Shown here piece after piece: positions 1 to 64,000 of a stretch of DNA of 64,000 nucleotides (position 1 is its first letter; every line of letters begins with the position of its first letter). The DNA lies in contig CAYPRX010000073.1 in assembly GCA_964413265.1 (NCBI GenBank), positions 88,883-152,882 of the forward strand, written 5' to 3'. Position numbers and translations under genes: made by a program. The stretch is from an uncultured Brevinematales bacterium. Lineage in GTDB: Bacteria; Spirochaetota; Brevinematia; Brevinematales; JAOACQ01. A model generated the notes under the pieces. It was not told the origin of the DNA, made no database searches, and was given only the letters and a program-made list of their open reading frames with translations.

Positions 1-2
1 AT

Positions 3-635
3 ATGACAAGTTATTGCGAATCTTTAAGGGAAATTGCAAATGCGAGGGGTGAAGTTCCCGCCAGAAAAGGTTTTCCAGGTTATATGTACAGCGATCTTTC
101 AACAATCTATGAAAGGGCCGGCAGGGTTGAGAATAAAAGCGGCAGCATCACTCAGATGCCTATCCTGACAATGCCTAATGATGATATAACACACCCTGTT
201 CCTGATTTGACTGGTTATATTACTGAGGGACAGATAGTATTGGGAAGAGAACTGAATGGAAAGGGCATTTATCCCCCGGTCGATATTCTCCCTTCTCTTT
301 CAAGACTTATGAAGGATAGTATCGGGAAGGGCTACACGAGGGACGATCATCCGCACCTTTTTATGCAGCTTTATGCCAGTTATGCGAGGGTAAAGGAAGT
401 AAGAGCCATAGCTTCGATAGTAGGTGAAGAGGAACTTGGGGTAATTGACCAGAGCTATCTTAAATTCGGGGACATATTCGAGCATGAATTTATCGGCCAG
501 GGATTTAATGAGGACCGTTCTTTGGAGGAAAGTCTTGCTTTAGGCTGGAAAATGATATCCCTCTTGCCGAGAACTGAACTTACAAGTCTTCGTGAGGAAG
601 AAATCAAGCAGTATTATTCTGAGGAAGAGAGATAG
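3..635 (+). CDS. atpB: V-type (A/V) ATP synthase subunit B, C-terminal part (5' end lies outside the window)
   Basis: The ORF is open to the window edge. Motifs [17 protein letters not shown] and [31 protein letters not shown] are typical of the non-catalytic B subunit. Subunit D follows 9 nt downstream. Confidence 0.9.
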
Positions 636-644
636 GATGAATTT

Positions 645-1289
645 ATGAATGTTTCAGAGATTGCACCTACAAAGACAAACCTGCTCGAGTATAAAGGGCA
701 GCTGGGATTTTCCATAGAAGGTCATGATCTGCTGGAGGAAAAACGGGAAATTCTTGTTATGCATCTTGTTGAGATTATTTCTAAGATAAAAGAAGTTAGG
801 GAAAGTCTCAATACACTCCTTGCTGAAAGCTTTGAAATACTTCAGACTGTAATCCTGGAAATAGGTGAACTTGAACTAAAGAACATTTCCGATACTCAAA
901 GAGAATTACCGGAAATTGAAATTCTTGAAAAAAGGGTTATGGGTGTAAATATTCCCTCAATAAAGTATAAAGAAGAGATCAGGGATGCATCAAGACCGGA
1001 CATTTCCTTTGCTTCCTCAACTATCAATTTTGATATTCTTTCAAAGAAAATCAAAGAGATGGCTTCTTTGATAACAGTTGTGGCACAGGTTGAGGATACC
1101 GCTTGGAGACTTGCTTACGAGATAAAAAAGACCCAGAGGCGGGTCAATGCGCTCGAAAATATTTTCATTCCGGACTTTAAAGAAATTATCAAATATATAC
1201 AGGATACACTTGAAGAGAGGGAGAGGGAAACATTTTTCCAGTTGAAAAGAATAAAAAGCAGTCAGGAGATCCAAGGCGATTCCGTTTAG
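645..1289 (+). CDS. atpD: V-type ATP synthase subunit D (central stalk)
   Basis: The N-terminus APTKTNLLEYKGQLGFSIEGHDLLEEKREILV and the C-terminal KKTQRRVNALENIFIP match the subunit D family. Its position directly after subunit B also fits. Confidence 0.85.
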   Translation: MNVSEIAPTKTNLLEYKGQLGFSIEGHDLLEEKREILVMHLVEIISKIKEVRESLNTLLAESFEILQTVILEIGELELKNISDTQRELPEIEILEKRVMGVNIPSIKYKEEIRDASRPDISFASSTINFDILSKKIKEMASLITVVAQVEDTAWRLAYEIKKTQRRVNALENIFIPDFKEIIKYIQDTLEERERETFFQLKRIKSSQEIQGDSV

Positions 1290-1307
1290 AAGGCGGGGAG
1301 GTTTATT

Positions 1308-1760
1308 ATGGGCAGAATCTATTATCCGTTAACTGGCTCTGCTGAGAACAGGAAGGCTACGAAGAGAGTTATCTCTCTTGTAAAATCGTATAACATGAAA
1401 TTAACCGCAATTTCTGTGGTAAACAATGAATTACTTTTAAAAATGGAAAGATACAGGATTTTCATAAATGAAGAAACATCCGTTATTAAAGATGAAATGA
1501 CCTGCGACGCCAAAAATTATCTCAACTATATAAAAAAAATCGGAATTGAGGGAGGAATCGAGGTTAATACAGTTTTGCTTGAAGGCGACCCCTATTGCTG
1601 TATAATGGATTTTATAAAACACGACAAGGAGGAATATAAAATCATATGTGTAGCAAAAAAATGCGGGGGTGAATTTTTAAAAGACATTTTTTCAACCGTT
1701 GAACGAAAAATTCTGCTGAATACTACTTTTGACACTATTGTCATTGGAGAATGTGTATGA
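1308..1760 (+). CDS. Universal stress protein (USP)-like alpha/beta domain protein
   Basis: It is 150 aa with a USP-like layout (IYYPLTGSAENRKATKRVISLVKSYNMKLTAISVV ... LLEGDPYCCIMDFIK ... KIICVAKKCGG ... ERKILLNTTFDTIVIG). The G-2x-G-9x-G(S/T) ATP motif is not obvious. A GGAGG ribosome-binding site lies upstream. Confidence 0.45.
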   Translation: MGRIYYPLTGSAENRKATKRVISLVKSYNMKLTAISVVNNELLLKMERYRIFINEETSVIKDEMTCDAKNYLNYIKKIGIEGGIEVNTVLLEGDPYCCIMDFIKHDKEEYKIICVAKKCGGEFLKDIFSTVERKILLNTTFDTIVIGECV

Positions 1761-2065
1761 AGGATTTAATATCAGCCATTTTAAGCGCCGAGGAAGAGCT
1801 GCAGGAGAAGGCTAAATCGACTAATGAGAAAGTTCAGGAAATAAACGGACAGGCAGATGCCAAGATTGATCAATTTATCAGGAATAGGGAGGAAGAACTG
1901 CTCCGGGAAAAAAATAAAAAGACAAACAGCCTTGAAGATGAAATAAGGGAATACGGCGAAAAGCTTCATAAAGACATTAACCGGGAGATGAAGGCCAAGG
2001 AAAAAAAACTGAATGCAAAAAGATCGGTCATTTACTCAAGAATTATAAATTCAATTATAAGCTGA
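1757..2065 (+). CDS. Small charged coiled-coil protein, possible V-ATPase peripheral-stalk (G/H/E-like) subunit
   Basis: It is about 100 aa, Lys/Glu-rich and heptad-like (AEEELQEKAKSTNEKVQEINGQADAKIDQFIRNREEELL). The ATG at 1757 overlaps the upstream stop as ATGA. The track start at 1751 is an alternative. The assignment rests on composition and operon position only. Confidence 0.35.
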   Translation: MKDLISAILSAEEELQEKAKSTNEKVQEINGQADAKIDQFIRNREEELLREKNKKTNSLEDEIREYGEKLHKDINREMKAKEKKLNAKRSVIYSRIINSIIS

Positions 2066-2082
2066 AGCAAAAGAGGAAGATC

Positions 2083-3087
2083 ATGTTCGGAGAAGAATAC
2101 ACCTCGGTTTATCCAAAGGTCAAAAACTGGGCTGCTTCATTAGTACTCTCCAAGGATAAGTGCTCCGAAATACTATCGATGAATATGCCTGAATATTTGC
2201 AGTTTTTAAAGGCCCTTTCAAAAAAAATTGATCTTAATACTGATGATAATGTACAGCTTGAAGGCCAGCTCAAACAGGAGGGTTTTTACTTCATTGAAAG
2301 TATAAGCCGTTATCTTTTGGGTTACACAAAGGTTTTTATACTCTACCTTGGAAAAATTCACGAAATCGAGAACTTGAAAATAATAACCAGATCACTTTTA
2401 AATAAAAGGCCTGTCAATTTCCTTTACAGAATTCACAGAACGAGCCGTATCCAGATGGAATTTATTAAAGATATAAAAACTCTTGATGAATTTCAGAATT
2501 TGCTTGGAGGTACTGAATATTACAGGCTTGCATCCGATGCAATACCAAGGATAAAGAATGAAAATACGACTTTTTATTTTGAAATGAACCTTGACAATTA
2601 CTATGCGAACAGTATTAAAAAACAGATCTCACGCCTGGGTCCTGATGAAAAGAAACAAATAAAAAACATATTTTTTTATTATCTTAATATCAGCCGGTTA
2701 TTATGGATATACAGGGCAAAGTTCAATTTTTCGATGTCCAATGAAGAGATTATTGCGATTGTACCTAATATTCCGGTAATTTTCAGCAAATCAGCCTATC
2801 ACTCGCTTCTGGATTCGGAGACAAAAGAAAATTTTATTGAGAAATTGAAAAATCTTGGTTTTTTAGAGGTGAGAGATCCAGATCATTTTAATCTTGAAAA
2901 GGAAATGTATTTCCAGCTTATGAAGAAGGGGAAATCCTGTCTTGTTGGAAATCCCTTCAGTCTGAGCGTGTTTCTTGGTTTTTTTATTCTGAATATTATT
3001 CATGTGAGAAACCTCATTACAGCCCTTGAAGCCAAAAAACTTGGCGTAGATGCTGCTAAAATTATGGAAATGCTGGTATATGATTAA
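2083..3087 (+). CDS. atpC: V-type ATP synthase subunit C (d / AC39 family)
   Basis: At 334 aa the size is right. The segment EIENLKIITRSLLNKRP and the C-terminal VRNLITALEAKKLGVDAAKIMEMLVY resemble the conserved AC39 repeats of bacterial subunit C. It sits between stalk genes and subunit I. Confidence 0.7.
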   Translation: MFGEEYTSVYPKVKNWAASLVLSKDKCSEILSMNMPEYLQFLKALSKKIDLNTDDNVQLEGQLKQEGFYFIESISRYLLGYTKVFILYLGKIHEIENLKIITRSLLNKRPVNFLYRIHRTSRIQMEFIKDIKTLDEFQNLLGGTEYYRLASDAIPRIKNENTTFYFEMNLDNYYANSIKKQISRLGPDEKKQIKNIFFYYLNISRLLWIYRAKFNFSMSNEEIIAIVPNIPVIFSKSAYHSLLDSETKENFIEKLKNLGFLEVRDPDHFNLEKEMYFQLMKKGKSCLVGNPFSLSVFLGFFILNIIHVRNLITALEAKKLGVDAAKIMEMLVYD

Positions 3088-3106
3088 TAAAACAGGGGAT
3101 TAACAG

Positions 3107-5062
3107 ATGTTTATCTCTCAAAGGATGAAGAAGATCGACCTTATTATCATGAAAAAATTTGCTGATGATGTGTCGAAAGAAATAGTAAAGTTCGGAAATT
3201 TTCAAACGATTGAAATATCCGGCGAAAAGGCAGAAGATCTTTTGCTGAAGAAAAGCGTTTCTGATGCGGAAATAGCGAGATTTTCAGACCTTGATAAGAG
3301 GGTAAGTTACCTTATTTCCACGTTTGAAAGCATCATGGAAAATATTGAAATGTGGGAAAGCGAGGAGATTACTGAAGCCGGAATGATAGATGCTGAGAGC
3401 CTTGAAAAGAATGTCAAGACCATAGAATCGGAAGTAAACTTGCATTACGGAAATATTGAAAGGCTCAGAAATGAGCAGAGAGAAAATAAAATCAGAATAA
3501 AAAAGGTAGATTATTTCTCTACCCAGGAAGTCGATTGGACAAGAAGTACCTGGATGACATTTTTTACTATGGGATTTGGCAGCGTTCCACTGGCTGGTTA
3601 TGTAGGATTTGAAAGTGCTATGGAAACACTGCCGACCGTCATTGAAAAAGTAGATACGATTGATGATACGGTAATAGTGTTTTACGTGGCACCTTCTTCG
3701 GTTAAAGAAAAGGTCTCACAGATTCTTAAAAGCGTTTATTTCAAGAATTATGGTATACCTGAAACAGCAGCAGAAGTGGATAAATCCTCACTTGTGCATC
3801 ATGCTTTCGAGTTAAGTTCAGCTTATGATGAGGAAATGTGGCAGGAAAAGCAATTTAAAAAAAAGATACTTGATTACAGACAGCTTTTGAAAACTCTGAA
3901 AAACAGTGCACGGTATTATATAGCCATGGAACGCCTGAAGGGGGAGATGGCATCTTCGGAAAAGGTTTGCATATTTTCAGGATGGGTTCCATCAAAAATT
4001 ACTCATAGATTTAAAAAAAAGATGGAACAATTGACTCAGAACAGGTGTGAAATTTTGGAAAGGAGCGCATCAAAAGCGTTGGCTGAAGAGGGTCTCATTG
4101 CGCCAACTAAATTATCCAACCCGTTCTTTATAAGACCATTTGAAATGCTTGTTTCTACTTTCGGCACTCCTAATTACAGGGAAATCGATCCAACCCCATT
4201 GCTTGCTGTGACTTTTGTACTTATGTACGGTGCAATGTTCGGGGATGTAGGACAGGGTTTAGCCCTCGTCCTGCTGGGTATTATTATATTTTTTATTAAA
4301 AAGTTCAAATCATTCAGGAATTTCGGTACTATATTTATTTATGTCGGAGTATCATCTGCCTTTTTTGGATTGATGTACGGAGCCGTATTTGGTTTTGAGA
4401 ATGTGATAAAAGCGATATGGATGAAGCCGATGGACCGTGTTATGGATATCCTCACACTCTCTATTATATATGGATCATTTGTTATCCTGTTAGCTCAAAT
4501 CCTCAATATTATTAATAGTATATTGGGGAAGGACTATCCCAGTTTTTTATTTTCAAGGAATGGGCTGGCCGGCTTCGGTTTCTATGGATCTTTAGTCTAT
4601 GTAGCTATCTGTTTAATAAGGGGAATTCATTACCAGGAATATATTTTTGTTTTCACCATAGTTTGTGCTCTGTTGATATCCCTCGAAAAATACCTTGAAA
4701 GATTATTGTTCAGCCATCATGTTAGCGGAGCTGAGGACGAAAAACCAACCGTTACGATGGCTGTTGTAGAAATATACGAATCTGTAATGGGTTTCCTCAG
4801 CAATACCATATCTTTCATCAGGGTCGGTGCTTTCGCCTTGAACCACATAGCACTCATGAGCGTAGTTTTTGTTTTGTCATATTCGTCCAAAAATCCTATA
4901 GTTCAATGGGTAGGACTCTTCATCGGCAATATCATCGTGATCGGCTTTGAGGGATTTATAGTTGGCATCCAGGTAATGAGGCTTGAATACTATGAATTCT
5001 TTACCAGGTTTTTCAGAGCTGACGGCAAGGCCTTCGAAGGGATCGGTGTTTATAAACCATAA
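3107..5062 (+). CDS. atpI: V-type ATP synthase subunit I (a subunit, membrane stator)
   Basis: It is 651 aa with a soluble coiled N-terminal half followed by multiple TM helices. Motifs: NPFFIRPFEMLVSTFGTPNYREIDPTPLLAVTFVLMYGAMFGDVGQG and the Arg-containing helix SFIRVGAFALNHIAL. Confidence 0.85.
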   Translation: MFISQRMKKIDLIIMKKFADDVSKEIVKFGNFQTIEISGEKAEDLLLKKSVSDAEIARFSDLDKRVSYLISTFESIMENIEMWESEEITEAGMIDAESLEKNVKTIESEVNLHYGNIERLRNEQRENKIRIKKVDYFSTQEVDWTRSTWMTFFTMGFGSVPLAGYVGFESAMETLPTVIEKVDTIDDTVIVFYVAPSSVKEKVSQILKSVYFKNYGIPETAAEVDKSSLVHHAFELSSAYDEEMWQEKQFKKKILDYRQLLKTLKNSARYYIAMERLKGEMASSEKVCIFSGWVPSKITHRFKKKMEQLTQNRCEILERSASKALAEEGLIAPTKLSNPFFIRPFEMLVSTFGTPNYREIDPTPLLAVTFVLMYGAMFGDVGQGLALVLLGIIIFFIKKFKSFRNFGTIFIYVGVSSAFFGLMYGAVFGFENVIKAIWMKPMDRVMDILTLSIIYGSFVILLAQILNIINSILGKDYPSFLFSRNGLAGFGFYGSLVYVAICLIRGIHYQEYIFVFTIVCALLISLEKYLERLLFSHHVSGAEDEKPTVTMAVVEIYESVMGFLSNTISFIRVGAFALNHIALMSVVFVLSYSSKNPIVQWVGLFIGNIIVIGFEGFIVGIQVMRLEYYEFFTRFFRADGKAFEGIGVYKP

Positions 5063-5115
5063 AATCTTAACTATTATTATTTTCTTTAAGAGAAAACATT
5101 GGCGAGGACAGGAAG

Positions 5116-6447
5116 ATGCCTTTCTATGATAAATATTACCAGAAGATGCCGGATAATACCCTCAAGCAGGTCAATCCGTATAATGGTACAGAAGTCTGGT
5201 GTGTTGAAGAGAGGAAAAGAGGACCCGTCCTGAATGGTGTTCCTGAAAACCCTGTTCCGATATCACCTGTAATACCTGAGAATTACTGTGATTTCTGCTG
5301 TTCCAGATATGAATTCTGCACTCCAGAAAAAGCAAGGATAATTAAGGAACATGACGGGGTTTGGAGGAAATATTACAGGGTTGATCCTGAAAATGTAGGC
5401 GAATGTTCAGCCGATTTCAGGCTTGTTGGCAACCTTTTTGAGATCGTAACTTACGAGTACTGGTCCAAGAATTATCATTACAAAATGAATAAAGCTAACA
5501 GGGATTGGAAGGATAAATATTTAAACAGCCAGAAAGGTTATAATCATGCTATGAAAATGCTTGAACTGAAATTAAAAAGAATCGGGCTGGATATTAATTC
5601 AATTTCAGAAGATGAAAAGATTGAAAAATTAAACCCATTTTTCGGTGGTTCTCATAATCTCATAATAGGAAGGCGTCATTACCGGGATGGTGCTAAGTTT
5701 TCCCATGAACTTTGTTCCTCTGGTGAATTGACTTCTGAAGAGCATTTCCAGTATATCCTGCTTACAGTCGAAAGTCTGAAGGATATATTCGAGCAAAACA
5801 ATTTTATAAGGTATATTATCGTTTTCCAGAACTGGCTGAAGCCAGCAGGTGCTTCTTTTGACCATCTGCACAAACAGCTCGTAGGTCTGGATGAGTGGGG
5901 GGTTCAGATGGAAAGGGAAATGGCAGAACTTGTCAGAAATCCTAATCTTTACAACGAATTTTCAATAAATTTCGGTATCTATCATTCGATGTTAATAGCA
6001 GAGAATGATTATGCGATAGCTGTATCAGAGTTCGGCCACCAGTTCCCTACAGTTGCAGTATATTCAAAGAGTGAAATCGTCAGGCCCTTTGATCAAACTG
6101 GCGAACAGATCAGGGGGATGAGCGACCTTGTCCATGCAATTCATTCAGTCATTTCAAGCCAGACGACATGCAATGAGGAATGGTATTATTCACCATTCGA
6201 TTCTGTTTACAGCATGCCCTGGCGCATATGCATTAAATTGCGTATTTATACTCCTGCAGGCTTTGAAGGAAACACTCAGATCTATATTAACCCGGTGCAT
6301 CCCCAGAAATTAGCTGGAGAAATATCAAGAATGCTTGAAAAAAAACGTGATGAGGGTCTGATCTGTCCGGATATCAGGATTGGGAGGGAAGTGAAAAGGG
6401 AGCCAAATGTATTGAAATATTATAAGAATAAATTAAAGAGACTTTAG
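5116..6447 (+). CDS. GalT-family (HIT superfamily branch III) nucleotidyltransferase/phosphorylase-like protein
   Basis: The N-terminal NPYNGTEVWCVEERKRGP resembles the GalT N-terminus. It has a Cys cluster CDFCCSRYEFC (Zn-site-like) and an HxHxQ active-site-like motif (FDHLHKQLVG). Confidence 0.6.
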   Translation: MPFYDKYYQKMPDNTLKQVNPYNGTEVWCVEERKRGPVLNGVPENPVPISPVIPENYCDFCCSRYEFCTPEKARIIKEHDGVWRKYYRVDPENVGECSADFRLVGNLFEIVTYEYWSKNYHYKMNKANRDWKDKYLNSQKGYNHAMKMLELKLKRIGLDINSISEDEKIEKLNPFFGGSHNLIIGRRHYRDGAKFSHELCSSGELTSEEHFQYILLTVESLKDIFEQNNFIRYIIVFQNWLKPAGASFDHLHKQLVGLDEWGVQMEREMAELVRNPNLYNEFSINFGIYHSMLIAENDYAIAVSEFGHQFPTVAVYSKSEIVRPFDQTGEQIRGMSDLVHAIHSVISSQTTCNEEWYYSPFDSVYSMPWRICIKLRIYTPAGFEGNTQIYINPVHPQKLAGEISRMLEKKRDEGLICPDIRIGREVKREPNVLKYYKNKLKRL

Positions 6448-6448
6448 A

Positions 6449-7363
6449 ATGTTCGAGGTTTTTTACAATGTACTGTTTCCGGTAGTCCTGATTTTCATAG
6501 CCGGCTATGTAACAGGAAGACTGTTTCCGATTAACAGAAAATCATTTTCAATAATATCGATATACCTGCTCACCCCGGCACTGGTTTTTTCATCGATTTA
6601 TGGATATGAGGATTTTTTTTCGCCAACTACCCTGAATATTTTTATCATTATCACTATTACAATTGTATTGACTGTACTTGTGGTGGAAATACTGGATTTA
6701 ATCTTTCATTTCGAGAGGAGCTTTAAAACAATTCTCCTTCTGGTGCTTATGCTGACGAATTCAGGAAATTTCGGCCTTCCAATAACTCAATATGCTTTTG
6801 GAAAACAGGGACTTCTTATAGGCACATTAGCAATGTCATTTTACATATTTTACACCCATACAGCCGGTGTGTTTATAGCCGCTTCAGATAAAAGCACAGT
6901 AAAGGATGCATTTTTTCAAATGCTTAAAATACCTGTGTTTTATGCTTTTGCAGCAGCCATGGTTCTCAATTATTTCAAAATACCGATGCCTGCTGCTGCA
7001 TTGAACAGCGTCAGGGATATGGGTTACAGCGGAATAACACTGAATCTACTTTTTGTCGGCATTACACTTTCAGATATAAGGATTACCAGGAATATCACCA
7101 GTGTTTTAATAATAAGTATTGTGAAACTCACAGTAATACCCTTTATAGCATTTCCATTTGTCCTTTTTTTAGGATTGAAAGGGCTTGAATTGAAAGTCAC
7201 ATTAACCCAGATAGCTATGCCATCAGCAATTTATTGTACGATACTTGCCAGCCATTTTAACAGTGATGTCAAACTTGCCAGCGAAATTGTCCTTGTATCT
7301 CTTCTATTAAGTATTGTGAGCCTTTCCGGGGCAATATATATACTAAACTTATTTATAAAATAA
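6449..7363 (+). CDS. AEC (auxin efflux carrier) family permease
   Basis: It is a 304-aa polytopic membrane protein. The start MFEVFYNVLFPVVLIFIAGYVTGRLF is typical of the AEC/malonate-transporter family. It begins 2 nt after the upstream stop. Confidence 0.75.
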   Translation: MFEVFYNVLFPVVLIFIAGYVTGRLFPINRKSFSIISIYLLTPALVFSSIYGYEDFFSPTTLNIFIIITITIVLTVLVVEILDLIFHFERSFKTILLLVLMLTNSGNFGLPITQYAFGKQGLLIGTLAMSFYIFYTHTAGVFIAASDKSTVKDAFFQMLKIPVFYAFAAAMVLNYFKIPMPAAALNSVRDMGYSGITLNLLFVGITLSDIRITRNITSVLIISIVKLTVIPFIAFPFVLFLGLKGLELKVTLTQIAMPSAIYCTILASHFNSDVKLASEIVLVSLLLSIVSLSGAIYILNLFIK

Positions 7364-7444
7364 ATACTACCGATAATCATTAATCGGGGCTTGTGCAAAT
7401 TCACTGATCCATGATAAACTATTATTTGATTGGGGAGTCATTTA

Positions 7445-8587
7445 ATGGCTTTAATAGAATTTCAGGTTCCAACAAATATTATCTGCGGTGCCGACAGTCT
7501 GCAGAAACTTTCAGAAATAGCATGTCCTAACAACGAAAAAGTTATTATGGTATGTGAAAAAAAATATACTGAAACAGGGATTACTCAGAAAATAAAGAGG
7601 CTTATTGAAGGTTATGCTTACGACATAATAATCTATGAAATTCCATCAAATGCAAGCACGAGAGAGCTTTTCGAGGGAGTCAATATAGCGAAATCAAGCA
7701 GAACTGATGTTGTGATCGGAATAGGCGGGGAAAACGTTCTTTCGGTGGCAAAATGCATTGCCCAGTTCAGCACTCAGGAAGTTTCGAGATCAGAGAATAA
7801 AGGCGCAAGGATAAACGTTAAAAAGGTGCGCTATATAGAGGTCCCGACAATTCAGGTTGTTACATGGGGAATTATTCCAATAACTTATGTTATAGATGAA
7901 ACCGACATGATACGAAAACCCTATTCGGATAAGGCTTCTTATGCTGAAGCCTTGATAATCGATCCTTTGATAACAGAGGATGTCCCTTTAAGCGATTTAA
8001 TATACTCGAGTCTTGAGGGAATATCCTATTCTTTCGATGCCTATATCTCAAAAAAATCCACCCCCGTATCTGATGCAATGAGCCTTAAGGCCATTGAGTA
8101 TCTCAGCGTAAATTTAAAAAGGCTTACTCTGGAACCGGCAAATACAAAGATCAAGGGTAACCTTTCAATAGGAACTATGCTTGCTTCCCTTGCGGTATAC
8201 GGATCATCTCCTGGATTATCGGCAGCATGTGCTATGGGACTCTCTTCAGCATCTAATATCAGCCAGCAGATTGGATCCGGAGTGGTACTGCCGCATGTTA
8301 TGGAATTTAATCTCACAGCAGCCGCGAACAAGTTTATTCAGATCGCGATGGCGCTGGGAGAGAAAGTTGCAGATATTACAGTTATTGAAGCTGCCATTAT
8401 GGCTATTGAATCCATCAGGAGACTGATGATCGATCTTCATATATCTCAGCATCTGACTGAATACAATATTGATCAGAATATAATAAACAAATCATCACAG
8501 ATATCAGCTGAATACGATTTTTTATCTTTTTCTCCAAGACCAGCCGGAAGAAGTGAAATCCATGAAATATTTTCAGCGGCTCTTTAG
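7445..8587 (+). CDS. Iron-containing alcohol dehydrogenase family protein with degenerate cofactor/metal motifs
   Basis: The Fe-ADH fold pattern is present (VVIGIGGENVLSVAKCIA; VLPHVMEFN). GGGS is replaced by GGEN, and the expected D/H metal ligands read E/Y (SSLEGISYSFDAY). A GGGGAG ribosome-binding site lies 7 nt before the ATG at 7445. The track TTG at 7430 is less likely. Confidence 0.7.
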   Translation: MALIEFQVPTNIICGADSLQKLSEIACPNNEKVIMVCEKKYTETGITQKIKRLIEGYAYDIIIYEIPSNASTRELFEGVNIAKSSRTDVVIGIGGENVLSVAKCIAQFSTQEVSRSENKGARINVKKVRYIEVPTIQVVTWGIIPITYVIDETDMIRKPYSDKASYAEALIIDPLITEDVPLSDLIYSSLEGISYSFDAYISKKSTPVSDAMSLKAIEYLSVNLKRLTLEPANTKIKGNLSIGTMLASLAVYGSSPGLSAACAMGLSSASNISQQIGSGVVLPHVMEFNLTAAANKFIQIAMALGEKVADITVIEAAIMAIESIRRLMIDLHISQHLTEYNIDQNIINKSSQISAEYDFLSFSPRPAGRSEIHEIFSAAL

Positions 8588-8611
8588 AAAAGGGTGGAAA
8601 GGAGGGGTAAA

Positions 8612-10366
8612 ATGTCTTTAAAGATAGAAGATCTTCAGGCTGTTCTTGATATCAACAGAAAGATCAACTCGATAGAAGATGTCCGCCTCATTCTCAATGA
8701 TATATCACACTACGCTGGAGTTCTGCTGAACGCTGAAGGGGCATCCATACTGCTTGTCGATCCTGATACAGGTAATCTCTTTTTTGAAGTAGCTTTCGGT
8801 GAAAACGCTGATATCCTCAGTAATGTCATTGTTCCAAAGGGAAAAGGTATCGCCGGATATGCGGCTCAAAGAAAGGAACATGTAATTGTCTACGATGCGG
8901 AAAATGATTACAGATTCTATAAAGAGGTGGATCAGAAGACAAACCTTAAAACAAAAAATCTGCTGGCTATGCCGCTAATACATAATGATAATTCCATAGG
9001 CGTTATAGAAGTTATAAATCCGGCCAGAAAAATTTTTACCGACGATGATGTTATTATTTTAAAGCAGTTTGCAGAACAGGCCGCCACCGCCATAGCTAAC
9101 GCACTTCTTTATAAGGCCGCGCAGACCAGGGCGAAGGAACTTGAATACCTCTACCAGATTTCGAATCTAACGAATCTCACATATGACAGGAAAGTCCTTT
9201 TTTCAAAAATAGTTGAGTTGCTGTCTAAAATATTTAATTCACACAGGGTTTCAATAATGTTCCTCAATGAGAAAACCGGTCATTTATATATTGAAAGCGC
9301 TGTAGGGATGCCTCAGGATGTTGTTGAAAAGATGGAGCACAGCCTGGAGATTGATAAAATTTCGAGTAGAGCAATAAAACAGGGTAAGACGATTTATTCA
9401 AATAATATTGAGAAAACAGGGTTTGGCAGGAATAAACGTTTAAGGTACAAAAATACAAGTTTCATCTGCACTCCTATCAAGATTAAAAATATTTGTTTGG
9501 GAGTTATTAACATTTCAGAGCCCAAAAAAGGGGCGCGGTATACTCCTGAAATGATCAAAACGCTAAGGACCATCGCAAACCAGGTTGGTTATACATATGA
9601 AAGCATGCTTAGTTATATGGAACAGCTTGAACATGAAAAGATAAAAAAAGAGATCGACATCATGAAGACGCTTCAGAATGCCCTCCTGATTAGCGATTTT
9701 ATCTCTTTTAAAAACATATCCGTGTTTGCTAAAATGCAGACTGCAGAGGTCGTCGGGGGAGATTTTTATGATATCTACAATCTGACACCTGCCAGAATTG
9801 GTTTTGTAATCGGCGATGTTTCGGGAAAGGGCCTGCCAGCATCTTTGTATATGGCCGTATCAAGAAGCGTAGTAAAAGCTTATGCTTTTCATACAAAAGA
9901 ACCAGATATGCTTCTGGAATATGCAAATGACATACTCTTCGAAGATTCAAGGGTAGGCATGTTCGTTACGATGTTTTACGGGAGTTTAGATCTGACAAGA
10001 AAGATTCTGGAATTTTCGAATGCTGGACATAATCTTCAGTATGTTTACAGGCCGGCAATGGGGATATTCTCCTCTCTTTCAAGCAAGGGAATCCCCCTTG
10101 GCATCACCAAGTCTGAAAATTATATATCTTCGTACTTCCAGCTTGAAGAGGGAGATATTATTTTCTGTTTTACAGACGGGATAATCGATGCCGTGAATGA
10201 TAAGGGGATAGATTTCGGGCTGGACAGACTAAAAAAGATTATAAGGGAAAATTCTTCTTTGAACGCTTCTGCAATAGTAAATATCATTTTCAGAGAGATT
10301 GATTTATGGTCAAAGGGTGCTCCGCAATGGGATGATATGACCATGCTTGTATTAAAAATAACTTAA
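8612..10366 (+). CDS. GAF-GAF-PP2C (SpoIIE/RsbU-type) serine phosphatase
   Basis: Two GAF-like segments are visible (GASILLVDPDTGNLFFEVAFG ... SIGVIEVINP; HRVSIMFLNEKTGHLYIESAVG ... CLGVINISEP). The C-terminal SpoIIE domain shows VGGDFYD, IGDVSGKGLPASLYM, FTDGIIDA and DDMTMLVLK. A GGAGG ribosome-binding site lies 6 nt before the ATG at 8612. Confidence 0.8.
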   Translation: MSLKIEDLQAVLDINRKINSIEDVRLILNDISHYAGVLLNAEGASILLVDPDTGNLFFEVAFGENADILSNVIVPKGKGIAGYAAQRKEHVIVYDAENDYRFYKEVDQKTNLKTKNLLAMPLIHNDNSIGVIEVINPARKIFTDDDVIILKQFAEQAATAIANALLYKAAQTRAKELEYLYQISNLTNLTYDRKVLFSKIVELLSKIFNSHRVSIMFLNEKTGHLYIESAVGMPQDVVEKMEHSLEIDKISSRAIKQGKTIYSNNIEKTGFGRNKRLRYKNTSFICTPIKIKNICLGVINISEPKKGARYTPEMIKTLRTIANQVGYTYESMLSYMEQLEHEKIKKEIDIMKTLQNALLISDFISFKNISVFAKMQTAEVVGGDFYDIYNLTPARIGFVIGDVSGKGLPASLYMAVSRSVVKAYAFHTKEPDMLLEYANDILFEDSRVGMFVTMFYGSLDLTRKILEFSNAGHNLQYVYRPAMGIFSSLSSKGIPLGITKSENYISSYFQLEEGDIIFCFTDGIIDAVNDKGIDFGLDRLKKIIRENSSLNASAIVNIIFREIDLWSKGAPQWDDMTMLVLKIT

Positions 10367-11110
10367 ATGCATGATATTCTGACCTATCCTGATTATTTCA
10401 GCAATGTTTTGACTGTCGGTACAACCGAAAGGGGTTTGAACTTCGGCCTGTATACTGCCAAAACATTACTGGAAGCCGAGAAAATTAAAATATTGATGGC
10501 TTCCATTGTCAAAGGACTTGGTTTTAGAGGACTTGTAACCTTAAAACAAATACATTCGGGTCTTGTCCATTTTATTGGTAACATCAATTACAAAGAATAT
10601 CTGAATAATTCTTTTATTGAAGGTGATGGTATTTTTACGGATTCAAAAGAGCTGCTTCTTGGTATACTCACAGCGGACTGCATTCCAGTTTTTTATACCA
10701 ATGATTCGGCCGATATAGCAGGCATTGTACATGCCGGATGGAAGGGTATTAAAAATAAGATCCACATAAATATTATAGATAGAATCAGAGAAAAACTGAA
10801 TATAAAACCTGAAAGTCTCCATATTCTTATAGGGCCGCATATAAGGAACTGCTGTTATGAAGTAAAGAAGGATTTGATAGAAGAACTTGGTACTATTAAT
10901 TTTGAAACAAGAAAAAGTTCTCTTTTTTTGGATCTTGAGGCTTGCCTTACTGAGGACTTGATTAAAAAAGGAGTAAAATCGGAAAATATTATAAAATACT
11001 TAAAATGCACCAAGTGCTCTGAATTACCGCATTTCTATTCATACCGCGGCGGAGATATGAGGGAAAGAATGCTCTCATTTATCGGCATCGGCAGACAGGC
11101 TATATTTTAA
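10367..11110 (+). CDS. pgeF: YfiH/PgeF family (DUF152) purine nucleoside phosphorylase / peptidoglycan editing factor
   Basis: Motifs LKQIHSGLVHFI, LTADCIPVFY, HAGWKG, CCYEV and YSYRG. It starts 1 nt after the upstream stop. Confidence 0.8.
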   Translation: MHDILTYPDYFSNVLTVGTTERGLNFGLYTAKTLLEAEKIKILMASIVKGLGFRGLVTLKQIHSGLVHFIGNINYKEYLNNSFIEGDGIFTDSKELLLGILTADCIPVFYTNDSADIAGIVHAGWKGIKNKIHINIIDRIREKLNIKPESLHILIGPHIRNCCYEVKKDLIEELGTINFETRKSSLFLDLEACLTEDLIKKGVKSENIIKYLKCTKCSELPHFYSYRGGDMRERMLSFIGIGRQAIF

Positions 11111-13175
11111 TATTGTAATCCTCCATTTTACTTCTGAGAGTATTCCTGTTGATACCAAGAAAATCAGAAGTTTTAACCTTGTTTCGATTGTTGAATATCA
11201 GTGATCGTGTAATCAGTTCCTTTTCAATATGCCCTATGATTCTCTCATAGAGTTTCCCATTGCAGGCCTGATTTTTAATAAATCCTTCAATCCATTTACT
11301 TATATGAATATCTGGCACCTCTTCTATATCCATCAAAAAAGAAGGAAGATTTCCTACTTCTATCATCTGTACACGGCAAAGAAGAACAGCCCTTTCAATT
11401 ACATTTTCAAGTTCCCTGATATTTCCAGGCCAGTTATAGGACTGGAGAAGTCTCAATGACTCCTGTGAAATTCCAAGAATGTTTTTATTATCTCTTGTCG
11501 AGTATTTTTTTATAAAATGGTTAGCAAGAAGAGGAATATCATCTTTTCTGTTCCTCAGGGGAGGAATCTGTATTTCGACAACGTGCAGACGGTAATAAAG
11601 GTCTTCCCTGAATTTTCCCTCTTTTATCAATTTATTGATATCCTTGTTGGAAGCAGAGATAATTCTTATATCTATTTTTACCTTGGATTCGCTGCCGAGA
11701 GGTTCAATTTCCCTTTCCTGTATTGCCCTTAGAAGTTTAGCCTGAAGATAAAACGGCATATCGCCTATTTCATCAAGGAATATCGTACCTCCGTTTGCAA
11801 GCAGGAATTTACCTTTTTTATCTGATACGGCTCCGGTAAAAGCACCCTTTTTGTAACCGAAAAGTTCAGACTCCAGGAGATTTTCAGGTATTGAAGCACA
11901 GTTTATGCTGATAAAGGGTGAGTTCTTTCTATTGCTGCCGACATGAAGTGCCTGGGCTACAAGCTCCTTGCCGGTACCGCTCTCACCGAGGATCATGATC
12001 GATGAACTGCTGTCGGAAACCGTTCTGATCAGCTCAAAAACCGCCATCATCTGCTTGCTTTTGCCGACGATATTATCTATGGCAAAATTCTTGAAGAGTT
12101 CTTTTTTAAGGCTGAGATTTTCGGCGATCAGATTTTCCTTATCTTGATATATCCTTTCCCATGATTTTACCTTATTAGCTATAATGTTAGCTACAAGTGT
12201 CATCGTGTCTTCCTCATCGCTTAGAATGCTTTCGTTTTCAAAGTATTTTTCAACAGCAAGGACACCGATAACTATTCCTTCTATTTTTATTGGAACCGCG
12301 ATAAAGGAGATCTGAACGTTTTTATCACGCTTTATCTGAAGCCTGTTCAAATATGATTCATCCTTGTTGATATCTTTGATTGAAACAGCTTTCCCGGTTT
12401 CTACAACTCTGCCGACAACCCCTTCACCGATCTTGTATATGCCCCGAGACATTTCTTCATCAGTAATATTGTAGGCTTTATATATTGATAGTTTGTTAGG
12501 TTCCTCTTTTTCAAAGAGGATGAGCATTCCCCTGTATATTCCCAAACTGTCGGCGAGTTTTTTCATCACTATCTCAAATGAATCAGATAGTTCGAAAATC
12601 TTTTCAATACTCTGAGATATATCGAGAAGAATGTCTTTAAATTTTATTTTACTCTCAAGCTGATGGTAGAGATTTGTCCTGATAAGTATCTGGGCGGCCT
12701 GATTTGAAATTGTTTGAAGGAACTCCATGTCGTCCTCGGTGAAAGCTCCGATTTTTGCACTGTCAACGTTGACGACACCGATGATTTTCCCCTGGACGGA
12801 TAAGGGGACTGCAAGTTCCGATTTTATATCTTTACGCACCGGAATATACACCGGGTCTATACTTACATCATTGACCAGCCTGGGTATTCCATCCTGAAAA
12901 ACTGTTCCTGTGAGACCTTCTCCTACTTCAATAGGGGTTTTCAGGACCATATCTTCATCAAGTCCTTTGATAACTTCATATCTGAGTTTCCTTGTTCCCG
13001 GGTCTTTGATCATTATAGAACCACTGTCTGCGCCGGTTATTGTTATGCATTTATCCAGCATTATTTTAAGAAGTTCCTGTGAATCAGAAGTTTCATTCAT
13101 AGCGATGGTAAGATACTGGATGAGCTTATGTCGTTTTATCTTTTCCTCAAGTTCTTTCGTATAATTATTGTCCAT
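11100..13175 (-). CDS. Sigma-54-dependent transcriptional activator (GAF-GAF-AAA+-Fis HTH)
   Basis: Two N-terminal GAF-like domains precede the AAA+ core, which has GESGTGKELVAQALH, the ESELFGY / GAFTGA (GAFTGA loop) motifs and an RLHVVEIQIPPLRNR segment. The C-terminal HTH reads DFLGINRNTLRSKMEDY. It is divergent from glnA. Confidence 0.9.
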   Translation of the reverse strand: MDNNYTKELEEKIKRHKLIQYLTIAMNETSDSQELLKIMLDKCITITGADSGSIMIKDPGTRKLRYEVIKGLDEDMVLKTPIEVGEGLTGTVFQDGIPRLVNDVSIDPVYIPVRKDIKSELAVPLSVQGKIIGVVNVDSAKIGAFTEDDMEFLQTISNQAAQILIRTNLYHQLESKIKFKDILLDISQSIEKIFELSDSFEIVMKKLADSLGIYRGMLILFEKEEPNKLSIYKAYNITDEEMSRGIYKIGEGVVGRVVETGKAVSIKDINKDESYLNRLQIKRDKNVQISFIAVPIKIEGIVIGVLAVEKYFENESILSDEEDTMTLVANIIANKVKSWERIYQDKENLIAENLSLKKELFKNFAIDNIVGKSKQMMAVFELIRTVSDSSSSIMILGESGTGKELVAQALHVGSNRKNSPFISINCASIPENLLESELFGYKKGAFTGAVSDKKGKFLLANGGTIFLDEIGDMPFYLQAKLLRAIQEREIEPLGSESKVKIDIRIISASNKDINKLIKEGKFREDLYYRLHVVEIQIPPLRNRKDDIPLLANHFIKKYSTRDNKNILGISQESLRLLQSYNWPGNIRELENVIERAVLLCRVQMIEVGNLPSFLMDIEEVPDIHISKWIEGFIKNQACNGKLYERIIGHIEKELITRSLIFNNRNKVKTSDFLGINRNTLRSKMEDYNIKI

Positions 13176-13344
13176 ATTCGAACCTCTTTATGGCTATTAT
13201 TTAACCATTATTATAAATAATGAGTAAATTATAAGCAAATATTTTCTTCTATTAAAAATTAATTTAATAAAATTTGTAATTTAAATTTAATCAATTATAA
13301 TAAAATATTATATAAAGTGCTGCAGTATCTTTCATTTATTATTT

Positions 13345-13360
13345 TGGAACAATAATTGCG
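13345..13360 (+). promoter_or_regulatory. Candidate sigma-54 (-24/-12) promoter of glnA
   Basis: TGGAAC-aataa-TTGCG. The GG at 13346-47 and the GC at 13358-59 have the canonical GG-N10-GC spacing of TGGCAC-N5-TTGC. The site lies about 40 nt upstream of the glnA ATG (GGAGG RBS at 13387) and next to a divergent sigma-54 activator gene. Confidence 0.6.
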
Positions 13361-13398
13361 AAATAAATCGACATTTCGAAAATTTTGGAGGTATAAAT

Positions 13399-14817
13399 AT
13401 GGATGCTAAAGGAGTATTGGACCTGATAAAAAAAGAAGGAATAGTTCAGGTCGATTTACGTTTTATGGACTTCCCAGGTATGTGGCAGCACTGTACTTTT
13501 CCTGTTTCAGAATTCAAGGATGAGAGTGCCTTTGAAGAGGGATTAGGCTTTGATGGTTCTTCAATACGTGGCTGGCAGGGAATAAATGAATCAGACATGC
13601 TTTTAATAGCTGATCCGAGTACTGCCGTTGTCGATCCATTTACAAAGTATCCCACATTGCTCATGATAGCGGATATTAGGGACCCCATTACTCATCAGGA
13701 ATACCCGAAAGACCCGAGGCATATTGCTAAAAAAGCGGTTAATTATTTAAAGAGCACAGGCATAGGCGATACTGTTTATTTTGGCCCGGAGCTTGAGTTT
13801 TTCATCTTCGATGATATAAGGTATGGCCAGAACACCAGGGAAGGTTATTATTATATTGATTCAGACGAGGGTGTCTGGAACACCGGAAGGGAAGAGGAAG
13901 GTGGAAACAAGGGATATAAGATCAGGCATAAAGAGGGATATTTCCCTGTTCCCCCTTCTGATTCATTAATGGACGTACGAAGTGAAATGGTTCAGATGTT
14001 TGAGAAGTTCGGGATACGCATTGAAGCCCATCACCATGAAGTCTCTACAGCCGGACAGGCAGAGATTGATATGCGTTTTGTTGATCTTGTAAAAATGGCG
14101 GATCAGGTTTTAATGTATAAATATATAACTAAGAGTGTAGCGGTCAAAAACGGAAAGACTGTTACTTTTATGCCTAAGCCTCTCTTTGGAGATAACGGAA
14201 GCGGAATGCACTGTCATCAGAGTATCTGGAAGGGTAATAAAAATGTCTTCGCCGGCAACAAATATGCCGGATTATCTCAGGAAGGTCTCTGGTATACTGG
14301 AGGTATTTTAAAGCATGCAAACTCTCTTGTTGCAATTACCTGTCCGACAATGAATTCTTACAAGCGTCTTGTTCCAGGATTTGAAGCACCTATAAATCTG
14401 GCTTATTCGGCAAGGAACAGAAGCGCTGCAGTAAGGATACCGATGTATTCATCAAACCCTGCAACGAAGAGGCTTGAATTCAGAACCCCAGATTCAAGCT
14501 GCAACCCTTACCTTGCATTTTCAGCAATGCTTCTTGCCGGACTCGACGGTATCCAGAATAAGATTGATCCGGGCGAACCGATAGACAAGAATATTTATGA
14601 TCTGCCTCCTGAAGAGCAGTCTAAAGTCGGCAGCGTTCCCGGATCCCTTGAAGAGGCTTTAGAAAATCTTAAAAAAGATCATGAATACCTCCTGAAGGGA
14701 GATGTATTCACGAAAGATGTGCTCGATACCTGGATAGAGTACAAGATTACTAATGAAGTTAGGGCCATTCAGCAGAGGCCTCATCCGTACGAGTTTTTCC
14801 TTTACTACGATATTTAA
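13399..14817 (+). CDS. glnA: Glutamine synthetase, type I
   Basis: It is 472 aa with classic GSI blocks: [68 protein letters not shown] and [12 protein letters not shown]. The adenylylation-loop tyrosine context NIYDLPPEE is present. Confidence 0.95.
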
Positions 14818-14839
14818 TCTAGTTATCCTATTTGAAAAT

Positions 14840-14876
14840 CAAAACCCGTCCTTTAAAAGGGCGGGTTTTATTTATT
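14840..14876 (+). terminator. Rho-independent terminator after glnA
   Basis: The GC-rich hairpin AAAACCCGTCC-tttaaaag-GGCGGGTTTT is followed by a T-rich tail (TTTTATTTATT). Confidence 0.7.
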
Positions 14877-14906
14877 ATCACATCCTGACTTGACAGAGAG
14901 GCGGCA

Positions 14907-15395
14907 TTGAAAAAAAAATATGTTATTATATCAATTATTCTCTCTGCAAATACTGTGTTTTTTGAGTGCTCAAGCCAGACCAGGTTTTCATATATTAGAA
15001 ACAGGCTTAACGGTCAGAATATTCAAGAGCAATCATATGAACAACTCCTGATCGGTCCCCTCAGATATAATATATCTGCCTTAAATAATTCTTTTATTAT
15101 CGCTCAAAACTACAATCATACATTTCTGGGAAAAATCTGCAATCCCTATGATATTGATTCAATTTTTAATGAAGAAGGGGATTACGGCAGTTCTGCCTCT
15201 TTTTTATCCATATGGAATGAATTGGGATATTTCGGGAATAAGTACGGCATTTATTCACCCTTTAATAATTTAACGTCTACACCTCCGATGATCATCAAGG
15301 ATGGGTCTATAATCGGTTATTTAACAGTAAATAAATCGATTATCGGCGGAATCAGTCCTTATAGCCTGATAATTTACATAGATGATTTTCATTGA
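14907..15395 (+). CDS. Hypothetical secreted/lipoprotein-like protein with internal SI[FW]NE-G-[YF]G repeat
   Basis: It uses a TTG start and has an N-terminal signal-like segment MKKKYVIISIILSANTVFFEC. I recognise no family. A repeated motif is visible (DSIFNEEGDYGSSAS / SIWNELGYFGNKYG). Confidence 0.4.
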   Translation: MKKKYVIISIILSANTVFFECSSQTRFSYIRNRLNGQNIQEQSYEQLLIGPLRYNISALNNSFIIAQNYNHTFLGKICNPYDIDSIFNEEGDYGSSASFLSIWNELGYFGNKYGIYSPFNNLTSTPPMIIKDGSIIGYLTVNKSIIGGISPYSLIIYIDDFH

Positions 15396-18300
15396 TATCC
15401 GGAGATATCTGAATTTATTTTTCCAATTTCATCGTTAAAAACGGCCATGACTTCATTTCGGTATCTTTCAATCAAATTTTTCAGGAGAGAAGGGGATTTC
15501 TCGTTGATAATGCCTATAAAATAACTTCTTCTTACAAGGTAGTTGAACTCCATAGATGTTTCAGGATAAACATTAAGGTCCTTGGCGTTTCCCTTCGCCA
15601 TACGGAGAATATTTATCAAATTCCTGAAAAAAAGATAACTTTCCTTTAATCTTCTCAAGGTTTCATCCTTGATTATTCCTGTCTTTAAAAGAGCTTCGAT
15701 TCCTGCCACAGTGGATTCGCACATCAGGGAAGGTTCATTCTTTCCATAAGCTATCTGGAGGGTCTGAACCAGATATTCTATATCTACAAGACAGCCCTTT
15801 GAATATTTAATATTGGTGAGGTTGGGGTTTCTCACATTTGAAGCGATCTGTTTTTCTCTGAGCGTAAGAAGAGCTGATATGTCAGGTTTTCCTCCACCGT
15901 ATACAAACCGGTCACGGCATGAAATTATATCCTTTATCAGTAGAGAAGGAGAATTCCCCCCGCAGATCGGCCTTAGTTTTACAAGGGCCTGTTTTTCAAA
16001 ATAATAGGCTTTGCCTTCCCTGAAATATTCAAGAAAACTTGATTTAGACACAGGCAGCATAGAAGACTTGCCGTACGGTCTGAGATTAAGATCGATCTCA
16101 AAAATCCCCTCGCTTTTTGAGTGAACAACCCTGAGAAAGGTCTGGATAAATTTTTCAAAATATGAAGCGATATTTTTATTGTCGCTGCTGAGATTTGAAT
16201 CGTCATAAACGAACATTATTTCTATATCCGATGCGTAGCCGAGTTCCCTTCCTCCTAGTTTTCCAAGACCGAATACTTCCCATGGGGGGGCCTTTTTTAC
16301 ATGAAGTAAGCTTTGCATCTCTTTATCTATCTTTTGAAATGCAAGTTCAATAACGGATTCAGCCAGGTCTGTCAGTTCAAGTGAGAATTCCATCATTCCG
16401 GTCTTTTTAAGAATCTGTCTGAGATCAATCCTGAACATTTCAGCATCTTTCCATTCATTGAGAAGGGTACTGAAGGCATTTAGATTTTCCTTTTCGGGAG
16501 CTCTTTTTTTCAGATAGTTGTTCGAAAATCTGTCTTTTAGCTGATCAGCTGAAAAACACAGTTCGAGTGTAGGGTCGTTAAGTATCGGCAGTAGATCGGT
16601 GAATTGAAATCTTATCAAGTCCTCCCAGAAATAATCACCTATGCCGAAAACAGCAGCGAGTTTTTCCTGTACTTCCTTCTGGCCTAAAAGGGGAAGTTCT
16701 TTTTTACCCCCGCTTTCAAGGATCTTCATCAGGAGTTCATCGAAATGACGCAGAGCCTTGTTAGGATCAACAGCATTCTGAAGAAATGCAGAGTACTGTT
16801 TGATAAGGGCTACTGCAATTTTTAGATTTTCAATTTTTACTGCTTCCAGTATTTTTTTCCCGTCTCTTGTCAATATGAAAATCCTGTCAAAAACACTTTC
16901 ATCGACAGTGTCGATTTCAATTTTGAATATATAATAATCATTAAGGGCAAGAACATTAGTAAAAGTGTAAAGAAATGCGAAACTGTCTCTGGAACATATA
17001 TTTAAGATAGTATACTGGCTGCTGGATTCGTTATCCACATCGATATCGACGGGGGAGACGGAAGGGGCATCCCCGTATTGGAATCCTGAAATCATGACAA
17101 GTATCTTATTGTTGAGAAATTCCTCGGATTCCCTGATACGGTTATTTTCCAGCAGATTAAGTATGTAAGTCAGTTCATTTTTGAAAGTTTTCCAATCGGG
17201 GCCTGTAATACTGCCTTCCAGCCTGGAGACGATCAGAGTACATACTATTTTTCTTCTGTTAATGAGTACACCGGATTTATCAGGTGGAGAATAGGGATAT
17301 ATACGCTTTTCCTTTCTCCTGTAAAAGGCATCGGGGCCTCCTTTTGGCGCCGGGGAATAGTTACTGTATGTAAACGATTCGCCGCTGATAATCTTCAAAT
17401 AATTGGAAGAGATCAGTCCTGCTATCTTGGAAAACTCATAATAATAATCGAAAGCCACTATGGTAAGTTTCCATTTTCCCTGGCCTATTTCCGAGGTTTC
17501 CAGCTCGACAGGGTTTTCAAGATCCAGTTTAGATATCATTTCAAGATGTGAATAGATGTCATTTTCCGTGAAGCGAAGGAAATACTCGCTGTCCATTCTG
17601 AGAAAATGATCATTCAGAAGGTTTTTATCGCTATCGGGGTGAATTTTTAGAAGGTTGTCCTTCAATTCAAGGTACTGAATCGTTTCATCGAAAAGTGATG
17701 TGAATATCTCCCTCACATCCGACATTATTTTCAAAACTTTGTTTTTAAAAAAAATGCCGTAATTGCCGGAGCTTCTATCGAACCCCTCTATCTTCCATGA
17801 AGAGAAAAGGTTTTCGATATCCTCTTCGTTTTCCGGTAATGAATATTCCGGTGTATTGTTTTTTAACTGGATTATGTTTTCGATTTTTCTTAGTGTTATA
17901 TAGCCGTTATTGAGTGTTGCATATTCTTCATGTGTTATTATATGAAAAGTATTGAGCGCTGTCAGAGCCGCCAGAGAATTTGAAGTTCTGATCTCCGGAT
18001 AGCGGATCCCATGGATCAGCTGAAGAAACTGAATGATAAATTCTATATCTCTTATCCCCCCGGGAGAGTGCTTTATATCAGAAATGAGGTTTTTGCGTCT
18101 GATATTTATTTCGATTTCGTTCTTGATTCTCTTTATATCATAAACGATCTTCTGGGGCTCATGATGGCGGTAAATAATATTGTCAAGCTGAATGGAAAAT
18201 TCTTCATAAAGATCGGGATTTCCCCAAACAAGTCGTTTCTTTATCATAGCCTGGTGTTCCCATTTTCGTCCCCTTTTTCCGTAATACTCAATGGCGTTTT

Positions 18301-18937
18301 GAACCCCCATTACAAGAGGGCCGTCATTGCCCTCGGGGCGGAGTCTCATATCTATGCGGTATAAAAAGCCTTCACTGGATGAGGAACTTATGAAATTAAG
18401 GAGTGCTTTTAGGAAAGTATCAATATTGTGAGCCGTTATTTCATCAGAAAGGCTTTCATCTTTTCCGAGAAATATAAGATCTATGTCAGAACTGAAATTG
18501 AGTTCACCGCCTCCTAATTTGCCCATTCCTATTATCAGAAGATTGCTTTTAAGTATTTCATAGGTTAAGCCGTGTCTGTTATCGCTGGAACTGAAAAGGC
18601 TCTTGATTGAATAATCTATGCAGAAATCTGCAAGGTCGGAAATTTCCAATAGAGTTTCAGGAATGGTGTTTACATGCAGGAAATCCCTTAATGCAATTAG
18701 ACCGGTCTCCCTGTTTTTTATAATTCTGATTTGCAGAAAAAGATTTGATCTGTCAGTCGAGTCAGGATGAAAAGGATACTTGCCTTTATAGGAAATTCTT
18801 AATATGTGGCTTTTCCCCTTCCAATTGCTTATTATCTCTTCCATTTCAGCCCTTGTGCGTTTGTCTTTAACTATGAGTGTACTTAGATAAGGGCTGGAAA
18901 GAGCCAGTTCTTTGATGATTTCTTCTTGATTTGACAT
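15389..18937 (-). CDS. glnE: Bifunctional glutamine synthetase adenylyltransferase / adenylyl-removing enzyme, enlarged form
   Basis: Two GlnE-type nucleotidyltransferase cores are present: GMGKLGGGELNFSSDIDLIFL ... YRIDMRLRPEG, and GLGKLGGRELGYASDIEIMFVY ... IDLNLRPYG. It is 1182 aa, compared with about 946 aa in E. coli. Confidence 0.85.
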   Translation of the reverse strand: MSNQEEIIKELALSSPYLSTLIVKDKRTRAEMEEIISNWKGKSHILRISYKGKYPFHPDSTDRSNLFLQIRIIKNRETGLIALRDFLHVNTIPETLLEISDLADFCIDYSIKSLFSSSDNRHGLTYEILKSNLLIIGMGKLGGGELNFSSDIDLIFLGKDESLSDEITAHNIDTFLKALLNFISSSSSEGFLYRIDMRLRPEGNDGPLVMGVQNAIEYYGKRGRKWEHQAMIKKRLVWGNPDLYEEFSIQLDNIIYRHHEPQKIVYDIKRIKNEIEINIRRKNLISDIKHSPGGIRDIEFIIQFLQLIHGIRYPEIRTSNSLAALTALNTFHIITHEEYATLNNGYITLRKIENIIQLKNNTPEYSLPENEEDIENLFSSWKIEGFDRSSGNYGIFFKNKVLKIMSDVREIFTSLFDETIQYLELKDNLLKIHPDSDKNLLNDHFLRMDSEYFLRFTENDIYSHLEMISKLDLENPVELETSEIGQGKWKLTIVAFDYYYEFSKIAGLISSNYLKIISGESFTYSNYSPAPKGGPDAFYRRKEKRIYPYSPPDKSGVLINRRKIVCTLIVSRLEGSITGPDWKTFKNELTYILNLLENNRIRESEEFLNNKILVMISGFQYGDAPSVSPVDIDVDNESSSQYTILNICSRDSFAFLYTFTNVLALNDYYIFKIEIDTVDESVFDRIFILTRDGKKILEAVKIENLKIAVALIKQYSAFLQNAVDPNKALRHFDELLMKILESGGKKELPLLGQKEVQEKLAAVFGIGDYFWEDLIRFQFTDLLPILNDPTLELCFSADQLKDRFSNNYLKKRAPEKENLNAFSTLLNEWKDAEMFRIDLRQILKKTGMMEFSLELTDLAESVIELAFQKIDKEMQSLLHVKKAPPWEVFGLGKLGGRELGYASDIEIMFVYDDSNLSSDNKNIASYFEKFIQTFLRVVHSKSEGIFEIDLNLRPYGKSSMLPVSKSSFLEYFREGKAYYFEKQALVKLRPICGGNSPSLLIKDIISCRDRFVYGGGKPDISALLTLREKQIASNVRNPNLTNIKYSKGCLVDIEYLVQTLQIAYGKNEPSLMCESTVAGIEALLKTGIIKDETLRRLKESYLFFRNLINILRMAKGNAKDLNVYPETSMEFNYLVRRSYFIGIINEKSPSLLKNLIERYRNEVMAVFNDEIGKINSDISGYQ

Positions 18938-19085
18938 AACAGGATAGTATAGCCGTTGTTGAAATTTTTTTCAACCTAGGTGTTGCAATAAGCATCCGGT
19001 TGATCACAGATGCAATTCGATATCTTGAGTTTTTAATTCAGAATCAATATAATAATAGATTACTAAAGTTTTGTGAGGACGAAAA

Positions 19086-20180
19086 ATGACAGTTGTTTAT
19101 GCTCCTAAAAGCCCATATGGGGAAAAAGATATTTCAGGCTGCGGTATTATCGGTTTTATCAACAGGGATGGCAAGAAATCCACAGGCATTGAAGCGATAA
19201 AAGGTATAGAACATTTGAAGGAAAGAGGCAACAGCCTGGGCGGCGGATTTGCAGTTTACGGCCTTTACGATACATATAAGGACTATTATGCTCTGCATGT
19301 TATGTATGATGACATTGCATCTATGAAAAACGGTAAAGAATATATACAAAAAAATTTTGATGTTGTTTACGAAGACCAGATCCCCACAAGAAAAAATAAA
19401 ACAATCATCAACCCCCCTCTGTTTTACAGGTATTTTTGCAGGGTTTCGGATGCTCAGCTCGTCAATGTCAAAGAGGACGATTATGTCGTTTCAAAGGTTC
19501 TCTTTATTAATAAGAATATTGACGGGGTTTTTATCGTTTCGAGTGGAAAGAATATGGGAGCATTCAAGGGAGTCGGAGAGGCCCATGAAATCGGTGATTT
19601 CTTCAGGCTTGACGAATACCGGGCTCACACCTGGATTGCACACAGCAGATTTCCCACAAATACCCCCGGCTGGTGGGGAGGAGCACATCCATTCACAATT
19701 CTTGATTATTCAGTAGTTCATAACGGGGAGATATCTTCTTACGGCATTAACAGGAGATACCTTGAGAGTTTCGGGTACGAATGTACTATGCGTACTGACA
19801 CTGAAGTTGTTGCTTACGCAGTTGACCTGTTAAGAAGGAAGCATAATCTTTCCTGGGATAATATTGCAAAGGTTTTTGCAGCTCCTTTCTGGAAAGATAT
19901 TGATGCGATGGATGAAAAATCAAAATCTCTGTGCAGAGATATCAGGACAGTTTATGGAAGTCTTTTACTTAATGGCCCCTTTGCTTTTGTAATAGGCTTT
20001 GGCGGGGGATTTATGGCCCTTTCCGACAGGGTAAAACTGAGGCCGCTTGTAGCAGCGCAGAGCGGCAAGACCCTTTATGTTTCAAGTGAGGAGGGCGCCA
20101 TCAGGTGTATAGAAACGAATCTTAATAACATCTGGCACCCAAAAGCCGGAGAGCCTGTATTCGGGTATCTTGAAAATTGA
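19086..20180 (+). CDS. Class-II (Ntn) glutamine amidotransferase, glutamate-synthase domain-1-like, stand-alone
   Basis: The catalytic Cys context is SGCGIIGF, after an 18-aa leader. HSRFPTNTPGWWGGAHPF and VHNGEISSYGINRR match the GltS amidotransferase domain. No FMN or GXGXG domain gene is adjacent. Confidence 0.7.
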   Translation: MTVVYAPKSPYGEKDISGCGIIGFINRDGKKSTGIEAIKGIEHLKERGNSLGGGFAVYGLYDTYKDYYALHVMYDDIASMKNGKEYIQKNFDVVYEDQIPTRKNKTIINPPLFYRYFCRVSDAQLVNVKEDDYVVSKVLFINKNIDGVFIVSSGKNMGAFKGVGEAHEIGDFFRLDEYRAHTWIAHSRFPTNTPGWWGGAHPFTILDYSVVHNGEISSYGINRRYLESFGYECTMRTDTEVVAYAVDLLRRKHNLSWDNIAKVFAAPFWKDIDAMDEKSKSLCRDIRTVYGSLLLNGPFAFVIGFGGGFMALSDRVKLRPLVAAQSGKTLYVSSEEGAIRCIETNLNNIWHPKAGEPVFGYLEN

Positions 20181-20245
20181 GGCAACTTTATTAATTTAGA
20201 GCATAATCCATCCTTTTAAAATGAAAAGTATTCTTTAATAATGTG

Positions 20246-20275
20246 TTGACATATTGATACTATATGGTGTATAAT
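20246..20275 (+). promoter_or_regulatory. Candidate sigma-70 promoter of the TetR-efflux operon
   Basis: TTGACA (20246-20251), an 18-nt spacer, then TATAAT (20270-20275). It lies about 55 nt upstream of the TetR start. Confidence 0.5.
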
Positions 20276-20280
20276 TATAC
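20269..20280. promoter_or_regulatory. Perfect 12-bp palindrome GTATAATTATAC overlapping the -10 box (candidate TetR operator)
   Basis: The sequence is its own reverse complement. A second palindrome, GTATATAC, lies at 20299-20306. Confidence 0.35.
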
Positions 20281-20331
20281 TAAGAGTTAAAACTCTGGGT
20301 ATATACTATAAATTTAAACCAGGGGTAAAGT

Positions 20332-20940
20332 ATGAATAAGAGGCATGATTCGGGTGATACGAAGGAGAATATACTCATTGCCGCCAGGGATATACTTATC
20401 AGGAAGGGTTATGACGGAACTAAAATGGAGGATATCGCCAAAAAAGCCGGCGTCAGCAAGATCATGCTGTATTACCATTTTAAAAGTAAGGAAAATATAC
20501 TGAAGGAGCTTATCGGCAGAATGATAGATGCCACCAGAAAGAATATTTCAGGGTATCTGGAAGGCATGAAAAATCAGAAAACAATAAAGCCGGAAATGAT
20601 CCTTGAAAAATTAAAAAAGGTGATAGGAAAAGAAACTCCTCTTATACGTATAATTATTTCGGAAGTGCTGAGGGGAAAACTGGATTACTGGATAGCATTA
20701 TCTCTTTTAAGGGATTTGTATGATGACCTTTACAATATGCGAAGAAAAGCGGGGATTTCTCTTGAGGACAGGGAATCATGTATTACAAAATTGTTCTTTT
20801 TCCAGGGTCTGCCTCTGATTATGTATTTCTGTACATCTGAATATTTTGGGAAGGTTTACGGAATCGAGGCTGAAAAAATGGAAACAGCATTTTCAGAAAA
20901 ATTTGCTGACAGCCTTTTAAGAACACTTGATCTTAATTGA
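20332..20940 (+). CDS. TetR/AcrR family transcriptional regulator
   Basis: The N-terminal HTH signature is KENILIAARDILIRKGYDGTKMEDIAKKAGVSKIMLYYHFKSKENIL. Confidence 0.85.
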   Translation: MNKRHDSGDTKENILIAARDILIRKGYDGTKMEDIAKKAGVSKIMLYYHFKSKENILKELIGRMIDATRKNISGYLEGMKNQKTIKPEMILEKLKKVIGKETPLIRIIISEVLRGKLDYWIALSLLRDLYDDLYNMRRKAGISLEDRESCITKLFFFQGLPLIMYFCTSEYFGKVYGIEAEKMETAFSEKFADSLLRTLDLN

Positions 20941-20955
20941 ACAGTGGAGGTTTAA

Positions 20956-21780
20956 ATGAAGACAAAAGCTATTATACCATTAGCGGTTATTGTCTTGATA
21001 CTTACTGCAACAACTTTGTATTTTGAGGTATTTAGAAATTTTAATAAAAATGCTGGAATTATCGAGGGGTCGGGAACAATAGAGGTGACTGAGATAGATA
21101 TTAGTTCGACGATATCCGGCAGGATCGCTGAACTGCCGGTCGAAGAAGGAATGGAGGTCAAAAGTGGGCAGCTGCTTGTAAAGCTTGTTTACGATGAGCT
21201 TGCAGCGGAAAGGAATTCAGCCAGAGCCAGCTTTGAAAATGCGGATTTGAACCTCAAGAGGGTAAGGGATCTATTCAATGCAGGTTCGGCCACTAAAAAA
21301 GAGCTTGATGATGCAGAGGCAGCGTACAGGGTATCGAAAGCGGCCCTTGATCAGATTGCTGCAGACATAGAAAACGCAGTAATTTATGCTCCGATTGACG
21401 GGACAATTCTTGTGAAGAACCTTGAAGTTGGAGAAACAGCTTTCCCGGGTTCATCTATTTTAACTATGGCAGATATCAAACATGTATATATAAAGATATA
21501 TGTGGATGAAAAAAAACTCGGATTTGTAAAAGTTGGCATGAAAGCCTCCATTCATATTGACAGTTATCCCGGAAGGGATTTTAATGGTATTGTTTCAACA
21601 ATTTCTGAGGAAGCTGAGTTTACACCAAAAACAATACAAACAAAGGATGAAAGAGTGAAATTGATGTTTGCAGTAAAGATAAACCTTGACAACCCCGATG
21701 AAGCCCTTAAACCAGGAATGCCTGCAGATGCAATTATTTATTTGGATGGCAGTTATGATCGAGGTAAAAAATCTCAGTAA
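20956..21780 (+). CDS. HlyD-family membrane fusion (periplasmic adaptor) protein
   Basis: It has an N-terminal TM anchor, a lipoyl-like segment (VTEIDISSTISGRIAELPVEEGMEVKSGQLL), a coiled-coil hairpin and a beta-barrel segment (IYAPIDGTILVKNLEVGE). Confidence 0.8.
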   Translation: MKTKAIIPLAVIVLILTATTLYFEVFRNFNKNAGIIEGSGTIEVTEIDISSTISGRIAELPVEEGMEVKSGQLLVKLVYDELAAERNSARASFENADLNLKRVRDLFNAGSATKKELDDAEAAYRVSKAALDQIAADIENAVIYAPIDGTILVKNLEVGETAFPGSSILTMADIKHVYIKIYVDEKKLGFVKVGMKASIHIDSYPGRDFNGIVSTISEEAEFTPKTIQTKDERVKLMFAVKINLDNPDEALKPGMPADAIIYLDGSYDRGKKSQ

Positions 21781-22675
21781 GTCTTTCAGGAAGGAACCGG
21801 CATTGAGTGATATCTCTTTCCTTATTGGGAAGGGAGAGATTTTCGGAATCGTGGGACCTGACGGAGCCGGCAAAAGTACTCTTCTGCGGATACTGGCTGG
21901 TATTCTCCAGCCGGGATCAGGAACTGTCTTCATTGATGGCATCGATTTGTTTAAAAATCTGTATCTAATAAAAGACGGGCTTGCATATATGCCGCAAAAG
22001 TTCGGCCTGTATGAAGACCTTACTGTTGATGAGAATATTTTCTTTTTTGGCAATCTCTTTGGACTATCGAATAAAGAGATAAGGAAGAATTTAGTGACCC
22101 TTTATTCCTTCAGCCGCCTGGAGCCTTTTAAAAACAGACTGGCAGGAAAACTTTCCGGGGGGATGAAGCAAAAATTAGGTCTTGCATGCTGTCTTGTTCA
22201 TAATCCGGATATCCTGCTTCTTGACGAACCAACCAACGGCGTGGACCCGGTATCACGCAGGGAATTCTGGAAAATACTCTACGATCTCCTGAGTGAGGGT
22301 AAAACTATAGTTATCAGTACCGCTTACCTTGATGAGGCTGAACGATGCAATAGAATCGCCCTGATGCATAAAAGCAGAATAATAGCTCTCGGTACACCTG
22401 AAGAGATAAAGGATTTGATTCCTGATAAATTTCTGGAGATAACAACATCGGATTCAAGAAAGGCTGAAAGAATATTGAAAAACTATAATGAATTCAAATC
22501 CATTATACTTACAGGGGCAACGTTGAGGTTATTCATTCGTGAAAAGGGTAATTCAAAGGAAAATTTAAAAAAAATCATCGAAAAGGAAGGGTTAAAGGTA
22601 ATTTCCATGCGTGAAAACATTCCCGGTTTGGAGGATTGTTTTGTAGAGATTCTCGCTTTAAGGGACACGAATTGA
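21755..22675 (+). CDS. ABC transporter ATP-binding protein (ABC-2 subfamily)
   Basis: Walker A GPDGAGKST, signature LSGGMKQK and Walker B LLLDEPTNGVD. The likely start is MIEVKNLSKSF at 21755, overlapping the adaptor gene. The track start at 21686 is probably too long. Confidence 0.9.
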   Translation: MIEVKNLSKSFRKEPALSDISFLIGKGEIFGIVGPDGAGKSTLLRILAGILQPGSGTVFIDGIDLFKNLYLIKDGLAYMPQKFGLYEDLTVDENIFFFGNLFGLSNKEIRKNLVTLYSFSRLEPFKNRLAGKLSGGMKQKLGLACCLVHNPDILLLDEPTNGVDPVSRREFWKILYDLLSEGKTIVISTAYLDEAERCNRIALMHKSRIIALGTPEEIKDLIPDKFLEITTSDSRKAERILKNYNEFKSIILTGATLRLFIREKGNSKENLKKIIEKEGLKVISMRENIPGLEDCFVEILALRDTN

Positions 22676-23826
22676 AACCATTTATCTATTCCATCCGCAG
22701 AATAAAGGCTGTAGCAGGCAAAGAATGGATACAGATAAGAAGGGACCTCCGCAGTATGGTGCTCTCCCTCGGCCTTCCTGTATTTCTTATTCTGCTTTTC
22801 GGTTATGCACTGTCCATGGACGTCAAGCATGTGAGTTTTGCTATATTCGATCAGGATAAAACAGCCTTTTCAAGGAATTTTCTTGAAAATTTTTTTCATT
22901 CAGAGTATCTTTCACCTTACAAGTACATCTCAAATTATAAGGAAATAGACCAGCTAATAAACAATGGAACTATAGTTATGGCTATAGTTATTCCTGAAAA
23001 CTTTGAACAAAAGTATAAAACAGGAAAGAATGCAGATATCCAGGTCATTGTAGACGGTTCGGATTCGACATCGGCGACCGTTGCTTTAGGCTATGTTAAC
23101 AATATCCTTTTTGAATTTAACAGTAAAAACAAGGTCAGTGAAATGAACAGGTACGGCCTTTCCTTCCTATCCATGCCTATCGACGTCAGGACGAGGATCT
23201 GGTATAACTCTGAGCTGAAAAGCAGGAATTACATAGTACCGGGTATCATAGTGATCATTATGGCGATAATATCTGCTCTGATTACCAGTCTTACAATTTC
23301 CAGGGAATGGGAAAGGGGAACAATGGAAAGCCTGATCACGACTCCATTAAGGAGGCATGAAATATTTCTTGGTAAGCTGTTTCCTTATGTGTTCATTGCA
23401 TTTTTCGACCTGATCGTTGCAGTGTGCATAGGTTATTTTGTATTCCAGGCTCCTATCAGAGGAAGTTTTATTGAGTTATATCTTGTTGCTCTTCTTTTTC
23501 TGATAGGCGCTTCAAGCCTTGGAATTTTTATTTCCTCGGCAACGAAATCCCAGGTTCTTTCAGTACAGGTTTCAGTAATATTAACATACCTTCCATCTTT
23601 AATATTGTCGGGATACATATATCCGATTAAAAATATGCCCATTTTTGTCCAGTTAGTAACATACCTGATCCCCGCTAAATATCTTATTATTTATATGAAG
23701 GGAATAGCTCTGAAGGGTATCGGATATGTCCTTATGTGGGAGCAGATTCTTTTTCTTTTTATATTTGCTTTAGTTATCAGTTTTATAAGTCTGAGAAACA
23801 TAGTAATGAAATTGCCGGAGGAATAA
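22672..23826 (+). CDS. ABC-2 type transporter permease
   Basis: It is a polytopic membrane protein with a large first loop and six C-terminal TM helices, typical of YbhS/YbhR-like ABC-2 permeases. The TTG start overlaps the ATPase stop (TTGA). Confidence 0.8.
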   Translation: MKPFIYSIRRIKAVAGKEWIQIRRDLRSMVLSLGLPVFLILLFGYALSMDVKHVSFAIFDQDKTAFSRNFLENFFHSEYLSPYKYISNYKEIDQLINNGTIVMAIVIPENFEQKYKTGKNADIQVIVDGSDSTSATVALGYVNNILFEFNSKNKVSEMNRYGLSFLSMPIDVRTRIWYNSELKSRNYIVPGIIVIIMAIISALITSLTISREWERGTMESLITTPLRRHEIFLGKLFPYVFIAFFDLIVAVCIGYFVFQAPIRGSFIELYLVALLFLIGASSLGIFISSATKSQVLSVQVSVILTYLPSLILSGYIYPIKNMPIFVQLVTYLIPAKYLIIYMKGIALKGIGYVLMWEQILFLFIFALVISFISLRNIVMKLPEE

Positions 23827-23833
23827 CATCCAT

Positions 23834-24985
23834 ATGCACCCTTTGGCTTCTCTCGAAGCATTTTTAATAAAAGAATTCAAGCAAATGTTCAGGGATCCCC
23901 GTATGAGGCTTGTGATATTTGCCGCTCCCGTAATAATGCTGCTGATACTGGGATACGCCGTCAACACCGATGTTAAAGATGTAAAAATGACTGTCTTTGA
24001 CGAGGATAGAACCCGTCTGAGCAGGGAGCTTCTTGAAAAATTTACAGGCTCCGGATATTTTTTTGTTTTTAACAGCCTCCATTCCCAGTCTGAACTGGAT
24101 AAGGTGATGAACAGGGGAGATGCAGAGGTTTATATCCATATCGGAAAAGATTTTTCTAAAAAGATCAAGGCCGGTAAAAATTCAATCATCCAGATAATTG
24201 TGGACGGGACAGATTCCAGCAGGGCTGCAGTTATTGTTTCATACGTGGATCAGATAACGACCTTGTATTCTCTAGATTATTTAAACAAAAGGGTAAGACT
24301 TTTTATATTGAACAGAGGAATAAAAGGTGTGAAATTCAGGCAAAACATAGAGATGAAACAGAGAGTATTTTTTAATCCCGATCTGTCGAGCAGGAACTTT
24401 TTTCTTCCTGTTGTACTGGGCCTTGTGGTTTCTTTGATTACAATAGTGCTGACCTCAATGTCCATAGTAAAAGAAAGGGAAACAGGCACTATTGACCAGC
24501 TTATTGTATCCCCAATCCGGCCTTTCCAGCTGATAGCCGGAAAAACTGTACCGTTTATTATAGTAAGTTTCTTTGATGTTATAATTGTAACTCTTATCAC
24601 AATATTCTGGTTCAATGTGCCTTTTAAAGGCGATTTCTTCTTCCTTTTTTTTGCCTGTCTTTTATATATAATTTCAACTGTCTCGATAGGGCTCTACATC
24701 TCAACCATCTCAAAAAGCCAGCAGGAGGCGCTTCTTTCCACATTTCTTTATTTTATTCCGTCACTTCTTTTTTCCGGTTTTATCTTCCCGATATACGCCA
24801 TGCCCCAGGAGATTCAATTAATAACTTATATAAATCCTATGGCTTATTTCGTAAGAATAATACGGGGGGTTTTTCTCAGAGGAACGTCTTTCATCGAGTT
24901 ATGGAAAGAAATGCTTATGCTACTTTTTATTGGCGGCATTTTATTTTATCTTAGCACCGGAAGATTCAGAAGGAGGCTTGAATAA
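23834..24985 (+). CDS. ABC-2 type transporter permease (paralogue)
   Basis: It is a paralogue of the previous ORF, for example RNYIVPGIIVIIM vs RNFFLPVVLGLVV, and ERERGTME vs ERETGTID. Confidence 0.8.
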   Translation: MHPLASLEAFLIKEFKQMFRDPRMRLVIFAAPVIMLLILGYAVNTDVKDVKMTVFDEDRTRLSRELLEKFTGSGYFFVFNSLHSQSELDKVMNRGDAEVYIHIGKDFSKKIKAGKNSIIQIIVDGTDSSRAAVIVSYVDQITTLYSLDYLNKRVRLFILNRGIKGVKFRQNIEMKQRVFFNPDLSSRNFFLPVVLGLVVSLITIVLTSMSIVKERETGTIDQLIVSPIRPFQLIAGKTVPFIIVSFFDVIIVTLITIFWFNVPFKGDFFFLFFACLLYIISTVSIGLYISTISKSQQEALLSTFLYFIPSLLFSGFIFPIYAMPQEIQLITYINPMAYFVRIIRGVFLRGTSFIELWKEMLMLLFIGGILFYLSTGRFRRRLE

Positions 24986-25914
24986 TGGATGCGGCAGTCA
25001 CAGTGCTTGATCTCACGAAAAGATTCGATCGTTTTACTGCGGTAGATAAAATCAGCTTCAATGTTAATAAAGGAGAAATTTTCGGGTTTCTTGGCCCTAA
25101 CGGGGCAGGGAAGAGTACCACGATAAAAATGCTTTGTGGTATAATTGCTCCAAGCTGCGGTTCAGGTTATGTCAACGGATTTGATATTGTGAAAGAACAG
25201 TATAATATTAAAAGAAGTATCGGTTATATGTCTCAGAAATTTTCAATGTATGATGATCTGACAGTTGTCGAGAACCTGGAATTTTTTGGTTCTATATACG
25301 GTTTGCCAGGAAATTTATTGAATACCAGGATTGAGCAAATCGTAGGAATGATGGAAATGACTGAAATGAAAAAGAAGATGATGAGAGACCTTCCTCTGGG
25401 AATAAAACAGCGGCTTGCCCTGGGAGGGGCAATAATTCATAATCCCGGGATATTGTTTCTCGATGAGCCGACATCCGGCGTTGATCCTATAATGAGGAGG
25501 AATTTCTGGGACCTTATCTATTCTTTTGCCGAAGAAGGAAAAACCATCTTTGTTACTACACATTACATGGATGAAGCTGAACATTGCGACAGGATAGCCC
25601 TGATACTGGGAGGGAAGATAATCGCTCTGGATTCTCCGGAAGGACTGAAATCGTCTTTAAACTTTGATGTTTATAGAATTAAAACTGAAAACCTGATAGA
25701 AACTTTTAATGTTCTTTCATCAATGGACTTTATTAAAGAGGCAGCAATATTCGGGGCCGATATTCATATTCTTTGTGACAAGGGCGAAAGAGTCATTCCA
25801 AAACTGGATAAGATCTTTAAAGAAAAAAATTATAACGGATATAGTATTGATAAAATATATCCGTCTTTGGAAGATGTATTCGTTACCAGTGTTGGAAAGG
25901 CTGGTCTTATATAA
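24985..25914 (+). CDS. ABC transporter ATP-binding protein (second NBD of the system)
   Basis: Walker A GPNGAGKST, signature PLGIKQR (degenerate LSGGQ), Walker B LFLDEPTSGVD and H-loop TTHYMDE. The start overlaps the previous stop (ATAATG). Confidence 0.9.
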   Translation: MDAAVTVLDLTKRFDRFTAVDKISFNVNKGEIFGFLGPNGAGKSTTIKMLCGIIAPSCGSGYVNGFDIVKEQYNIKRSIGYMSQKFSMYDDLTVVENLEFFGSIYGLPGNLLNTRIEQIVGMMEMTEMKKKMMRDLPLGIKQRLALGGAIIHNPGILFLDEPTSGVDPIMRRNFWDLIYSFAEEGKTIFVTTHYMDEAEHCDRIALILGGKIIALDSPEGLKSSLNFDVYRIKTENLIETFNVLSSMDFIKEAAIFGADIHILCDKGERVIPKLDKIFKEKNYNGYSIDKIYPSLEDVFVTSVGKAGLI

Positions 25915-26542
25915 GGGCAAAGGCGTTCTTTATATCGGTTTCCAGTTCTGAAAGTAGATTCGGATTGCGCAGGACTGCAGCCGGATGAAAAGTCGGCATC
26001 ACATTATAACCTAAAGGTGAAGTTTTCATGATCCCCCTCAGTTTTGTAATACCTTCATCTGATGAGAGAATGAATTTTGAAGAAAAATTTCCAAGTGCGA
26101 CTATTATTTTTGGTTTTATAATGTATAATTGTTCTATCAGATAAGGAGAACATGCCTCGATTTCATCCGGCAGAGGATTTCTATTTTCCGGCGGTCTATG
26201 TTTTAAAATATTGCAGATATAAACATCGTTTCTTGTATAACCTAAGTTTTCAATCGTTGCGGTGAGGAGTCTTCCAGCTCTTCCAACAAATGGCTTTCCC
26301 TGTTCATCTTCATCAGCTCCTGGGGCTTCTCCGACAAAAACAATGGAAGAATTGGGATTTCCATCATAAAAAACAAGATTTTTTGCCGTCTTATAAAGCC
26401 TGCATCTTTTACATTCAAAGCAGGTATTTTCAAGTTCCTTTAGCTTTAAGGCTTTTTCACCAGCCGGACTGCTGTTCAAGCCATCTATCCATTCCTCTTT
26501 TAGCAGGGCATCAATATGAAATATTAATTCATCTCTATTCAT
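25907..26542 (-). CDS. udg: Uracil-DNA glycosylase, family 4
   Basis: Motif A GEAPGADEDEQGKPFVGRAG, motif B HPAAVLRNP and an Fe-S-type Cys cluster CFECKRCRL. Confidence 0.85.
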   Translation of the reverse strand: MNRDELIFHIDALLKEEWIDGLNSSPAGEKALKLKELENTCFECKRCRLYKTAKNLVFYDGNPNSSIVFVGEAPGADEDEQGKPFVGRAGRLLTATIENLGYTRNDVYICNILKHRPPENRNPLPDEIEACSPYLIEQLYIIKPKIIVALGNFSSKFILSSDEGITKLRGIMKTSPLGYNVMPTFHPAAVLRNPNLLSELETDIKNAFALI

Positions 26543-27132
26543 TTTAATTCCTGCTTAAAGATAATCTTCTTTAGACCGTTAATAGCATTCCTCCTGTGTG
26601 AAATTGAGTTTTTCAGATTCTCCGGAATTTCAGCCATAGTTTTTCTATAACCCAGACTCTTTATTAAAAAAATAGGATCATAACCAAAACCGTTGGTCCC
26701 GCGTATAGAATTACTTATTCTGCCAGTGCAATAGCCTTCGTAGCTGTATATGAAGCCGCTCGGCGATATAAGAACCATGCAGCAGACAAACCTTGCTTTT
26801 CTCTTTTTCACTGGAATTCCAGACATTTCAAGCAGAATCCCGGAAACACCTCCACTGTACCTTGCAGAAAGAACGCCGGGTCTGCCGCCAAGCGCATCTA
26901 TTTCAAGACCTGAATCGTCCGCCAGGATAAAAGCGTCTGGATAAATGTTTTTATAAAGATTTCTTATCCATGACGCTTTCAGCAGGGCATTTTCATAGAA
27001 AGTACTGCCTCTTTCAGGGATTTCCTCGTTGAATTCGATATCAGATAGTGAAATGATGTCAGCAGGATATAGAATTTCTTTTATTTCCTTAATCTTTCCG
27101 GGGTTACGGGTAGCAGCAATAATCCTGATCAT
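26539..27132 (-). CDS. rdgB: Non-canonical purine NTP pyrophosphatase (RdgB/HAM1)
   Basis: IIAATRNPGKIKEIKEIL, DDSGLEIDALGGRPGVLSARY and GFGYDPIF. It overlaps udg by 4 nt. Confidence 0.85.
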   Translation of the reverse strand: MIRIIAATRNPGKIKEIKEILYPADIISLSDIEFNEEIPERGSTFYENALLKASWIRNLYKNIYPDAFILADDSGLEIDALGGRPGVLSARYSGGVSGILLEMSGIPVKKRKARFVCCMVLISPSGFIYSYEGYCTGRISNSIRGTNGFGYDPIFLIKSLGYRKTMAEIPENLKNSISHRRNAINGLKKIIFKQELK

Positions 27133-27357
27133 ATCTCTAAACCTGCCGTATCAGCATAAAACTTTATTTTTTTTTATAATCTCTTAAAATATTATGTCAT
27201 GAAAAATTGAATTCTGCAATGCAAAAGAACTTCCGGTTCAATAAACTGCCTCTCTGGCTTATTAATATTATATAAAAAGCCGATAAGGAATTAGGAGTCA
27301 AGATTACTCAAATAAACTCATCCTAATCTTGTTTATTTTTTATTACGAGGGGTTTAT

Positions 27358-28656
27358 ATGGCTGAAATTGTGCCGTTCTCAGGGATATACTATAATCCTG
27401 AAAAGTCCAGTAAAATCGGTGATTTGATCTGCCCATCAACTGATTATCTGAATGAGGAATGGATTATTAAATTGAAGGAAAACGGTAATAACTTCTGTAA
27501 CGCCATATATAGTGAAGGAGAGGGGACTGGAAAATACAGGAGTTCAATTCATAAATTATATGGATGGCTGCTTCGAGATGTTCTTGTAGAAGACAAGACA
27601 CCTACTCTTTACATAATTGAGCAGAATGTCATGCTGACCGGAGTGGAATACAAGAGATATGGAATAATAGGGCTTTTAAGAATTGATGATTATGATGGTA
27701 AAATAAAAAAAGTTGAAAAAACGAATGAAAAATACAGGGATGATAAATTCAGTCTCATAAAAGAAACACAATTTAATCTGGAACCGGTAATCGGCCTTGT
27801 AAATGATAGTTCAAATTTACTTGAGTTGCTGCTTACTCCAAAAAAAGACGGAACAGTAAAATCATTGTTGAATTTTTCTGATATGAACGGAAACCTGAAT
27901 ATAATATACAGGATTGATGTTCCAGATTTGAGAGATGAAATTATCAGGTATTTATCCGATAAAGTGCTTTATATTATTGATAATAATAGATATGAGGCGG
28001 CATTGAAGTATAAAAATGAGGCTGCTTCAATGTTGAAGGAGAGGATTTCAGGAAAAGAACCATTCAATTATGTACTTGTGAATTTATTCAATGCTTATGA
28101 CAAAGGAATGCGCATTAATCCTGTAAGCAGACTTATTAAAGGCCTGAAAATGAAACCTGCTGATCTTATCAAAGAACTTTCTCAAAAATACAAGCTTTCG
28201 GCTATTCCATTCTCCGATCAGAATACCGAGAAACTGGCAGAGAGAAAATTGAGGATGATATTAAATGACAGCCTGACAAGTGGTGGTATTTCTTATGGCA
28301 TTTTATTGAAGGCTATCCCAGGTAAATATCTGATTCTGAATATGAGCATGTCATTAAGTAAGGATATGATAGATACTGAGGTTCTGGAATCAATGATTTT
28401 TAGCCCTTTGCTTGGTATTAAAGATGTGAAAAACGACGCATCAGTTGGTTATGCTTATAGCGACTCTGATGCTTACAGGTCTGTAAGTGAGGGGCAATTT
28501 GAAGCCGCCTTTTTGACGAATGAAATCAAAGCTGCTAAGCTCTTTGATCTTGCTGATAATGGGAAATTGATACCTTATAATTCTATAAGCCTTTACCCCA
28601 GGGTCATGAGCGGCGGAATGTCCTTTTCATACAAATATTCTAAGATCAGCTTATAG
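27358..28656 (+). CDS. DUF1015-family protein (function unknown)
   Basis: The N-terminus MAEIVPFSGIYYNPEK and the roughly 430-aa size resemble the conserved DUF1015 family. This call is from memory of the family pattern only. Confidence 0.5.
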   Translation: MAEIVPFSGIYYNPEKSSKIGDLICPSTDYLNEEWIIKLKENGNNFCNAIYSEGEGTGKYRSSIHKLYGWLLRDVLVEDKTPTLYIIEQNVMLTGVEYKRYGIIGLLRIDDYDGKIKKVEKTNEKYRDDKFSLIKETQFNLEPVIGLVNDSSNLLELLLTPKKDGTVKSLLNFSDMNGNLNIIYRIDVPDLRDEIIRYLSDKVLYIIDNNRYEAALKYKNEAASMLKERISGKEPFNYVLVNLFNAYDKGMRINPVSRLIKGLKMKPADLIKELSQKYKLSAIPFSDQNTEKLAERKLRMILNDSLTSGGISYGILLKAIPGKYLILNMSMSLSKDMIDTEVLESMIFSPLLGIKDVKNDASVGYAYSDSDAYRSVSEGQFEAAFLTNEIKAAKLFDLADNGKLIPYNSISLYPRVMSGGMSFSYKYSKISL

Positions 28657-28673
28657 GTCAAACGGAGGAATTA

Positions 28674-29507
28674 ATGAAAAAGTTAATAATAATCTTTATT
28701 GGTTTTCTTGTTATAGCTTTTGCCGGCTGTCAGAAAATACATCTGCCCTGGAGTAAAAAGTCATCTCCACAGACAAATGATTTATTCAGCGAAAATATCA
28801 GAGAAGATTTTTCTTCTACAAATACAAATAATGAACTGGCTGGAACTAATGAAAATATGACAGAATCTGTTAAGCCGGGGTATAGTACCAATCTTATGCC
28901 GTTAATTAATGAAAAAACTCAACTTACTGTAGAACCTGAAGTAGGAGAGAATGTTAAAACTATTGTTAGTAATGAATCCCAGAGTAATACAACAATCAGC
29001 AGCACAGAGTCAAAAAAGGAAAAAACGGTTGCTGTTAATGCAGTAAAAAAGATCAGGTTTAAAAATAAGATGAAAAAGGAAAAGAATATAAAAGAAGTAT
29101 TCATTGAAAGTGAAAAGTCAAAAAGCGGGCTCATAATACTGATAGGAAGCGGCACTATAAACCAGAATGCAGCTCCCAGAAAATCCATCAAGATGACTTT
29201 TGTTGCAGTAACAAAATCAAGGGAATACAAATACTGCGATTTCATTATATATGCCATACCGGTTGGAAAGGGGAAGATGCTGGAGAGTGATCATATAATC
29301 GGTGAGGTTGATAATATCGATTTTGTTAACGGGCAGGCTCAATACACAAAATTCTGGAATGGTAAAAATATTGATGATGATTTTTTACTTCAGGATGATT
29401 ACAATATATTCGCAGTTTGTAAATTAAAAAACACCAAATATGAAGTTTTAAAAAAAGAAGGCCGATATTGGGGTATGGCAGATAAATATTATATAAGTCT
29501 GAAATAA
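28674..29507 (+). CDS. Lipoprotein, function unknown
   Basis: It has a signal peptide with a lipobox (VIAFAGC). The N-terminal half is low-complexity and Ser/Thr/Asn/Lys-rich. The C-terminal half is beta-rich. Confidence 0.5.
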   Translation: MKKLIIIFIGFLVIAFAGCQKIHLPWSKKSSPQTNDLFSENIREDFSSTNTNNELAGTNENMTESVKPGYSTNLMPLINEKTQLTVEPEVGENVKTIVSNESQSNTTISSTESKKEKTVAVNAVKKIRFKNKMKKEKNIKEVFIESEKSKSGLIILIGSGTINQNAAPRKSIKMTFVAVTKSREYKYCDFIIYAIPVGKGKMLESDHIIGEVDNIDFVNGQAQYTKFWNGKNIDDDFLLQDDYNIFAVCKLKNTKYEVLKKEGRYWGMADKYYISLK

Positions 29508-29567
29508 AAATATAATATAATTAAAGGATTTAATATTATAAATTATTAAATTTGTATTAAAAAACTC

Positions 29568-29596
29568 TTTACATAAGTTTTTTTGTATATTAAAAT
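29568..29596 (+). promoter_or_regulatory. Candidate sigma-70 promoter upstream of panD
   Basis: TTTACA (29568-73), a 17-nt spacer, then TAAAAT (29591-96). Confidence 0.35.
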
Positions 29597-29624
29597 AAAT
29601 AAGGGTTGAGGGGCTTAATTATTG

Positions 29625-29981
29625 ATGTTGCTGACAGTTTTGAGAGCTAAAATACATAGGGCTGTAGTAACAGAAACGAATCTGGAATATATAGGAAGTA
29701 TTACAATAGATGAAAGCCTTATGGAGGCTTCGGGAATATATTCATATGAACAGGTTCATGTCTGGAATTTAACTAATGGGTCCAGGCTTGTTACTTACGC
29801 TATTCCCGGGAAAGCTGGCAGCGGCATTGTATGTCTGAACGGAGCTGGCGCACATTTAAACAGGGTAGGTGACAGGATTATTATAGCTGCGTTCGGGCTT
29901 ATTGATGAACAGGATGCGCCAGGAATTAAGGCTAAGATCATAATTGTTGATAATGAAAATAAAGTGAAGCAAATTTTATAA
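29625..29981 (+). CDS. panD: Aspartate 1-decarboxylase
   Basis: MLLTVLRAKIHRAVVTETNLEYIGSITIDE contains the G-S self-processing site. VWNLTNGSRLVTYAIPG is also typical. Confidence 0.9.
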   Translation: MLLTVLRAKIHRAVVTETNLEYIGSITIDESLMEASGIYSYEQVHVWNLTNGSRLVTYAIPGKAGSGIVCLNGAGAHLNRVGDRIIIAAFGLIDEQDAPGIKAKIIIVDNENKVKQIL

Positions 29982-30008
29982 AACAAAATAAGATCTAAGG
30001 AGAGGTCT

Positions 30009-30863
30009 ATGGGTAGCAAGGGACATGTTGGTTTAATATCGTTATTTTTGTTTCTGTCATTTGTTATAATATGTAAAACAAGTCTATTTTCCTTCAACAT
30101 AGGCGGAGGAAGGCAGGCTGCTGTTAATCTACAGACCCTGGTAGTATCTGATTTCGGGAATGATAGTGACCAGTCAAATAATATCAAATGGAATGCTAAA
30201 TTCTCAAGGTTTGCGAAACCTATAGATCCCAATCAGGAGAACAGTCCTGCGGACCCTAAAGCCTGTGGTGTAACATATGTTGAAGCGAAACCCCTCGGTC
30301 TTCCGCAGTATATTGATGCTCGAGAGAAATGGTCTCTTGGGATTAAAGCACAATTTACTAGAAAAGGCTATAACTGGATTGAAGTCTACCCCGTTAAAGG
30401 CAGTGCCGGAAGCGAGACTGCAAAACAGACAGTAACAATTGCAAGCAATCAGACTAACATTTCTCCAGGCCAGCCCTCAGTTTCAGAGGGTGGGAATGTG
30501 ATCAGTCCTATATCGCTGCCCGGCCAGATAAAGAGCATGGATATGTGGGTTTGGGGTGGAAATTATCATTATTGGATGGAGTTTTACCTGGTTGATTATA
30601 AAGGCTATTTAAACAGGCTTACAGCGGGGGATATAGATTTTGTCGGATGGAAAAATGTTGCGCTCAAAATACCAGATTATGTTCCTCAGGCAGAAATGCA
30701 TGTACCGTTCCTGAAATCACTGAGCCTGCAAATGATTAAACTCTGGTCCTATCCCACCGAAAGAGTTGATCAGTTTTACTGCTATTTTAACTATCTCCAG
30801 GTACAGACAGATGTTTATGTTGAGCGTTTCAACGGTGATGATCTGGCCAATAAAAGATGGTAA
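30009..30863 (+). CDS. flaA: Flagellar filament outer-layer (sheath) protein FlaA, paralogue 1
   Basis: A signal peptide is present. The blocks TLVVSDF, LGIKAQFTRKGYNWIEVYP, IKSMDMWVWGGNYHYWMEFYLVDYKGY...FVGWKNVALKIP and CYFNYLQV align by eye with the treponemal FlaA blocks (LGVRVLFP..., LKSIAVNTYGMNYPHGLYVMMRD...FDSWKELVW). Confidence 0.8.
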   Translation: MGSKGHVGLISLFLFLSFVIICKTSLFSFNIGGGRQAAVNLQTLVVSDFGNDSDQSNNIKWNAKFSRFAKPIDPNQENSPADPKACGVTYVEAKPLGLPQYIDAREKWSLGIKAQFTRKGYNWIEVYPVKGSAGSETAKQTVTIASNQTNISPGQPSVSEGGNVISPISLPGQIKSMDMWVWGGNYHYWMEFYLVDYKGYLNRLTAGDIDFVGWKNVALKIPDYVPQAEMHVPFLKSLSLQMIKLWSYPTERVDQFYCYFNYLQVQTDVYVERFNGDDLANKRW

Positions 30864-30883
30864 TATAGGCGGAGGAAAAGTTT

Positions 30884-31633
30884 ATGAAATTGAAATTATT
30901 TCTGATAACATTATTTCTGGTTATATGCGGTATATCTTTTTCACAGCAGATGAATAACACCAATGCCCCTGGAGGAAACATACAGAATAATATTTTAAAT
31001 AGAACAACTGAGATGACGGTTATAAATACAAATGTTAATGAGAATACCAATAAAACTACTGCAACAGAACTTGTACAAACAATCCTTGTTGAGGATTTCG
31101 AAGAAGCAGGTGAGTGGACTGCTTTTATGCCCAGGGATTTTGGTGTGGCGAGTGCAATGAGAAGGGAAGGAGGTCCGAAGGATCTTGTCAGCGAGAAAAA
31201 CAAGTATGTGCTTGGAATTAAAGTAGAATTTATGAAAAGGGACTGGAGCTGGGTCAGCATAGTTCCCGCAAGGCCCATTAAAATCAAGGGGATAACAAAG
31301 ACTGTTTCGGTGTGGGTGGTTGGAAGAAATTTCAAGCATACACTTTTCCTTGTATTGAAGGATTATATGCAAAACACCAAGTTTTTAAAGGCAGATAAGA
31401 TGATCTGGGTTGGCTGGAAGCAGGTTAACATCAATATTCCTGATACTATCGATCAGGAAAATTACAAGATTTCCGAAGAAAGGGGAATTACTTTTGTAGG
31501 TTTTAGAATTGAATTTGACCCCGATGACGAGATTGGAAGGCCTTTTTATACATATTTTGATTATATGACAGCAGATACTGACTTATTCAGCGAAAAGAAC
31601 CAGAACCCGGATGATATGGTCGACAACTGGTAA
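30884..31633 (+). CDS. flaA: Flagellar filament outer-layer (sheath) protein FlaA, paralogue 2
   Basis: It shows the same blocks as the upstream ORF: ILVEDFEE, LGIKVEFMKRDWSWVSIVP, TKTVSVWVVGRNFKHTLFLVLKDY...WVGWKQVNINIP and TYFDYMTADTD. A GGAGG ribosome-binding site lies upstream. Confidence 0.8.
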   Translation: MKLKLFLITLFLVICGISFSQQMNNTNAPGGNIQNNILNRTTEMTVINTNVNENTNKTTATELVQTILVEDFEEAGEWTAFMPRDFGVASAMRREGGPKDLVSEKNKYVLGIKVEFMKRDWSWVSIVPARPIKIKGITKTVSVWVVGRNFKHTLFLVLKDYMQNTKFLKADKMIWVGWKQVNINIPDTIDQENYKISEERGITFVGFRIEFDPDDEIGRPFYTYFDYMTADTDLFSEKNQNPDDMVDNW

Positions 31634-31683
31634 ATTTTTTGATAGATTGTTATTAACGAAATAATTTTTTTAAAATAATTAAA

Positions 31684-31713
31684 AAAGGCTATGGATTTAT
31701 CCATGGCCTTTTT
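31684..31713 (+). terminator. Rho-independent terminator after flaA paralogue 2
   Basis: The 11-bp stem AAAGGCTATGG / CCATGGCCTTT includes one G-U pair. The loop is ATTTAT and the hairpin runs into TTTTT. Confidence 0.7.
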
Positions 31714-31721
31714 CCTTAAAG

Positions 31722-32771
31722 ATGGTGTATATGAAAGGAATTTTTGAAATTATGGCAGTATTGGGTATCATTATCCTTCTTTTATCCTGCGGGGAAAATA
31801 AAGTGAAACCAACCAATTATAATAATACAAATAGTATCAATCCGGTAACTTTATATAATAAAAATGCTGAAAACTTAAGCCTCACACTTATTAAGACTCT
31901 TGAAGATCATTATTTGTATGTTTTTTATGTCTCTTTTTCTCCGGATGAAAGACTTATTGCATCCGGAAGTGCTGATAAGACTGTAATAATTAACGACTGT
32001 TCTTCCTGGAAAGTAGTAAACGTCATGAAGGAAAATTATTACGATCTCTGGGGAATACCGGTAAAATTTTCCCCTGATGGTAATTATATTGTTTACGGAT
32101 CTTATGAAACACTTAAAATAGTCTCTGTAAGGAATTTTAAGGAGATCACGAATGCTTATGCGCATAAAAAGGGTATACAATCGCTTGATATTTCCCCAAA
32201 TGGGCAGTATATTATATCCGCTGGAGTTGACGGTCAGTTAAGGGTATGGGGCGTACCGGATCTTAAACCTATAACCAATGTATTAGGCCATGATAAAGAG
32301 GTATGGAGTACCTGCATATCGGCAGACGGCAAATTTGCAGTGAGTGGTGGCGAGGATGGATTTTTAAAGGTTTGGAAATTCCCTTCTCTTGAACTGCAAA
32401 GCGCGGTAAAATATCATCAAAAGTCCATAGAATATGTAAGTATTTCACCGCTGCAAAAATACATACTATGTGCAAGCGCTGATTCAACAATAAGCATATG
32501 GAAATGGGGAGAATACCAGGCACCATACCGGGTTCTGACCGGTCATAAAGGCAGTGTACCTGTAGCTATATTTTCCAGTAATGAAAACCTGATATTCTCT
32601 GGAGGACAGGATGATTGCATTGATATTTTTGATATTGAAAAGGGAACTATGATATATAATCTTAAAGCACATAACGGCGACATATTGACCCTCTGCCTGA
32701 GTCCGGATGGAAAGTTTCTTGCATCGGGATCAAGGGACAGAACTGTAAAAGTATGGCAGTTTAATAAATGA
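31722..32771 (+). CDS. WD40-repeat (beta-propeller) lipoprotein
   Basis: It has a signal peptide with a lipobox (IILLLSCGENK). Repeated WD units are visible (ASGSADKTVIIND, SAGVDGQLRVWG, SGGEDGFLKVWK, SADSTISIWK, SGGQDDCIDIFD, SGSRDRTVKVWQ). The ATG at 31731 is an alternative start. Confidence 0.8.
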   Translation: MVYMKGIFEIMAVLGIIILLLSCGENKVKPTNYNNTNSINPVTLYNKNAENLSLTLIKTLEDHYLYVFYVSFSPDERLIASGSADKTVIINDCSSWKVVNVMKENYYDLWGIPVKFSPDGNYIVYGSYETLKIVSVRNFKEITNAYAHKKGIQSLDISPNGQYIISAGVDGQLRVWGVPDLKPITNVLGHDKEVWSTCISADGKFAVSGGEDGFLKVWKFPSLELQSAVKYHQKSIEYVSISPLQKYILCASADSTISIWKWGEYQAPYRVLTGHKGSVPVAIFSSNENLIFSGGQDDCIDIFDIEKGTMIYNLKAHNGDILTLCLSPDGKFLASGSRDRTVKVWQFNK

Positions 32772-32796
32772 AAAGCTTATCATTAAAGGGGGTTCA

Positions 32797-34041
32797 GTGG
32801 AAAAGATAATAACACAGCGCAATGAAATCGTGTCGGTTCTTAATAATATAAGAATAAAACATCTATCAGTTATTGTAAAGGAAGACGAGAAGAATTTTAT
32901 GATTACTGGCTTTATCACGAAAGCAGATACTAATTCAATATCTATTTTTTTTGAAAAAATCCCGGATTATATACCTCTGAAAAACCTGAAAATTTCCTTT
33001 GATTACAACAGGAATTTTTATACTTCGGATAATACCGGTGTAAAACAATTAAATCTTCCTGTTAAAAACATTGAAATTTACCTGCCCGAAAAATTTATGT
33101 ACCACCCCATAAGAAAGTTCACACGTGTGGATATTTCCGACTCCCTTATGTTTAATATAAAAAAGGTTGATAAGAATCCTGGTGACGGAACTTCAGGGTT
33201 AAACATCGACGAACTTCCTGCGACACTGAGAAACATTTATCTTGAATTACAGACTGATTCGCCTGATATGAAAAAGATAGTCGGTATGGTAGGTGATGAA
33301 CTTACCAGGTATTCTAACCGTTTCAGGATAAACCTTTTTAAGGATTTGTCGACATTATCTCCGATTGAAAAGGTTGTAAACATTTATAAAAAGACATTTT
33401 GGATCGGTGATACTGATAATCTCAGTAATTATCTGCATCTCGGAGATAAGTACAGTGTTATCGGTTACGAAAAATATTTCGATATGGTTAAAAAAACCGC
33501 AGCACCTGATATTCTGGAACAGATCAGACAGAATTATCTGTCGAAAGGAATCAATTCGTATGCAATGGTTCCTATCATAGTCGGCGAAAGAGTGGTCGGC
33601 GTTATTGAAGTTTCTGTTCCAAATGAATCTCCTTTTAAAAAACTTACAATTTACGAAATATTCTATATAAAGGGATTGGCAGATATTCTCGGTGAAATAA
33701 TCGTTAAAAGCCATGGTGAGACAATTAAAGAAAGTTCAGATTTCAAGATAATGGATCTATCTGTCGGCGGCATACTGGCTAATACTAAAAACGTTTACCT
33801 GACCCATTCAATAAAAGAAAATAACATTGTAATGGTTAATATTAAAGCCGATAATAAGGAAATTGATATTCCATCGAGGGTTGTAAGATACCATTATATG
33901 CCGGGCGATAACGCCGGATTAAACGTAGCTTTTGAGTTTATTTATGATCAGGATTCAAAGAAAAACGATCTGACAGCCTTTATTAAAAAATATGTAAAGT
34001 ATATGGCAGGCGGTGATCAGAAAACTGAACAGAAAAAGTAA
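32797..34041 (+). CDS. PilZN-like / GAF-like / PilZ-like multidomain protein (putative c-di-GMP effector)
   Basis: It uses a GTG start after an AAAGGGGG ribosome-binding site. RxxxR (RKFTR, about aa 106-110) follows a YcgR-N-like segment. The central part is GAF-like (YAMVPIIVGERVVGVIEVSVP). DxSxxG (DLSVGG, about aa 320-325) lies in a C-terminal beta-rich domain. Confidence 0.4.
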   Translation: MEKIITQRNEIVSVLNNIRIKHLSVIVKEDEKNFMITGFITKADTNSISIFFEKIPDYIPLKNLKISFDYNRNFYTSDNTGVKQLNLPVKNIEIYLPEKFMYHPIRKFTRVDISDSLMFNIKKVDKNPGDGTSGLNIDELPATLRNIYLELQTDSPDMKKIVGMVGDELTRYSNRFRINLFKDLSTLSPIEKVVNIYKKTFWIGDTDNLSNYLHLGDKYSVIGYEKYFDMVKKTAAPDILEQIRQNYLSKGINSYAMVPIIVGERVVGVIEVSVPNESPFKKLTIYEIFYIKGLADILGEIIVKSHGETIKESSDFKIMDLSVGGILANTKNVYLTHSIKENNIVMVNIKADNKEIDIPSRVVRYHYMPGDNAGLNVAFEFIYDQDSKKNDLTAFIKKYVKYMAGGDQKTEQKK

Positions 34042-34069
34042 ATCAACAAAAAAATAAGCTGGAAAGGTA

Positions 34070-34555
34070 TTAATCATTTTCATCGCTTATGATAGCGTTG
34101 ATCAGATTGACATTGTCCTGATTGATTTTTCTGAATTTTAGTGCAAGAGATTTAGCTATTTCCTTTATTATGTAATAACCGATTTCCGGTTTTTCCGTAC
34201 ACAGATTTTCAAAATCATCTTTTTTTATTATATAACATTCAGTATCGGTCAGAGCAACGACGGTTGCTGAACGTAAATCATTATCCATCAGTGCAATTTC
34301 CCCAAAAAATACATTCATGTTATCATATAGAATGTCTACAACAAAGCTGTCCTTATAAAGTGTTTTTTTTTCAATTTTTACACTTCCCTTGTTAAGAATA
34401 TACATCTTGTCGCCAACTTCACCTTCTATGATTATACTCTCCCCTGTTTTATAATTCTCAGTTTTTATTATACTGCTTATCTTTTCCAGGATGAGGCTAT
34501 TGTCTTTAATATCCGAAAAGATCGAAATTGTTTTTAATCTTTCAATAATGTTCAT
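34070..34555 (-). CDS. Stand-alone cyclic-nucleotide-binding (CNB/CAP-type) domain protein
   Basis: IIIEGEVGDKMYILNKGSV ... FFGEIALMDNDLRSATVVA is the canonical cNMP-binding cassette. The protein is 161 aa with no output domain. Confidence 0.8.
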   Translation of the reverse strand: MNIIERLKTISIFSDIKDNSLILEKISSIIKTENYKTGESIIIEGEVGDKMYILNKGSVKIEKKTLYKDSFVVDILYDNMNVFFGEIALMDNDLRSATVVALTDTECYIIKKDDFENLCTEKPEIGYYIIKEIAKSLALKFRKINQDNVNLINAIISDEND

Positions 34556-35790
34556 AACTTCTTCTCTCGTTCGATTAAAACAGCCAGAGAATTGTATGGA
34601 ACCGCATAATTATCTGCAGGATTTATATTTGGAAGATAATTTTCCATTTTTTTCGCCGAATTTAAATTGCTTATTAGTTTAGAAATATCTGCAGTTTTCT
34701 GCGCCTCTCTTATAGCCTCTTTTTTCCTCTCTATGTAGCTGCCAACATTTTCAAGTAGGCCGATAAGCAGGGCTTTTGTTTTTTCTTTATAATAATTCCT
34801 CAGCTCTGCGAAGTTCTGTCCAATGTATGAAGAGGGGATTTTAGCAGTCGTTATGAAACCGGGCAACTGCGCATTAAGAAGATTATTGATAATTTTCGTA
34901 ATACCTACCTGGGTCAGGGAATTAGCGATTAGCACCTTATTGTATTCATTTGTATAAATAATCTCCTCGACATGAGCCGATTTAAGATATTTCTCAAATT
35001 TTTTATCCATAATTTCAGCACTTACCTTGATGCTATTCGAAATAGAATTGATTGCCATCGCTGCCATGACTGTCTTTGAATCAGCTTCACTTGGTGTTGA
35101 TGATGAACTTTCGTCTGAGAGTATAACTACCCTGCTTGCTCTCTGGACATTAGCTTTTTTAAGAAGAGCTTCGTTGTAATAATCACCCCTCAGGATTGTT
35201 ATCTGCTGATAATCAGGGTACTGCTGGTAGAATAATTCAATCTCTTCCGGCTCGATGTTCGCAATAATTATGATCTTTTTCAGATCTAAATTAGGATTTT
35301 GAAAAACGATTTCAGACAGGATCTGGTTCATGGCATTTTTCCATCCGCAGATTATATAATGTTCGCTCAGTTCTTTTAGGTTCATAATACCTCTCCTTTC
35401 CATGAGTTTTTTTGTTGTAAGGGCCGATGCTAGATTTGCTGTAAACAGGGATACAGTAGCTATACTGAGATAAAGTACGACTATTACTAGTATTTTTCCG
35501 GCCGGTGATACTGGAACGATATCGCCGTAACCGGCTGTTGAGATAGTCACTATAGCCCAATAAAGTGCTGTAATTACCTGATTATACACAGACATTTTTT
35601 CACCGCTGATGGCGCTCACTATCCTGCCGTATTCTAAGGCCATAAAAAGCACTCCTGATATGACCATAAGGCAGAATATCACTAGAAAATATGTGAATAC
35701 GCGTTCTTTTTTAAAGAGGTAGTAAAAAATCCTGATCTCGCTCACAAAGCCCGAAAAAAATGCTGAAACTTTTGATATGATTCTATTCAT
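34552..35790 (-). CDS. 2-TM potassium channel with cytoplasmic RCK/TrkA-N-like domain
   Basis: The pore helix and selectivity filter read WAIVTISTAGYGDIVP, flanked by two TM helices. An RCK-like domain follows (HYIICGWKNAMNQIL ... VVILSDES). Confidence 0.8.
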   Translation of the reverse strand: MNRIISKVSAFFSGFVSEIRIFYYLFKKERVFTYFLVIFCLMVISGVLFMALEYGRIVSAISGEKMSVYNQVITALYWAIVTISTAGYGDIVPVSPAGKILVIVVLYLSIATVSLFTANLASALTTKKLMERRGIMNLKELSEHYIICGWKNAMNQILSEIVFQNPNLDLKKIIIIANIEPEEIELFYQQYPDYQQITILRGDYYNEALLKKANVQRASRVVILSDESSSSTPSEADSKTVMAAMAINSISNSIKVSAEIMDKKFEKYLKSAHVEEIIYTNEYNKVLIANSLTQVGITKIINNLLNAQLPGFITTAKIPSSYIGQNFAELRNYYKEKTKALLIGLLENVGSYIERKKEAIREAQKTADISKLISNLNSAKKMENYLPNINPADNYAVPYNSLAVLIEREKKL

Positions 35791-35839
35791 AGTATCTTAT
35801 TATCGGAATAGGGATTAAGAAAATTGAAAACAAGATCCT

Positions 35840-38272
35840 TTAGCTGCAGCGTGAAAAACCGCAGGATAGGCATGTACTGCAGTCTTCTGTCTTTATATAT
35901 GATTTTTCACCGCAGTGAGGGCATATTACAGCGCCCTTTATTTCAACCGGTTTGTCTTCAATATCTGCTTTGATCACATCCTTATCAAAAAGACCCTGTT
36001 CAATCGATGCCATGCTGTGTTTTTCCGCGAAGTCTTTTAATATTCTGCCGACGGCATCAGGAATGCTTTTTATGAGTTTCCCGGAATCCCAAGCCGAAGA
36101 ATCCCCCGTGATACCTATAATGGTCTCAGCTATGTTTTCTACAGGAATCCCGTTCTGGAGCGCAATCGATATTACCCTCCCAAGCGCTTCAGAGAACGCA
36201 GAAACATCGGAGCCATGCTTGGATATATTTATGAATATCTCAACCGGGAAACCGCTTTCATCGAGACCAACCGAAGTATAAAGAGTACCGCTTCCAGTTT
36301 TAGTCTTAAAAATATCACCTTTAAGGACTTTGGGCCTTTCCCATTTTCTGCACTCTGAATCCTTCAATCTTTTAGCAGAATTTTTAAGTGCTGAAGATGT
36401 CATAGGTTGAAAATATTTTGCCCCATCTCTGTAAATTGTAACCCCCTTTAAACCCGCTTCCCAGGCCTTAAGGTAGATATTCTCGATTTCATCCACAGTT
36501 ATAGAATTTGGAAGGTTAATTGTAGAGGAAATACTGTTTGAAATATATTTCTGTACAGATGCCTGCATCATGATTCTGTCTTCAAATGGAATATCATGAC
36601 TGACAACAAATACATTCCGGATATCTTCCGGTATTTCGTTAATGTTTGCACAGCTACCGCCGTTTTCTATAACTTTTTTTATCAGTGTATGGTCTCCTTT
36701 CACAGCTTTTTCAAATTCAGGATCGGAATATTGAAGTGATCCGCCGTCAATCAGATTTTTATTGTATGCTAGTGCAAATTGTGGTTCAAGTGAATAAGTG
36801 AAAGCATCAAGGATGAGACTTATCGTTCCTGTCGGGGCAAGAGTTGTCCAGTTACTGTTTCGGATGCCGTTTTTATTTATTGTCTTGGCTATCGAGGATT
36901 TTTCTCCTTCCGAATCATAATACTTTTCAATTACACCGATCAGTGATTTTTTATTTTCATTGAAAATTTCAAAAGAACCCTTTTCTGTAGCCAATTCAAT
37001 GGATGTTTCAATTGCCGCCTGGGTCATTGCCCTGGAGATATCAGAGGCCAGTTTATTGCCCTGCTCTGAGTTATATGGAATCCTCAATTTGAAAAGTATC
37101 TCGGCCAGGCCAGTATAACCAAGTCCTACGGGTCTGATTTTTCTGGTTTCAGCTTTGAATTTTTCAGTAGGAAACTCGGAAACATCTATTACATTATCCA
37201 GCCCCCTGATAGCTGCAGAGACTGTTTCTGTGAAGGAACCAAAGTCGAAAGAATTCCCTTTAATGAATTTATTAAGATTGATTGAACCGAGATTGCAGCT
37301 TGTAAAGCTGTGAAGACTCTGTTCTCCGCATGGATTAGTAGAAAGGATTCTTCCAAGTGAAGGAACTGTGTCATATTCATTAGCCTTATCGATAAACCAA
37401 ACACCCGGATCAGCTGTTCTCCAGGCCGATAGTGCAATCTTCCTGAATAGCTCTTTAGCAACTATTGTTTTACTTATGTTTTTGAAATTAAGAATAAATT
37501 CGCGGTCATTTTTAACAGCATCCATGAACTCATCCGTGATCGCTACACTGATATTCATATTACTGAGGGGCTCAAATAATTTTTTTCTTACATCTTCGAT
37601 TACGTTATTAAATGCCTTTTCATCATTTATATCCCCCGCAACAGTTTCAGAAATTCTTTGATGCAGATGTTCGGCATAATTCTCAGATTTAATTAAGTCA
37701 GGGAATTGACGGCTGACATTCGCGGAATAATCCTTGGACGAAATAAATTCTTCTATATCCGGATGGTTTATATCCATCATTGCCATAAAGGCTGCCCTGC
37801 GCACACCTCCGCTTTTGACTGCTTCGCCGACTTCGTCAAAAAGATGCATGAAACTTATCGGGCCACTTGATGTTCCACCCCTTCCGACCGGGGCGCCTTT
37901 AGGTCTTAAAATTCCAAAATTTAAACCCATTCCTGCACCTGATTTGAATGTTATAGCTGTATCGGAGGCTGCTTTCATGATGGAGCCCATATCGTCTTCA
38001 AGACCACCGACAAAACAGCTTGAAGATAAAGGAAATTCTGAACCGGCATTGAAGATTGTAGGAGAAGAGAACATAAATTTTTGTTCTAACATTAAATCTA
38101 AAAGCTGTTTTTTTACCTTCCGCCTTATATCAATATTTTTTTCCGCTGATGCGACGAAATCCGCGACACGGGAGAATGTTTCCTCATGACTCTTTTCAAT
38201 AAGAATACCGTTTTTATCCCTTTTTAAATAAAATTTCTCCATGATATAGAGGGCATTTTTTGAAAAAGACAA
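35840..38272 (-). CDS. nrdJ: Adenosylcobalamin-dependent ribonucleotide reductase (class II)
   Basis: It is 810 aa. The active-site loop is STNPCGEQSL, and GGVRRAAFMAM is also present. The C-terminal Cys-rich tail reads CPHCGEKSYIKTEDCSTCLSCGFSRCS. Confidence 0.9.
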   Translation of the reverse strand: MSFSKNALYIMEKFYLKRDKNGILIEKSHEETFSRVADFVASAEKNIDIRRKVKKQLLDLMLEQKFMFSSPTIFNAGSEFPLSSSCFVGGLEDDMGSIMKAASDTAITFKSGAGMGLNFGILRPKGAPVGRGGTSSGPISFMHLFDEVGEAVKSGGVRRAAFMAMMDINHPDIEEFISSKDYSANVSRQFPDLIKSENYAEHLHQRISETVAGDINDEKAFNNVIEDVRKKLFEPLSNMNISVAITDEFMDAVKNDREFILNFKNISKTIVAKELFRKIALSAWRTADPGVWFIDKANEYDTVPSLGRILSTNPCGEQSLHSFTSCNLGSINLNKFIKGNSFDFGSFTETVSAAIRGLDNVIDVSEFPTEKFKAETRKIRPVGLGYTGLAEILFKLRIPYNSEQGNKLASDISRAMTQAAIETSIELATEKGSFEIFNENKKSLIGVIEKYYDSEGEKSSIAKTINKNGIRNSNWTTLAPTGTISLILDAFTYSLEPQFALAYNKNLIDGGSLQYSDPEFEKAVKGDHTLIKKVIENGGSCANINEIPEDIRNVFVVSHDIPFEDRIMMQASVQKYISNSISSTINLPNSITVDEIENIYLKAWEAGLKGVTIYRDGAKYFQPMTSSALKNSAKRLKDSECRKWERPKVLKGDIFKTKTGSGTLYTSVGLDESGFPVEIFINISKHGSDVSAFSEALGRVISIALQNGIPVENIAETIIGITGDSSAWDSGKLIKSIPDAVGRILKDFAEKHSMASIEQGLFDKDVIKADIEDKPVEIKGAVICPHCGEKSYIKTEDCSTCLSCGFSRCS

Positions 38273-38296
38273 AATTTCCTCCTGTTAAAATGATAT

Positions 38297-39787
38297 TTAT
38301 TGCTTATCCTCAATATCCCTTGAGACAGGAAGATACAAAGTGAAAGTTGTACCTTTTTCTACTTCGGAATCTACTGTTATAAAGCCTCCATGGTTCTTTA
38401 ATATTGTGTATGCTGTGGTAAGGCCTAGACCGGTCCCATTAGGCTTCGTGGTAAAATATGGATCGAAAATCCTTTTTATATCTTTCTCATTTATTCCTGA
38501 TCCGTTATCGCTTATCATAATCTTGACGTAATCACCCCCCTCAATGGGCAGCTCAACACCGGAATAATTATAATTTTCAGCGGATATGTTGAGGGTATTT
38601 CCATCCGTCATTGCCTCTCTTGCGTTGATGATAATATTCTGAAGGACCTGTTCCATCTGTGTTTCATCCACACAAACGAAATCAAGCTTATCGGGAAATT
38701 TATAAACGACATTGATACCGGATCCATGCATAACAAAGGAAGTAATCGATTTAATTATTTTTCTTATATCGTGAGTATTGAGGGAAAGTGTTCCACCCTT
38801 GGAAAATGATATTAGATGGTGTGTTAGTTCCTTCGCACGAAGTATGGCGTTCGAAGATTCATCAAGATAATTGTCGATTTCATCAGGCGTAAGGTCTCTC
38901 TGCCTGCACATTGCAAGATTACCCATTATTACGGTAAGCATATTGTTGAAATCATGGGCTATTCCTCCTGCCAGAAGGCTTAAAGATTCCAGTTTTTCAA
39001 ACCTGAGCATTTCAGTTTCTATTTTTTTTTGGAGTGTGATATTCCTCATCATCAAAATAATCCCCCTGAAAGAACCAGAATCGCTCCATAAAGGTATTGC
39101 GCTTCCATCTATAGGGATTTTTACTTCAGGGCCAGTTATCAGGTAATACCTTGATAAAAAATCGAATTTTTCATTCTTGTTTCGTATTATTTTGATCATT
39201 TCTTCAATTTTTACATCCTTATCCGATTCCATAAGCCTGAAAATATCTTTTACATTTTTATTGATAATTTCAGCATGATTTTTAGTCAGAAGGACTTCTG
39301 CAGCCGGGTTTGCGAATGTAATGTCAAGATCGCTTGAAATAACCAAAACAGCATAGTCGATATTCTTTAAAATAAAGGAAAGCCATTCCTCATTTTCTCT
39401 GACTTTTCTTTCAAGTTTATGCTTCTGTATTGCCACATCTATAGTTGTTTTCAGCACTCCGTCTGTTATCGGTTTCAGGAGAAATCCGTACGGTTCAGCT
39501 GATTTCGCCCTTTCAAGAGTGCTGTCATCCCCGAACGCTGTTAAAAAGACCACTGGGATGTTCAGTCTGTCGTATACATATTCAGCAGCATCAATGCCGT
39601 CCATTTTACCTTTGAGCATAATATCCATGAGTATCAAAGAGGGTTTTAATTCCCTTGCTTTTTCAATAGCATCCTGCCCGTTGTCGCATATAGATAGGAC
39701 ATTGTAACCGCATGTAATGAGTATTTCTTTAATATTTTTAGCCACAAGTATTTCATCTTCAACAATGATGATTGATTCGCTTTTCAT
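38297..39787 (-). CDS. Receiver-PAS-histidine kinase (N-terminal REC hybrid sensor kinase)
   Basis: REC domain: IIIVEDEILVAK ... LILMDIMLKGKMDGI ... LLKP. A PAS-like middle follows. The H-box is AGGIAHDFNNML, and the HATPase N/G boxes are NIIINAREAM, DNGSGI and GTGLGL. Confidence 0.85.
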   Translation of the reverse strand: MKSESIIIVEDEILVAKNIKEILITCGYNVLSICDNGQDAIEKARELKPSLILMDIMLKGKMDGIDAAEYVYDRLNIPVVFLTAFGDDSTLERAKSAEPYGFLLKPITDGVLKTTIDVAIQKHKLERKVRENEEWLSFILKNIDYAVLVISSDLDITFANPAAEVLLTKNHAEIINKNVKDIFRLMESDKDVKIEEMIKIIRNKNEKFDFLSRYYLITGPEVKIPIDGSAIPLWSDSGSFRGIILMMRNITLQKKIETEMLRFEKLESLSLLAGGIAHDFNNMLTVIMGNLAMCRQRDLTPDEIDNYLDESSNAILRAKELTHHLISFSKGGTLSLNTHDIRKIIKSITSFVMHGSGINVVYKFPDKLDFVCVDETQMEQVLQNIIINAREAMTDGNTLNISAENYNYSGVELPIEGGDYVKIMISDNGSGINEKDIKRIFDPYFTTKPNGTGLGLTTAYTILKNHGGFITVDSEVEKGTTFTLYLPVSRDIEDKQ

Positions 39788-39800
39788 TTATTCTCCATCT

Positions 39801-40553
39801 TTATATAAGTTTAAGTTTATCGACAACCTTTTCAATATCTTCATGTAAAACAACTTTTGCCTTTGAATCGAAAGGAGTTTCCATTTCATTGATTATAACA
39901 AGTTTGGAACCATCGGGAAGATATGAAGGCAGTGTTGAAGCAGGGTATACCGTCAATGATGTCCCCATTGTTATCATCAGGTCTGCTTTCTGTATTTCTG
40001 TAAGGGCTTTTTCAAGGTCCCTCACATATTCCCCGAAAAATACGACATTGGGCTTCATGATTCCACCGCATTTCCTGCATTTTGGGATCCTTTTATTTTT
40101 CATGGCTTTTGCAATTATCTTATATTGAGGATCATCCGAAAGAACTTCATTGTTGCATTCAATGCAGTAATACTTTTCAAAATTTCCATGAAGCTCTATA
40201 ATATTACTATTACCTGCTTTTTTGTGCAGGCCGTCAATATTCTGGGTAATAATTGTTTTTAACTTACCGAGAGTTTCAAGTTTTTTTAAAAAAAGGTGAC
40301 CATTTGTAGGCACAGCCTTATCAAACAATTCAGCCAGCTCTGCGAAGTGATTATAAAATAGTGAAGGATTGCTTTTAAAATAGTCGATATCAAATAATCT
40401 GTCGGAAGGTATATCGGTCCTGGAATAAAGGCCGTTAGGACCCCTGAAATCAGGAATTCCTGCACTTGTCGATATACCCGCGCCCGTAAGCGATACTATG
40501 TATTTGCTTTTCATAATAAGATCCATCAACAGGTCTATGCCCTGAAGAATCAT
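39801..40553 (-). CDS. cobB: NAD-dependent protein deacylase, Sir2 family
   Basis: GAGISTSAGIPDFRGPNGLY, TQNIDGLH and the Zn ribbon CIECN...CRKCGG. Confidence 0.85.
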   Translation of the reverse strand: MILQGIDLLMDLIMKSKYIVSLTGAGISTSAGIPDFRGPNGLYSRTDIPSDRLFDIDYFKSNPSLFYNHFAELAELFDKAVPTNGHLFLKKLETLGKLKTIITQNIDGLHKKAGNSNIIELHGNFEKYYCIECNNEVLSDDPQYKIIAKAMKNKRIPKCRKCGGIMKPNVVFFGEYVRDLEKALTEIQKADLMITMGTSLTVYPASTLPSYLPDGSKLVIINEMETPFDSKAKVVLHEDIEKVVDKLKLI

Positions 40554-40566
40554 TATTCCCCCCGAA

Positions 40567-41781
40567 TCACTTGACCCTGAGAAATTTTCTTTTCCCTATT
40601 TTTATAATTTTCTCTTCACCAGGATTAAATAAAGTGTTCTCATCACTCTGCCTCAAGCCGCCGATTGAAACGGCATTCTGGGCAAGAAGCCTTCTAACTT
40701 CGCTTTTTGAATTCAGGGTTTCAGAATTAATAAGAATATCCATCAGGTTCATTTTTCTCTTCAGGGAAAATTCTTTGATTTCATCGGGAATGCCCTTGTT
40801 TTTAAATACTCTTTCAAATTCAGTAAAAGACCTTTCTGCATCTCCTAAAGAATAATACTCACTTACAATAGTTTTGGCCAGCATTACTTTGAAATCACGG
40901 GGGTTCTTGCCATCTTTCATGCTCCTGGTATACTTTTTAACAACTTCCATCTGAACATCTGTCAAAAGTTCAAAATATTTAATAATCATATTGTCCGGTA
41001 TGGACATGATCTTGCCAAAGATCTCCCCGGGTTTTTCACTGATGCCTATATAATTACCGAGAGATTTGCTCATTTTGTTTATACCGTCTGTTCCCTCAAG
41101 AAGGGGCAGGGTTATAACAATCTGCTCTTCCTGCCCGTATTCACTTTGAAGGTCTCTGCCTATGAGGAGATTAAATTTCTGGTCTGTACCTCCGATCTCT
41201 ATATCGGCATTAAGGACCACTGAGTCATATCCCTGTATCAGAGGGTAAATAAATTCGATCAAGGATATAGGTTTTCCCTCCTCGTACCTTTTGTTGAAAT
41301 CTTCTCTCTCCAGGAGTCTTGCGACAGTATAATGAGAGGTCAGCTCAAGGACATCGCTGAAATTCATTTTTGAGCACCAAGTACTGTTAAAAACTACCTT
41401 AGTTTTCTGGGGGTCAAGAATTTTAAAGATCTGGGTTTTATATGATTCTGAGTTTGCAAGGACCTCTTCTTTTGTCAGACGTTTTCTGGTCTGTAATTTT
41501 CCGGTTGGATCACCGATCATTCCAGTAAAATCGCCTATGATGAAATATACTTCATGGCCCAGTTCCTGAAATTGTCTCAATTTTCTTAAAGGAACGGTAT
41601 GACCGAGATGAATATCCGGGGCTGAAGGATCTGCCCCGAATTTAATCTTTAAAGGCTTATTAAGAGCTATGGATTTTTTTAATTTTTCTATAAGTTTATC
41701 TTCAGGTATGATCTCGACTGCGCCTCTTGATATGATTTTTATGTGCTCAGCGAGAGTATGGCTTGAAGGCAGATTCATCAA
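40567..41781 (-). CDS. tyrS: Tyrosine--tRNA ligase
   Basis: The HIGH-type motif is PDIHLGH and the KMSKS motif is [10 protein letters not shown]. The C-terminal S4-like domain reads [18 protein letters not shown]. Confidence 0.9.
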
Positions 41782-41896
41782 TACCTCTTATTACGTGCAA
41801 CATTATTTAAATTAGTTTAATGAAGATTTGATGAATTGTCAAAGATAAAGTAGCATGATGGAATGTATAAATTAAGATCCTTTTCTGGAGTTATTA

Positions 41897-42679
41897 ATGT
41901 TACGAATTATGTCATGGAATGTCAATGGAATAAGGGCATCCCTCAAGAACGGTCTGGAAGCATCATTAAAAGAATTAGACCCTGATATTATCGGTTTTCA
42001 GGAGATAAAGGCGGCAAGAGAGCAGGTGGAAAATGACTACCCGGACTTTGCTAATTCTGTACACTATCATTCTATCTGGAACCCATCTTTCAGGAAGGGA
42101 TATAGCGGAACAATGCTTATGTCAAAGATAAAACCGTCTGCAGTTGAGAAGGGGTTCGGCATCAGTGAATTCGATGATGAAGGCAGAATAATAATCTCAC
42201 ATTACAGGGATGTTCCTGCGCCCTTTACGATTTTTAATATCTATTATCCTAATGGTCAGATGGACAGTGATAGACTGGCATACAAGCTGAGATTTTATGA
42301 TTGTTTCCTTGATTATGCCGACAATCTGAAAAAATCAGGTAAAAACCTGATCATAATGGGAGATTTTAACACGGCCCATAGAGAAATAGACTTGAAAAAT
42401 CCGGAAGAAAACAAGGACCGTTCCGGATTTTTACCAATTGAAAGGGAATGGATGGATAAATTCATTTCTCATGGCTATATCGATACTTTCAGGACCATGA
42501 ACCCTGGAGCAGCGACATACAGCTGGTGGACTTACCGCTTCAATGCACGTATGAAAAATATAGGCTGGCGTATCGACTATGTTTTTGTAAACGAGTCTTT
42601 TTTTCCAAATGTAAAAGAAAGTTTTATTTTGACTGATGTGATGGGATCCGATCACTGTCCTGTAGGAATTTCGATATGA
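41897..42679 (+). CDS. xth: Exodeoxyribonuclease III (AP endonuclease)
   Basis: SWNVNGIRA, FQEIK, GDFNTAHREIDL, WRIDYVF and SDHCPV. Confidence 0.9.
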   Translation: MLRIMSWNVNGIRASLKNGLEASLKELDPDIIGFQEIKAAREQVENDYPDFANSVHYHSIWNPSFRKGYSGTMLMSKIKPSAVEKGFGISEFDDEGRIIISHYRDVPAPFTIFNIYYPNGQMDSDRLAYKLRFYDCFLDYADNLKKSGKNLIIMGDFNTAHREIDLKNPEENKDRSGFLPIEREWMDKFISHGYIDTFRTMNPGAATYSWWTYRFNARMKNIGWRIDYVFVNESFFPNVKESFILTDVMGSDHCPVGISI

Positions 42680-42686
42680 TAATAAT

Positions 42687-43880
42687 ATGAAAAGTGACTA
42701 TTTTGATTATTTTTTTAATTCGAGGATGATTTTTGGACCGGACTCCTCGAAAGCCCTGCCGGCTGTCATGAGCGGAGTGGGAAGTAGAATCTTAATAGTA
42801 ACAGGTGTTTCTTCTTTTAAAAATATGCCGCTGAGAGATATTCTTTGCAGGGAAATGAAAAATAGCAGTATTAATTATTTTGAGCTGGAAGTAGGTGGAG
42901 AACCTACTACTGATTTTATAGATGAAAATGCATCATATTACAGGGAAAAAAATATTAATGCAGTTGTTTCAATTGGCGGAGGAAGCGTTATCGATGCCGG
43001 TAAAGCCATTTCCGGTATGATACCCCAGGATGGTCCTGTAACCTGTTACTTAGAGGGGGTAGGTATAAAAAAACATAATGGCATAAAAGTACCGTTCATA
43101 GCAGTACCTACCACTGCCGGTACAGGAAGTGAAGCAACAAAAAATGCCGTATTAACTAAACATGGTCCCGGAGGTTATAAAAAATCACTGCGGCATGATA
43201 ATCTGGTTCCCGATGTGGCCGTAATAGACCCGGTCCTAACAATTGGATGCCCGCCAGATATTACTGCAGCCTGCGGAATGGACGCACTGACACAGCTTAT
43301 CGAAAGTTTCTTATCCGCTCAGTCATCATTTTTGACGGACACTCTTTCATTGAAGGGAATTAGCCTGCATGCCGGCAGGGCCCTTTTCCATTCATGCACT
43401 GATAAAGTGTCAGATATATTGACAAGATCGGATCTCGCTTATGCGGCCTATCTATCGGGTGTCGTTCTTGCCAATGCAGGTTTAGGTGCAGTACATGGGT
43501 TGGCCGGAGTAATCGGAGGCGTCTTCGATATCCCCCATGGCATAATTTGCGCATCGCTTTTATCAAAAGTCACTGATTACAATATTGAGAAATTATCTTC
43601 GGCAAAAGAAAATATCGCCCTTGAAAAATACTCGAGGGCAGGTTATGCGCTGACGGGACAAGAACCATCAGATATAAAAACAGGCTGTTCAATTCTGATG
43701 GAGTATCTGAGGGAAATGACAGAAAGTCTTAATATCCAGGGTATTCAGGATTTCAAATTCAATAAAGATGAAATTGATTTTATATCTGAAAAAGCAGATA
43801 ATAAGAATAATCCGGTTAATCTAACTCCAGAAGATTTTCATAATATACTATCCGGCATTTCTTATACCGTTGCTGATTAA
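42687..43880 (+). CDS. Iron-containing alcohol dehydrogenase family oxidoreductase
   Basis: GGGSVIDAGKAI, PFIAVPTTAGTGSEAT, CGMDALTQLIE and GAVHGLAGVIGGVFDIPHG. Confidence 0.8.
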   Translation: MKSDYFDYFFNSRMIFGPDSSKALPAVMSGVGSRILIVTGVSSFKNMPLRDILCREMKNSSINYFELEVGGEPTTDFIDENASYYREKNINAVVSIGGGSVIDAGKAISGMIPQDGPVTCYLEGVGIKKHNGIKVPFIAVPTTAGTGSEATKNAVLTKHGPGGYKKSLRHDNLVPDVAVIDPVLTIGCPPDITAACGMDALTQLIESFLSAQSSFLTDTLSLKGISLHAGRALFHSCTDKVSDILTRSDLAYAAYLSGVVLANAGLGAVHGLAGVIGGVFDIPHGIICASLLSKVTDYNIEKLSSAKENIALEKYSRAGYALTGQEPSDIKTGCSILMEYLREMTESLNIQGIQDFKFNKDEIDFISEKADNKNNPVNLTPEDFHNILSGISYTVAD

Positions 43881-43897
43881 ATTAAGGCGGGTAAAAT

Positions 43898-45020
43898 ATG
43901 GGAGCGTTCTCGGATAAATGCAGAGATTTGCTGGCCGAAATACAGGATGACTGGAGGCATCTTTGAGATTGAAGAAAAAATAATCTCTCTGGACGGATTG
44001 AAGGCTGACCTGAATGATGAAAAAGCCTGGACCGACCATAAGCTTTCTGCAGAACTCTCATCGAAGGCTTCCGCCATTGAAAGGGAAATCGCCGGATGGC
44101 TGGATTTAAAGCCGAAGATTACAGATCTTTTAGAAATGTCAGAATTGGCTGAAAATGATAATGATACTGATATGTTGGACAGTCTGGAAAGAGAATATGA
44201 AAAACTCCGGAAAACACTATCAGATCTTGAGACAGTTATGATGTTCAGAGGTGATTTTGACAGTAAAAATGCCTTTTTGAACATCCATCCTGGAGCAGGC
44301 GGGACTGAATCTCAGGACTGGGCCGAGATGCTGCTGCGCATGTATCAAAGGTGGTCGGAAAGAAAGGGTTTTTCAATGGAAGTGGTCGATTATGAAGCTG
44401 GCGATGTAGCAGGTTTAAAGGATGCTACGCTTTATATCAAAGGGAGGTATGCTTATGGACTTTTAAGGGCTGAAAACGGCATACACCGTCTCGTCAGGCT
44501 TTCTCCCTTTAATGCAAATAACAAAAGGCAGACATCATTCTGTTCAATATCGGTATCACCAGAGGTAGATGAAACAGTAACACTTGAAATTGATCCCAAA
44601 GACCTCAAGATAGATACATATCGGGCCAGCGGGGCGGGAGGTCAATATGTAAACAAAACGGAATCTGCCGTGAGAATCACGCATCTTCCTACGGGTATTG
44701 TCGTTGCCTGCCAGATCGAAAGATCCCAGCTGCAGAACCGCGATATGGCCATGAAGATGCTGAGGTCTAAGCTGTATGAAAGCGAACTCAGAAAACAGGA
44801 TGAGGAAAGGCAAAAAATGATGCCTGAAAAAAAGGCCATAGAGTGGGGTAACCAGATACGCAGCTACACTTTTCAACCCTATACCCTGGTTAAAGATCAC
44901 CGTACAGGTATAGAAAATAAAAACGTACAGATAGTCATGGATGGTGATATCGACGATTTTATAGTTGGTTACCTTAAAAGCAGATCTTTCAGTTTAAACG
45001 CTCATCAAGCACATCCATGA
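43898..45020 (+). CDS. prfB: Peptide chain release factor 2, expressed via programmed +1 frameshift (join 43898..43963, 43965..45020)
   Basis: Frame 0 gives MGAFSDKCRDLLAEIQDDWRHL followed by an in-frame TGA. The +1 frame continues EIEEKIISLDGL... and carries the SPF (RLSPFNA) and GGQ (SGAGGQYVNKTESAVRITH) motifs. Confidence 0.9.
43953..43967 (+). promoter_or_regulatory. prfB +1 frameshift site
   Basis: The site is GGAGG-cat-CTT-TGA-G: an internal SD-like element 3 nt upstream of the slippery CTT TGA. E. coli prfB has the same architecture. Confidence 0.85.
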
Positions 45021-45939
45021 GAGTTTCGCGGATTGAATACCGCGCACTCCAGCCCAATTCTTTTCTTAATTTATCATTTGAACCGATTATTATCCTGTTA
45101 TCATCGGGACGTATTAAATCCGGGTTTACCTTTATAACCGCTTTAATGCCCAGTATTTCTTCCATCATTTCTATCAACTGCTTCAGAGAGTATCCCACAC
45201 CGCTGCACACATTGTAGATCTCCCCTCTTGAACCTTTCATAAATAGTGTATAATAAGCCGCCACAACATCCCTTACGTCTATAAAGTCCCTGACTATCGA
45301 TATATCTCCGGTTAACATTTCTTTTTTCAGGCCTTTTTTTATGTCTGTCAATTGCCTGGCGAAAGAAGGGATTACAAAACTATCTTTCTGCCCCCGTCCA
45401 ATATGATTAAATGAACGGGTAAGCACGATATTCAGGTCAAATCCCTTTACATAGACTTTCGATAGCATTTCCTGGGAAGCCCTCGCGACAGCATAAGGGC
45501 TTATAGGATCAACGTCGTATTCTTCCTTTAATGGAAGAATATCCCGGTTTATATTGCCATATTCTTCGGACGAGCCCACGGATAGGATCCTGCAATTTAA
45601 TTTCAAGAGACGTACTGCTTCAAGAAGATTTAAAAATATATTGATATTATTTTGATAGCTGATGATCGGATTCTGCCAGCTGAAAGCCACGCTTGAATAT
45701 GAAGCCAGATGGAGGATATAATCAGGTTGAAAACTATGAATATAATACTGTATATTATCCTTATCCAGCAAGTCCTGTTTGATGAATTCACATTTGACAT
45801 GCTTATATGTTTTATTGATAGCGGAAGGAGGATTCAAATCGATGCCCATAATGTCGGAATTTATCCCGTTATTCTCAAGGTAATCGATAAAATGTCTGCT
45901 GACAAAGCCTGAAAAACCTGTTATCAGAAATCTGCTCAT
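44989..45939 (-). CDS. NAD-dependent epimerase/dehydratase (extended SDR) family protein
   Basis: The N-terminal Rossmann motif is ITGFSGFVSRHF. The catalytic region reads SPYAVARAS, which is YxxxR rather than YxxxK. The protein is GDP-sugar reductase/dehydratase-like in size. Confidence 0.75.
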   Translation of the reverse strand: MSRFLITGFSGFVSRHFIDYLENNGINSDIMGIDLNPPSAINKTYKHVKCEFIKQDLLDKDNIQYYIHSFQPDYILHLASYSSVAFSWQNPIISYQNNINIFLNLLEAVRLLKLNCRILSVGSSEEYGNINRDILPLKEEYDVDPISPYAVARASQEMLSKVYVKGFDLNIVLTRSFNHIGRGQKDSFVIPSFARQLTDIKKGLKKEMLTGDISIVRDFIDVRDVVAAYYTLFMKGSRGEIYNVCSGVGYSLKQLIEMMEEILGIKAVIKVNPDLIRPDDNRIIIGSNDKLRKELGWSARYSIRETLMDVLDERLN

Positions 45940-46022
45940 TGAAAATCCACCCTGGCCGATAAATACGGAAGAATTATGACTTATAAGAATAAATATAGCA
46001 AAATTAGATTTTACTTTAGTAT

Positions 46023-48362
46023 CTATTTAAATAGGACAATAGTTTTGCCCTGTCCGCCGTCTTCAGGCTTTGCAAAGCTGAAACTTAGGATATTATCCTG
46101 CTCCTGCAGATATTTCCATATTTCTTTTTTAAGAATTCCTTCGCCCTTTCCATGAATAATGGAAATACTGGCTGTACCCTTCATATAGGCAAGATCGATA
46201 TTTCTTTCAACAATTCTTAGGGCTTCTTCCGCAGTTTTTCCCCGGACATCGATAATAAGCTGAAGCTGGGACTGGTCCGAAAGAGAGATATCAATTGAAT
46301 TTTTCTTATTCTTTTCACCCTCTTCAGAGAGGTATATATCATCTATAGACACAATAGTACTGATTATTCCCAGTCTCACTCTGACTTTATTGCCGAGTAC
46401 CTGCTCTATATAACCTTCTTTATTGAATCCTCCGACAAATACCCTCTGACCTGAGGTTAATTCCTGTGGATGTTTCCTTTCAGCCCTAAGAATCTCTTCT
46501 TCCGAATCCTTTATAATTTTTTCAATATCATTAATCTTATGCCGGGTATTTGCAAGACTATCCCTGGTTTTTTGTTTCAGATCCTCCTTTATAACAGAAA
46601 GTTCCTTTAGAGTATCATCCAGTTCATTTCTAAGCAGCCTAGTTCCCTTTTTTTTAAGGGCTAATTTTTCATTTTCCATCTCTTTCAGGAGATTTTCATA
46701 CCTTTCTTTTATTGTACGGCTTTCCTCCATATTATTTTCAGCAATTTCCCTCATTTTGAGAAGGTCGGTTCTCTCTTTTTCCAGTTTAATCATCAGAGAC
46801 TCGGCAGATGAAGTTCTTTCATTTAGGTATCCAGCAGCATTTTCAATTATACTTTTATCCAGACCGTATTTTTTTGCAATCCTCAGGGCATAACTCGAAC
46901 CTGATGTACCGGTCTTAAGGGTATAAAGCGGAACCAGCCTTTCTTCATCAAAATCTACTGATGCATTTTTAACCCTTTTATCAGAAAAGGATATTTCTTT
47001 TAAGGCTTGAAAATGGGTTGTTATGATAAACTTGGATCCCTTTTCCAGGAGAGAGTGTAAAATAGACCTTCCCAGAGCTTCTCCCTCTTTCGGCTCAGTG
47101 GAACTTGCAATTTCATCGATTAAAATCAGGGATTTATCATTGCATTCCGAGATCATTTTTGAAATATTTACTATATGTCCTGAAAAACTGGAAAGATTCT
47201 CGGAAATATTCTGCTCGTCTCCAATTTCAGCCATAATTTTTGTAAAAATTCCGACCCGTGAGGAACGTGAGGCCGGAATAGGTATGCCACAGAGTGTCAT
47301 TAATGTCAGTAAACCGGCTGTTTTCAAGGCTACTGTCTTGCCTCCGGCATTTGGCCCTGAAATAATCAATCCCTGATAAGTCGAACCGACTTCGATATCG
47401 ATAGGTATGGAGTCATTTCCAAGAAGTGGATGATAGGCTTTTCGAAGGCTTATAAATGTTTTATCCCTAATAATTTCAGGAAAATTACAGTTGTGATCTA
47501 TGGCAAACCTGGCCTTAGCATATATGAGTTCAAGCCTGCCTATCAGATTGAAGTCTGTCAGAAGAATATCGGCGTTTTCATTAATAAATGCCGTTATTTT
47601 AAGAAGGATCCTGTTTATCTCAGCCAATTCTATCTCATCGATCTCAACCATCTCATTATTCAGAGATATTATATTTTCTGGCTCGACATATACTGTTTCA
47701 CCTGATTTTGAAAATGAGTGAACGATGTAGTTGAAAAGGGACCTTAATTTATTTTTAAACTGCGCCTTCACGGGTATCACAAATCTGCCTTCACGGAGTG
47801 AAATAAACTTGTCCTGTAAGGCTTCACCAAGTGATTTTTGCTCCATTATTGATGACAGCTCGGAATGAATATCCGTTCTGATCGATGACTTTCTTTTCCT
47901 TATCCTTTTTAATTCTTCCGAGGCCGAATCAAAAATCGAGCCATTATCATCCATAACAAGGTTTATGGCATTCAGCAATTCAGCCGGGAACGGTGCGTCT
48001 TTAACCAAAGAAAATAGGAGAGGGTATTTGATTGAATACGAAGTCAAGGCATTAAAGATGCCTGAAAATATACCCATGGTCTTTTTTATCTCAAGAACAT
48101 CTTCAGGAGACAGCACCAGACCTTTTATTCTTGCGTTTTCAATTGAATCTTCGATGTTCTCCAGTTCTTTAAATGAAAGATCCGAATCAAATTTAAGGAA
48201 GCTTGTCATTTCTTCAGTAAGCTTGAGCTCAGTTTCAGGATCTTCAGACTTTATAAATTCCCTGATATTTCCTATCTCTCTTATACCGGGATAGGTTTTG
48301 ACATATTTATTTATTAAAGGTATTATTTTGTCGAATTCCAGAATTTCAAAATAATAATCCAA
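46023..48362 (-). CDS. mutS2: Endonuclease MutS2
   Basis: Walker A is GPNAGGKTVALKT, with Walker B-like LILIDEI, a long coiled coil and a C-terminal Smr domain (IDVRGKTAEEAL ... IIHGKGEGILK). It uses a TTG start. Confidence 0.9.
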   Translation of the reverse strand: MDYYFEILEFDKIIPLINKYVKTYPGIREIGNIREFIKSEDPETELKLTEEMTSFLKFDSDLSFKELENIEDSIENARIKGLVLSPEDVLEIKKTMGIFSGIFNALTSYSIKYPLLFSLVKDAPFPAELLNAINLVMDDNGSIFDSASEELKRIRKRKSSIRTDIHSELSSIMEQKSLGEALQDKFISLREGRFVIPVKAQFKNKLRSLFNYIVHSFSKSGETVYVEPENIISLNNEMVEIDEIELAEINRILLKITAFINENADILLTDFNLIGRLELIYAKARFAIDHNCNFPEIIRDKTFISLRKAYHPLLGNDSIPIDIEVGSTYQGLIISGPNAGGKTVALKTAGLLTLMTLCGIPIPASRSSRVGIFTKIMAEIGDEQNISENLSSFSGHIVNISKMISECNDKSLILIDEIASSTEPKEGEALGRSILHSLLEKGSKFIITTHFQALKEISFSDKRVKNASVDFDEERLVPLYTLKTGTSGSSYALRIAKKYGLDKSIIENAAGYLNERTSSAESLMIKLEKERTDLLKMREIAENNMEESRTIKERYENLLKEMENEKLALKKKGTRLLRNELDDTLKELSVIKEDLKQKTRDSLANTRHKINDIEKIIKDSEEEILRAERKHPQELTSGQRVFVGGFNKEGYIEQVLGNKVRVRLGIISTIVSIDDIYLSEEGEKNKKNSIDISLSDQSQLQLIIDVRGKTAEEALRIVERNIDLAYMKGTASISIIHGKGEGILKKEIWKYLQEQDNILSFSFAKPEDGGQGKTIVLFK

Positions 48363-48366
48363 AATT

Positions 48367-49485
48367 CTAAGGTTCCTTATGTTTTTTTATGTTTTCTCCG
48401 GCGAATTTGTAAAAGATCTCTGCCGTATTTTCCCATGTAAATTTCTTTGACCATTCAACAGCTTTTAACGACATTGATTTTCTTAACTCTTCATCGCGGA
48501 ATAAAAGTTCAATTTTTGATGCAAGAATTTCTATATTTCCGCTTGGGATAAGGAAACCATTATTATTGTCGCTGATTGAGTTCCTGATTCCCTCGACATC
48601 ATAACCGATAACAGGCAGACCGCCTGCATTTGATTCAATTACTACAATACCCCATCCCTCTTTTTCCGATGTAATCGCTGATATCCAGGACGAAGTAATC
48701 AATTCCGCCTTTGCCTCTTCAGTTATAAAACCGGTGAATTCAACCGATTCTCCAAGTTTAAGCCCTGCGCAGATCTCCTTCAATCTGGCTTCGTCATCGC
48801 CCTTACCGGCAATAATAAGTCTTGCAGCGGGAAAATTTTTCCTTGCTATGCTGAAAGCCCTGATAATATGATCAAAACGCTTGTACTTTTTCAGTCTTCC
48901 AAAACAAAAAAGAGTAGGGTAAGGGGTTCTATAATCTAGAGGATATCTTCTGATTACACTGAAATCTATTCCTGGATAGGCAATTACTGTATTTTTATAG
49001 CCGTAATTATCGGTAAGTTCGGAATAATTTGTGTCCGATATGAGCACTGTAGGGGTGTTTTTATAGTATTTAAGCATATATTTTTCCATAGCATATACAT
49101 AAAGTGCAAATGGGAACGGAAGCTGTCTGAAAAGACTTTTTCCATGAACATGATAGTGTATTACTATTAGAGGAATATCTTTAATGTAGAGTGATGTTGC
49201 AAGGGGTATCTTGGATTCTGAAGCAATTACAAGGTCGTAATTTTTCCTAGAGAGGTATTTTTTCCAGTAATACCAGAATGTAAAATTAAATAGAGCATTA
49301 TTGAAAATTCTGTAAATTGTGTAATCATTTGTAATTTCAACGGCTTTTGAATTTTTAAATGAAGCTGACACGAAATCTATTTCCCAGTCAGCAGGTTTTC
49401 TCTTTAAGATTTCATCAAGGTAAATTTCAGCTCCGCCTGATTCAGGATTGTAAATATCCCTCCAGTTAATCACTAAAACTTTCAT
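48367..49485 (-). CDS. Glycosyltransferase, GT4 (GT-B) family
   Basis: The C-terminal EX7E-type region is SEKEGWGIVVIESNAGGLPVIGYDVEGIRNSI. Confidence 0.8.
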   Translation of the reverse strand: MKVLVINWRDIYNPESGGAEIYLDEILKRKPADWEIDFVSASFKNSKAVEITNDYTIYRIFNNALFNFTFWYYWKKYLSRKNYDLVIASESKIPLATSLYIKDIPLIVIHYHVHGKSLFRQLPFPFALYVYAMEKYMLKYYKNTPTVLISDTNYSELTDNYGYKNTVIAYPGIDFSVIRRYPLDYRTPYPTLFCFGRLKKYKRFDHIIRAFSIARKNFPAARLIIAGKGDDEARLKEICAGLKLGESVEFTGFITEEAKAELITSSWISAITSEKEGWGIVVIESNAGGLPVIGYDVEGIRNSISDNNNGFLIPSGNIEILASKIELLFRDEELRKSMSLKAVEWSKKFTWENTAEIFYKFAGENIKKHKEP

Positions 49486-49500
49486 TATGCAGAAATCCGG

Positions 49501-50037
49501 TTAAAATTTAATATGAATGATCGGCACAGTAACAAAGAACAGATCGCTCATAGAATTCATACCGTAAGTTTTTGTTTTCAAGGCATACTGGTCCTGAAGG
49601 AAAATATAATCGAAATATGCAGCTGCCAGGGGTATCATAAATGTGTTGAAATAAATATAGTTCAGGTCGGTATTGTCTGCATAATAAGAATTATATGCAA
49701 GTTCATTCTTTGAATACATAATGGCAGTTGTCAAATAATAAATCGCGGGCATAGCAATCCAGTATATGAGGTCCATCCTCCTCGGTACTGTTTCAGGCTT
49801 TTCGACCTCTATCTTACCTGAACTTAAATAACTGTTCGGCAGGGGAGGTTCTGTAATTGTTTTTATATTGGGATTCGTCATTTCTGAATTTGGGTTATAA
49901 TTTGTACTGTTAGTCAGCGAATTAAGGGTATTTGTATCAAGTGTAACATATGAAAATGATAGCCCTTTTATGAGAATAGCAATGGAAACAACAGAAATAG
50001 CGGCGATCAGGAATACCCATGTTTTCGCCATATACAA
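49501..50037 (-). CDS. Hypothetical membrane/envelope protein
   Basis: It has an N-terminal signal anchor, an Asn/Thr/Pro-rich linker, an aromatic-rich C-terminal half and a terminal Phe. I recognise no family. Confidence 0.35.
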   Translation of the reverse strand: MYMAKTWVFLIAAISVVSIAILIKGLSFSYVTLDTNTLNSLTNSTNYNPNSEMTNPNIKTITEPPLPNSYLSSGKIEVEKPETVPRRMDLIYWIAMPAIYYLTTAIMYSKNELAYNSYYADNTDLNYIYFNTFMIPLAAAYFDYIFLQDQYALKTKTYGMNSMSDLFFVTVPIIHIKF

Positions 50038-50087
50038 TTTCCTATAAGATATATTATGTTAAGTTTAATTTATTCTTATTTAGTGAT

Positions 50088-50576
50088 TTATTTTGAAGAA
50101 TCATTCAAAAGCTTGTACACCTCATCTTTGACAACATCCTGGTTTTTACCGACAGAAAGGGATATTTCACTTACAAGCATATTAAGGGCGGTATTATATA
50201 GTTTCTTTTCCGTTGTGGATAATTCCTTAACCTGGTTTCTGTTGTAAAGGTTCTTGATAACCGTTGAAACCTCTACAATTGTACCTGATTTAAGCATATC
50301 CTGGTGTTTTTTATACCTTATTTTCCAGTCTTCATCGATCTCACTGATGTGGGACGAAATAACTTCGAGACATCGTTTTATATCCTTTGGTTTAGCTATG
50401 TCTCTCAGGCCAAGTTCTTTAGTATTATCTGAAGGGACCATTATAGTTGTTTCTGTGAGGGGGAACCTGATTATATAATATTTCCTTTTAGCACCGAGAA
50501 TTTCCTTCTCCTCGACACCCTGTATTTCTCCAGCTCCATGATACGGATAAAATACCCTTTCACCGATTTTAAACAT
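50088..50576 (-). CDS. carD: CarD/CdnL family RNA polymerase-binding transcription factor
   Basis: MFKIGERVFYPYHGAGEIQGVEEKEILGAKRKYYII is the Tudor-like N-terminal domain. Confidence 0.85.
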   Translation of the reverse strand: MFKIGERVFYPYHGAGEIQGVEEKEILGAKRKYYIIRFPLTETTIMVPSDNTKELGLRDIAKPKDIKRCLEVISSHISEIDEDWKIRYKKHQDMLKSGTIVEVSTVIKNLYNRNQVKELSTTEKKLYNTALNMLVSEISLSVGKNQDVVKDEVYKLLNDSSK

Positions 50577-50625
50577 ATTTCAAACCCACAGAGACAAACA
50601 AATTATTATAACTTTATATTTAAAA

Positions 50626-51225
50626 TTAGTCAATTAACCTTTCCCTTCCTCTAATAGCTTCAGAAAGGCTTTTATTGCCAGCATATTGAATACTTATACC
50701 CACCGGTATTCCCCTTGCAAGATGCGAAAATGTAATATTCGAATCTTTGAGCAGATCCTTTATATACAAGACCGTAGCATCACCTTCAGTAGTCGCGCTT
50801 GTAGCGAATATTATTTCCTTGATGGAAGATGATCTAAGTCTCTCAGCAAGGCCTTTGATATTAAGATCGTCAGGGGTCACACCATTTAGTGGAGAAAGAA
50901 CGCCGCCGAGTGAATGATACTGTCCTTTGTATATGTTGGTTGATTCGAGATAGTAAATATCTGCAGGGCTCTCAACAATGCAGAGGATTGACCTGTCTCT
51001 TCCCGGATCCTTGCAGATCCAGCATGGATCGTAATCAGATAAATTACCGCAGATGCTGCAAGCAACGGTGTTTTTTCTTAAATTGTCGATCGCTGATAAA
51101 AGCCGTCCCGACAGCTCTCTTTCATGCATCAGGAGATAATAGGCAATCCTTTCACTGGACCTGGGGCCTAATCCTGGAAGTTCGGAAAATACTGATATAA
51201 AGGCCTTCATAGCATCAGAGAACAT
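50626..51225 (-). CDS. recR: Recombination protein RecR
   Basis: LPGLGPRSSERIAYYLL (HhH), the C4 zinc finger CSICGNLSDYDPCWIC and a Toprim segment (CIVESPADI). Confidence 0.9.
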   Translation of the reverse strand: MFSDAMKAFISVFSELPGLGPRSSERIAYYLLMHERELSGRLLSAIDNLRKNTVACSICGNLSDYDPCWICKDPGRDRSILCIVESPADIYYLESTNIYKGQYHSLGGVLSPLNGVTPDDLNIKGLAERLRSSSIKEIIFATSATTEGDATVLYIKDLLKDSNITFSHLARGIPVGISIQYAGNKSLSEAIRGRERLID

Positions 51226-51228
51226 CTA

Positions 51229-51531
51229 TCACTTTCCCATAAGAAAATTTGAAAGCCCTGAATTTTTCATCTGTTTTTTGACCATTTTATCAACTTCCCT
51301 GGCAGCTGCTTTATGGGCTTCCTTTGTGCATTTTGAAAGCTCCTCTGCTGAAATATTCATAGCCTCATTCGAGAATTCTATGTTTTTCAGCCCTTTTTCT
51401 CCATCGAGGCTTATTTTGACATACCCCCTCTTCGAAACGCCTGTAGCCCTGATTTCACCCATAATCTTTTTTGTATCATCAGCCATTTTTTTTAATTTTG
51501 TCATATCCTTAAGGTTATTTATTGCTGGCAT
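51229..51531 (-). CDS. ybaB: YbaB/EbfC family nucleoid-associated protein
   Basis: It is 100 aa and sits in the conserved dnaX-ybaB-recR arrangement. VKISLDGEKGLKNIEFS is typical of the family. Confidence 0.85.
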   Translation of the reverse strand: MPAINNLKDMTKLKKMADDTKKIMGEIRATGVSKRGYVKISLDGEKGLKNIEFSNEAMNISAEELSKCTKEAHKAAAREVDKMVKKQMKNSGLSNFLMGK

Positions 51532-51552
51532 GAAATTCCTCCTGAACTTTTG

Positions 51553-53049
51553 CTATATAATCTTACCCTCGAATAAATTGACAATATCGTCCACCATTTT
51601 CAGAGGTGGTTTGGATTCCTGGTTTAATTTGAAGCTGAGGCTTATATTTTTACCTTTCCTGGAAGCTAATTCAGCCTCTATTTCCATCTTATTTTTGTCC
51701 AGATATTCAAGACAATGCATATCGTTTACATAAGCTGTGATATTCCCGTCTGAAACTTCTATGCGTCCTATCGATTGGATCATGGATTTTAAAACCGGGC
51801 TCGATGAAAGAACATTAATAAGTTCCGTTTTTTCATCAGTATCCAACCCGCTTCCGTCCCTTATTATTGCACGCTCAGGCTCTCCTACTCTGCCGGAATT
51901 AATAAGAGCAAGGATTTCATTTCTGAGATCACCTGCAGGGATTATGTTTTTATAGTCCATCATCTTAAATAGTGCTGCTTCAAGCAAAAATCTCTCGCTG
52001 TTATCTCCTTTCAGAGAAGAATAAAGTTCGATAAAAATTCCCATAATCTTAATCAGATCCTGCTGTGAAAAATTCTCGAATAAAAGGGTCAGTTCCTTGT
52101 ATTTCTTTTCAGGTATATTGAGAAGTTCATCGTCATTGGGTAGTTTCTTTATCAGAATGCCCTGCTTTAAAAAGGAGATCATATTCATCGTGAATATTTT
52201 TATATCACCCACACTGGATGAATAAGCCTCTATGGTTTTCAACATCCTTATGATATCCGCTGTCTTCACCGACTCAATAAGCTCAGTAAAATAATGATTA
52301 TCAGGTATTCCCAGGAGTTCTGATGCGCTCTTCTCGTTTATGTCACCACCCGAATATATGGTTATCTGGTCAAAAACACTCTGCGCATCTCTCATTGAAC
52401 CGTCGGCTGATTCTGCTATCAGAAACAATCCCTCCTCTGTATATTTGATCTTCTCGTTATCTGCTATTTTTTTCAGCTGATTAACGATGCTTCTTGTGGA
52501 TATTTTTTTAAATACAAAATGCTGGCATCTCGATTTAATTGTCGGAATAACCTTGTGAGCTTCTGTAGTTGCAAGAATAAACACTGCATGGGGAGGAGGC
52601 TCCTCAAGAGTCTTGAGAAGGGCATTGGAGGCCTCGTTGGTAAGCATATGGACTTCATCTATGATATAGACCTTGTATTTACCTGAAAGAGGCATATATG
52701 CTACAGTGTCTTTAAGCTCTCTTATATTATCGATCCCCCTGTTGGACGCTCCATCAATTTCTATGACATCAAGAGAATATCCACCTGTTATCTCTATGCA
52801 TGAGGAACATTTATTGCATGGCTCCATACCCTTGAGGTCTTTGCAGTTCAGTGTCTTTGCGATAATTCTTGCCGTAGTAGTCTTTCCTACTCCCCTCACT
52901 CCCGAGAATAAAAATGCGTGAGGAATACGGCCGGTGGACAAAGAATTCTGGATCGTTTTAACAAGGTTTTCCTGACCGATGATCTCGCAAAACAGCTGAG
53001 GTCTCCATTTCCTTGCCGTGACCTTATAATCCATTTTGAAATTCTCCAT
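51553..53049 (-). CDS. dnaX: DNA polymerase III subunit gamma/tau
   Basis: KWRPQLFCEIIGQE, HAFLFSGVRGVGKTTTARI, the Zn module CNKCSSC, YIIDEVHMLT and LKTLEEPP. Confidence 0.9.
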   Translation of the reverse strand: MENFKMDYKVTARKWRPQLFCEIIGQENLVKTIQNSLSTGRIPHAFLFSGVRGVGKTTTARIIAKTLNCKDLKGMEPCNKCSSCIEITGGYSLDVIEIDGASNRGIDNIRELKDTVAYMPLSGKYKVYIIDEVHMLTNEASNALLKTLEEPPPHAVFILATTEAHKVIPTIKSRCQHFVFKKISTRSIVNQLKKIADNEKIKYTEEGLFLIAESADGSMRDAQSVFDQITIYSGGDINEKSASELLGIPDNHYFTELIESVKTADIIRMLKTIEAYSSSVGDIKIFTMNMISFLKQGILIKKLPNDDELLNIPEKKYKELTLLFENFSQQDLIKIMGIFIELYSSLKGDNSERFLLEAALFKMMDYKNIIPAGDLRNEILALINSGRVGEPERAIIRDGSGLDTDEKTELINVLSSSPVLKSMIQSIGRIEVSDGNITAYVNDMHCLEYLDKNKMEIEAELASRKGKNISLSFKLNQESKPPLKMVDDIVNLFEGKII

Positions 53050-53153
53050 CAGTTAAGCGTGGAAAAATATTTAACAACATTAATTCTAATGCCAGGAGAC
53101 AAAAATATCAATTTAAAGGATTTAAAGCATGAGAGAAATCTGTATTTAACCTG

Positions 53154-53182
53154 TTGACACCTTTAAAAAAACAAATTAATAT
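53154..53182 (+). promoter_or_regulatory. Candidate sigma-70 promoter for the 53207 ORF
   Basis: TTGACA (53154-59), a 17-nt spacer, then TAATAT (53177-82). An AGGAGG ribosome-binding site lies at 53198-53203. Confidence 0.4.
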
Positions 53183-53206
53183 ATATTCAGTTCAAGTAGG
53201 AGGCTT

Positions 53207-53545
53207 ATGATGAATATCAGGACGATAATTGTTGCTGCCCTGCTTTTTATGTTCGTGCAGTCGATCAGTTTCGGATTTTCCTATAGGGAAGTTGTATTTC
53301 CCTTCAAGGCATTTGTATGGCAAGGTGCAAAAATACCGCCATCAGAACTGCAAAATGTTACCATCACAAAAGAGACACCCTATGTTCTGGAGTTCTCATA
53401 TCAGAGTAAAAAATATAGAGCCAGTCTATTCGTATTCGGCGCTATTTACCTTGAGAGGCCCGATCAGATGCCTCTTCTGATCTCATTTGATATTCAGGAT
53501 TACAAGCTTGATGCGCGTTTCCTGACCATTCATGAATACGACTAG
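53207..53545 (+). CDS. Hypothetical small secreted protein
   Basis: It has a signal peptide (MMNIRTIIVAALLFMFVQSISFG), a strong ribosome-binding site and a nearby promoter-like element. I recognise no family. Confidence 0.4.
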   Translation: MMNIRTIIVAALLFMFVQSISFGFSYREVVFPFKAFVWQGAKIPPSELQNVTITKETPYVLEFSYQSKKYRASLFVFGAIYLERPDQMPLLISFDIQDYKLDARFLTIHEYD

Positions 53546-54753
53546 ACTTTGGAATTGAAATTACCATCCCTGAGCACAGTGTTGATCTTATCACCTGGAT
53601 TTACATCACTGACTCTGCGGATAAGGCTTTTCGACTCCCCTTTTTCATAGCGGTATGTAATCGAGTACCCCCTTTTAAGGGTGTTATAGGGATTAAGAGT
53701 TTCAAGCTTTCCAGTGTAATAATGAACCGAATTTTTTGCCTGTTTAAGGTAATTACTGAAATTATTAAGAAAACGTATATTGAGATTCTCCATAGACATA
53801 GTCAGTTCGGACAACTGATCCTGAAAAAGCCTTTTTATTACCTTTTTACCTCTTATTTCCAGAAAGTTCTTTAACAAATCGTATTGGGCATAAAAGAGCT
53901 TGTCGAGTCTTTCTTTAATAATGCTTATATTCTTTAATATGTCCTTTTTATCTTTTACAACAAGCTCAGCAGCGGCGGAAGGCGTCGGAGCCCTGAGATC
54001 TGCTACGTAATCGGCTATTGTATAATCGATCTCATGACCTACTGCTGAAATAACGGGTATTCTCGATCCGTAAATTGCCCTTGCAACAATCTCTTCATTG
54101 AAGCACCACAGGTCTTCCAGTGACCCTCCCCCTCTGGCGACTATAAGCACGTCCAGGTAATCTCCGGCGAAATCATTTGCAACCTTGATTGACCGGACAA
54201 TCTCATCCCTGGCGGCTTCGCCCTGAACTGATGCAGGAAATAGAAATATACTCACACCACTGAACCTGCGGTTTATTACATTCATAATATCCTGAATAGC
54301 GGCTCCGCTTCTGGATGTCACAACACCCACATTCTGCGGATAATCAGGTATTTTCCTTTTATGAGATTTGTCGAAAAGACCCTCTTTTTCAAGCCTGGCT
54401 TTTAATTCGTCAAATTTCTGCTTGAGAAGTCCCTCACCGATAAATTCAATCTCATCAACGAAAAGAGTTATATACCCTTCCTTTTTATAATAGGATATTC
54501 TGCCATAGACCAGGATCTCAAGGCCGTTTTTTAGTTCATTAACACTCGTGCAGACGCTTGAATTGGCCATAATCATCGCATTCAGCTTGGATTCGTTGTC
54601 CCTGATATTGAAATAAACATTGCCGTTCTGCTGGATCTTGAGATTGGAAATCTCCCCCCTTATCCAGAGAGGAGATATATTTTGAGAGATTATTGTATAA
54701 ATGAATTTAGCTACTGCACTGACAGACAGGGCTTCGCCGATATGGCCGTTCAT
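53542..54753 (-). CDS. xseA: Exodeoxyribonuclease VII large subunit
   Basis: It has an OB-fold N-terminus (LWIRGEISNLKIQQNGNVYFNIRD). GVVTSRSGAAIQDI, IVARGGGSLEDLWCFN and ISAVGHEID are also present. Confidence 0.85.
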   Translation of the reverse strand: MNGHIGEALSVSAVAKFIYTIISQNISPLWIRGEISNLKIQQNGNVYFNIRDNESKLNAMIMANSSVCTSVNELKNGLEILVYGRISYYKKEGYITLFVDEIEFIGEGLLKQKFDELKARLEKEGLFDKSHKRKIPDYPQNVGVVTSRSGAAIQDIMNVINRRFSGVSIFLFPASVQGEAARDEIVRSIKVANDFAGDYLDVLIVARGGGSLEDLWCFNEEIVARAIYGSRIPVISAVGHEIDYTIADYVADLRAPTPSAAAELVVKDKKDILKNISIIKERLDKLFYAQYDLLKNFLEIRGKKVIKRLFQDQLSELTMSMENLNIRFLNNFSNYLKQAKNSVHYYTGKLETLNPYNTLKRGYSITYRYEKGESKSLIRRVSDVNPGDKINTVLRDGNFNSKV

Positions 54754-54761
54754 TTTCAGAC

Positions 54762-54962
54762 TTATTTTATACTGTATCTCTTCTTGAACCTGTCGACCAT
54801 GCCGCCTCTTTCAGCTATTCTCTTCTGCCCTGTATAAAATGGATGGCATTTCGAACAGATTTCCACATTGATTTCAGGTACGACTGTTTGGATGGTAAAT
54901 TCGTTCCCGCAGGTGCACTTTACTTTTGTATCATAAAGTTTGGGATGAATTCCCTCTTTCAT
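54762..54962 (-). CDS. rpmE: 50S ribosomal protein L31
   Basis: MKEGIHPKLY...CTCGNEF...CSKCHPFYTG (Zn-ribbon form). Confidence 0.9.
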   Translation of the reverse strand: MKEGIHPKLYDTKVKCTCGNEFTIQTVVPEINVEICSKCHPFYTGQKRIAERGGMVDRFKKRYSIK

Positions 54963-55043
54963 CTAACGTCTCCTGAAATATAATATATTATTATAGTATA
55001 TTTTAAGTATTTAGTCAAAAATTCAATATCCGGGCTTTTGGTA

Positions 55044-56501
55044 TTAATCTTTAGAGAAGTATTGTATATTATTGAGAAATTCCTCATTTTTCAGTGTTTT
55101 TTTCATAGCAGTAGTCAATTTTGGTATGATCTCCTCGTTCGGCATTGACGCAAAAACCTTCCTGATCATCCTGATCTTTTCAAGATCGTCATTAGGAAGG
55201 AGCAGTTCTTCACGGCGTGTTCCTGAGAGTTTTATGTCAATTGCCGGGAATATTCTTATGTTGGACAGGTTCCTGTCCAGATGGATTTCCATATTACCGG
55301 TCCCTTTGAATTCCTCATAAATGACTTCATCCATCTTGCTTCCGGTATCGACAAGAGCTGTGGCAACTATGGTCAGACTGCCGCCTTCTTCTATGTTTCT
55401 GGCGGCTCCGAAAAACTTTTTAGGTTTATGAAGCGCATTTGAATCAATTCCTCCCGACAAGACTTTTCCGCTGGCCGGTTCAACCTGGTTGTAAGCCCTG
55501 GCCAGTCTTGTTATGGAATCGAGAAGTATGACCACGTCATAACCGCTTTCAACGAGACGTTTGGCTTTCTCGAGAACCATCTGGGCGACAAGGACATGCT
55601 TTGAGGCAGGTTCATCGAAAGTCGAGCTTAAAACCTCAGCCTGTACAGATCTCTGCATGTCTGTGACCTCTTCCGGCCTTTCATCAACAAGGAATATTAT
55701 AAGGCGGACTTCCGGATGGTTTGATGTAATGCTGTTCGCAATCTTCTTTAATAAAACAGTTTTTCCTGCCTTCGGCGGTGAAACTACGAGGCCCCTCTGT
55801 CCCTTGCCTATGGGTGTAAAAAGATCCATAATTCTCATCGCTATCTCGTCTGATTCAACTTCCAGTTTGATCTTCCGTTCCGGAAATAAGGGCGTCAGGT
55901 TATCGAAGATTGTCCTTCTTCTTGCCTCTTCAGGTGATTTATCATTGATTTTTTCAATCCGAAGCAGAGCAAAAAACTTTTCCTCCTCGGTCCTTTTCGG
56001 AGGGCGGATATGGCCCTCGACTGTATCGCCTGTTCTCAACTTAAAAAGGGATATTTGTGATGGTGAAACATATATATCGTCGGAACTCGGTAAAAAATTG
56101 TACCTCTGTGAGCGAAGGAACCCGAATCCTCCCTCAATAACCTGCAGGATTCCGCCTCCGTAGATGATACCTTCATTGTCGGCATGTTTCCGGAGAATCT
56201 GATAAACCATTTCCTGAGTATGCATTGATTCGTAATTTTCTATTTTAAGCTGTTCGGCAATGAGGGTTAGTTCAGTTATTGAAAGCTGCTTCAGTTTATT
56301 TATATAAATACGCTTATCATCAGTAAATATCTGCTTCATAACTTCCTCGGGATCATTAGTATGGATATATGAGCTGAATACATTGTTTTTATTTTCTTCA
56401 ATATCCATAACGTTTTTCTCGGAAGATTCAGTTGATTTTTCATCTGATTCAATCAATCCATTCATATCATTGCCGTTCTTCAGCCTGATCCTCTTTGGCA
56501 T
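55044..56501 (-). CDS. rho: Transcription termination factor Rho, with an N-terminal extension of about 64 aa
   Basis: [32 protein letters not shown] and [13 protein letters not shown]. The core begins around [16 protein letters not shown]. Confidence 0.95.
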
Positions 56502-56643
56502 AATTATACTCCTTTTATTGAAAATCTAAGTTCGTGGCATTTGCAAAACCTGATAATATATTTTCTATACGAAAAGAACTTATAAGCGAGATAAATTCCC
56601 CTCACAGAATTGATGATGATTATAAATTTAAGAAAATGTCTTA

Positions 56644-58692
56644 TTAATCCATCGACACTTTCGTGTTTTTACTTAGAACCACATTTCTATTGTTTTTTTT
56701 AATGTAATCAAAGACAAAATAGGGAGGATAACCATCGATTTTGGTACAAAGACCAAGCCACTGAACCTTACCTATCTTCGGAATCATTTTAATATTAATT
56801 ATTATATTAGTATTTTTTGAAATGTCAATCTTTTGATAAATTTTATCACCTATATTTTCTATTGTAATTGTTTTACCCTCAAGAAAAGCCAGGGAAGAAG
56901 GATCGATCTGTACCTCGACAGGTACATTAAGTGTTCCTGATATATCGGTTTGAATCTCGTTCGTAATTACATCTATTTGGAATGGAATTTCGTTGTTTAA
57001 CCGGCGGTTATAGCTTACGCTGGAAAAGGCTGAAATAAGCCATTCCAGACTGGAATAATTACCGGTTCTGCCCCAGAAAGCCCGCGAAATATCATGTATA
57101 AAAACCCCCTTCGAGAAATACTGCGAATAATGCGATGCCCAATCCAGCCTGTAAGAATATTCTTCCACAGGATTATTATTATGGCAGGATTTCAAGAGAG
57201 CATAATCGATCTGATTTCCCGGAATATAATTTAATTTCTCATTCGAAAGATATTCCGCCCAGCTTTTTTTCATAGCCTCGAACATATCCGGAGATGCCTC
57301 ATAAAGCATAATAAAATCAGCAAATGCACCTGCATCCTGGAAAAAGAAAGGGTCCTGTCCATGCTCCCTGCCATGGTCCCAGCCGAGTGTAAACACCCAC
57401 ACAGGCTTTGTTATGCCGGCAGCTTTTCTTACCCTGAACAGAAATTCCGCAGTTTTATGTGCAATCCAGAGATTCCACTGTTCCTTTATTACTGCATTTC
57501 TGTTGCCCTGCAGTTTTTGACCCAGCCATAAAGTCTTTTCAGCTAAAGTATAACTATTCCATCTGGAGGGGGTTTCAATATTCATATCACGAGTAAATTC
57601 ATCTGCGTTCTCATAGCCGCTCAATTCGCCAAAGCGTATAAAATCGAACCCTATAAAATCGACATAGTCGATGCTGTTAAGATATTTTGCCAGGGCGACA
57701 ATGTCATCAAATCTTTTTTGATCGCTGAAAGATATAAATTTTCCACTGACTGCTTCAGTATTATTATAATCATTCCTGATGCTCAAAGCAGGATTGTAAC
57801 CGGCTTTTAACCAGCCATTTTTAGGCGTATAAAAGCACATAATATAAGCGCCCACCAATTTATTGCAAGCACTTATTTCTTTTCCTACCGTTTCCAGGTT
57901 TTTCAGCGGATAATATTCCCATGGCCTGTCCCTATTTATGGTGCCCCACCCTGTCGTTTCACCGGCGAGAATGAAGAAAGCGTCAATATTTCCATAGTTC
58001 ATCCAGTCTGCAACACCGCTTATAAAATTGGTTTTTTGAAGATGACTGTTATAAATACTTCTTTTAACCACTGGCTGGTTATATTCAAGGTTTAACAGGC
58101 TTATTGTTTTTTTAAATTCGGGCGGGGTCCTGGCTATGATTTCAAACTGCCTGGACATCACAGGGTAATCCTGGCAATATAAAACTGCCTCATATGTTCC
58201 AATTTCAGGTTTCCAGGCAGCAATCCAGCTTGACAGGTTACCATACCTGGTTTCTGAAAAAGAAAGTTTCAGTGGGCCCAGAAAGCATTTAATAGGTGTT
58301 TTATCTTTATAGACAATAACATAGAATTTGGAGGAATCTATCTCACCTGAGAGTATAAAACGGGCAACTTCAAAACGGTAATATGATTTTTTGTATGAAT
58401 AGAAAACTATCCGTGCGGAAGAGTTCGATGATATCATCACATTAAGACTATTAGTTTCATCGCTCTGAATATCCTTGTCCTGATAGAATTCAGGGCCCCA
58501 ATCTATATATTCTTCGCAGCGCTGTTCAACCTTTTTAACCGGGCTAGTATCTCCGGATTGGGCATTTAGCTTAGTTCTGATTGAATTATTAACCATGTAA
58601 TTAACATTAATATCGATAAATATGAAAATTACGAAGATCACGGTAAGTATGCCGAAATTAATGATAAGTGCAATGACATATTTACGTATCAT
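56644..58692 (-). CDS. Membrane-anchored protein with beta-sandwich and putative glycoside-hydrolase-like (GHL/DUF4015-like) TIM-barrel domain
   Basis: It has a single N-terminal TM helix. The central region DYVDFIGFDFIRFGE resembles the GFDEIQFDYVRFP block of GHL-type hydrolase-like domains. This is pattern recognition only. The start overlaps the ATPase stop (ATGA). Confidence 0.4.
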   Translation of the reverse strand: MIRKYVIALIINFGILTVIFVIFIFIDINVNYMVNNSIRTKLNAQSGDTSPVKKVEQRCEEYIDWGPEFYQDKDIQSDETNSLNVMISSNSSARIVFYSYKKSYYRFEVARFILSGEIDSSKFYVIVYKDKTPIKCFLGPLKLSFSETRYGNLSSWIAAWKPEIGTYEAVLYCQDYPVMSRQFEIIARTPPEFKKTISLLNLEYNQPVVKRSIYNSHLQKTNFISGVADWMNYGNIDAFFILAGETTGWGTINRDRPWEYYPLKNLETVGKEISACNKLVGAYIMCFYTPKNGWLKAGYNPALSIRNDYNNTEAVSGKFISFSDQKRFDDIVALAKYLNSIDYVDFIGFDFIRFGELSGYENADEFTRDMNIETPSRWNSYTLAEKTLWLGQKLQGNRNAVIKEQWNLWIAHKTAEFLFRVRKAAGITKPVWVFTLGWDHGREHGQDPFFFQDAGAFADFIMLYEASPDMFEAMKKSWAEYLSNEKLNYIPGNQIDYALLKSCHNNNPVEEYSYRLDWASHYSQYFSKGVFIHDISRAFWGRTGNYSSLEWLISAFSSVSYNRRLNNEIPFQIDVITNEIQTDISGTLNVPVEVQIDPSSLAFLEGKTITIENIGDKIYQKIDISKNTNIIINIKMIPKIGKVQWLGLCTKIDGYPPYFVFDYIKKNNRNVVLSKNTKVSMD

Positions 58693-59372
58693 GAATTTGC
58701 CTTGAAACTGTCAATTTTTCCCTCGACTAAAAAATATGTTTCTTTGCAGTACCTTCCGAATCTTTCATCATGAGTGGCAATCACTATAGTAAGGCCCAGC
58801 TTATTAAGATTACTGAATATATTGAAAACTTCCAGAGCTGATGCCTCATCCAGATTTGCAGTTGGTTCATCTGCCACGAGAATTTCAGGATTATTGATAA
58901 GAGAACGTGCTATGGAAACCTTCTTTTTCTCTCCTCCAGACAGTTCAAAGGGAAATCTTTTTTTCAGTCCATCAATAATCAGGCTTTCCATAAGACTGTT
59001 ATAATATTTATATTTCTTTCCTACGGGGGAACCGTTTATTACAAGCGGTAGAAGAACGTTATCCTCAACTGAAAGATCATTCATAAACTGATTATCCTGA
59101 AATATTATACCGAATTTTGTTCTTCTTATATATGCTATATCTTTTTGCGAAGTAGCCGAAAGGCGGTATTTCCCCCAGAAAATTTCCCCTGAAGTCGGTT
59201 TAATGTTTGAAGTAATAATATTAAGGAGTGTGCTTTTTCCGCTACCTGATGGTCCCACAAAAGAGAGATAATTGCCGTAATTAATATCGATATTTATCAT
59301 ATCCAGGCTTTTTATAAATTTACTGCCTACTGATTTGAATTTCTTTGATATATGCATCAATTTAATATCCAT
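58689..59372 (-). CDS. ABC transporter ATP-binding protein, FtsE/LolD/MacB-type
   Basis: Walker A GPSGSGKST, Q-loop FQDNQ, signature LSGGEKKK, Walker B ILVADEPTANLD and H-loop ATHD. Confidence 0.85.
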   Translation of the reverse strand: MDIKLMHISKKFKSVGSKFIKSLDMINIDINYGNYLSFVGPSGSGKSTLLNIITSNIKPTSGEIFWGKYRLSATSQKDIAYIRRTKFGIIFQDNQFMNDLSVEDNVLLPLVINGSPVGKKYKYYNSLMESLIIDGLKKRFPFELSGGEKKKVSIARSLINNPEILVADEPTANLDEASALEVFNIFSNLNKLGLTIVIATHDERFGRYCKETYFLVEGKIDSFKANS

Positions 59373-59387
59373 AGACCCTCATGCTGA

Positions 59388-59861
59388 TCATTCTTTTCTG
59401 ATCTGTCTATCCAGATTGATCAGGACAATCAAAGATGCAGCCGGAATGAATAAGATCACAACAAGCGCCTGGTATAATATAAACATAATGGAAATCATAT
59501 TGATTCTGATAAAGAAAAATAGTAAAAGGAAGAAAACGACAGAAAACGTGAAAACAATGAAAATTTCAATTATATTATCGAAAATTATGAAAATAAATGA
59601 CGCTCCAAGCTGCCTGAGCAGAATATAGGAATCAGTATGAGAATTGATCCTTGAATAAATAAAAAGCATGTTTGAAAGTGTTACAATGATAAAAATATAA
59701 AACAGGATATTTTGAGGTACTGTCATGACTGTAATTATGAACAGCATAAAATTTATAACAAAAAAAATTATCCTCCAGAAACTTAATAGCCTGTAACGTC
59801 TGATATTTAACCAAATTATGTTTTCAAGAAAGGTCGAAACATTCCGTATAAAATTCATCAT
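59388..59861 (-). CDS. Minimal FtsX-like ABC permease (4 TM, no extracellular domain)
   Basis: Four predicted TM helices are present. The motif LLRQLGAS after TM2 resembles the FtsX-family LkalGas block. TM1 and TM2 are joined by only a few residues. The likely start overlaps the upstream stop (TAATG). The track start at 59888 is an alternative. Confidence 0.4.
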   Translation of the reverse strand: MMNFIRNVSTFLENIIWLNIRRYRLLSFWRIIFFVINFMLFIITVMTVPQNILFYIFIIVTLSNMLFIYSRINSHTDSYILLRQLGASFIFIIFDNIIEIFIVFTFSVVFFLLLFFFIRINMISIMFILYQALVVILFIPAASLIVLINLDRQIRKE

Positions 59862-60721
59862 TATTCCCATAACCTGTTTCCATAACAATTTTTTATCTGC
59901 GCAAGAATTTCTACTTTTCGGGAGGGATCAGGATTTTTAATTAACATGAACTTCGCATAGCGGTCATAGAATTTAACCTGTGATAAAGCTTCCTTATATT
60001 CATCATTAATATCTTCACCGACAATTATAAGGGAAGCGTTAGTTTCAACATATGATTTCAACAGGTTCTTCGATGCGTTAACTGTGTAAAGATCGGTTTC
60101 GGGGTCAAAATCAGGGCTTAATATTATTCCCAGCCTTTTGCTGTCTATTATAAGTGATACGAGCTCGGTGAATTTCATGAAATTATGAGAATAATTCGGG
60201 TCTGCCGCATTTAAAATAAAAAAAACTATAATGCCGCATTCATCAAATCTGTAACTGATCATGGAATTTCTGTTCATATTCATCTTGATTTCATTCCACC
60301 TTTTATAGTTCAATTTTTCGCCGAATTTAAGAATGACCTCGTGAGGCTGACCGACGGTTTTCTTGTAAAATTCACAAATTGATATAATACTTCTTTTCCT
60401 TCTGCTTGAAGCATTTGCCGATTCGAGACTGTCTATGTACCTGTCAAATTCTATTAAACTTTTTCTCCCCGAAGGAGCTCTGTATATAACGGGATAATTT
60501 GAAACAAGCTTAGCATAAAGTTTTTCATTGTACTGCACGTCTATATTTAAAATATTCGCTCTTTCCAGATATTCATACTGGGAAGGGTCGAAAGGGGTAT
60601 CCTTGGGAATTGTAACTGATCCGGTGTTGTTACTTATCTGAATGTCGGTAAGGTACAGTATTTCGACCGATGAATCATACTTATCAGCGATCATAAGAGC
60701 TTCTTTTATATTAATCCTCAT
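59861..60721 (-). CDS. Hypothetical protein (286 aa), first gene of the FtsEX-like operon
   Basis: There is no signal peptide or TM helix and I recognise no motif. A GAGGAG ribosome-binding site and a consensus promoter lie upstream. Confidence 0.4.
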   Translation of the reverse strand: MRINIKEALMIADKYDSSVEILYLTDIQISNNTGSVTIPKDTPFDPSQYEYLERANILNIDVQYNEKLYAKLVSNYPVIYRAPSGRKSLIEFDRYIDSLESANASSRRKRSIISICEFYKKTVGQPHEVILKFGEKLNYKRWNEIKMNMNRNSMISYRFDECGIIVFFILNAADPNYSHNFMKFTELVSLIIDSKRLGIILSPDFDPETDLYTVNASKNLLKSYVETNASLIIVGEDINDEYKEALSQVKFYDRYAKFMLIKNPDPSRKVEILAQIKNCYGNRLWE

Positions 60722-60751
60722 CGGCTCCTCTTCAGATATTTCAAACCAATA

Positions 60752-60779
60752 ATTATATTATAATTCTTATCTTTGTCAA
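60752..60779 (-). promoter_or_regulatory. Consensus sigma-70 promoter of the 60721-56644 operon
   Basis: On the minus strand: TTGACA (60779-60774), a 16-nt spacer, then TATAAT (60757-60752). It lies about 30 nt upstream of the ATG at 60721. Confidence 0.5.
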
Positions 60780-60831
60780 TAACAGAAAGGCCTGCCATTA
60801 TTATCGGTATCAGATATTCAAAATAATAATC

Positions 60832-61536
60832 TTAATCCCGTGTCTTATTCCTTGATTTTTTAAATTCTTCGCTGAAGCAATGAGCAAGATGAGTAGGAAG
60901 CGGTAGTTTATATTTAGTTACGAGCCCTGATACTATCTCGAGAGCTTTCCTGGGTGATACAGCATATCCAGTTGAAATGAAAATCGGCTTTATTTTTTCC
61001 TTTGATCTTAGAACATAACCAACTAGAGTTCCATGAACCTTAAGCTCTGTACAGGAGAACTTTTGTTCACTGGGAGGTCTATATTCTCCATACAAATGCG
61101 ATTTAGCGCAGCCTATGCTCGGTTTGTTCAACAAAATTCCTGACATAGTGGCAATACCCATCATTCTCTGATGAGAAAGCCCATGTCCGTCAAAAATTAG
61201 GATCTCAGGTTTTATTTTCAGCTTCTTATAGCAGTCAAAAAAAACAGGAAATTCCCTGAAAAAAAGCAGACCAGGAATGTATGGAAAAGTAACCTTTTTC
61301 ACTGAAAAAGCCTTTTCAGCAATTGATTTATCCTTTGAATAATTATCCATTAATACAATTGAACAGAATGCCTCCTCTCCTGCATAGGAAATATCGACCC
61401 CTGCTATATATCTGAAACATGATACCTCATCATCTATCTTTATAAAGCGTGTGAGGTTCTTTTGCAGAATAAAAGCTCTGCCGACATCAGCTCTTTCAGA
61501 AATATCAAGCGCTTTTAAAATAAGTTTGTTTTTCAT
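60832..61536 (-). CDS. nfi: Endonuclease V (deoxyinosine 3' endonuclease)
   Basis: IAGVDISY, YIPGLLFFREFP and DGHGLSHQRMMGIATMSG. Confidence 0.85.
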   Translation of the reverse strand: MKNKLILKALDISERADVGRAFILQKNLTRFIKIDDEVSCFRYIAGVDISYAGEEAFCSIVLMDNYSKDKSIAEKAFSVKKVTFPYIPGLLFFREFPVFFDCYKKLKIKPEILIFDGHGLSHQRMMGIATMSGILLNKPSIGCAKSHLYGEYRPPSEQKFSCTELKVHGTLVGYVLRSKEKIKPIFISTGYAVSPRKALEIVSGLVTKYKLPLPTHLAHCFSEEFKKSRNKTRD

Positions 61537-61645
61537 AATTATTAAGAACTCATTGCAATAAATCGATATATCTAATATAATAAAATAAGAGTAGAAAAAT
61601 TACTACTAAATTTCAATCGTTTTTTAAAAAAATTCGGGTCGGAAA

Positions 61646-62167
61646 ATGAAAAAATTGATTTTCTTTATTTTAATTCTCTTCTTATGTTCCTGTGCTGTTA
61701 TCTTTAAAAATCCAACAAACAAAAATACTGATTTTCCGGACCTTGTACTGGGAGATTTTAAATATGAGTCTGCCAACGAGGCAGGTGCCAAAGAGTGGGA
61801 ACTCAGGGCAAGTGAAGCAAAAATGTACAATGTGAAAAACGAGATTTATTTATACAATATGGCGATGACCTTCTTTAATTCAGACGGTACGGTTAAATCA
61901 TTCCTGGCAGCCAACGGAGGATATGTAAACAAGGTAACTACAGATGTGTACGCTGAAGGCAAGGTCAAAATCCTGTCTGAAAATCAATCGACTCTTGAAG
62001 CTAACAAGGTTTATTGGGATAATAAAAAAAAGCTTTTCTATACAGATCCAGGGGATCTAGTTACTCTAACTAGGGGGAATACTGTAATGAGAGGTTATAG
62101 ACTGCTTGCAGATTCAGCCCTGAAACAGGCGACACTTGGAGAAGTAAAGGGAAAAGTCATCAAATGA
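61646..62167 (+). CDS. lptC: LptC-like LPS export periplasmic protein
   Basis: It is 173 aa and N-terminally anchored (ILILFLCSC). The beta-jellyroll-like pattern (EWELRASEAKMY...YLYNMAMTFFNSDG...LEANKVYWDNKKKLFYT) fits LptC. It overlaps the next OstA-like gene by 4 nt. Confidence 0.55.
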   Translation: MKKLIFFILILFLCSCAVIFKNPTNKNTDFPDLVLGDFKYESANEAGAKEWELRASEAKMYNVKNEIYLYNMAMTFFNSDGTVKSFLAANGGYVNKVTTDVYAEGKVKILSENQSTLEANKVYWDNKKKLFYTDPGDLVTLTRGNTVMRGYRLLADSALKQATLGEVKGKVIK

Positions 62168-63198
62168 TGAATGTCTTTAGGCTGCCCAGGCTGAATATAA
62201 TACAGGTAGTATCAATAATATTTTTATTGATTTGCCGTTTATGTTTTTCCCAGGCAGCTAATGTTACCAGCAACGAGCCCGTTGATGTTACTGCGGGCAG
62301 GATAACTTACAAGTGGGAAATTGAAAAGGTTTTCCTTGAGAATTCAAACAACATTACCCCTGTACTGACTCAGGGAAAATCAACCCTGAAAGCTGATACA
62401 ATGATCTATGATAATAAGATAGAAACCGGCTATGCATTCGGAAACGTTTTTTACAGGAATTACGCCGATCAGATAATTCTTACTTCCGGTGAAGGCACCT
62501 ATAGCTCACGTCGGAAGGAAATTGTGGTCAGAAACAACCCTAAAATTATAATGCTCAAAGACGGCACGGTTGCTAAGAGTGATTTAATGAAGATATATCC
62601 TGATAAGGATACCATTATAATGATAGGCAGTGTTGTTATTACCAATACGAATTATATAATCGGAGGCAACGAGGCAACGGTTTATCAGAAAACAGGAAAA
62701 ATGATAATAATAGGCAATGCAAGCGCAAGACAGGAAAAAACCGTTATGACTGCCGATAAGATAAGCATACTGACAAGTCATGGGGCTCTCGATACATATA
62801 CTGCCATAGGCAATGTCAAAATTGATGATTTAAAAGAGGGTTATACGATAAATTCCGGCAGATTGGATTATTATAAAGAGATTGGTTATTCAAAGATAAC
62901 CGATCATCCTGTTATATCATTTACGAATAAGAATGTCAAGGCATATTCGATTGCCATGGAAAAGTTCGACAAAGAAGAAAAGGCCAATCTTTTAGGAAAT
63001 GTCATGATAGTCCAGGAGTCCAAGAAAGCCTATTCGAAATGGGGCGAATATTTCATGCACACAAAAAAGATACAGCTTACCGGAAACCCGTATTTAGTGG
63101 AGAGACATTCAAAATTTAAATCAGACAAAATCTTGTTCGATGTTGACTCAGAAACTATGAATATGATCGGCAAAGGCGCCGGATTTTACCAGTATTGA
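62164..63198 (+). CDS. OstA/LptA-like periplasmic protein (extended, repeated OstA-N-type beta-jellyroll)
   Basis: A signal peptide is present. Repeated segments such as LKADTMIYDNKIETGYAFGNVFY, MTADKISIL and LDYYKE are typical of LptA/OstA_N repeats. Confidence 0.5.
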   Translation: MMNVFRLPRLNIIQVVSIIFLLICRLCFSQAANVTSNEPVDVTAGRITYKWEIEKVFLENSNNITPVLTQGKSTLKADTMIYDNKIETGYAFGNVFYRNYADQIILTSGEGTYSSRRKEIVVRNNPKIIMLKDGTVAKSDLMKIYPDKDTIIMIGSVVITNTNYIIGGNEATVYQKTGKMIIIGNASARQEKTVMTADKISILTSHGALDTYTAIGNVKIDDLKEGYTINSGRLDYYKEIGYSKITDHPVISFTNKNVKAYSIAMEKFDKEEKANLLGNVMIVQESKKAYSKWGEYFMHTKKIQLTGNPYLVERHSKFKSDKILFDVDSETMNMIGKGAGFYQY

Positions 63199-63211
63199 TA
63201 AGGAGGTTGAA

Positions 63212-64000
63212 TTGGGTATCGGTGAACAACCTGATATTATCGACAGCTTTGAAAAATTAGGCCTGTCTCCCAATGAAGCAAAAGTATACCTTGCCCTCCT
63301 GGAGAACCATCCTATTACTGGATACCAGCTCGCTAAAACAAGCGGAATTCTCAGGCCTGTAGTGTATGAGATGCTGAACCGCCTTACTGAAAAAGGCGGA
63401 GCCAGAATTATCAAGAGCAATCCGGACACTTATATACCTGTTGAAATCGATGAATTTCTGAAAAATATTGAAAGCGACTTCAGTGAGGCAAAAACAAATA
63501 TAACAAGGACACTCCGTGATTTTCTTATACAGGATAATACCGATTATTTCTGGAATATAATAGGGAAAAAGAATATTATTAATTCATCCATAAAGATGAT
63601 CGAGAACGCTCAGAAAGATATCTATATGAGTGTACAGACCCAGGAAAATCTTGATTATTTCATAGCAGCGCTTGAGGAAAAATTTGAAGGCGGCACTCAT
63701 ATCGACATTTTTTCATATTACGGATTAGAAACCAGAGGGGTAACATTGTATTCCTTTAAGCTGGACCAGTCTGTCACTATTGAAGAGGTGCCAAAAGACC
63801 ATATGACGATCTGCGTAGATGGATCTGAAGGTTCCCTCATAAATATGAGCGACGAGAAAAACGCTAAAGCGGTATACAGCAAAAACGACTCTCTTGTCTC
63901 GCTGGTCCGTAAAAGCATCATTAATAATATATACCAGTACAGATTGTGGACATATCTTGGAACGGACAGGCTCAAGGCATTGATCTTCGATGAGGATAGA
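63212..64000 (+). CDS. TrmB-family winged-helix transcriptional regulator (3' end outside the window)
   Basis: This ORF is not in the ORF track. An AGGAGG ribosome-binding site at 63201-06 is followed by a TTG at 63212. The frame stays open for 263 codons to the window end. The N-terminus is FEKLGLSPNEAKVYLALLENHPITGYQLAKTSGILRPVVYEMLNRLTEKG. Confidence 0.7.
   Translation, partial: MGIGEQPDIIDSFEKLGLSPNEAKVYLALLENHPITGYQLAKTSGILRPVVYEMLNRLTEKGGARIIKSNPDTYIPVEIDEFLKNIESDFSEAKTNITRTLRDFLIQDNTDYFWNIIGKKNIINSSIKMIENAQKDIYMSVQTQENLDYFIAALEEKFEGGTHIDIFSYYGLETRGVTLYSFKLDQSVTIEEVPKDHMTICVDGSEGSLINMSDEKNAKAVYSKNDSLVSLVRKSIINNIYQYRLWTYLGTDRLKALIFDEDR

Follow-up and report, generated by a model that had tools for sequence, protein, structure and literature searches.

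A GlnE with a built-in GlnD-type ACT pair suggests more direct sensing of nitrogen status in an uncultured Brevinematales bacterium

The cascade that adenylylates glutamine synthetase (GS) is a classic model of signal transduction. Within it, GlnD has a single glutamine site, and glnD is ubiquitous in the Proteobacteria and Actinobacteria only (PMC4285133). The glutamine response of GlnD is reported in PMC11190351, which cites Zhang 2010, to require its ACT domains. In Chlamydomonas, the unrelated enzyme AMA2, an alpha-amylase, is activated by glutamine through a GlnD-like ACT domain to which it is fused (PMC11190351). Canonical GlnE is without ACT domains and senses glutamine directly through its central/C-terminal part, as in E. 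coli and H. seropedicae (bioRxiv 10.64898/2026.09.02.748916). According to the same source, Streptomyces GlnE is independent of PII and GlnD, the inputs to GlnE vary by lineage (S. coelicolor, H. seropedicae, R. rubrum), and glutamine can drive the adenylyltransferase (AT) reaction without unmodified PII. Given glutamine sensing by canonical GlnE and the Streptomyces precedent, neither direct sensing nor PII independence is new in principle. Full-text literature searches return no paper that joins GlnE with 'ACT domain(s)', in line with the original prediction, which knew of no characterised GlnE of this architecture.

The window, the whole 64-kb stretch of DNA analysed here, encodes a GlnE. 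The open reading frame and its two GlnE halves are as follows.

15389..18937, minus strand: glnE open reading frame, 1182 aa plus stop codon, an AR/AT (adenylyl-removing/adenylyltransferase) enzyme with an internal ACT pair (open reading frame list; Pfam, NCBIfam and PDB matches).
17672..18937, minus strand: N-terminal half, aa 1-422, homologue of the AR domain; pairs with E. coli GlnE 25-442 and matches PDB 1v4a.
15392..16780, minus strand: C-terminal half, aa 720-1182, homologue of the E. coli central region and AT domain, with the nucleotidyltransferase motif GLGKLGGRELGYASDIEIMF at aa 890.

The window GlnE is 236 aa longer than the 946-aa E. coli protein, close to the surplus of about 240 aa originally estimated. 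Both nucleotidyltransferase motifs, which start at aa 137 in the AR half and at aa 890 in the AT half (GLGKLGGRELGYASDIEIMF), are intact, as had also been read from the sequence. The motif at aa 137 is identical to that of the E. coli AR domain at 20 of 20 residues and is fully conserved across the ACT-type GlnE family. Among 38 ACT-type proteins, the G, K, S and D/E motif positions are 97-100% conserved, and the pattern G-x-G-K-x-G-G...S-D-x-[DE] is present in both halves. The second catalytic D is replaced in the AT motif by an E that is invariant in these 38 proteins, so that the catalytic residues read D-I-E and not D-L-D as in canonical GlnE.

Profile and structure matches are congruent with this assignment. 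Pfam finds GlnE (PF03710) twice, each followed by GlnD_UR_UTase (PF08335), also found twice (E 1.9e-77 and 1.8e-30). The PDB matches are 1v4a, the E. coli N-terminal domain (E 7.9e-50), and 3k7d (E 1.7e-37). The NCBIfam model PRK11072 matches with E 1.1e-123 and 414.2 bits, below its cut-off of 487, and two further GlnE models also score below their cut-offs (PRK14109, 349 vs 625 bits; PRK14108, 314 vs 724 bits). These low scores fit a divergent AT half and an insert, and the window protein is for this reason named a GlnE variant and not an equivalog. Its predicted activity is that of a genuine GS adenylyltransferase/adenylyl-removing enzyme.

A MAFFT alignment that includes E. coli GlnE and 45 relatives places aa 1-422 of the window protein against E. 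coli residues 25-442, and aa 691-1173 against residues 491-946. The two homologous halves, each with PF03710 and PF08335, are thus collinear with E. coli GlnE, a representative of the canonical enzyme of Proteobacteria and Actinobacteria. Between them, aa 423-690 (268 aa) stand opposite the 48 residues 443-490 of E. coli GlnE in the same alignment. This agrees with the placement of the extra material at about aa 440-705 (16825-17620) in the original prediction. Compared with canonical GlnE, the window protein has approximately 220 additional residues, a GlnD-type lead-in and two ACT domains, in place of the 48-residue Q1-linker region. The GlnE enzymes of S. coelicolor, H. seropedicae and R. 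rubrum, with PII-independent or variant regulation, are comparable in showing that the inputs to GlnE vary by lineage. Unlike the window protein, they are canonical proteins of about 930-1000 aa without ACT domains, and their glutamine site is central/C-terminal.

The insert at the junction of the AR half and the central-AT region is a homologue of the C-terminal module of GlnD. It contains three parts.

17531..17662, minus strand: helical lead-in, aa 426-469 (...HFLRMDSEYFLRFTENDIYSHLEMISKL), homologue of the GlnD segment between HD and ACT1; four helices with pLDDT >90, aligned by hhalign to E. coli GlnD 655-700 and matched by TIGR01693 from position 616.
17087..17509, minus strand: ACT1, aa 477-617; a strand-helix-strand unit KLTIVAFDYYYEFSKIAGLISSNYLKIISGESFTY, a disordered basic loop, then a strand and helices (AlphaFold2; hhalign to E. 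coli GlnD ACT1).
16781..17047, minus strand: ACT2, aa 631-719 (PVDIDVDNESSSQYTILNICSRDSFAFLYTFTNVLALNDYYIFKIEIDTVDESVFDRIFILTRDGKKI...), with a sub-threshold match to Pfam ACT_ACR9_3rd and supported by PRK05092 and AlphaFold2.

With the insert alone, the GlnD model TIGR01693 matches over positions 616/617-842 of 850 (E 4e-11). A second GlnD model, PRK05092, matches with E 5e-12, and its positions 840-919 fall on ACT2. An hhalign comparison of a 28-sequence insert alignment with E. coli GlnD is collinear over 210 columns, covering residues 655-870 of 890 (probability 90.8%, E 1.2e-6). In this comparison the DSEYFLRF...H segment of the window protein, which had been likened to the YFLRH...H segment of GlnD, aligns with ANYFVRHSPNQLAWH of E. 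coli GlnD. The likeness extends along the C-terminal region of E. coli GlnD (approximately 655-890) and comprises the collinear post-HD helices, ACT1 and ACT2, the YF(L/V)R...H lead-in, and an xIDNxxS...T(I/V)L...D motif before and in ACT2. The rest of GlnD has no counterpart. Full-length GlnD cut-offs are missed by a wide margin (TIGR01693, 65.3 vs 519 bits; PRK05092, 65.4 vs 959 bits), HD-domain families have no Pfam match in the window GlnE at E<=1, and GlnD-type UTase is absent from it. Judged by domain content, the window protein is not a GlnD and has the C-terminal module alone in common with it. The module follows the catalytic domains at the C-terminus in GlnD, whereas in the window GlnE it lies upstream of the catalytic half that it apparently serves.

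The closest other relatives of the module are eukaryotic. Plant ACR proteins, built of GlnD-like ACT repeats, are the sole other matches of the family profile in a word-indexed search (3 proteins returned; ACR4, E 1.7e-18). ACR11, ACR4 and other plant ACR proteins and the N-terminal domain of AMA2 belong to the same ACT subfamily as the insert, whose best Pfam match is ACT_ACR9_3rd. They differ in being eukaryotic plastid proteins with unrelated or absent catalytic partners and without the GlnD-type helical lead-in. For the window sequence, ACT_ACR9_3rd (PF24931) matches aa 632-706 with E 1e-3 and 19.6 bits, below the cut-off of 27. Among 28 homologous inserts, 25 match PF24931 (best E 1.1e-9) and 12 match PF01842, ACT (best E 1.9e-9). 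A phmmer search of the insert against PDB sequences gives nothing beyond a chance match to Utp8 (E 0.87).

The AlphaFold2 model of the insert (pLDDT 86.3, pTM 0.85) contains two ferredoxin-like beta-alpha-beta-beta-alpha units in tandem. The ACT1 elements are E53-61, E64-72, H77-87, E90-99, E139-148, H158-173 and H177-193, and those of ACT2 are E219-226, H231-241, E245-254, E257-265 and H275-295 (model numbering). The two ACT-like units quoted in the original prediction coincide with strand-helix-strand elements of this confident model. A basic, disordered loop of some 40 residues (100-138 of the model, aa ~524-562; low pLDDT by block means at ~101-140) interrupts ACT1. The significant and high-probability Foldseek matches in the PDB are ACT or ACT-like folds: M. 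smegmatis L-GDH180 (E 1e-5), the IlvA regulatory domain, and the ACT-like domains of GL3/R. Weaker matches are to SerB2.

The ACT-type GlnE is not unique to this genome, a point on which the original framing needs correction. An exhaustive HMMER search with the module profile returns 318 cluster representatives (50% clustering, E<=1e-30), and the proteins occur in three domain orders. The original reading of a GlnD-type lead-in and two ACT domains between the GlnE halves is supported. The family is sizeable, is present in several phyla and recurs in many uncultured bacteria. Among the best 150 of the 318 representatives, 43 have the AR-ACT-AT order of the window protein, 21 have the circularly permuted order ACT-AT-AR, and approximately 20 look complete as stand-alone ACT-AT proteins (707-784 aa). 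For one stand-alone protein, the gene is verified as internal and adjoins a GS gene. In all three architectures, again among the best 150 of 318, the ACT pair directly abuts the N-terminus of the AT half. The occurrence of relatives in these permuted and stand-alone forms is a further difference from canonical GlnE. An assignment of the ACT pair to the N-terminal half, as in a GlnD-like order, is rejected: every 'AR-ACT' protein is an irregular fragment, in contrast to the complete ACT-AT and ACT-AT-AR forms.

Scores of the two halves follow the same division. The AT half of the window GlnE has a median of 264 bits and 37% identity with ACT-linked AT halves, compared with 120 bits and 28% with canonical ones. 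For the AR half, the scores are 162 bits to ACT-type and 190 bits to canonical proteins. By these measures, the AT half co-varies with the module and the AR half does not, and the ACT-linked AT half forms a subfamily of its own, divergent from canonical GlnE. The resulting link of the ACT pair with the AT half in particular goes beyond what the original prediction could reach.

The module is conserved from spirochaete metagenome-assembled genomes (MAGs) to proteins of Planctomycetes and Omnitrophica, with identity down to 19%. Residues D73, G83, G95, F231, L239 and D260 of the ACT cores are invariant or nearly so in the insert alignment; D73, G83, G95 and D260 correspond to D497, G507, G519 and D684 of the window protein. 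The beta1-alpha1 loop of ACT2 reads DSFAF in the spirochaete clade of the window, a Gly to Ala change, and DTxGF elsewhere. The ACT1 loop is DYYYEF in this clade and DYPGEL in other clades; it pairs with DRPYLF of E. coli GlnD ACT1. Loss of the ACT1 loop glycine was considered as a strong sign of a dead sensor and rejected, since E. coli GlnD ACT1 has Tyr there too.

Several of these features could also be expected of a spacer that no longer binds a ligand and has a structural or oligomerising role, keeping the halves apart or serving dimerisation, with PII still the regulator. The Pfam ACT match of the window sequence is below threshold, the ACT2 loop glycine is substituted, a 40-residue disordered basic loop splits ACT1, and the insert lies where E. 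coli GlnE has its Q1 linker. This explanation is nevertheless quite unlikely. Collinearity with GlnD is kept across phyla at 19-30% identity together with invariant core residues, and attachment to the AT half survives both circular permutation and the stand-alone ACT-AT proteins, which have no second half to be spaced. What the data establish for the insert is its homology and fold, where it lies, its conservation throughout the family and its constant attachment to the AT half.

The presumed substrate of the enzyme is encoded next to it.

13399..14817, plus strand: glnA, type I GS, presumed substrate of GlnE (TIGR00653, 673 bits, above the cut-off of 429).

The distance between glnA and glnE is 572 bp. 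Window and E. coli GlnA are identical at 263 of 472 alignment columns, and the Tyr of NIYDLPPEE aligns with Tyr398, the adenylylation tyrosine of E. coli. A GS with this tyrosine encoded next door is a further likeness to canonical GlnE. The related loci come from a survey with a 10-sequence spirochaete insert alignment, which covers the close clade only, and they are Spirochaetota/Brevinematales MAGs. These relatives, together with FlaA, are the basis for assigning the window to a spirochaete. In four relatives (L001, L003, L018 and L022), glnA also lies near the ACT-type glnE. The 64-kb window contains no gene for PII, GlnD or AmtB by tblastn with the E. coli proteins GlnK, GlnD and AmtB, and the GlnK and GlnD results bear out the reading that glnB/glnK and glnD are missing from it. 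No PII or GlnD gene is found within +/-10 kb in 15 related loci.

This context also bears on whether the window protein might instead act in the manner of GlnD, nucleotidylylate a target other than GS (for example PII) and owe its ACT pair to a GlnD ancestry of its N-terminal half. Its N-terminal 720 aa do have the GlnD domain order (NT, PF08335, ACT, ACT) without HD, its score is below the NCBIfam GlnE equivalog cut-off (414 vs 487 bits), and the NCBI title of one relative is merely 'DUF294 nucleotidyltransferase-like'. GlnE models, however, fit both halves far better (E 1e-123, against 1e-18 for GlnD models, the latter from the insert). The AR half carries exactly the motif of E. coli GlnE, and glnA, whose product keeps the adenylylation Tyr, is conserved next to it. 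No PII gene is found in the window or within +/-10 kb around relatives, and the ACT pair goes with the AT half and not the N-terminal half. A GlnD-like role is thus highly improbable, and the expected output of the window GlnE, judged from its sequence, would be direct AMPylation of GS and not modification of PII.

By analogy with GlnD, the insert is interpreted with moderate confidence as a sensor that would gate GS adenylylation in response to an amino acid, most likely glutamine. In the following model, we infer which ligand is bound, in which direction it acts and that PII is not required. The tandem ACT pair would bind an amino acid as its small effector; by comparison with GlnD, this is most probably L-glutamine. 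Binding would allosterically favour the adjacent AT site, so that GS would be AMPylated on its conserved Tyr and switched off, and the effector-bound ACT pair may also restrain the AR site. At low glutamine, the balance would return to de-adenylylation. Nitrogen status, which in enterobacteria reaches GlnE in trans through GlnD and PII/PII-UMP, would then be reported in cis by the ACT pair. The original prediction likewise proposed that such a GlnE could respond directly to glutamine and bypass the PII/GlnD relay. The ligand is assigned by homology and is a guess, since a residue-level glutamine signature for GlnD-type ACT domains was not found in the literature. The ACT pair may also carry a signal other than glutamine, because canonical GlnE reads glutamine through its central/C-terminal region without ACT domains.

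Sensing of another effector (glutamate, another amino acid, 2-oxoglutarate or a nucleotide), while the conserved central/AT region would go on responding to glutamine as it does in canonical GlnE, is an unlikely reading. Across families, ACT domains bind many different small molecules, and structural neighbours of the insert bind isoleucine (IlvA regulatory domain) or serine (SerB2). The ACT loops in the clade of the window differ from those of GlnD. Since the C-terminal part of canonical GlnE already responds to glutamine, a second site for it would be redundant. The ACT-linked AT half, however, belongs to a divergent subfamily, and the canonical site need not persist there. The nearest sequence relatives, GlnD and the plant ACR proteins, are both tied to glutamine and to GS/GOGAT signalling, which favours glutamine as the ligand of the ACT pair.

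A broader extension of the glutamine-sensor reading is tentative and somewhat doubtful. The ACT-ACT-AT unit might be of ancient origin and work autonomously as a 'one-component' module, sensing glutamine and AMPylating GS with neither PII nor GlnD, and with the AR half joined in either order or absent. In carrier lineages, for example these spirochaetes, control of GS, and possibly of glnA transcription through a NifA-like GAF activator, might rest entirely on sensor domains fused to their effectors, and the unit would mark an evolutionary link between GlnD and GlnE.

The GlnE/ACT fusion suggests a more direct sensing of nitrogen status. A GlnD-type ACT pair built into the adenylylating half would offer a simple system for nitrogen sensing outside the Proteobacteria and Actinobacteria, and the permuted and stand-alone forms amount to a natural experiment on how modular the cascade is. 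The ACT-type GlnE may also provide a compact glutamine-responsive AMPylation switch for the engineering of nitrogen assimilation. Current annotation overlooks these proteins: relatives are named 'hypothetical' or 'DUF294 nucleotidyltransferase-like' at NCBI, and they fall below the GlnE equivalog cut-off.

An Rfam scan of the window has no match, the glutamine riboswitch included, and a strict consensus scan finds no sigma-54 site near glnA. A looser sigma-54-like match near glnA is picked out by eye. A NifA-like GAF activator is encoded nearby.

The glnE ORF encodes a long GlnE with an adenylyl-removing (AR, N-terminal) half and an adenylyltransferase (AT, C-terminal) half:

15389..18937, minus strand: glnE ORF in the ORF list, 1182 aa

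In Pfam searches, this protein contains two GlnE nucleotidyltransferase domains and two GlnD_UR_UTase domains (E 1.9e-77 and 1.8e-30). Its top NCBIfam model is PRK11072, the GlnE equivalog (E 1.1e-123), with 414 bits against a curated cut-off of 487. Both nucleotidyltransferase cores are intact, as originally predicted; the catalytic motifs begin at residues 137 and 890, and the first is identical to the E. coli AR-domain motif over 20 residues. The catalytic glycines, lysine and S-D-x-[DE] residues are 97-100% conserved in 38 relatives. The AT-half catalytic motif is S-D-I-E (aa 903-906, within window positions 15392-16780, minus strand). Its Glu is invariant in 38/38 ACT-type GlnE, whereas all eight canonical GlnE examined have S-D-L-D. 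D-I-E in the AT half is a subfamily marker of ACT-type GlnE.

The original prediction placed about 240 extra residues between the two halves, at 16825-17620 (aa 440-705). In a multiple alignment, aa 1-422 correspond to residues 25-442 of E. coli GlnE (946 aa) and aa 691-1173 to residues 491-946. The intervening aa 423-690 (268 residues) lie opposite only 48 residues in E. coli. The insertion site is the linker that joins the de-adenylylating domain at the N-terminus to the adenylylating central/C-terminal part (PMC12409994).

Searched alone against NCBIfam, the insert matches only GlnD models: TIGR01693 (positions 617-842 of 850, E 4e-11) and the alphaproteobacterial PRK05092 (E 5e-12). An alignment of 28 homologous inserts aligns collinearly with residues 655-870 of the 890 in E. 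coli GlnD (hhalign probability 90.8%, E 1.2e-6, 210 columns). This match spans the helical lead-in, where window DSEYFLRFTENDIYSH pairs with E. coli ANYFVRHSPNQLAWH, and both ACT domains, ACT1 and ACT2. The Pfam ACT match of the window's insert itself falls below threshold (PF24931, GlnD-like ACT as in plant ACR proteins, 19.6 bits against a cut-off of 27). Among the 28 family inserts, 25 match PF24931 and 12 match the ACT model PF01842. The AlphaFold2 model from the same alignment is confident (pLDDT 86.3, pTM 0.85), with four lead-in helices and two beta-alpha-beta-beta-alpha units. In Foldseek searches of the PDB, its significant, high-probability matches are ACT or ACT-like domains, including the N-terminal ACT-like domains of M. 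smegmatis L-GDH180 (E 1e-5), the IlvA regulatory domain and the GL3/R ACT-like domains. The SerB2 ACT pair is a weaker match, and no GlnD chain is among the PDB matches. Since profiles and fold agree, with GlnD matches and an ACT-like, ferredoxin-type fold, the insert is a GlnD-type ACT pair, and the predicted GlnD-like lead-in and two ACT units are borne out.

A full-length search finds about 40 clusters of 1150-1270 aa with the same insert, including spirochaete MAGs, an Omnitrophica bacterium and a Fuerstiella (Planctomycetes) MAG. The insert is missing from canonical GlnE of 933-1061 aa. An exhaustive HMMER search of 1.84 billion cluster representatives with the insert profile gives 5795 matches at E<=1e-3, 2570 at E<=1e-10 and 318 at E<=1e-30. 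The best 150 of the 5795 were classified by BLAST with the window AR, insert and AT parts.

Domain orders among the best 150 of 5795 insert-profile matches
AR-insert-AT: 43/150; order as in the window
insert-AT-AR: 21/150; circular permutation
insert-AT: 55/150; some 20, of 707-784 aa, have an initial Met and extend 4-44 residues beyond the AT half
insert only, or AR-insert: 31/150; irregular fragments

In every class of these 150 matches, the AT half starts one or two residues past the insert end. Against module-bearing AT halves the window AT half scores a median of 264 bits (37% identity), against canonical ones 120 bits (28% identity), so it is much closer to the former; the AR half has no preference for module-bearing relatives (162 vs 190 bits). 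ACT-ACT-AT therefore behaves as one evolutionary unit, and presumably as a functional one. This linkage is the main new fact beyond the original prediction, and it disfavours a view of the first 720 aa as GlnD lacking its HD domain. A role of the ACT pair as a ligand-dead structural spacer is improbable, as the module is conserved through circular permutation and in stand-alone ACT-AT proteins. One of the latter, P0155 (784 aa), is a complete internal gene and single GlnE unit (positions 326-2680 of its locus, L022), two genes upstream of a 445-aa glutamine synthetase (GS) gene. Such proteins imply that GS is adenylylated by enzymes with no de-adenylylating domain fused to them.

The permuted GlnE (ACT pair, AT half, AR half; 1250-1275 aa) include P0038 (locus L019), P0171, P0183, P0187, P0200, P0215 and P0230. 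To our knowledge, this ACT-AT-AR order has not been described. Relatives are labelled "hypothetical", "DUF294-like" or plain GlnE in the source databases.

The glnA gene lies 572 bp from the glnE 3' end and encodes a type I GS (TIGR00653, 673 bits, over the cut-off), identical to E. coli GlnA in 263/472 alignment columns. The adenylylation tyrosine is conserved (NIYDLPPEE vs NLYDLPPEE in E. coli). It is very improbable that the long protein is a nucleotidyltransferase with a substrate other than GS, given that it matches GlnE-specific models and that its conserved neighbour is a GS with the target tyrosine. The other neighbours are:

8594-10366, plus strand: GAF-GAF-SpoIIE (PP2C-type phosphatase) protein, two genes from the GAF activator
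11100-13175, minus strand: NifA-like activator with two GAF domains, sigma-54 AAA+ and HTH (TIGR01817, 471 bits, below the cut-off of 529)
19086-20180, plus strand: class-II glutamine amidotransferase domain alone, 364 aa, divergent from glnE

The block of amidotransferase, glnE, glnA and NifA-like GAF-GAF-sigma54 activator is kept in two relatives. The SpoIIE gene keeps its position in relatives L001 and L003. The activator is divergent from glnA, which it also adjoins in relatives. A sigma-54-like -24/-12 element, TGGAAC-N5-TTGCG (13344-13359, plus strand), was read by eye some 40 nt ahead of the ATG of glnA; it escaped a stricter consensus scan. This suggests that glnA transcription is also under a sensor-fused one-component regulator rather than NtrBC. 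The amidotransferase gene is a conserved glnE neighbour in relatives. Its product has weak matches to GlmS/PurF/AsnB N-terminal domains, none above cut-off, and is a predicted glutamine-using enzyme beside the GS regulator.

As the original prediction held for glnB/glnK and glnD, genes for PII, GlnD and AmtB are absent from the 64-kb window in tblastn searches with the E. coli proteins (GlnK, GlnD and AmtB). Nor are PII or GlnD genes found by tblastn within +/-10 kb of ACT-type glnE at 15 related loci. At L018, a distant carrier, the order is glnA, amtB, ACT-glnE (6547-13666), with no glnK after amtB; amtB is usually paired with glnK. Across the window and these local loci, this pattern is suggestive only. 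No Rfam family reaches threshold across the window. On gene content the host is identified as a spirochaete, because the window carries V/A-type ATPase subunit genes (3-5062, plus strand) and a FlaA flagellar outer-layer protein (30009-30863, plus strand), and the closest insert relatives are Spirochaetota/Brevinematales MAGs (46-74% insert identity). Proteobacteria and Actinobacteria are the only groups in which glnD is ubiquitous (PMC4285133).

The homology, fold, position, conservation and AT-half linkage of the ACT pair are best read as those of an effector sensor that acts in cis on the AT half, with glutamine as the most likely ligand. High glutamine would promote AT activity and thus GS AMPylation, and we infer possible independence from PII. 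GlnD has one glutamine site (PMC4285133), and its glutamine response depends on its ACT domains (Zhang et al. 2010, as cited in PMC11190351). In Chlamydomonas alpha-amylase 2 (AMA2), a fused GlnD-like ACT domain is required for glutamine activation (PMC11190351). No residue signature for glutamine binding is known for GlnD-type ACT domains, and AMA2 mutagenesis was inconclusive; a ligand other than glutamine is unlikely, though less so than a spacer. According to the accessible text of a recent mechanistic preprint (bioRxiv 10.64898/2026.09.02.748916), the central/C-terminal part of canonical GlnE already acts as a glutamine sensor, the S. coelicolor enzyme is independent of PII and GlnD, and the R. 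rubrum enzyme does not respond to glutamine. Neither direct glutamine sensing nor independence from PII is therefore novel in principle; the novelty lies in the proposed sensing domain and in its hard-wiring to the AT half. ACT-bearing GlnE does not appear in that text, and a full-text literature search found no GlnE combined with "ACT domain(s)", in line with the original view of the architecture as uncharacterised. The window GlnE represents a genuine GlnE subfamily that is widespread, has so far not been characterised and carries a sensor module derived from GlnD. It varies a well-understood system by domain shuffling, and its proposed sensing function offers nitrogen-signalling specialists a clean, testable hypothesis.

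Within the window's clade, the ACT2 loop glycine is replaced by alanine, and an ACT1 loop reads DYYYEF vs DYPGEL in other clades. DYYYEF is not evidence of decay, because E. coli GlnD ACT1 (DRPYLF) also has Tyr at this position. ACT1 is split between strands 2 and 3 by a separate loop of about 40 residues (aa ~524-562, ~17252-17368, minus strand), which has no counterpart in E. coli GlnD in the hhalign alignment. This loop is disordered (low pLDDT) and basic (FYRRKEKRIYPYSPPDKSG...). Its sequence is unconserved, and it is R/K-rich in distant clades also.

Follow-up and report, generated by a model that had tools for sequence, protein, structure and literature searches.

Organization of the locus

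The stretch of DNA analyzed here (the window, 64,000 nucleotides from an uncultured Brevinematales bacterium) carries on its minus strand four tightly packed genes, which we call A to D, preceded by a promoter and a ribosome-binding site and followed by rho. All four open reading frames proposed in an earlier note on this DNA were located, and the features are as follows.

60752..60779, minus strand: TTGACA-16-TATAAT, the sigma-70-type promoter for transcription of A-B-C(-D), 12/12 consensus match
60725..60730, minus strand: ribosome-binding site GAGGAG, 3 nt 5' of the ATG of A (60721)
59861..60721, minus strand: A, open reading frame for a cytoplasmic orphan protein of 286 aa; A invariably opens the A-B-C trio
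59388..59870, minus strand: B, 160-aa FtsX-domain protein with four transmembrane (TM) helices and no extracytoplasmic domain, within open reading frame 59388..59888
58689..59372, minus strand: C, open reading frame for a 227-aa ABC ATPase of the MacB/LolD/FtsE/BceA clade
56644..58692, minus strand: D, open reading frame for a 682-aa membrane-anchored, periplasm-facing, glycoside-hydrolase-like protein
56801..56828, minus strand: second perfect TTGACA-16-TATAAT (12/12), inside the 3' end of D, the probable rho promoter
55044..56501, minus strand: rho (from its translation), a context gene and the most constant neighbor of D in Brevinematales

Read directly, the promoter hexamers upstream of A lie at 60779-60774 (TTGACA) and 60757-60752 (TATAAT), with a 16-nt spacer. 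Could such a site be fortuitous? Perfect TTGACA-16-TATAAT sites number three in the 64-kb window against 0.05 expected, and a perfect 12/12 promoter is kept about 55-58 nt upstream of the A homolog in eight other loci (L010, L011, L015, L021, L097, L100, L104, and L091), four of which (L097, L100, L104, and L091) have no D. On these two grounds the promoter goes beyond chance, and both it and the GAGGAG site stand as the earlier note had read them. Purine-rich equivalents of GAGGAG occur upstream of A in related loci.

The junctions are also as described there: by direct reading, A and B meet at TAATG, B and C are separated by a 15-nt gap containing GAGGG, and C and D overlap at ATGA. The use of TAATG as the start of B, however, is less likely. 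Because the homologs are 160 aa long and open with MG, the sequence comparison most likely places the start of B at the in-frame ATG at 59870 (MGIMMNF..., 160 aa, 10-nt overlap with A); the alternative ATG of TAATG, at 59861, would give 157 aa.

Proteins A, B, and C

Clade models, nearest solved chains, and intact motifs all agree with the proposal that C is a MacB/FtsE/LolD-type ATPase. It matches Pfam ABC_tran at 2.9e-31, and its best NCBIfam models are FtsE (4e-51) and LolD (1e-48), both under their equivalog cutoffs (173.7 bits against a cutoff of 264.85 for the FtsE equivalog TIGR02673; 165.4 bits for LolD), followed in third place by a bacteriocin-export ABC. The nearest solved chains are 5xu1 (MacB-like), PsdA, MJ0796, LolD, BceA, and FtsE. 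In translation the Walker A (GPSGSGKST), LSGGE, Walker B (ILVADEPT), and H-loop (ATHD) motifs are intact.

On sequence evidence, B truly belongs to the FtsX-domain proteins, although in minimal form, in keeping with its earlier description as FtsX-like. Pfam FtsX (PF02687) matches 12 of the 26 family members, though not the B of the window itself, and one member, P0084, exceeds the gathering score (26.9 bits against 25.5), its residues 52-150 aligning with positions 4-112 of the 120-position profile, over TM2-TM4. A profile built from the B family finds P0084 at E 1e-7 and P0085 at E 1e-4; the gene for P0085 lies directly 3' of an A gene, and after it a C-like open reading frame begins before the contig ends. 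The motif LLRSxGAS...E is conserved in the family, and the profile from TM2 to TM3 aligns weakly with its counterparts in E. coli FtsX and MacB (5.7 and -0.3 bits).

Hydropathy and alignment place the TM helices of B at about 31-51 (TM1), 55-71 (TM2), 92-115 (TM3), and 123-147 (TM4), with the N and C termini, both basic, predicted to be cytoplasmic. All 23 representatives of the family are 123-165 aa long, and the B-family search did not reach the long FtsX proteins. By hydropathy TM1 and TM2 of B are contiguous (24-72), whereas those of E. coli FtsX lie at 69-96 and 214-250. The loop between them comprises about 5 residues in the B of the window and does not exceed about 20 across the 26 members; in LolC it has about 210 residues and in E. 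coli FtsX about 117. A large extracellular domain is part of the classical type VII fold (PMC11466899), and in type VII ABC systems it is large extracytoplasmic domains, with partner proteins, that carry out the work (PMC12646458; PMC11466899). B has the FtsX domain and the four TM helices of such a subunit but no sizeable extracytoplasmic domain between TM1 and TM2.

The homologs of A fall into 16 clusters. No TM segment was detected in A by hydropathy and no Pfam or NCBIfam model matches it, and the fold search that the earlier note had proposed returned nothing significant from the PDB or BFVD for its AF2 model (pLDDT 92.6; best E 1e-3, TM-score about 0.15-0.26), so that A is still without a recognizable family. 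Sequence and fold searches revealed no likeness to histidine kinases or STAS domains, and no enzymatic motif was detected. Of the 16 members, 8 give weak collinear matches to WbqC (PF08889; lowest E 0.002; A 94-192 with profile 59-205); these reach at best 15.6 bits against a Pfam gathering score of 21.3, and we treat them as a lead only.

Protein D

The AF2 model of D (pLDDT 90, pTM 0.85) consists of a TM helix, a beta-sandwich, a (beta/alpha)8 barrel, and a further beta-sandwich. Its Foldseek matches in the PDB are dominated by glycoside hydrolases, namely GH13 GlgE, GH66 dextranase/CITase, GH36, GH31, GH5, and GH35, with E values of 1e-10 to 1e-7, TM-scores of 0.3-0.36, and identities of 8-11%. 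Among 47 sequences from several phyla, E203, D350, D496, and D534 are present in all 47 and E465 in 42. Each of these carboxylates is found where a barrel strand reaches its C-terminal end or shortly beyond it: the Asp that closes beta4 is invariant, and beta6 and beta7 are both followed by acidic residues; in the model, D350 (beta4) together with E465 (beta6) or D496 (beta7) are candidate catalytic residues. The architecture that had been predicted for D, a single TM helix at the N terminus followed by a beta-sandwich and a TIM barrel resembling those of glycoside hydrolases, is thus the one recovered, and the fold check suggested for the protein returned a hydrolase-like barrel with conserved acidic residues.

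The likeness to GHL/DUF4015 proteins holds for the fold and fails for the family: Pfam models of glycoside hydrolases, GHL, and DUF4015 matched none of 41 D-family members at E<=10, and D itself has no Pfam, NCBIfam, or PDB sequence match. Its GFDFIRF stretch presumably resembles a DUF4015 motif. D shares with GH66 dextranase/CITase, GH36, GH31, and GH13 enzymes the sandwich-barrel-sandwich order and the invariant Asp at the end of beta4, but differs from them in the low identity and TM-scores given above, in matching no CAZy-linked Pfam model, and in its N-terminal anchor. Judging from the model, D is best read as a member of a broad, unannotated family of glycoside-hydrolase-like TIM-barrel proteins.

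Distribution of A-B-C and D

Wherever a locus is long enough to show all three, the A-B-C genes lie side by side with little space between them, and the family is confined to one order, Brevinematales. The 304 confirmed relatives of D, on the other hand, come from Spirochaetota, Elusimicrobiota, Goldiibacteriota, Gemmatimonadota, and others. The co-occurrence of all four families that the earlier note had proposed to look for largely fails, since no more than 7 of the 79 best species loci have A-B-C next to D and only the trio is constant. When A-B-C loci were scored for a D gene, from their neighborhoods only, over the 1.7-8 kb of sequence downstream of C, about 10 distinct loci had D within 3 kb and about 8-10 had none. 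In at least eight, the next genes are convergent or unrelated (for example GNAT, a metallo-beta-lactamase-fold protein, or GH5), and the genes upstream of A vary as well (Rrf2, OmpA, class IV aminotransferase). At one unrelated locus, L101, a GH5 lipoprotein gene begins 15 nt after C, an arrangement that hints at a recurrent ABC-glycosidase link.

An MscS gene separates C and D in two deep-branching lineages, L005/L012 and L111, the latter basal in the D tree, and L097 has the order A-B-C-MscS-rho with D absent. The order A-B-C-(MscS)-D-rho appears to be ancestral for this Brevinematales clade. The ATGA overlap of C and D occurs in the window and in L011; this direct contact is best read as derived and not as a defining feature. 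The C-D gaps of relatives (79-117 nt) contain no strong promoter, which together with the overlap makes co-expression of A-B-C and D likely. The TM region of D, with its conserved I-N-x motif, is alike in ABC-linked and unlinked clades.

Proposed mechanism and alternatives

How are these genes to be understood? On balance, and with a good deal of room for doubt, we regard the cluster as two separable units brought side by side, an A-B-C module and an independent periplasmic glycosidase-like protein, D. The module is best read as a new variant of type VII ABC system that lacks the extracytoplasmic domain and has a cytoplasmic partner. It would be a three-gene Brevinematales operon under its own strong consensus promoter, in which B represents a bare four-helix membrane domain of the FtsX/MacB fold, its extracytoplasmic domain shrunk to a turn, with the N-terminal amphipathic helix, TM1, the TM2-TM3 coupling segment (LLRxxGAS), and TM3-TM4 apparently retained. 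B2C2 would form a minimal type VII ABC complex, and ATP-driven movement of TM1 and TM2 could have its effect only inside the bilayer or on the cytoplasmic side of it. A, always first and translationally coupled, may be a dedicated accessory or effector subunit; MlaFEDB, an ABC system with the cytoplasmic-side partner MlaB, offers a precedent for such a role. The complex would most likely handle a membrane-embedded, lipid-like ligand or signal through intramembrane contacts, and is unlikely to drive a periplasmic protein. D would be a single-pass, periplasm-facing putative enzyme that works without the ABC in most of its hosts. In the window lineage, loss of the intervening MscS gene would have joined C directly to D (ATGA), and the two are probably co-transcribed.

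Several known systems invite comparison. Like FtsEX with EnvC, PcsB, RipC, or CwlO, the locus pairs an FtsE-like ATPase with an FtsX-domain subunit of four TM helices and has a candidate hydrolase of the envelope encoded close by. FtsEX, however, drives these partners through its extracytoplasmic domain, whereas B has no Porter/extracytoplasmic domain between TM1 and TM2; C falls under the FtsE equivalog cutoff; and A-B-C has an obligatory cytoplasmic subunit in A. The FtsEX partners are coiled-coil/LytM/CHAP/NlpC activators or peptidoglycan amidases/endopeptidases, while D is a TM-anchored, TIM-barrel, glycosidase-like protein in which neither Pfam nor the model reveals a coiled-coil, LytM, CHAP, or NlpC domain. 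MacB and LolCDE resemble A-B-C in ATPase clade, in the FtsX-domain motif (GAS...E at +13, as in MacB), and in four TM helices with the termini inside; they differ in a periplasmic domain of roughly 200 residues, absent from the 160-aa B, and A-B-C has no adaptor, TolC, or LolA partner.

Activation of the FtsEX type is unsupported, because it requires the extracytoplasmic domain that B lacks. The self-contained, ATP-gated hydrolase module of the earlier note is likewise unsupported in view of this, of the many D genes without A-B-C, of the A-B-C loci without D, and of the intervening MscS. Might A-B-C and D nonetheless be one machine here, in which ATP hydrolysis by C moves the helices of B, these act on the TM helix of D, and the periplasmic glycosidase is switched on or off? 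The MscS-containing and dispersed arrangements would then reflect operon decay with the partnership kept. The genes do lie on the same strand behind a single consensus promoter, C and D overlap, the C-D gaps of relatives lack a promoter, the order with D is probably ancestral and D lies no more than 3 kb downstream in about half of the A-B-C loci, L101 has its GH5 lipoprotein gene directly after C, and the TM helix of D could contact B inside the membrane. There are precedents in BceAB-BceS, whose partner BceS lies within the membrane, and in E. coli YbbAP-TesA, a type VII ABC with a periplasmic esterase (PMC12646458). YbbP, however, spans the membrane 10 times and grips TesA with periplasmic domains, whereas B has four TM helices and no such domain; D, in contrast to TesA, resembles glycosidases, carries a membrane anchor, and occurs mostly apart from the ABC. 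With D alone at 72 of 79 loci across several phyla, A-B-C in at least eight contexts without D and with its own promoter along, MscS between C and D in two deep lineages, the TM region of D the same whether linked or not, and neither an extracytoplasmic domain in B nor an activator domain in D, we consider a single machine unlikely.

Somewhat less likely still is a small membrane-extraction or efflux/immunity pump expelling a hydrophobic compound, akin to HrtBA, YbbAP, or lantibiotic/bacteriocin ABC systems cut to their membrane core, with A a cytoplasmic regulator or substrate-processing enzyme and D irrelevant. The nearest relatives of C (PsdA, BceA, and a MacB-like efflux ATPase), its third-best NCBIfam model, the variable genomic contexts of the trio, and the strong, constitutive-looking promoter that travels with it all agree with such a pump. 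Yet no bacteriocin, two-component system, or adaptor gene lies near any examined locus, A has no detectable enzymatic motif, and those of the characterized extractors just named that PMC12646458 and PMC11466899 describe retain an extracytoplasmic domain or periplasmic pocket.

That A-B-C is a divergent cell-division FtsEX, with A replacing the periplasmic activator and linking FtsE/FtsX to the cytoplasmic divisome, is very improbable: FtsE ranks first among the NCBIfam models for C and among its leading PDB matches, and B carries the FtsX domain, but C scores far below the cutoff with LolD and MacB models scoring nearly as well, B lacks the extracytoplasmic domain that defines FtsX function, no division genes lie beside the trio at any examined locus, and the family is confined to one order.

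Linkage of D and rho

If D is independent of A-B-C, as we favor, why does it keep its place? D adjoins rho in every Brevinematales locus whose D is at least 42% identical to that of the window, where the sequence reaches. The promoter embedded in D precedes the D stop codon by 184 nt and the ATG of rho (56501) by about 300 nt. Identical hexamers occupy the same position in nine related genomes, whose D proteins are 47-70% identical, and TTGACA-18-TAA(C/T)AT is found there in six sister genomes. D is probably kept beside rho because this conserved promoter sits inside its 3' end.

Organization of the locus

Four minus-strand open reading frames (ORFs) fill positions 56644-60721 of the window. 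The first three (the trio) encode a 286-aa orphan protein, A, a small four-helix membrane protein, B, and an ABC ATPase, C; the fourth encodes D, a membrane-anchored protein. We class the trio as a type VII ABC system that lacks the outward domain by which such systems are defined and carries a cytoplasmic orphan. The closest relatives are MAGs of uncultured Brevinematales (Spirochaetota), and an Rfam search detected no RNA families in the window.

Features of the locus and consensus promoters of the window
60779-60774, minus strand: TTGACA, followed by 16 nt and TATAAT, upstream of A
3 nt ahead of the ATG of A, minus strand: GAGGAG
59861..60721, minus strand: A, ORF of 286 aa
59388..59888, minus strand: B, ORF
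58689..59372, minus strand: C, ORF of 227 aa
56644..58692, minus strand: D, ORF of 682 aa
56828-56801, minus strand: second perfect TTGACA-16-TATAAT, inside the 3' end of D
20246-20275, plus strand: third perfect consensus promoter, upstream of ORF 20332..20940
Flanking genes: nfi (endonuclease V) upstream; rho, rpmE and xseA downstream

The gene junctions are those described in the earlier note: TAATG between A and B, 15 nt between B and C, and ATGA where C meets D. The B/C spacer contains GAGGG. The TAATG is present, but it is a less likely start for B than the in-frame ATG at 59870 (MGIMMNF...), which probably opens a 160-aa protein overlapping A by 10 nt; this start is favored because B homologs are 160 aa long and begin with MG. 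Perfect TTGACA-N16-18-TATAAT sites number three in the window versus 0.05 expected, and two of the three belong to the A-B-C-D locus, the site at 20246-20275 being the only one outside it. A perfect promoter accompanies A at nine loci, four of which are without D.

An FtsX-type subunit reduced to its core

Window B alone gave no Pfam match. Exhaustive profile searches gathered a family of 23 representatives of 123-165 aa each and reached no long FtsX proteins. Pfam FtsX is matched by 12 of 26 family members, one of which (P0084) scores above the gathering threshold across the entire TM2-TM4 domain; another (P0085) is encoded directly 3' of an A gene, and a C-like ORF begins after it at the contig end. 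When the B profile was compared directly with E. coli FtsX, MacB, and LolC, the correct segments were aligned with weak scores; the assignment is decided by the Pfam matches of family members. Against PDB sequences, the family profile returned nothing significant. The family retains an N-terminal amphipathic 'NILWLN.KR' helix, an 'LLRS.GAS' coupling segment, and a Glu 13 residues past the Gly, the same spacing as in E. coli MacB.

B has no extracytoplasmic domain: a mere turn joins TM1 to TM2, whereas the corresponding loop is ~117 residues long in FtsX of E. coli and ~210 in LolC. What defines type VII ABC systems is that they perform mechanical work in the periplasm by means of large extracytoplasmic domains. 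Of such a system, the trio has only the ATPase and the core of four helices left. Literature searches on FtsX proteins of this kind yielded nothing informative, and no description was found of a type VII ABC system that lacks the domain and carries a cytoplasmic orphan.

The motifs of C mark it as an ordinary ABC ATPase with its catalytic sites intact. FtsE and LolD are its best family models, both scoring below the equivalog cutoffs, and the nearest solved chains are ATPases of MacB-fold systems (a MacB-like pneumococcal protein, PsdA, MJ0796, LolD, BceA, and FtsE).

A is predicted from its sequence to be cytoplasmic, a TM segment and a signal peptide both being absent. Always the first gene of the operon and translationally coupled, it has homologs in 16 clusters. 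Its model (pLDDT 92.6) has no significant structural neighbors in PDB or BFVD by Foldseek, and a profile search of the family against PDB sequences found nothing significant. Foldseek similarities to PilT/GspE-type ATPases, TOPRIM/resolvase-like folds, and Rossmann-like lobes were weak and of low TM-score, and none was assigned. The sole lead comes from 8 of the 16 members, which resemble the uncharacterised WbqC family weakly but collinearly; a literature search on WbqC yielded nothing informative. A PADLOC match to DrmC (E 4e-5), found in just one of the 16, was judged spurious, and no defense-system assignment was made. A lone A paralog, 50% identical and without B or C alongside (L089, 8001-8858, plus strand), was recovered from a metagenome sample that also yielded a full-trio locus.

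D is a glycosidase-like protein without family annotation

In the D model (pLDDT 90), a long TM helix at the N-terminus leads into a beta-sandwich, an eight-stranded (beta/alpha) barrel follows, and a second beta-sandwich forms the C-terminal end. The TM helix, sandwich, and TIM-type barrel proposed earlier are thus present in the model; the proposed resemblance to DUF4015/GHL hydrolases is not borne out, as no D-family member matches any Pfam family, these two included. Nor did a profile search of the family match any PDB sequence. The Foldseek matches are glycoside hydrolases only (GH13, GH66, GH36, GH31, GH5, and GH35); their TM-scores are low, with 8-11% sequence identity. E203, D350, D496, and D534 are present in every one of 47 aligned D sequences from several phyla, E465 in 42 of them, and in the model all five lie at or just past the C-terminal ends of barrel strands. 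Together with the fold, these carboxylates make a glycosidase-like active site plausible, with D350 (beta4) and either E465 (beta6) or D496 (beta7) as the candidate catalytic pair. D is a TIM-barrel glycosidase-like protein of a kind already known, whose family spans several phyla without Pfam or CAZy-type annotation.

The trio and D often occur apart

A D-profile scan of GTDB species genomes confirmed 304 relatives, in Spirochaetota, Elusimicrobiota, Goldiibacteriota, Gemmatimonadota, and other phyla. The neighborhoods of the best 79 of these 304 do not support co-occurrence of the four genes: A-B-C adjoins D in only seven, all Brevinematales, with D 47-70% identical to that of the window. 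Five more Brevinematales carry D-rho without A-B-C, and the rest of the 79 have D without either, except for one truncated Brevinematales contig (L023). Outside the loci linked to A-B-C or rho, D sits chiefly beside housekeeping genes (dtd, tgt, trmL, and sppA).

A ~150-aa lipoprotein gene often lies directly downstream of D in loci without A-B-C and rho, and may be its usual partner. It follows D on the same strand in Spirochaetota (L024, L025, L028, L029, L034, L039, L041, L048, and L065) and also, mostly in Elusimicrobiota, at L053, L054, L056, L058, L059, L061, L070, and L087. The N-terminus is a lipoprotein-type signal in the Spirochaetota representative and a hydrophobic secretion-type one in that of Elusimicrobiota; the two groups are weakly related, and the gene is absent from the window.

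Starting from A, a metagenome scan found 18 loci. Wherever the trio locus is long enough to judge, A, B, and C stand side by side at close spacing, and D follows only in the closest relatives. At least eight loci place the trio among other neighbors: the genes 3' of C are convergent or unrelated to it (GNAT, a metallo-beta-lactamase-fold protein, and GH5), and those 5' of A differ as well (Rrf2, OmpA, and a class IV aminotransferase). At L101, without D, a GH5 cellulase-family lipoprotein gene (10041-11075, plus strand) starts 15 nt past C, a second, independent glycosidase beside the trio.

What might the trio do?

In the most likely mechanism, a B dimer would dock two C subunits through its TM2-TM3 coupling segment, and ATP binding would close C and zip TM1/TM2, as in MacB. 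Lacking an extracytoplasmic domain, B would be limited in its output to the bilayer or the cytoplasmic face, where A could bind C, or the invariant N-terminal helix of B, as an accessory or effector subunit. The complex might extract or reposition a membrane-embedded ligand, or signal by intramembrane contact, while D would hydrolyze or remodel periplasmic glycan independently.

A functional partnership between the trio and D seems unlikely, though several observations favor it. The two units are likely ancestral neighbors and, because no strong promoter lies in the C-D gaps of relatives, are probably co-transcribed in the window; the TM helix of D could touch B; the GH5 lipoprotein gene lies immediately past C at one unrelated locus; and YbbAP-TesA provides an ABC-hydrolase pairing within the superfamily (PMC12646458). 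FtsEX and type VII ABC systems act outside the membrane through the TM1-TM2 domain and a bound partner (PMC12646458; PMC11466899). The stronger proposal of the earlier note, a self-contained ATP-gated glycan-remodelling module of all four proteins, is unsupported as stated, since B is without that domain and D does not belong to the EnvC, PcsB, RipC, or CwlO type. Moreover, D occurs without A-B-C in most lineages, and the trio changes genomic position independently of D.

Could the trio, then, represent a class of its own? As a long shot, it would be a type VII ABC mechanotransducer without an outward domain, acting sideways or inwards, in which ATP-driven motion of the bare FtsX-fold helices is coupled to the novel-fold cytoplasmic A and, by contacts inside the membrane, to envelope glycosidases with a single TM helix or a lipid anchor (D here, the GH5 lipoprotein in another lineage). 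With its obligatory cytoplasmic partner, the trio would show what the MacB-fold core alone is capable of and offer a small, tractable model of its mechanics. The architecture is unusual for specialists and its distribution narrow; broader consequence would require a function.

A promoter within D and the history of the block

Why does rho stay behind D? The promoter inside D lies 184 nt before the D stop and ~300 nt before the rho ATG. All nine members of the window clade carry identical hexamers at this position, synonymous sites included, and six sister genomes have TTGACA-18-TAA(C/T)AT at the site. The encoded K-[IFL]-D-I...T-N-[IV] is the sole conserved patch of the otherwise variable C-terminal sandwich. 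We infer that this is probably the rho promoter, and its location in D coding DNA would account for the constant D-rho adjacency: a clear case in which a regulatory element limits how a protein sequence can vary and locks gene order in place.

The order A-B-C-MscS-D-rho occurs in two deeper lineages, L005/L012 and L111, of which L111 is basal in a neighbor-joining tree of D. The ancestral state was therefore likely a same-strand block of this order; MscS was likely lost in the window clade, bringing C and D into contact, and the trio likely parted from D in the sister group. Insertion of the trio upstream of an older D-rho pair was dropped, as L111 and the D tree point to the ancestral block. 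L097 has the order A-B-C-MscS-rho.

Genes of MscS type in related loci
L005/L012: ~4945-5976
L111: 4146-5234
L097: 5701-6834
L002: 4914-5987

In several Brevinematales, this mechanosensitive channel gene either separates the trio from D or immediately precedes D or rho; it may point to osmotic or envelope stress as a common thread of the block. In the L005/L012 MAG, rho is broken into three consecutive ORFs (L005 8312-9775; L012 12300-13772), which may reflect frameshifts or assembly errors.
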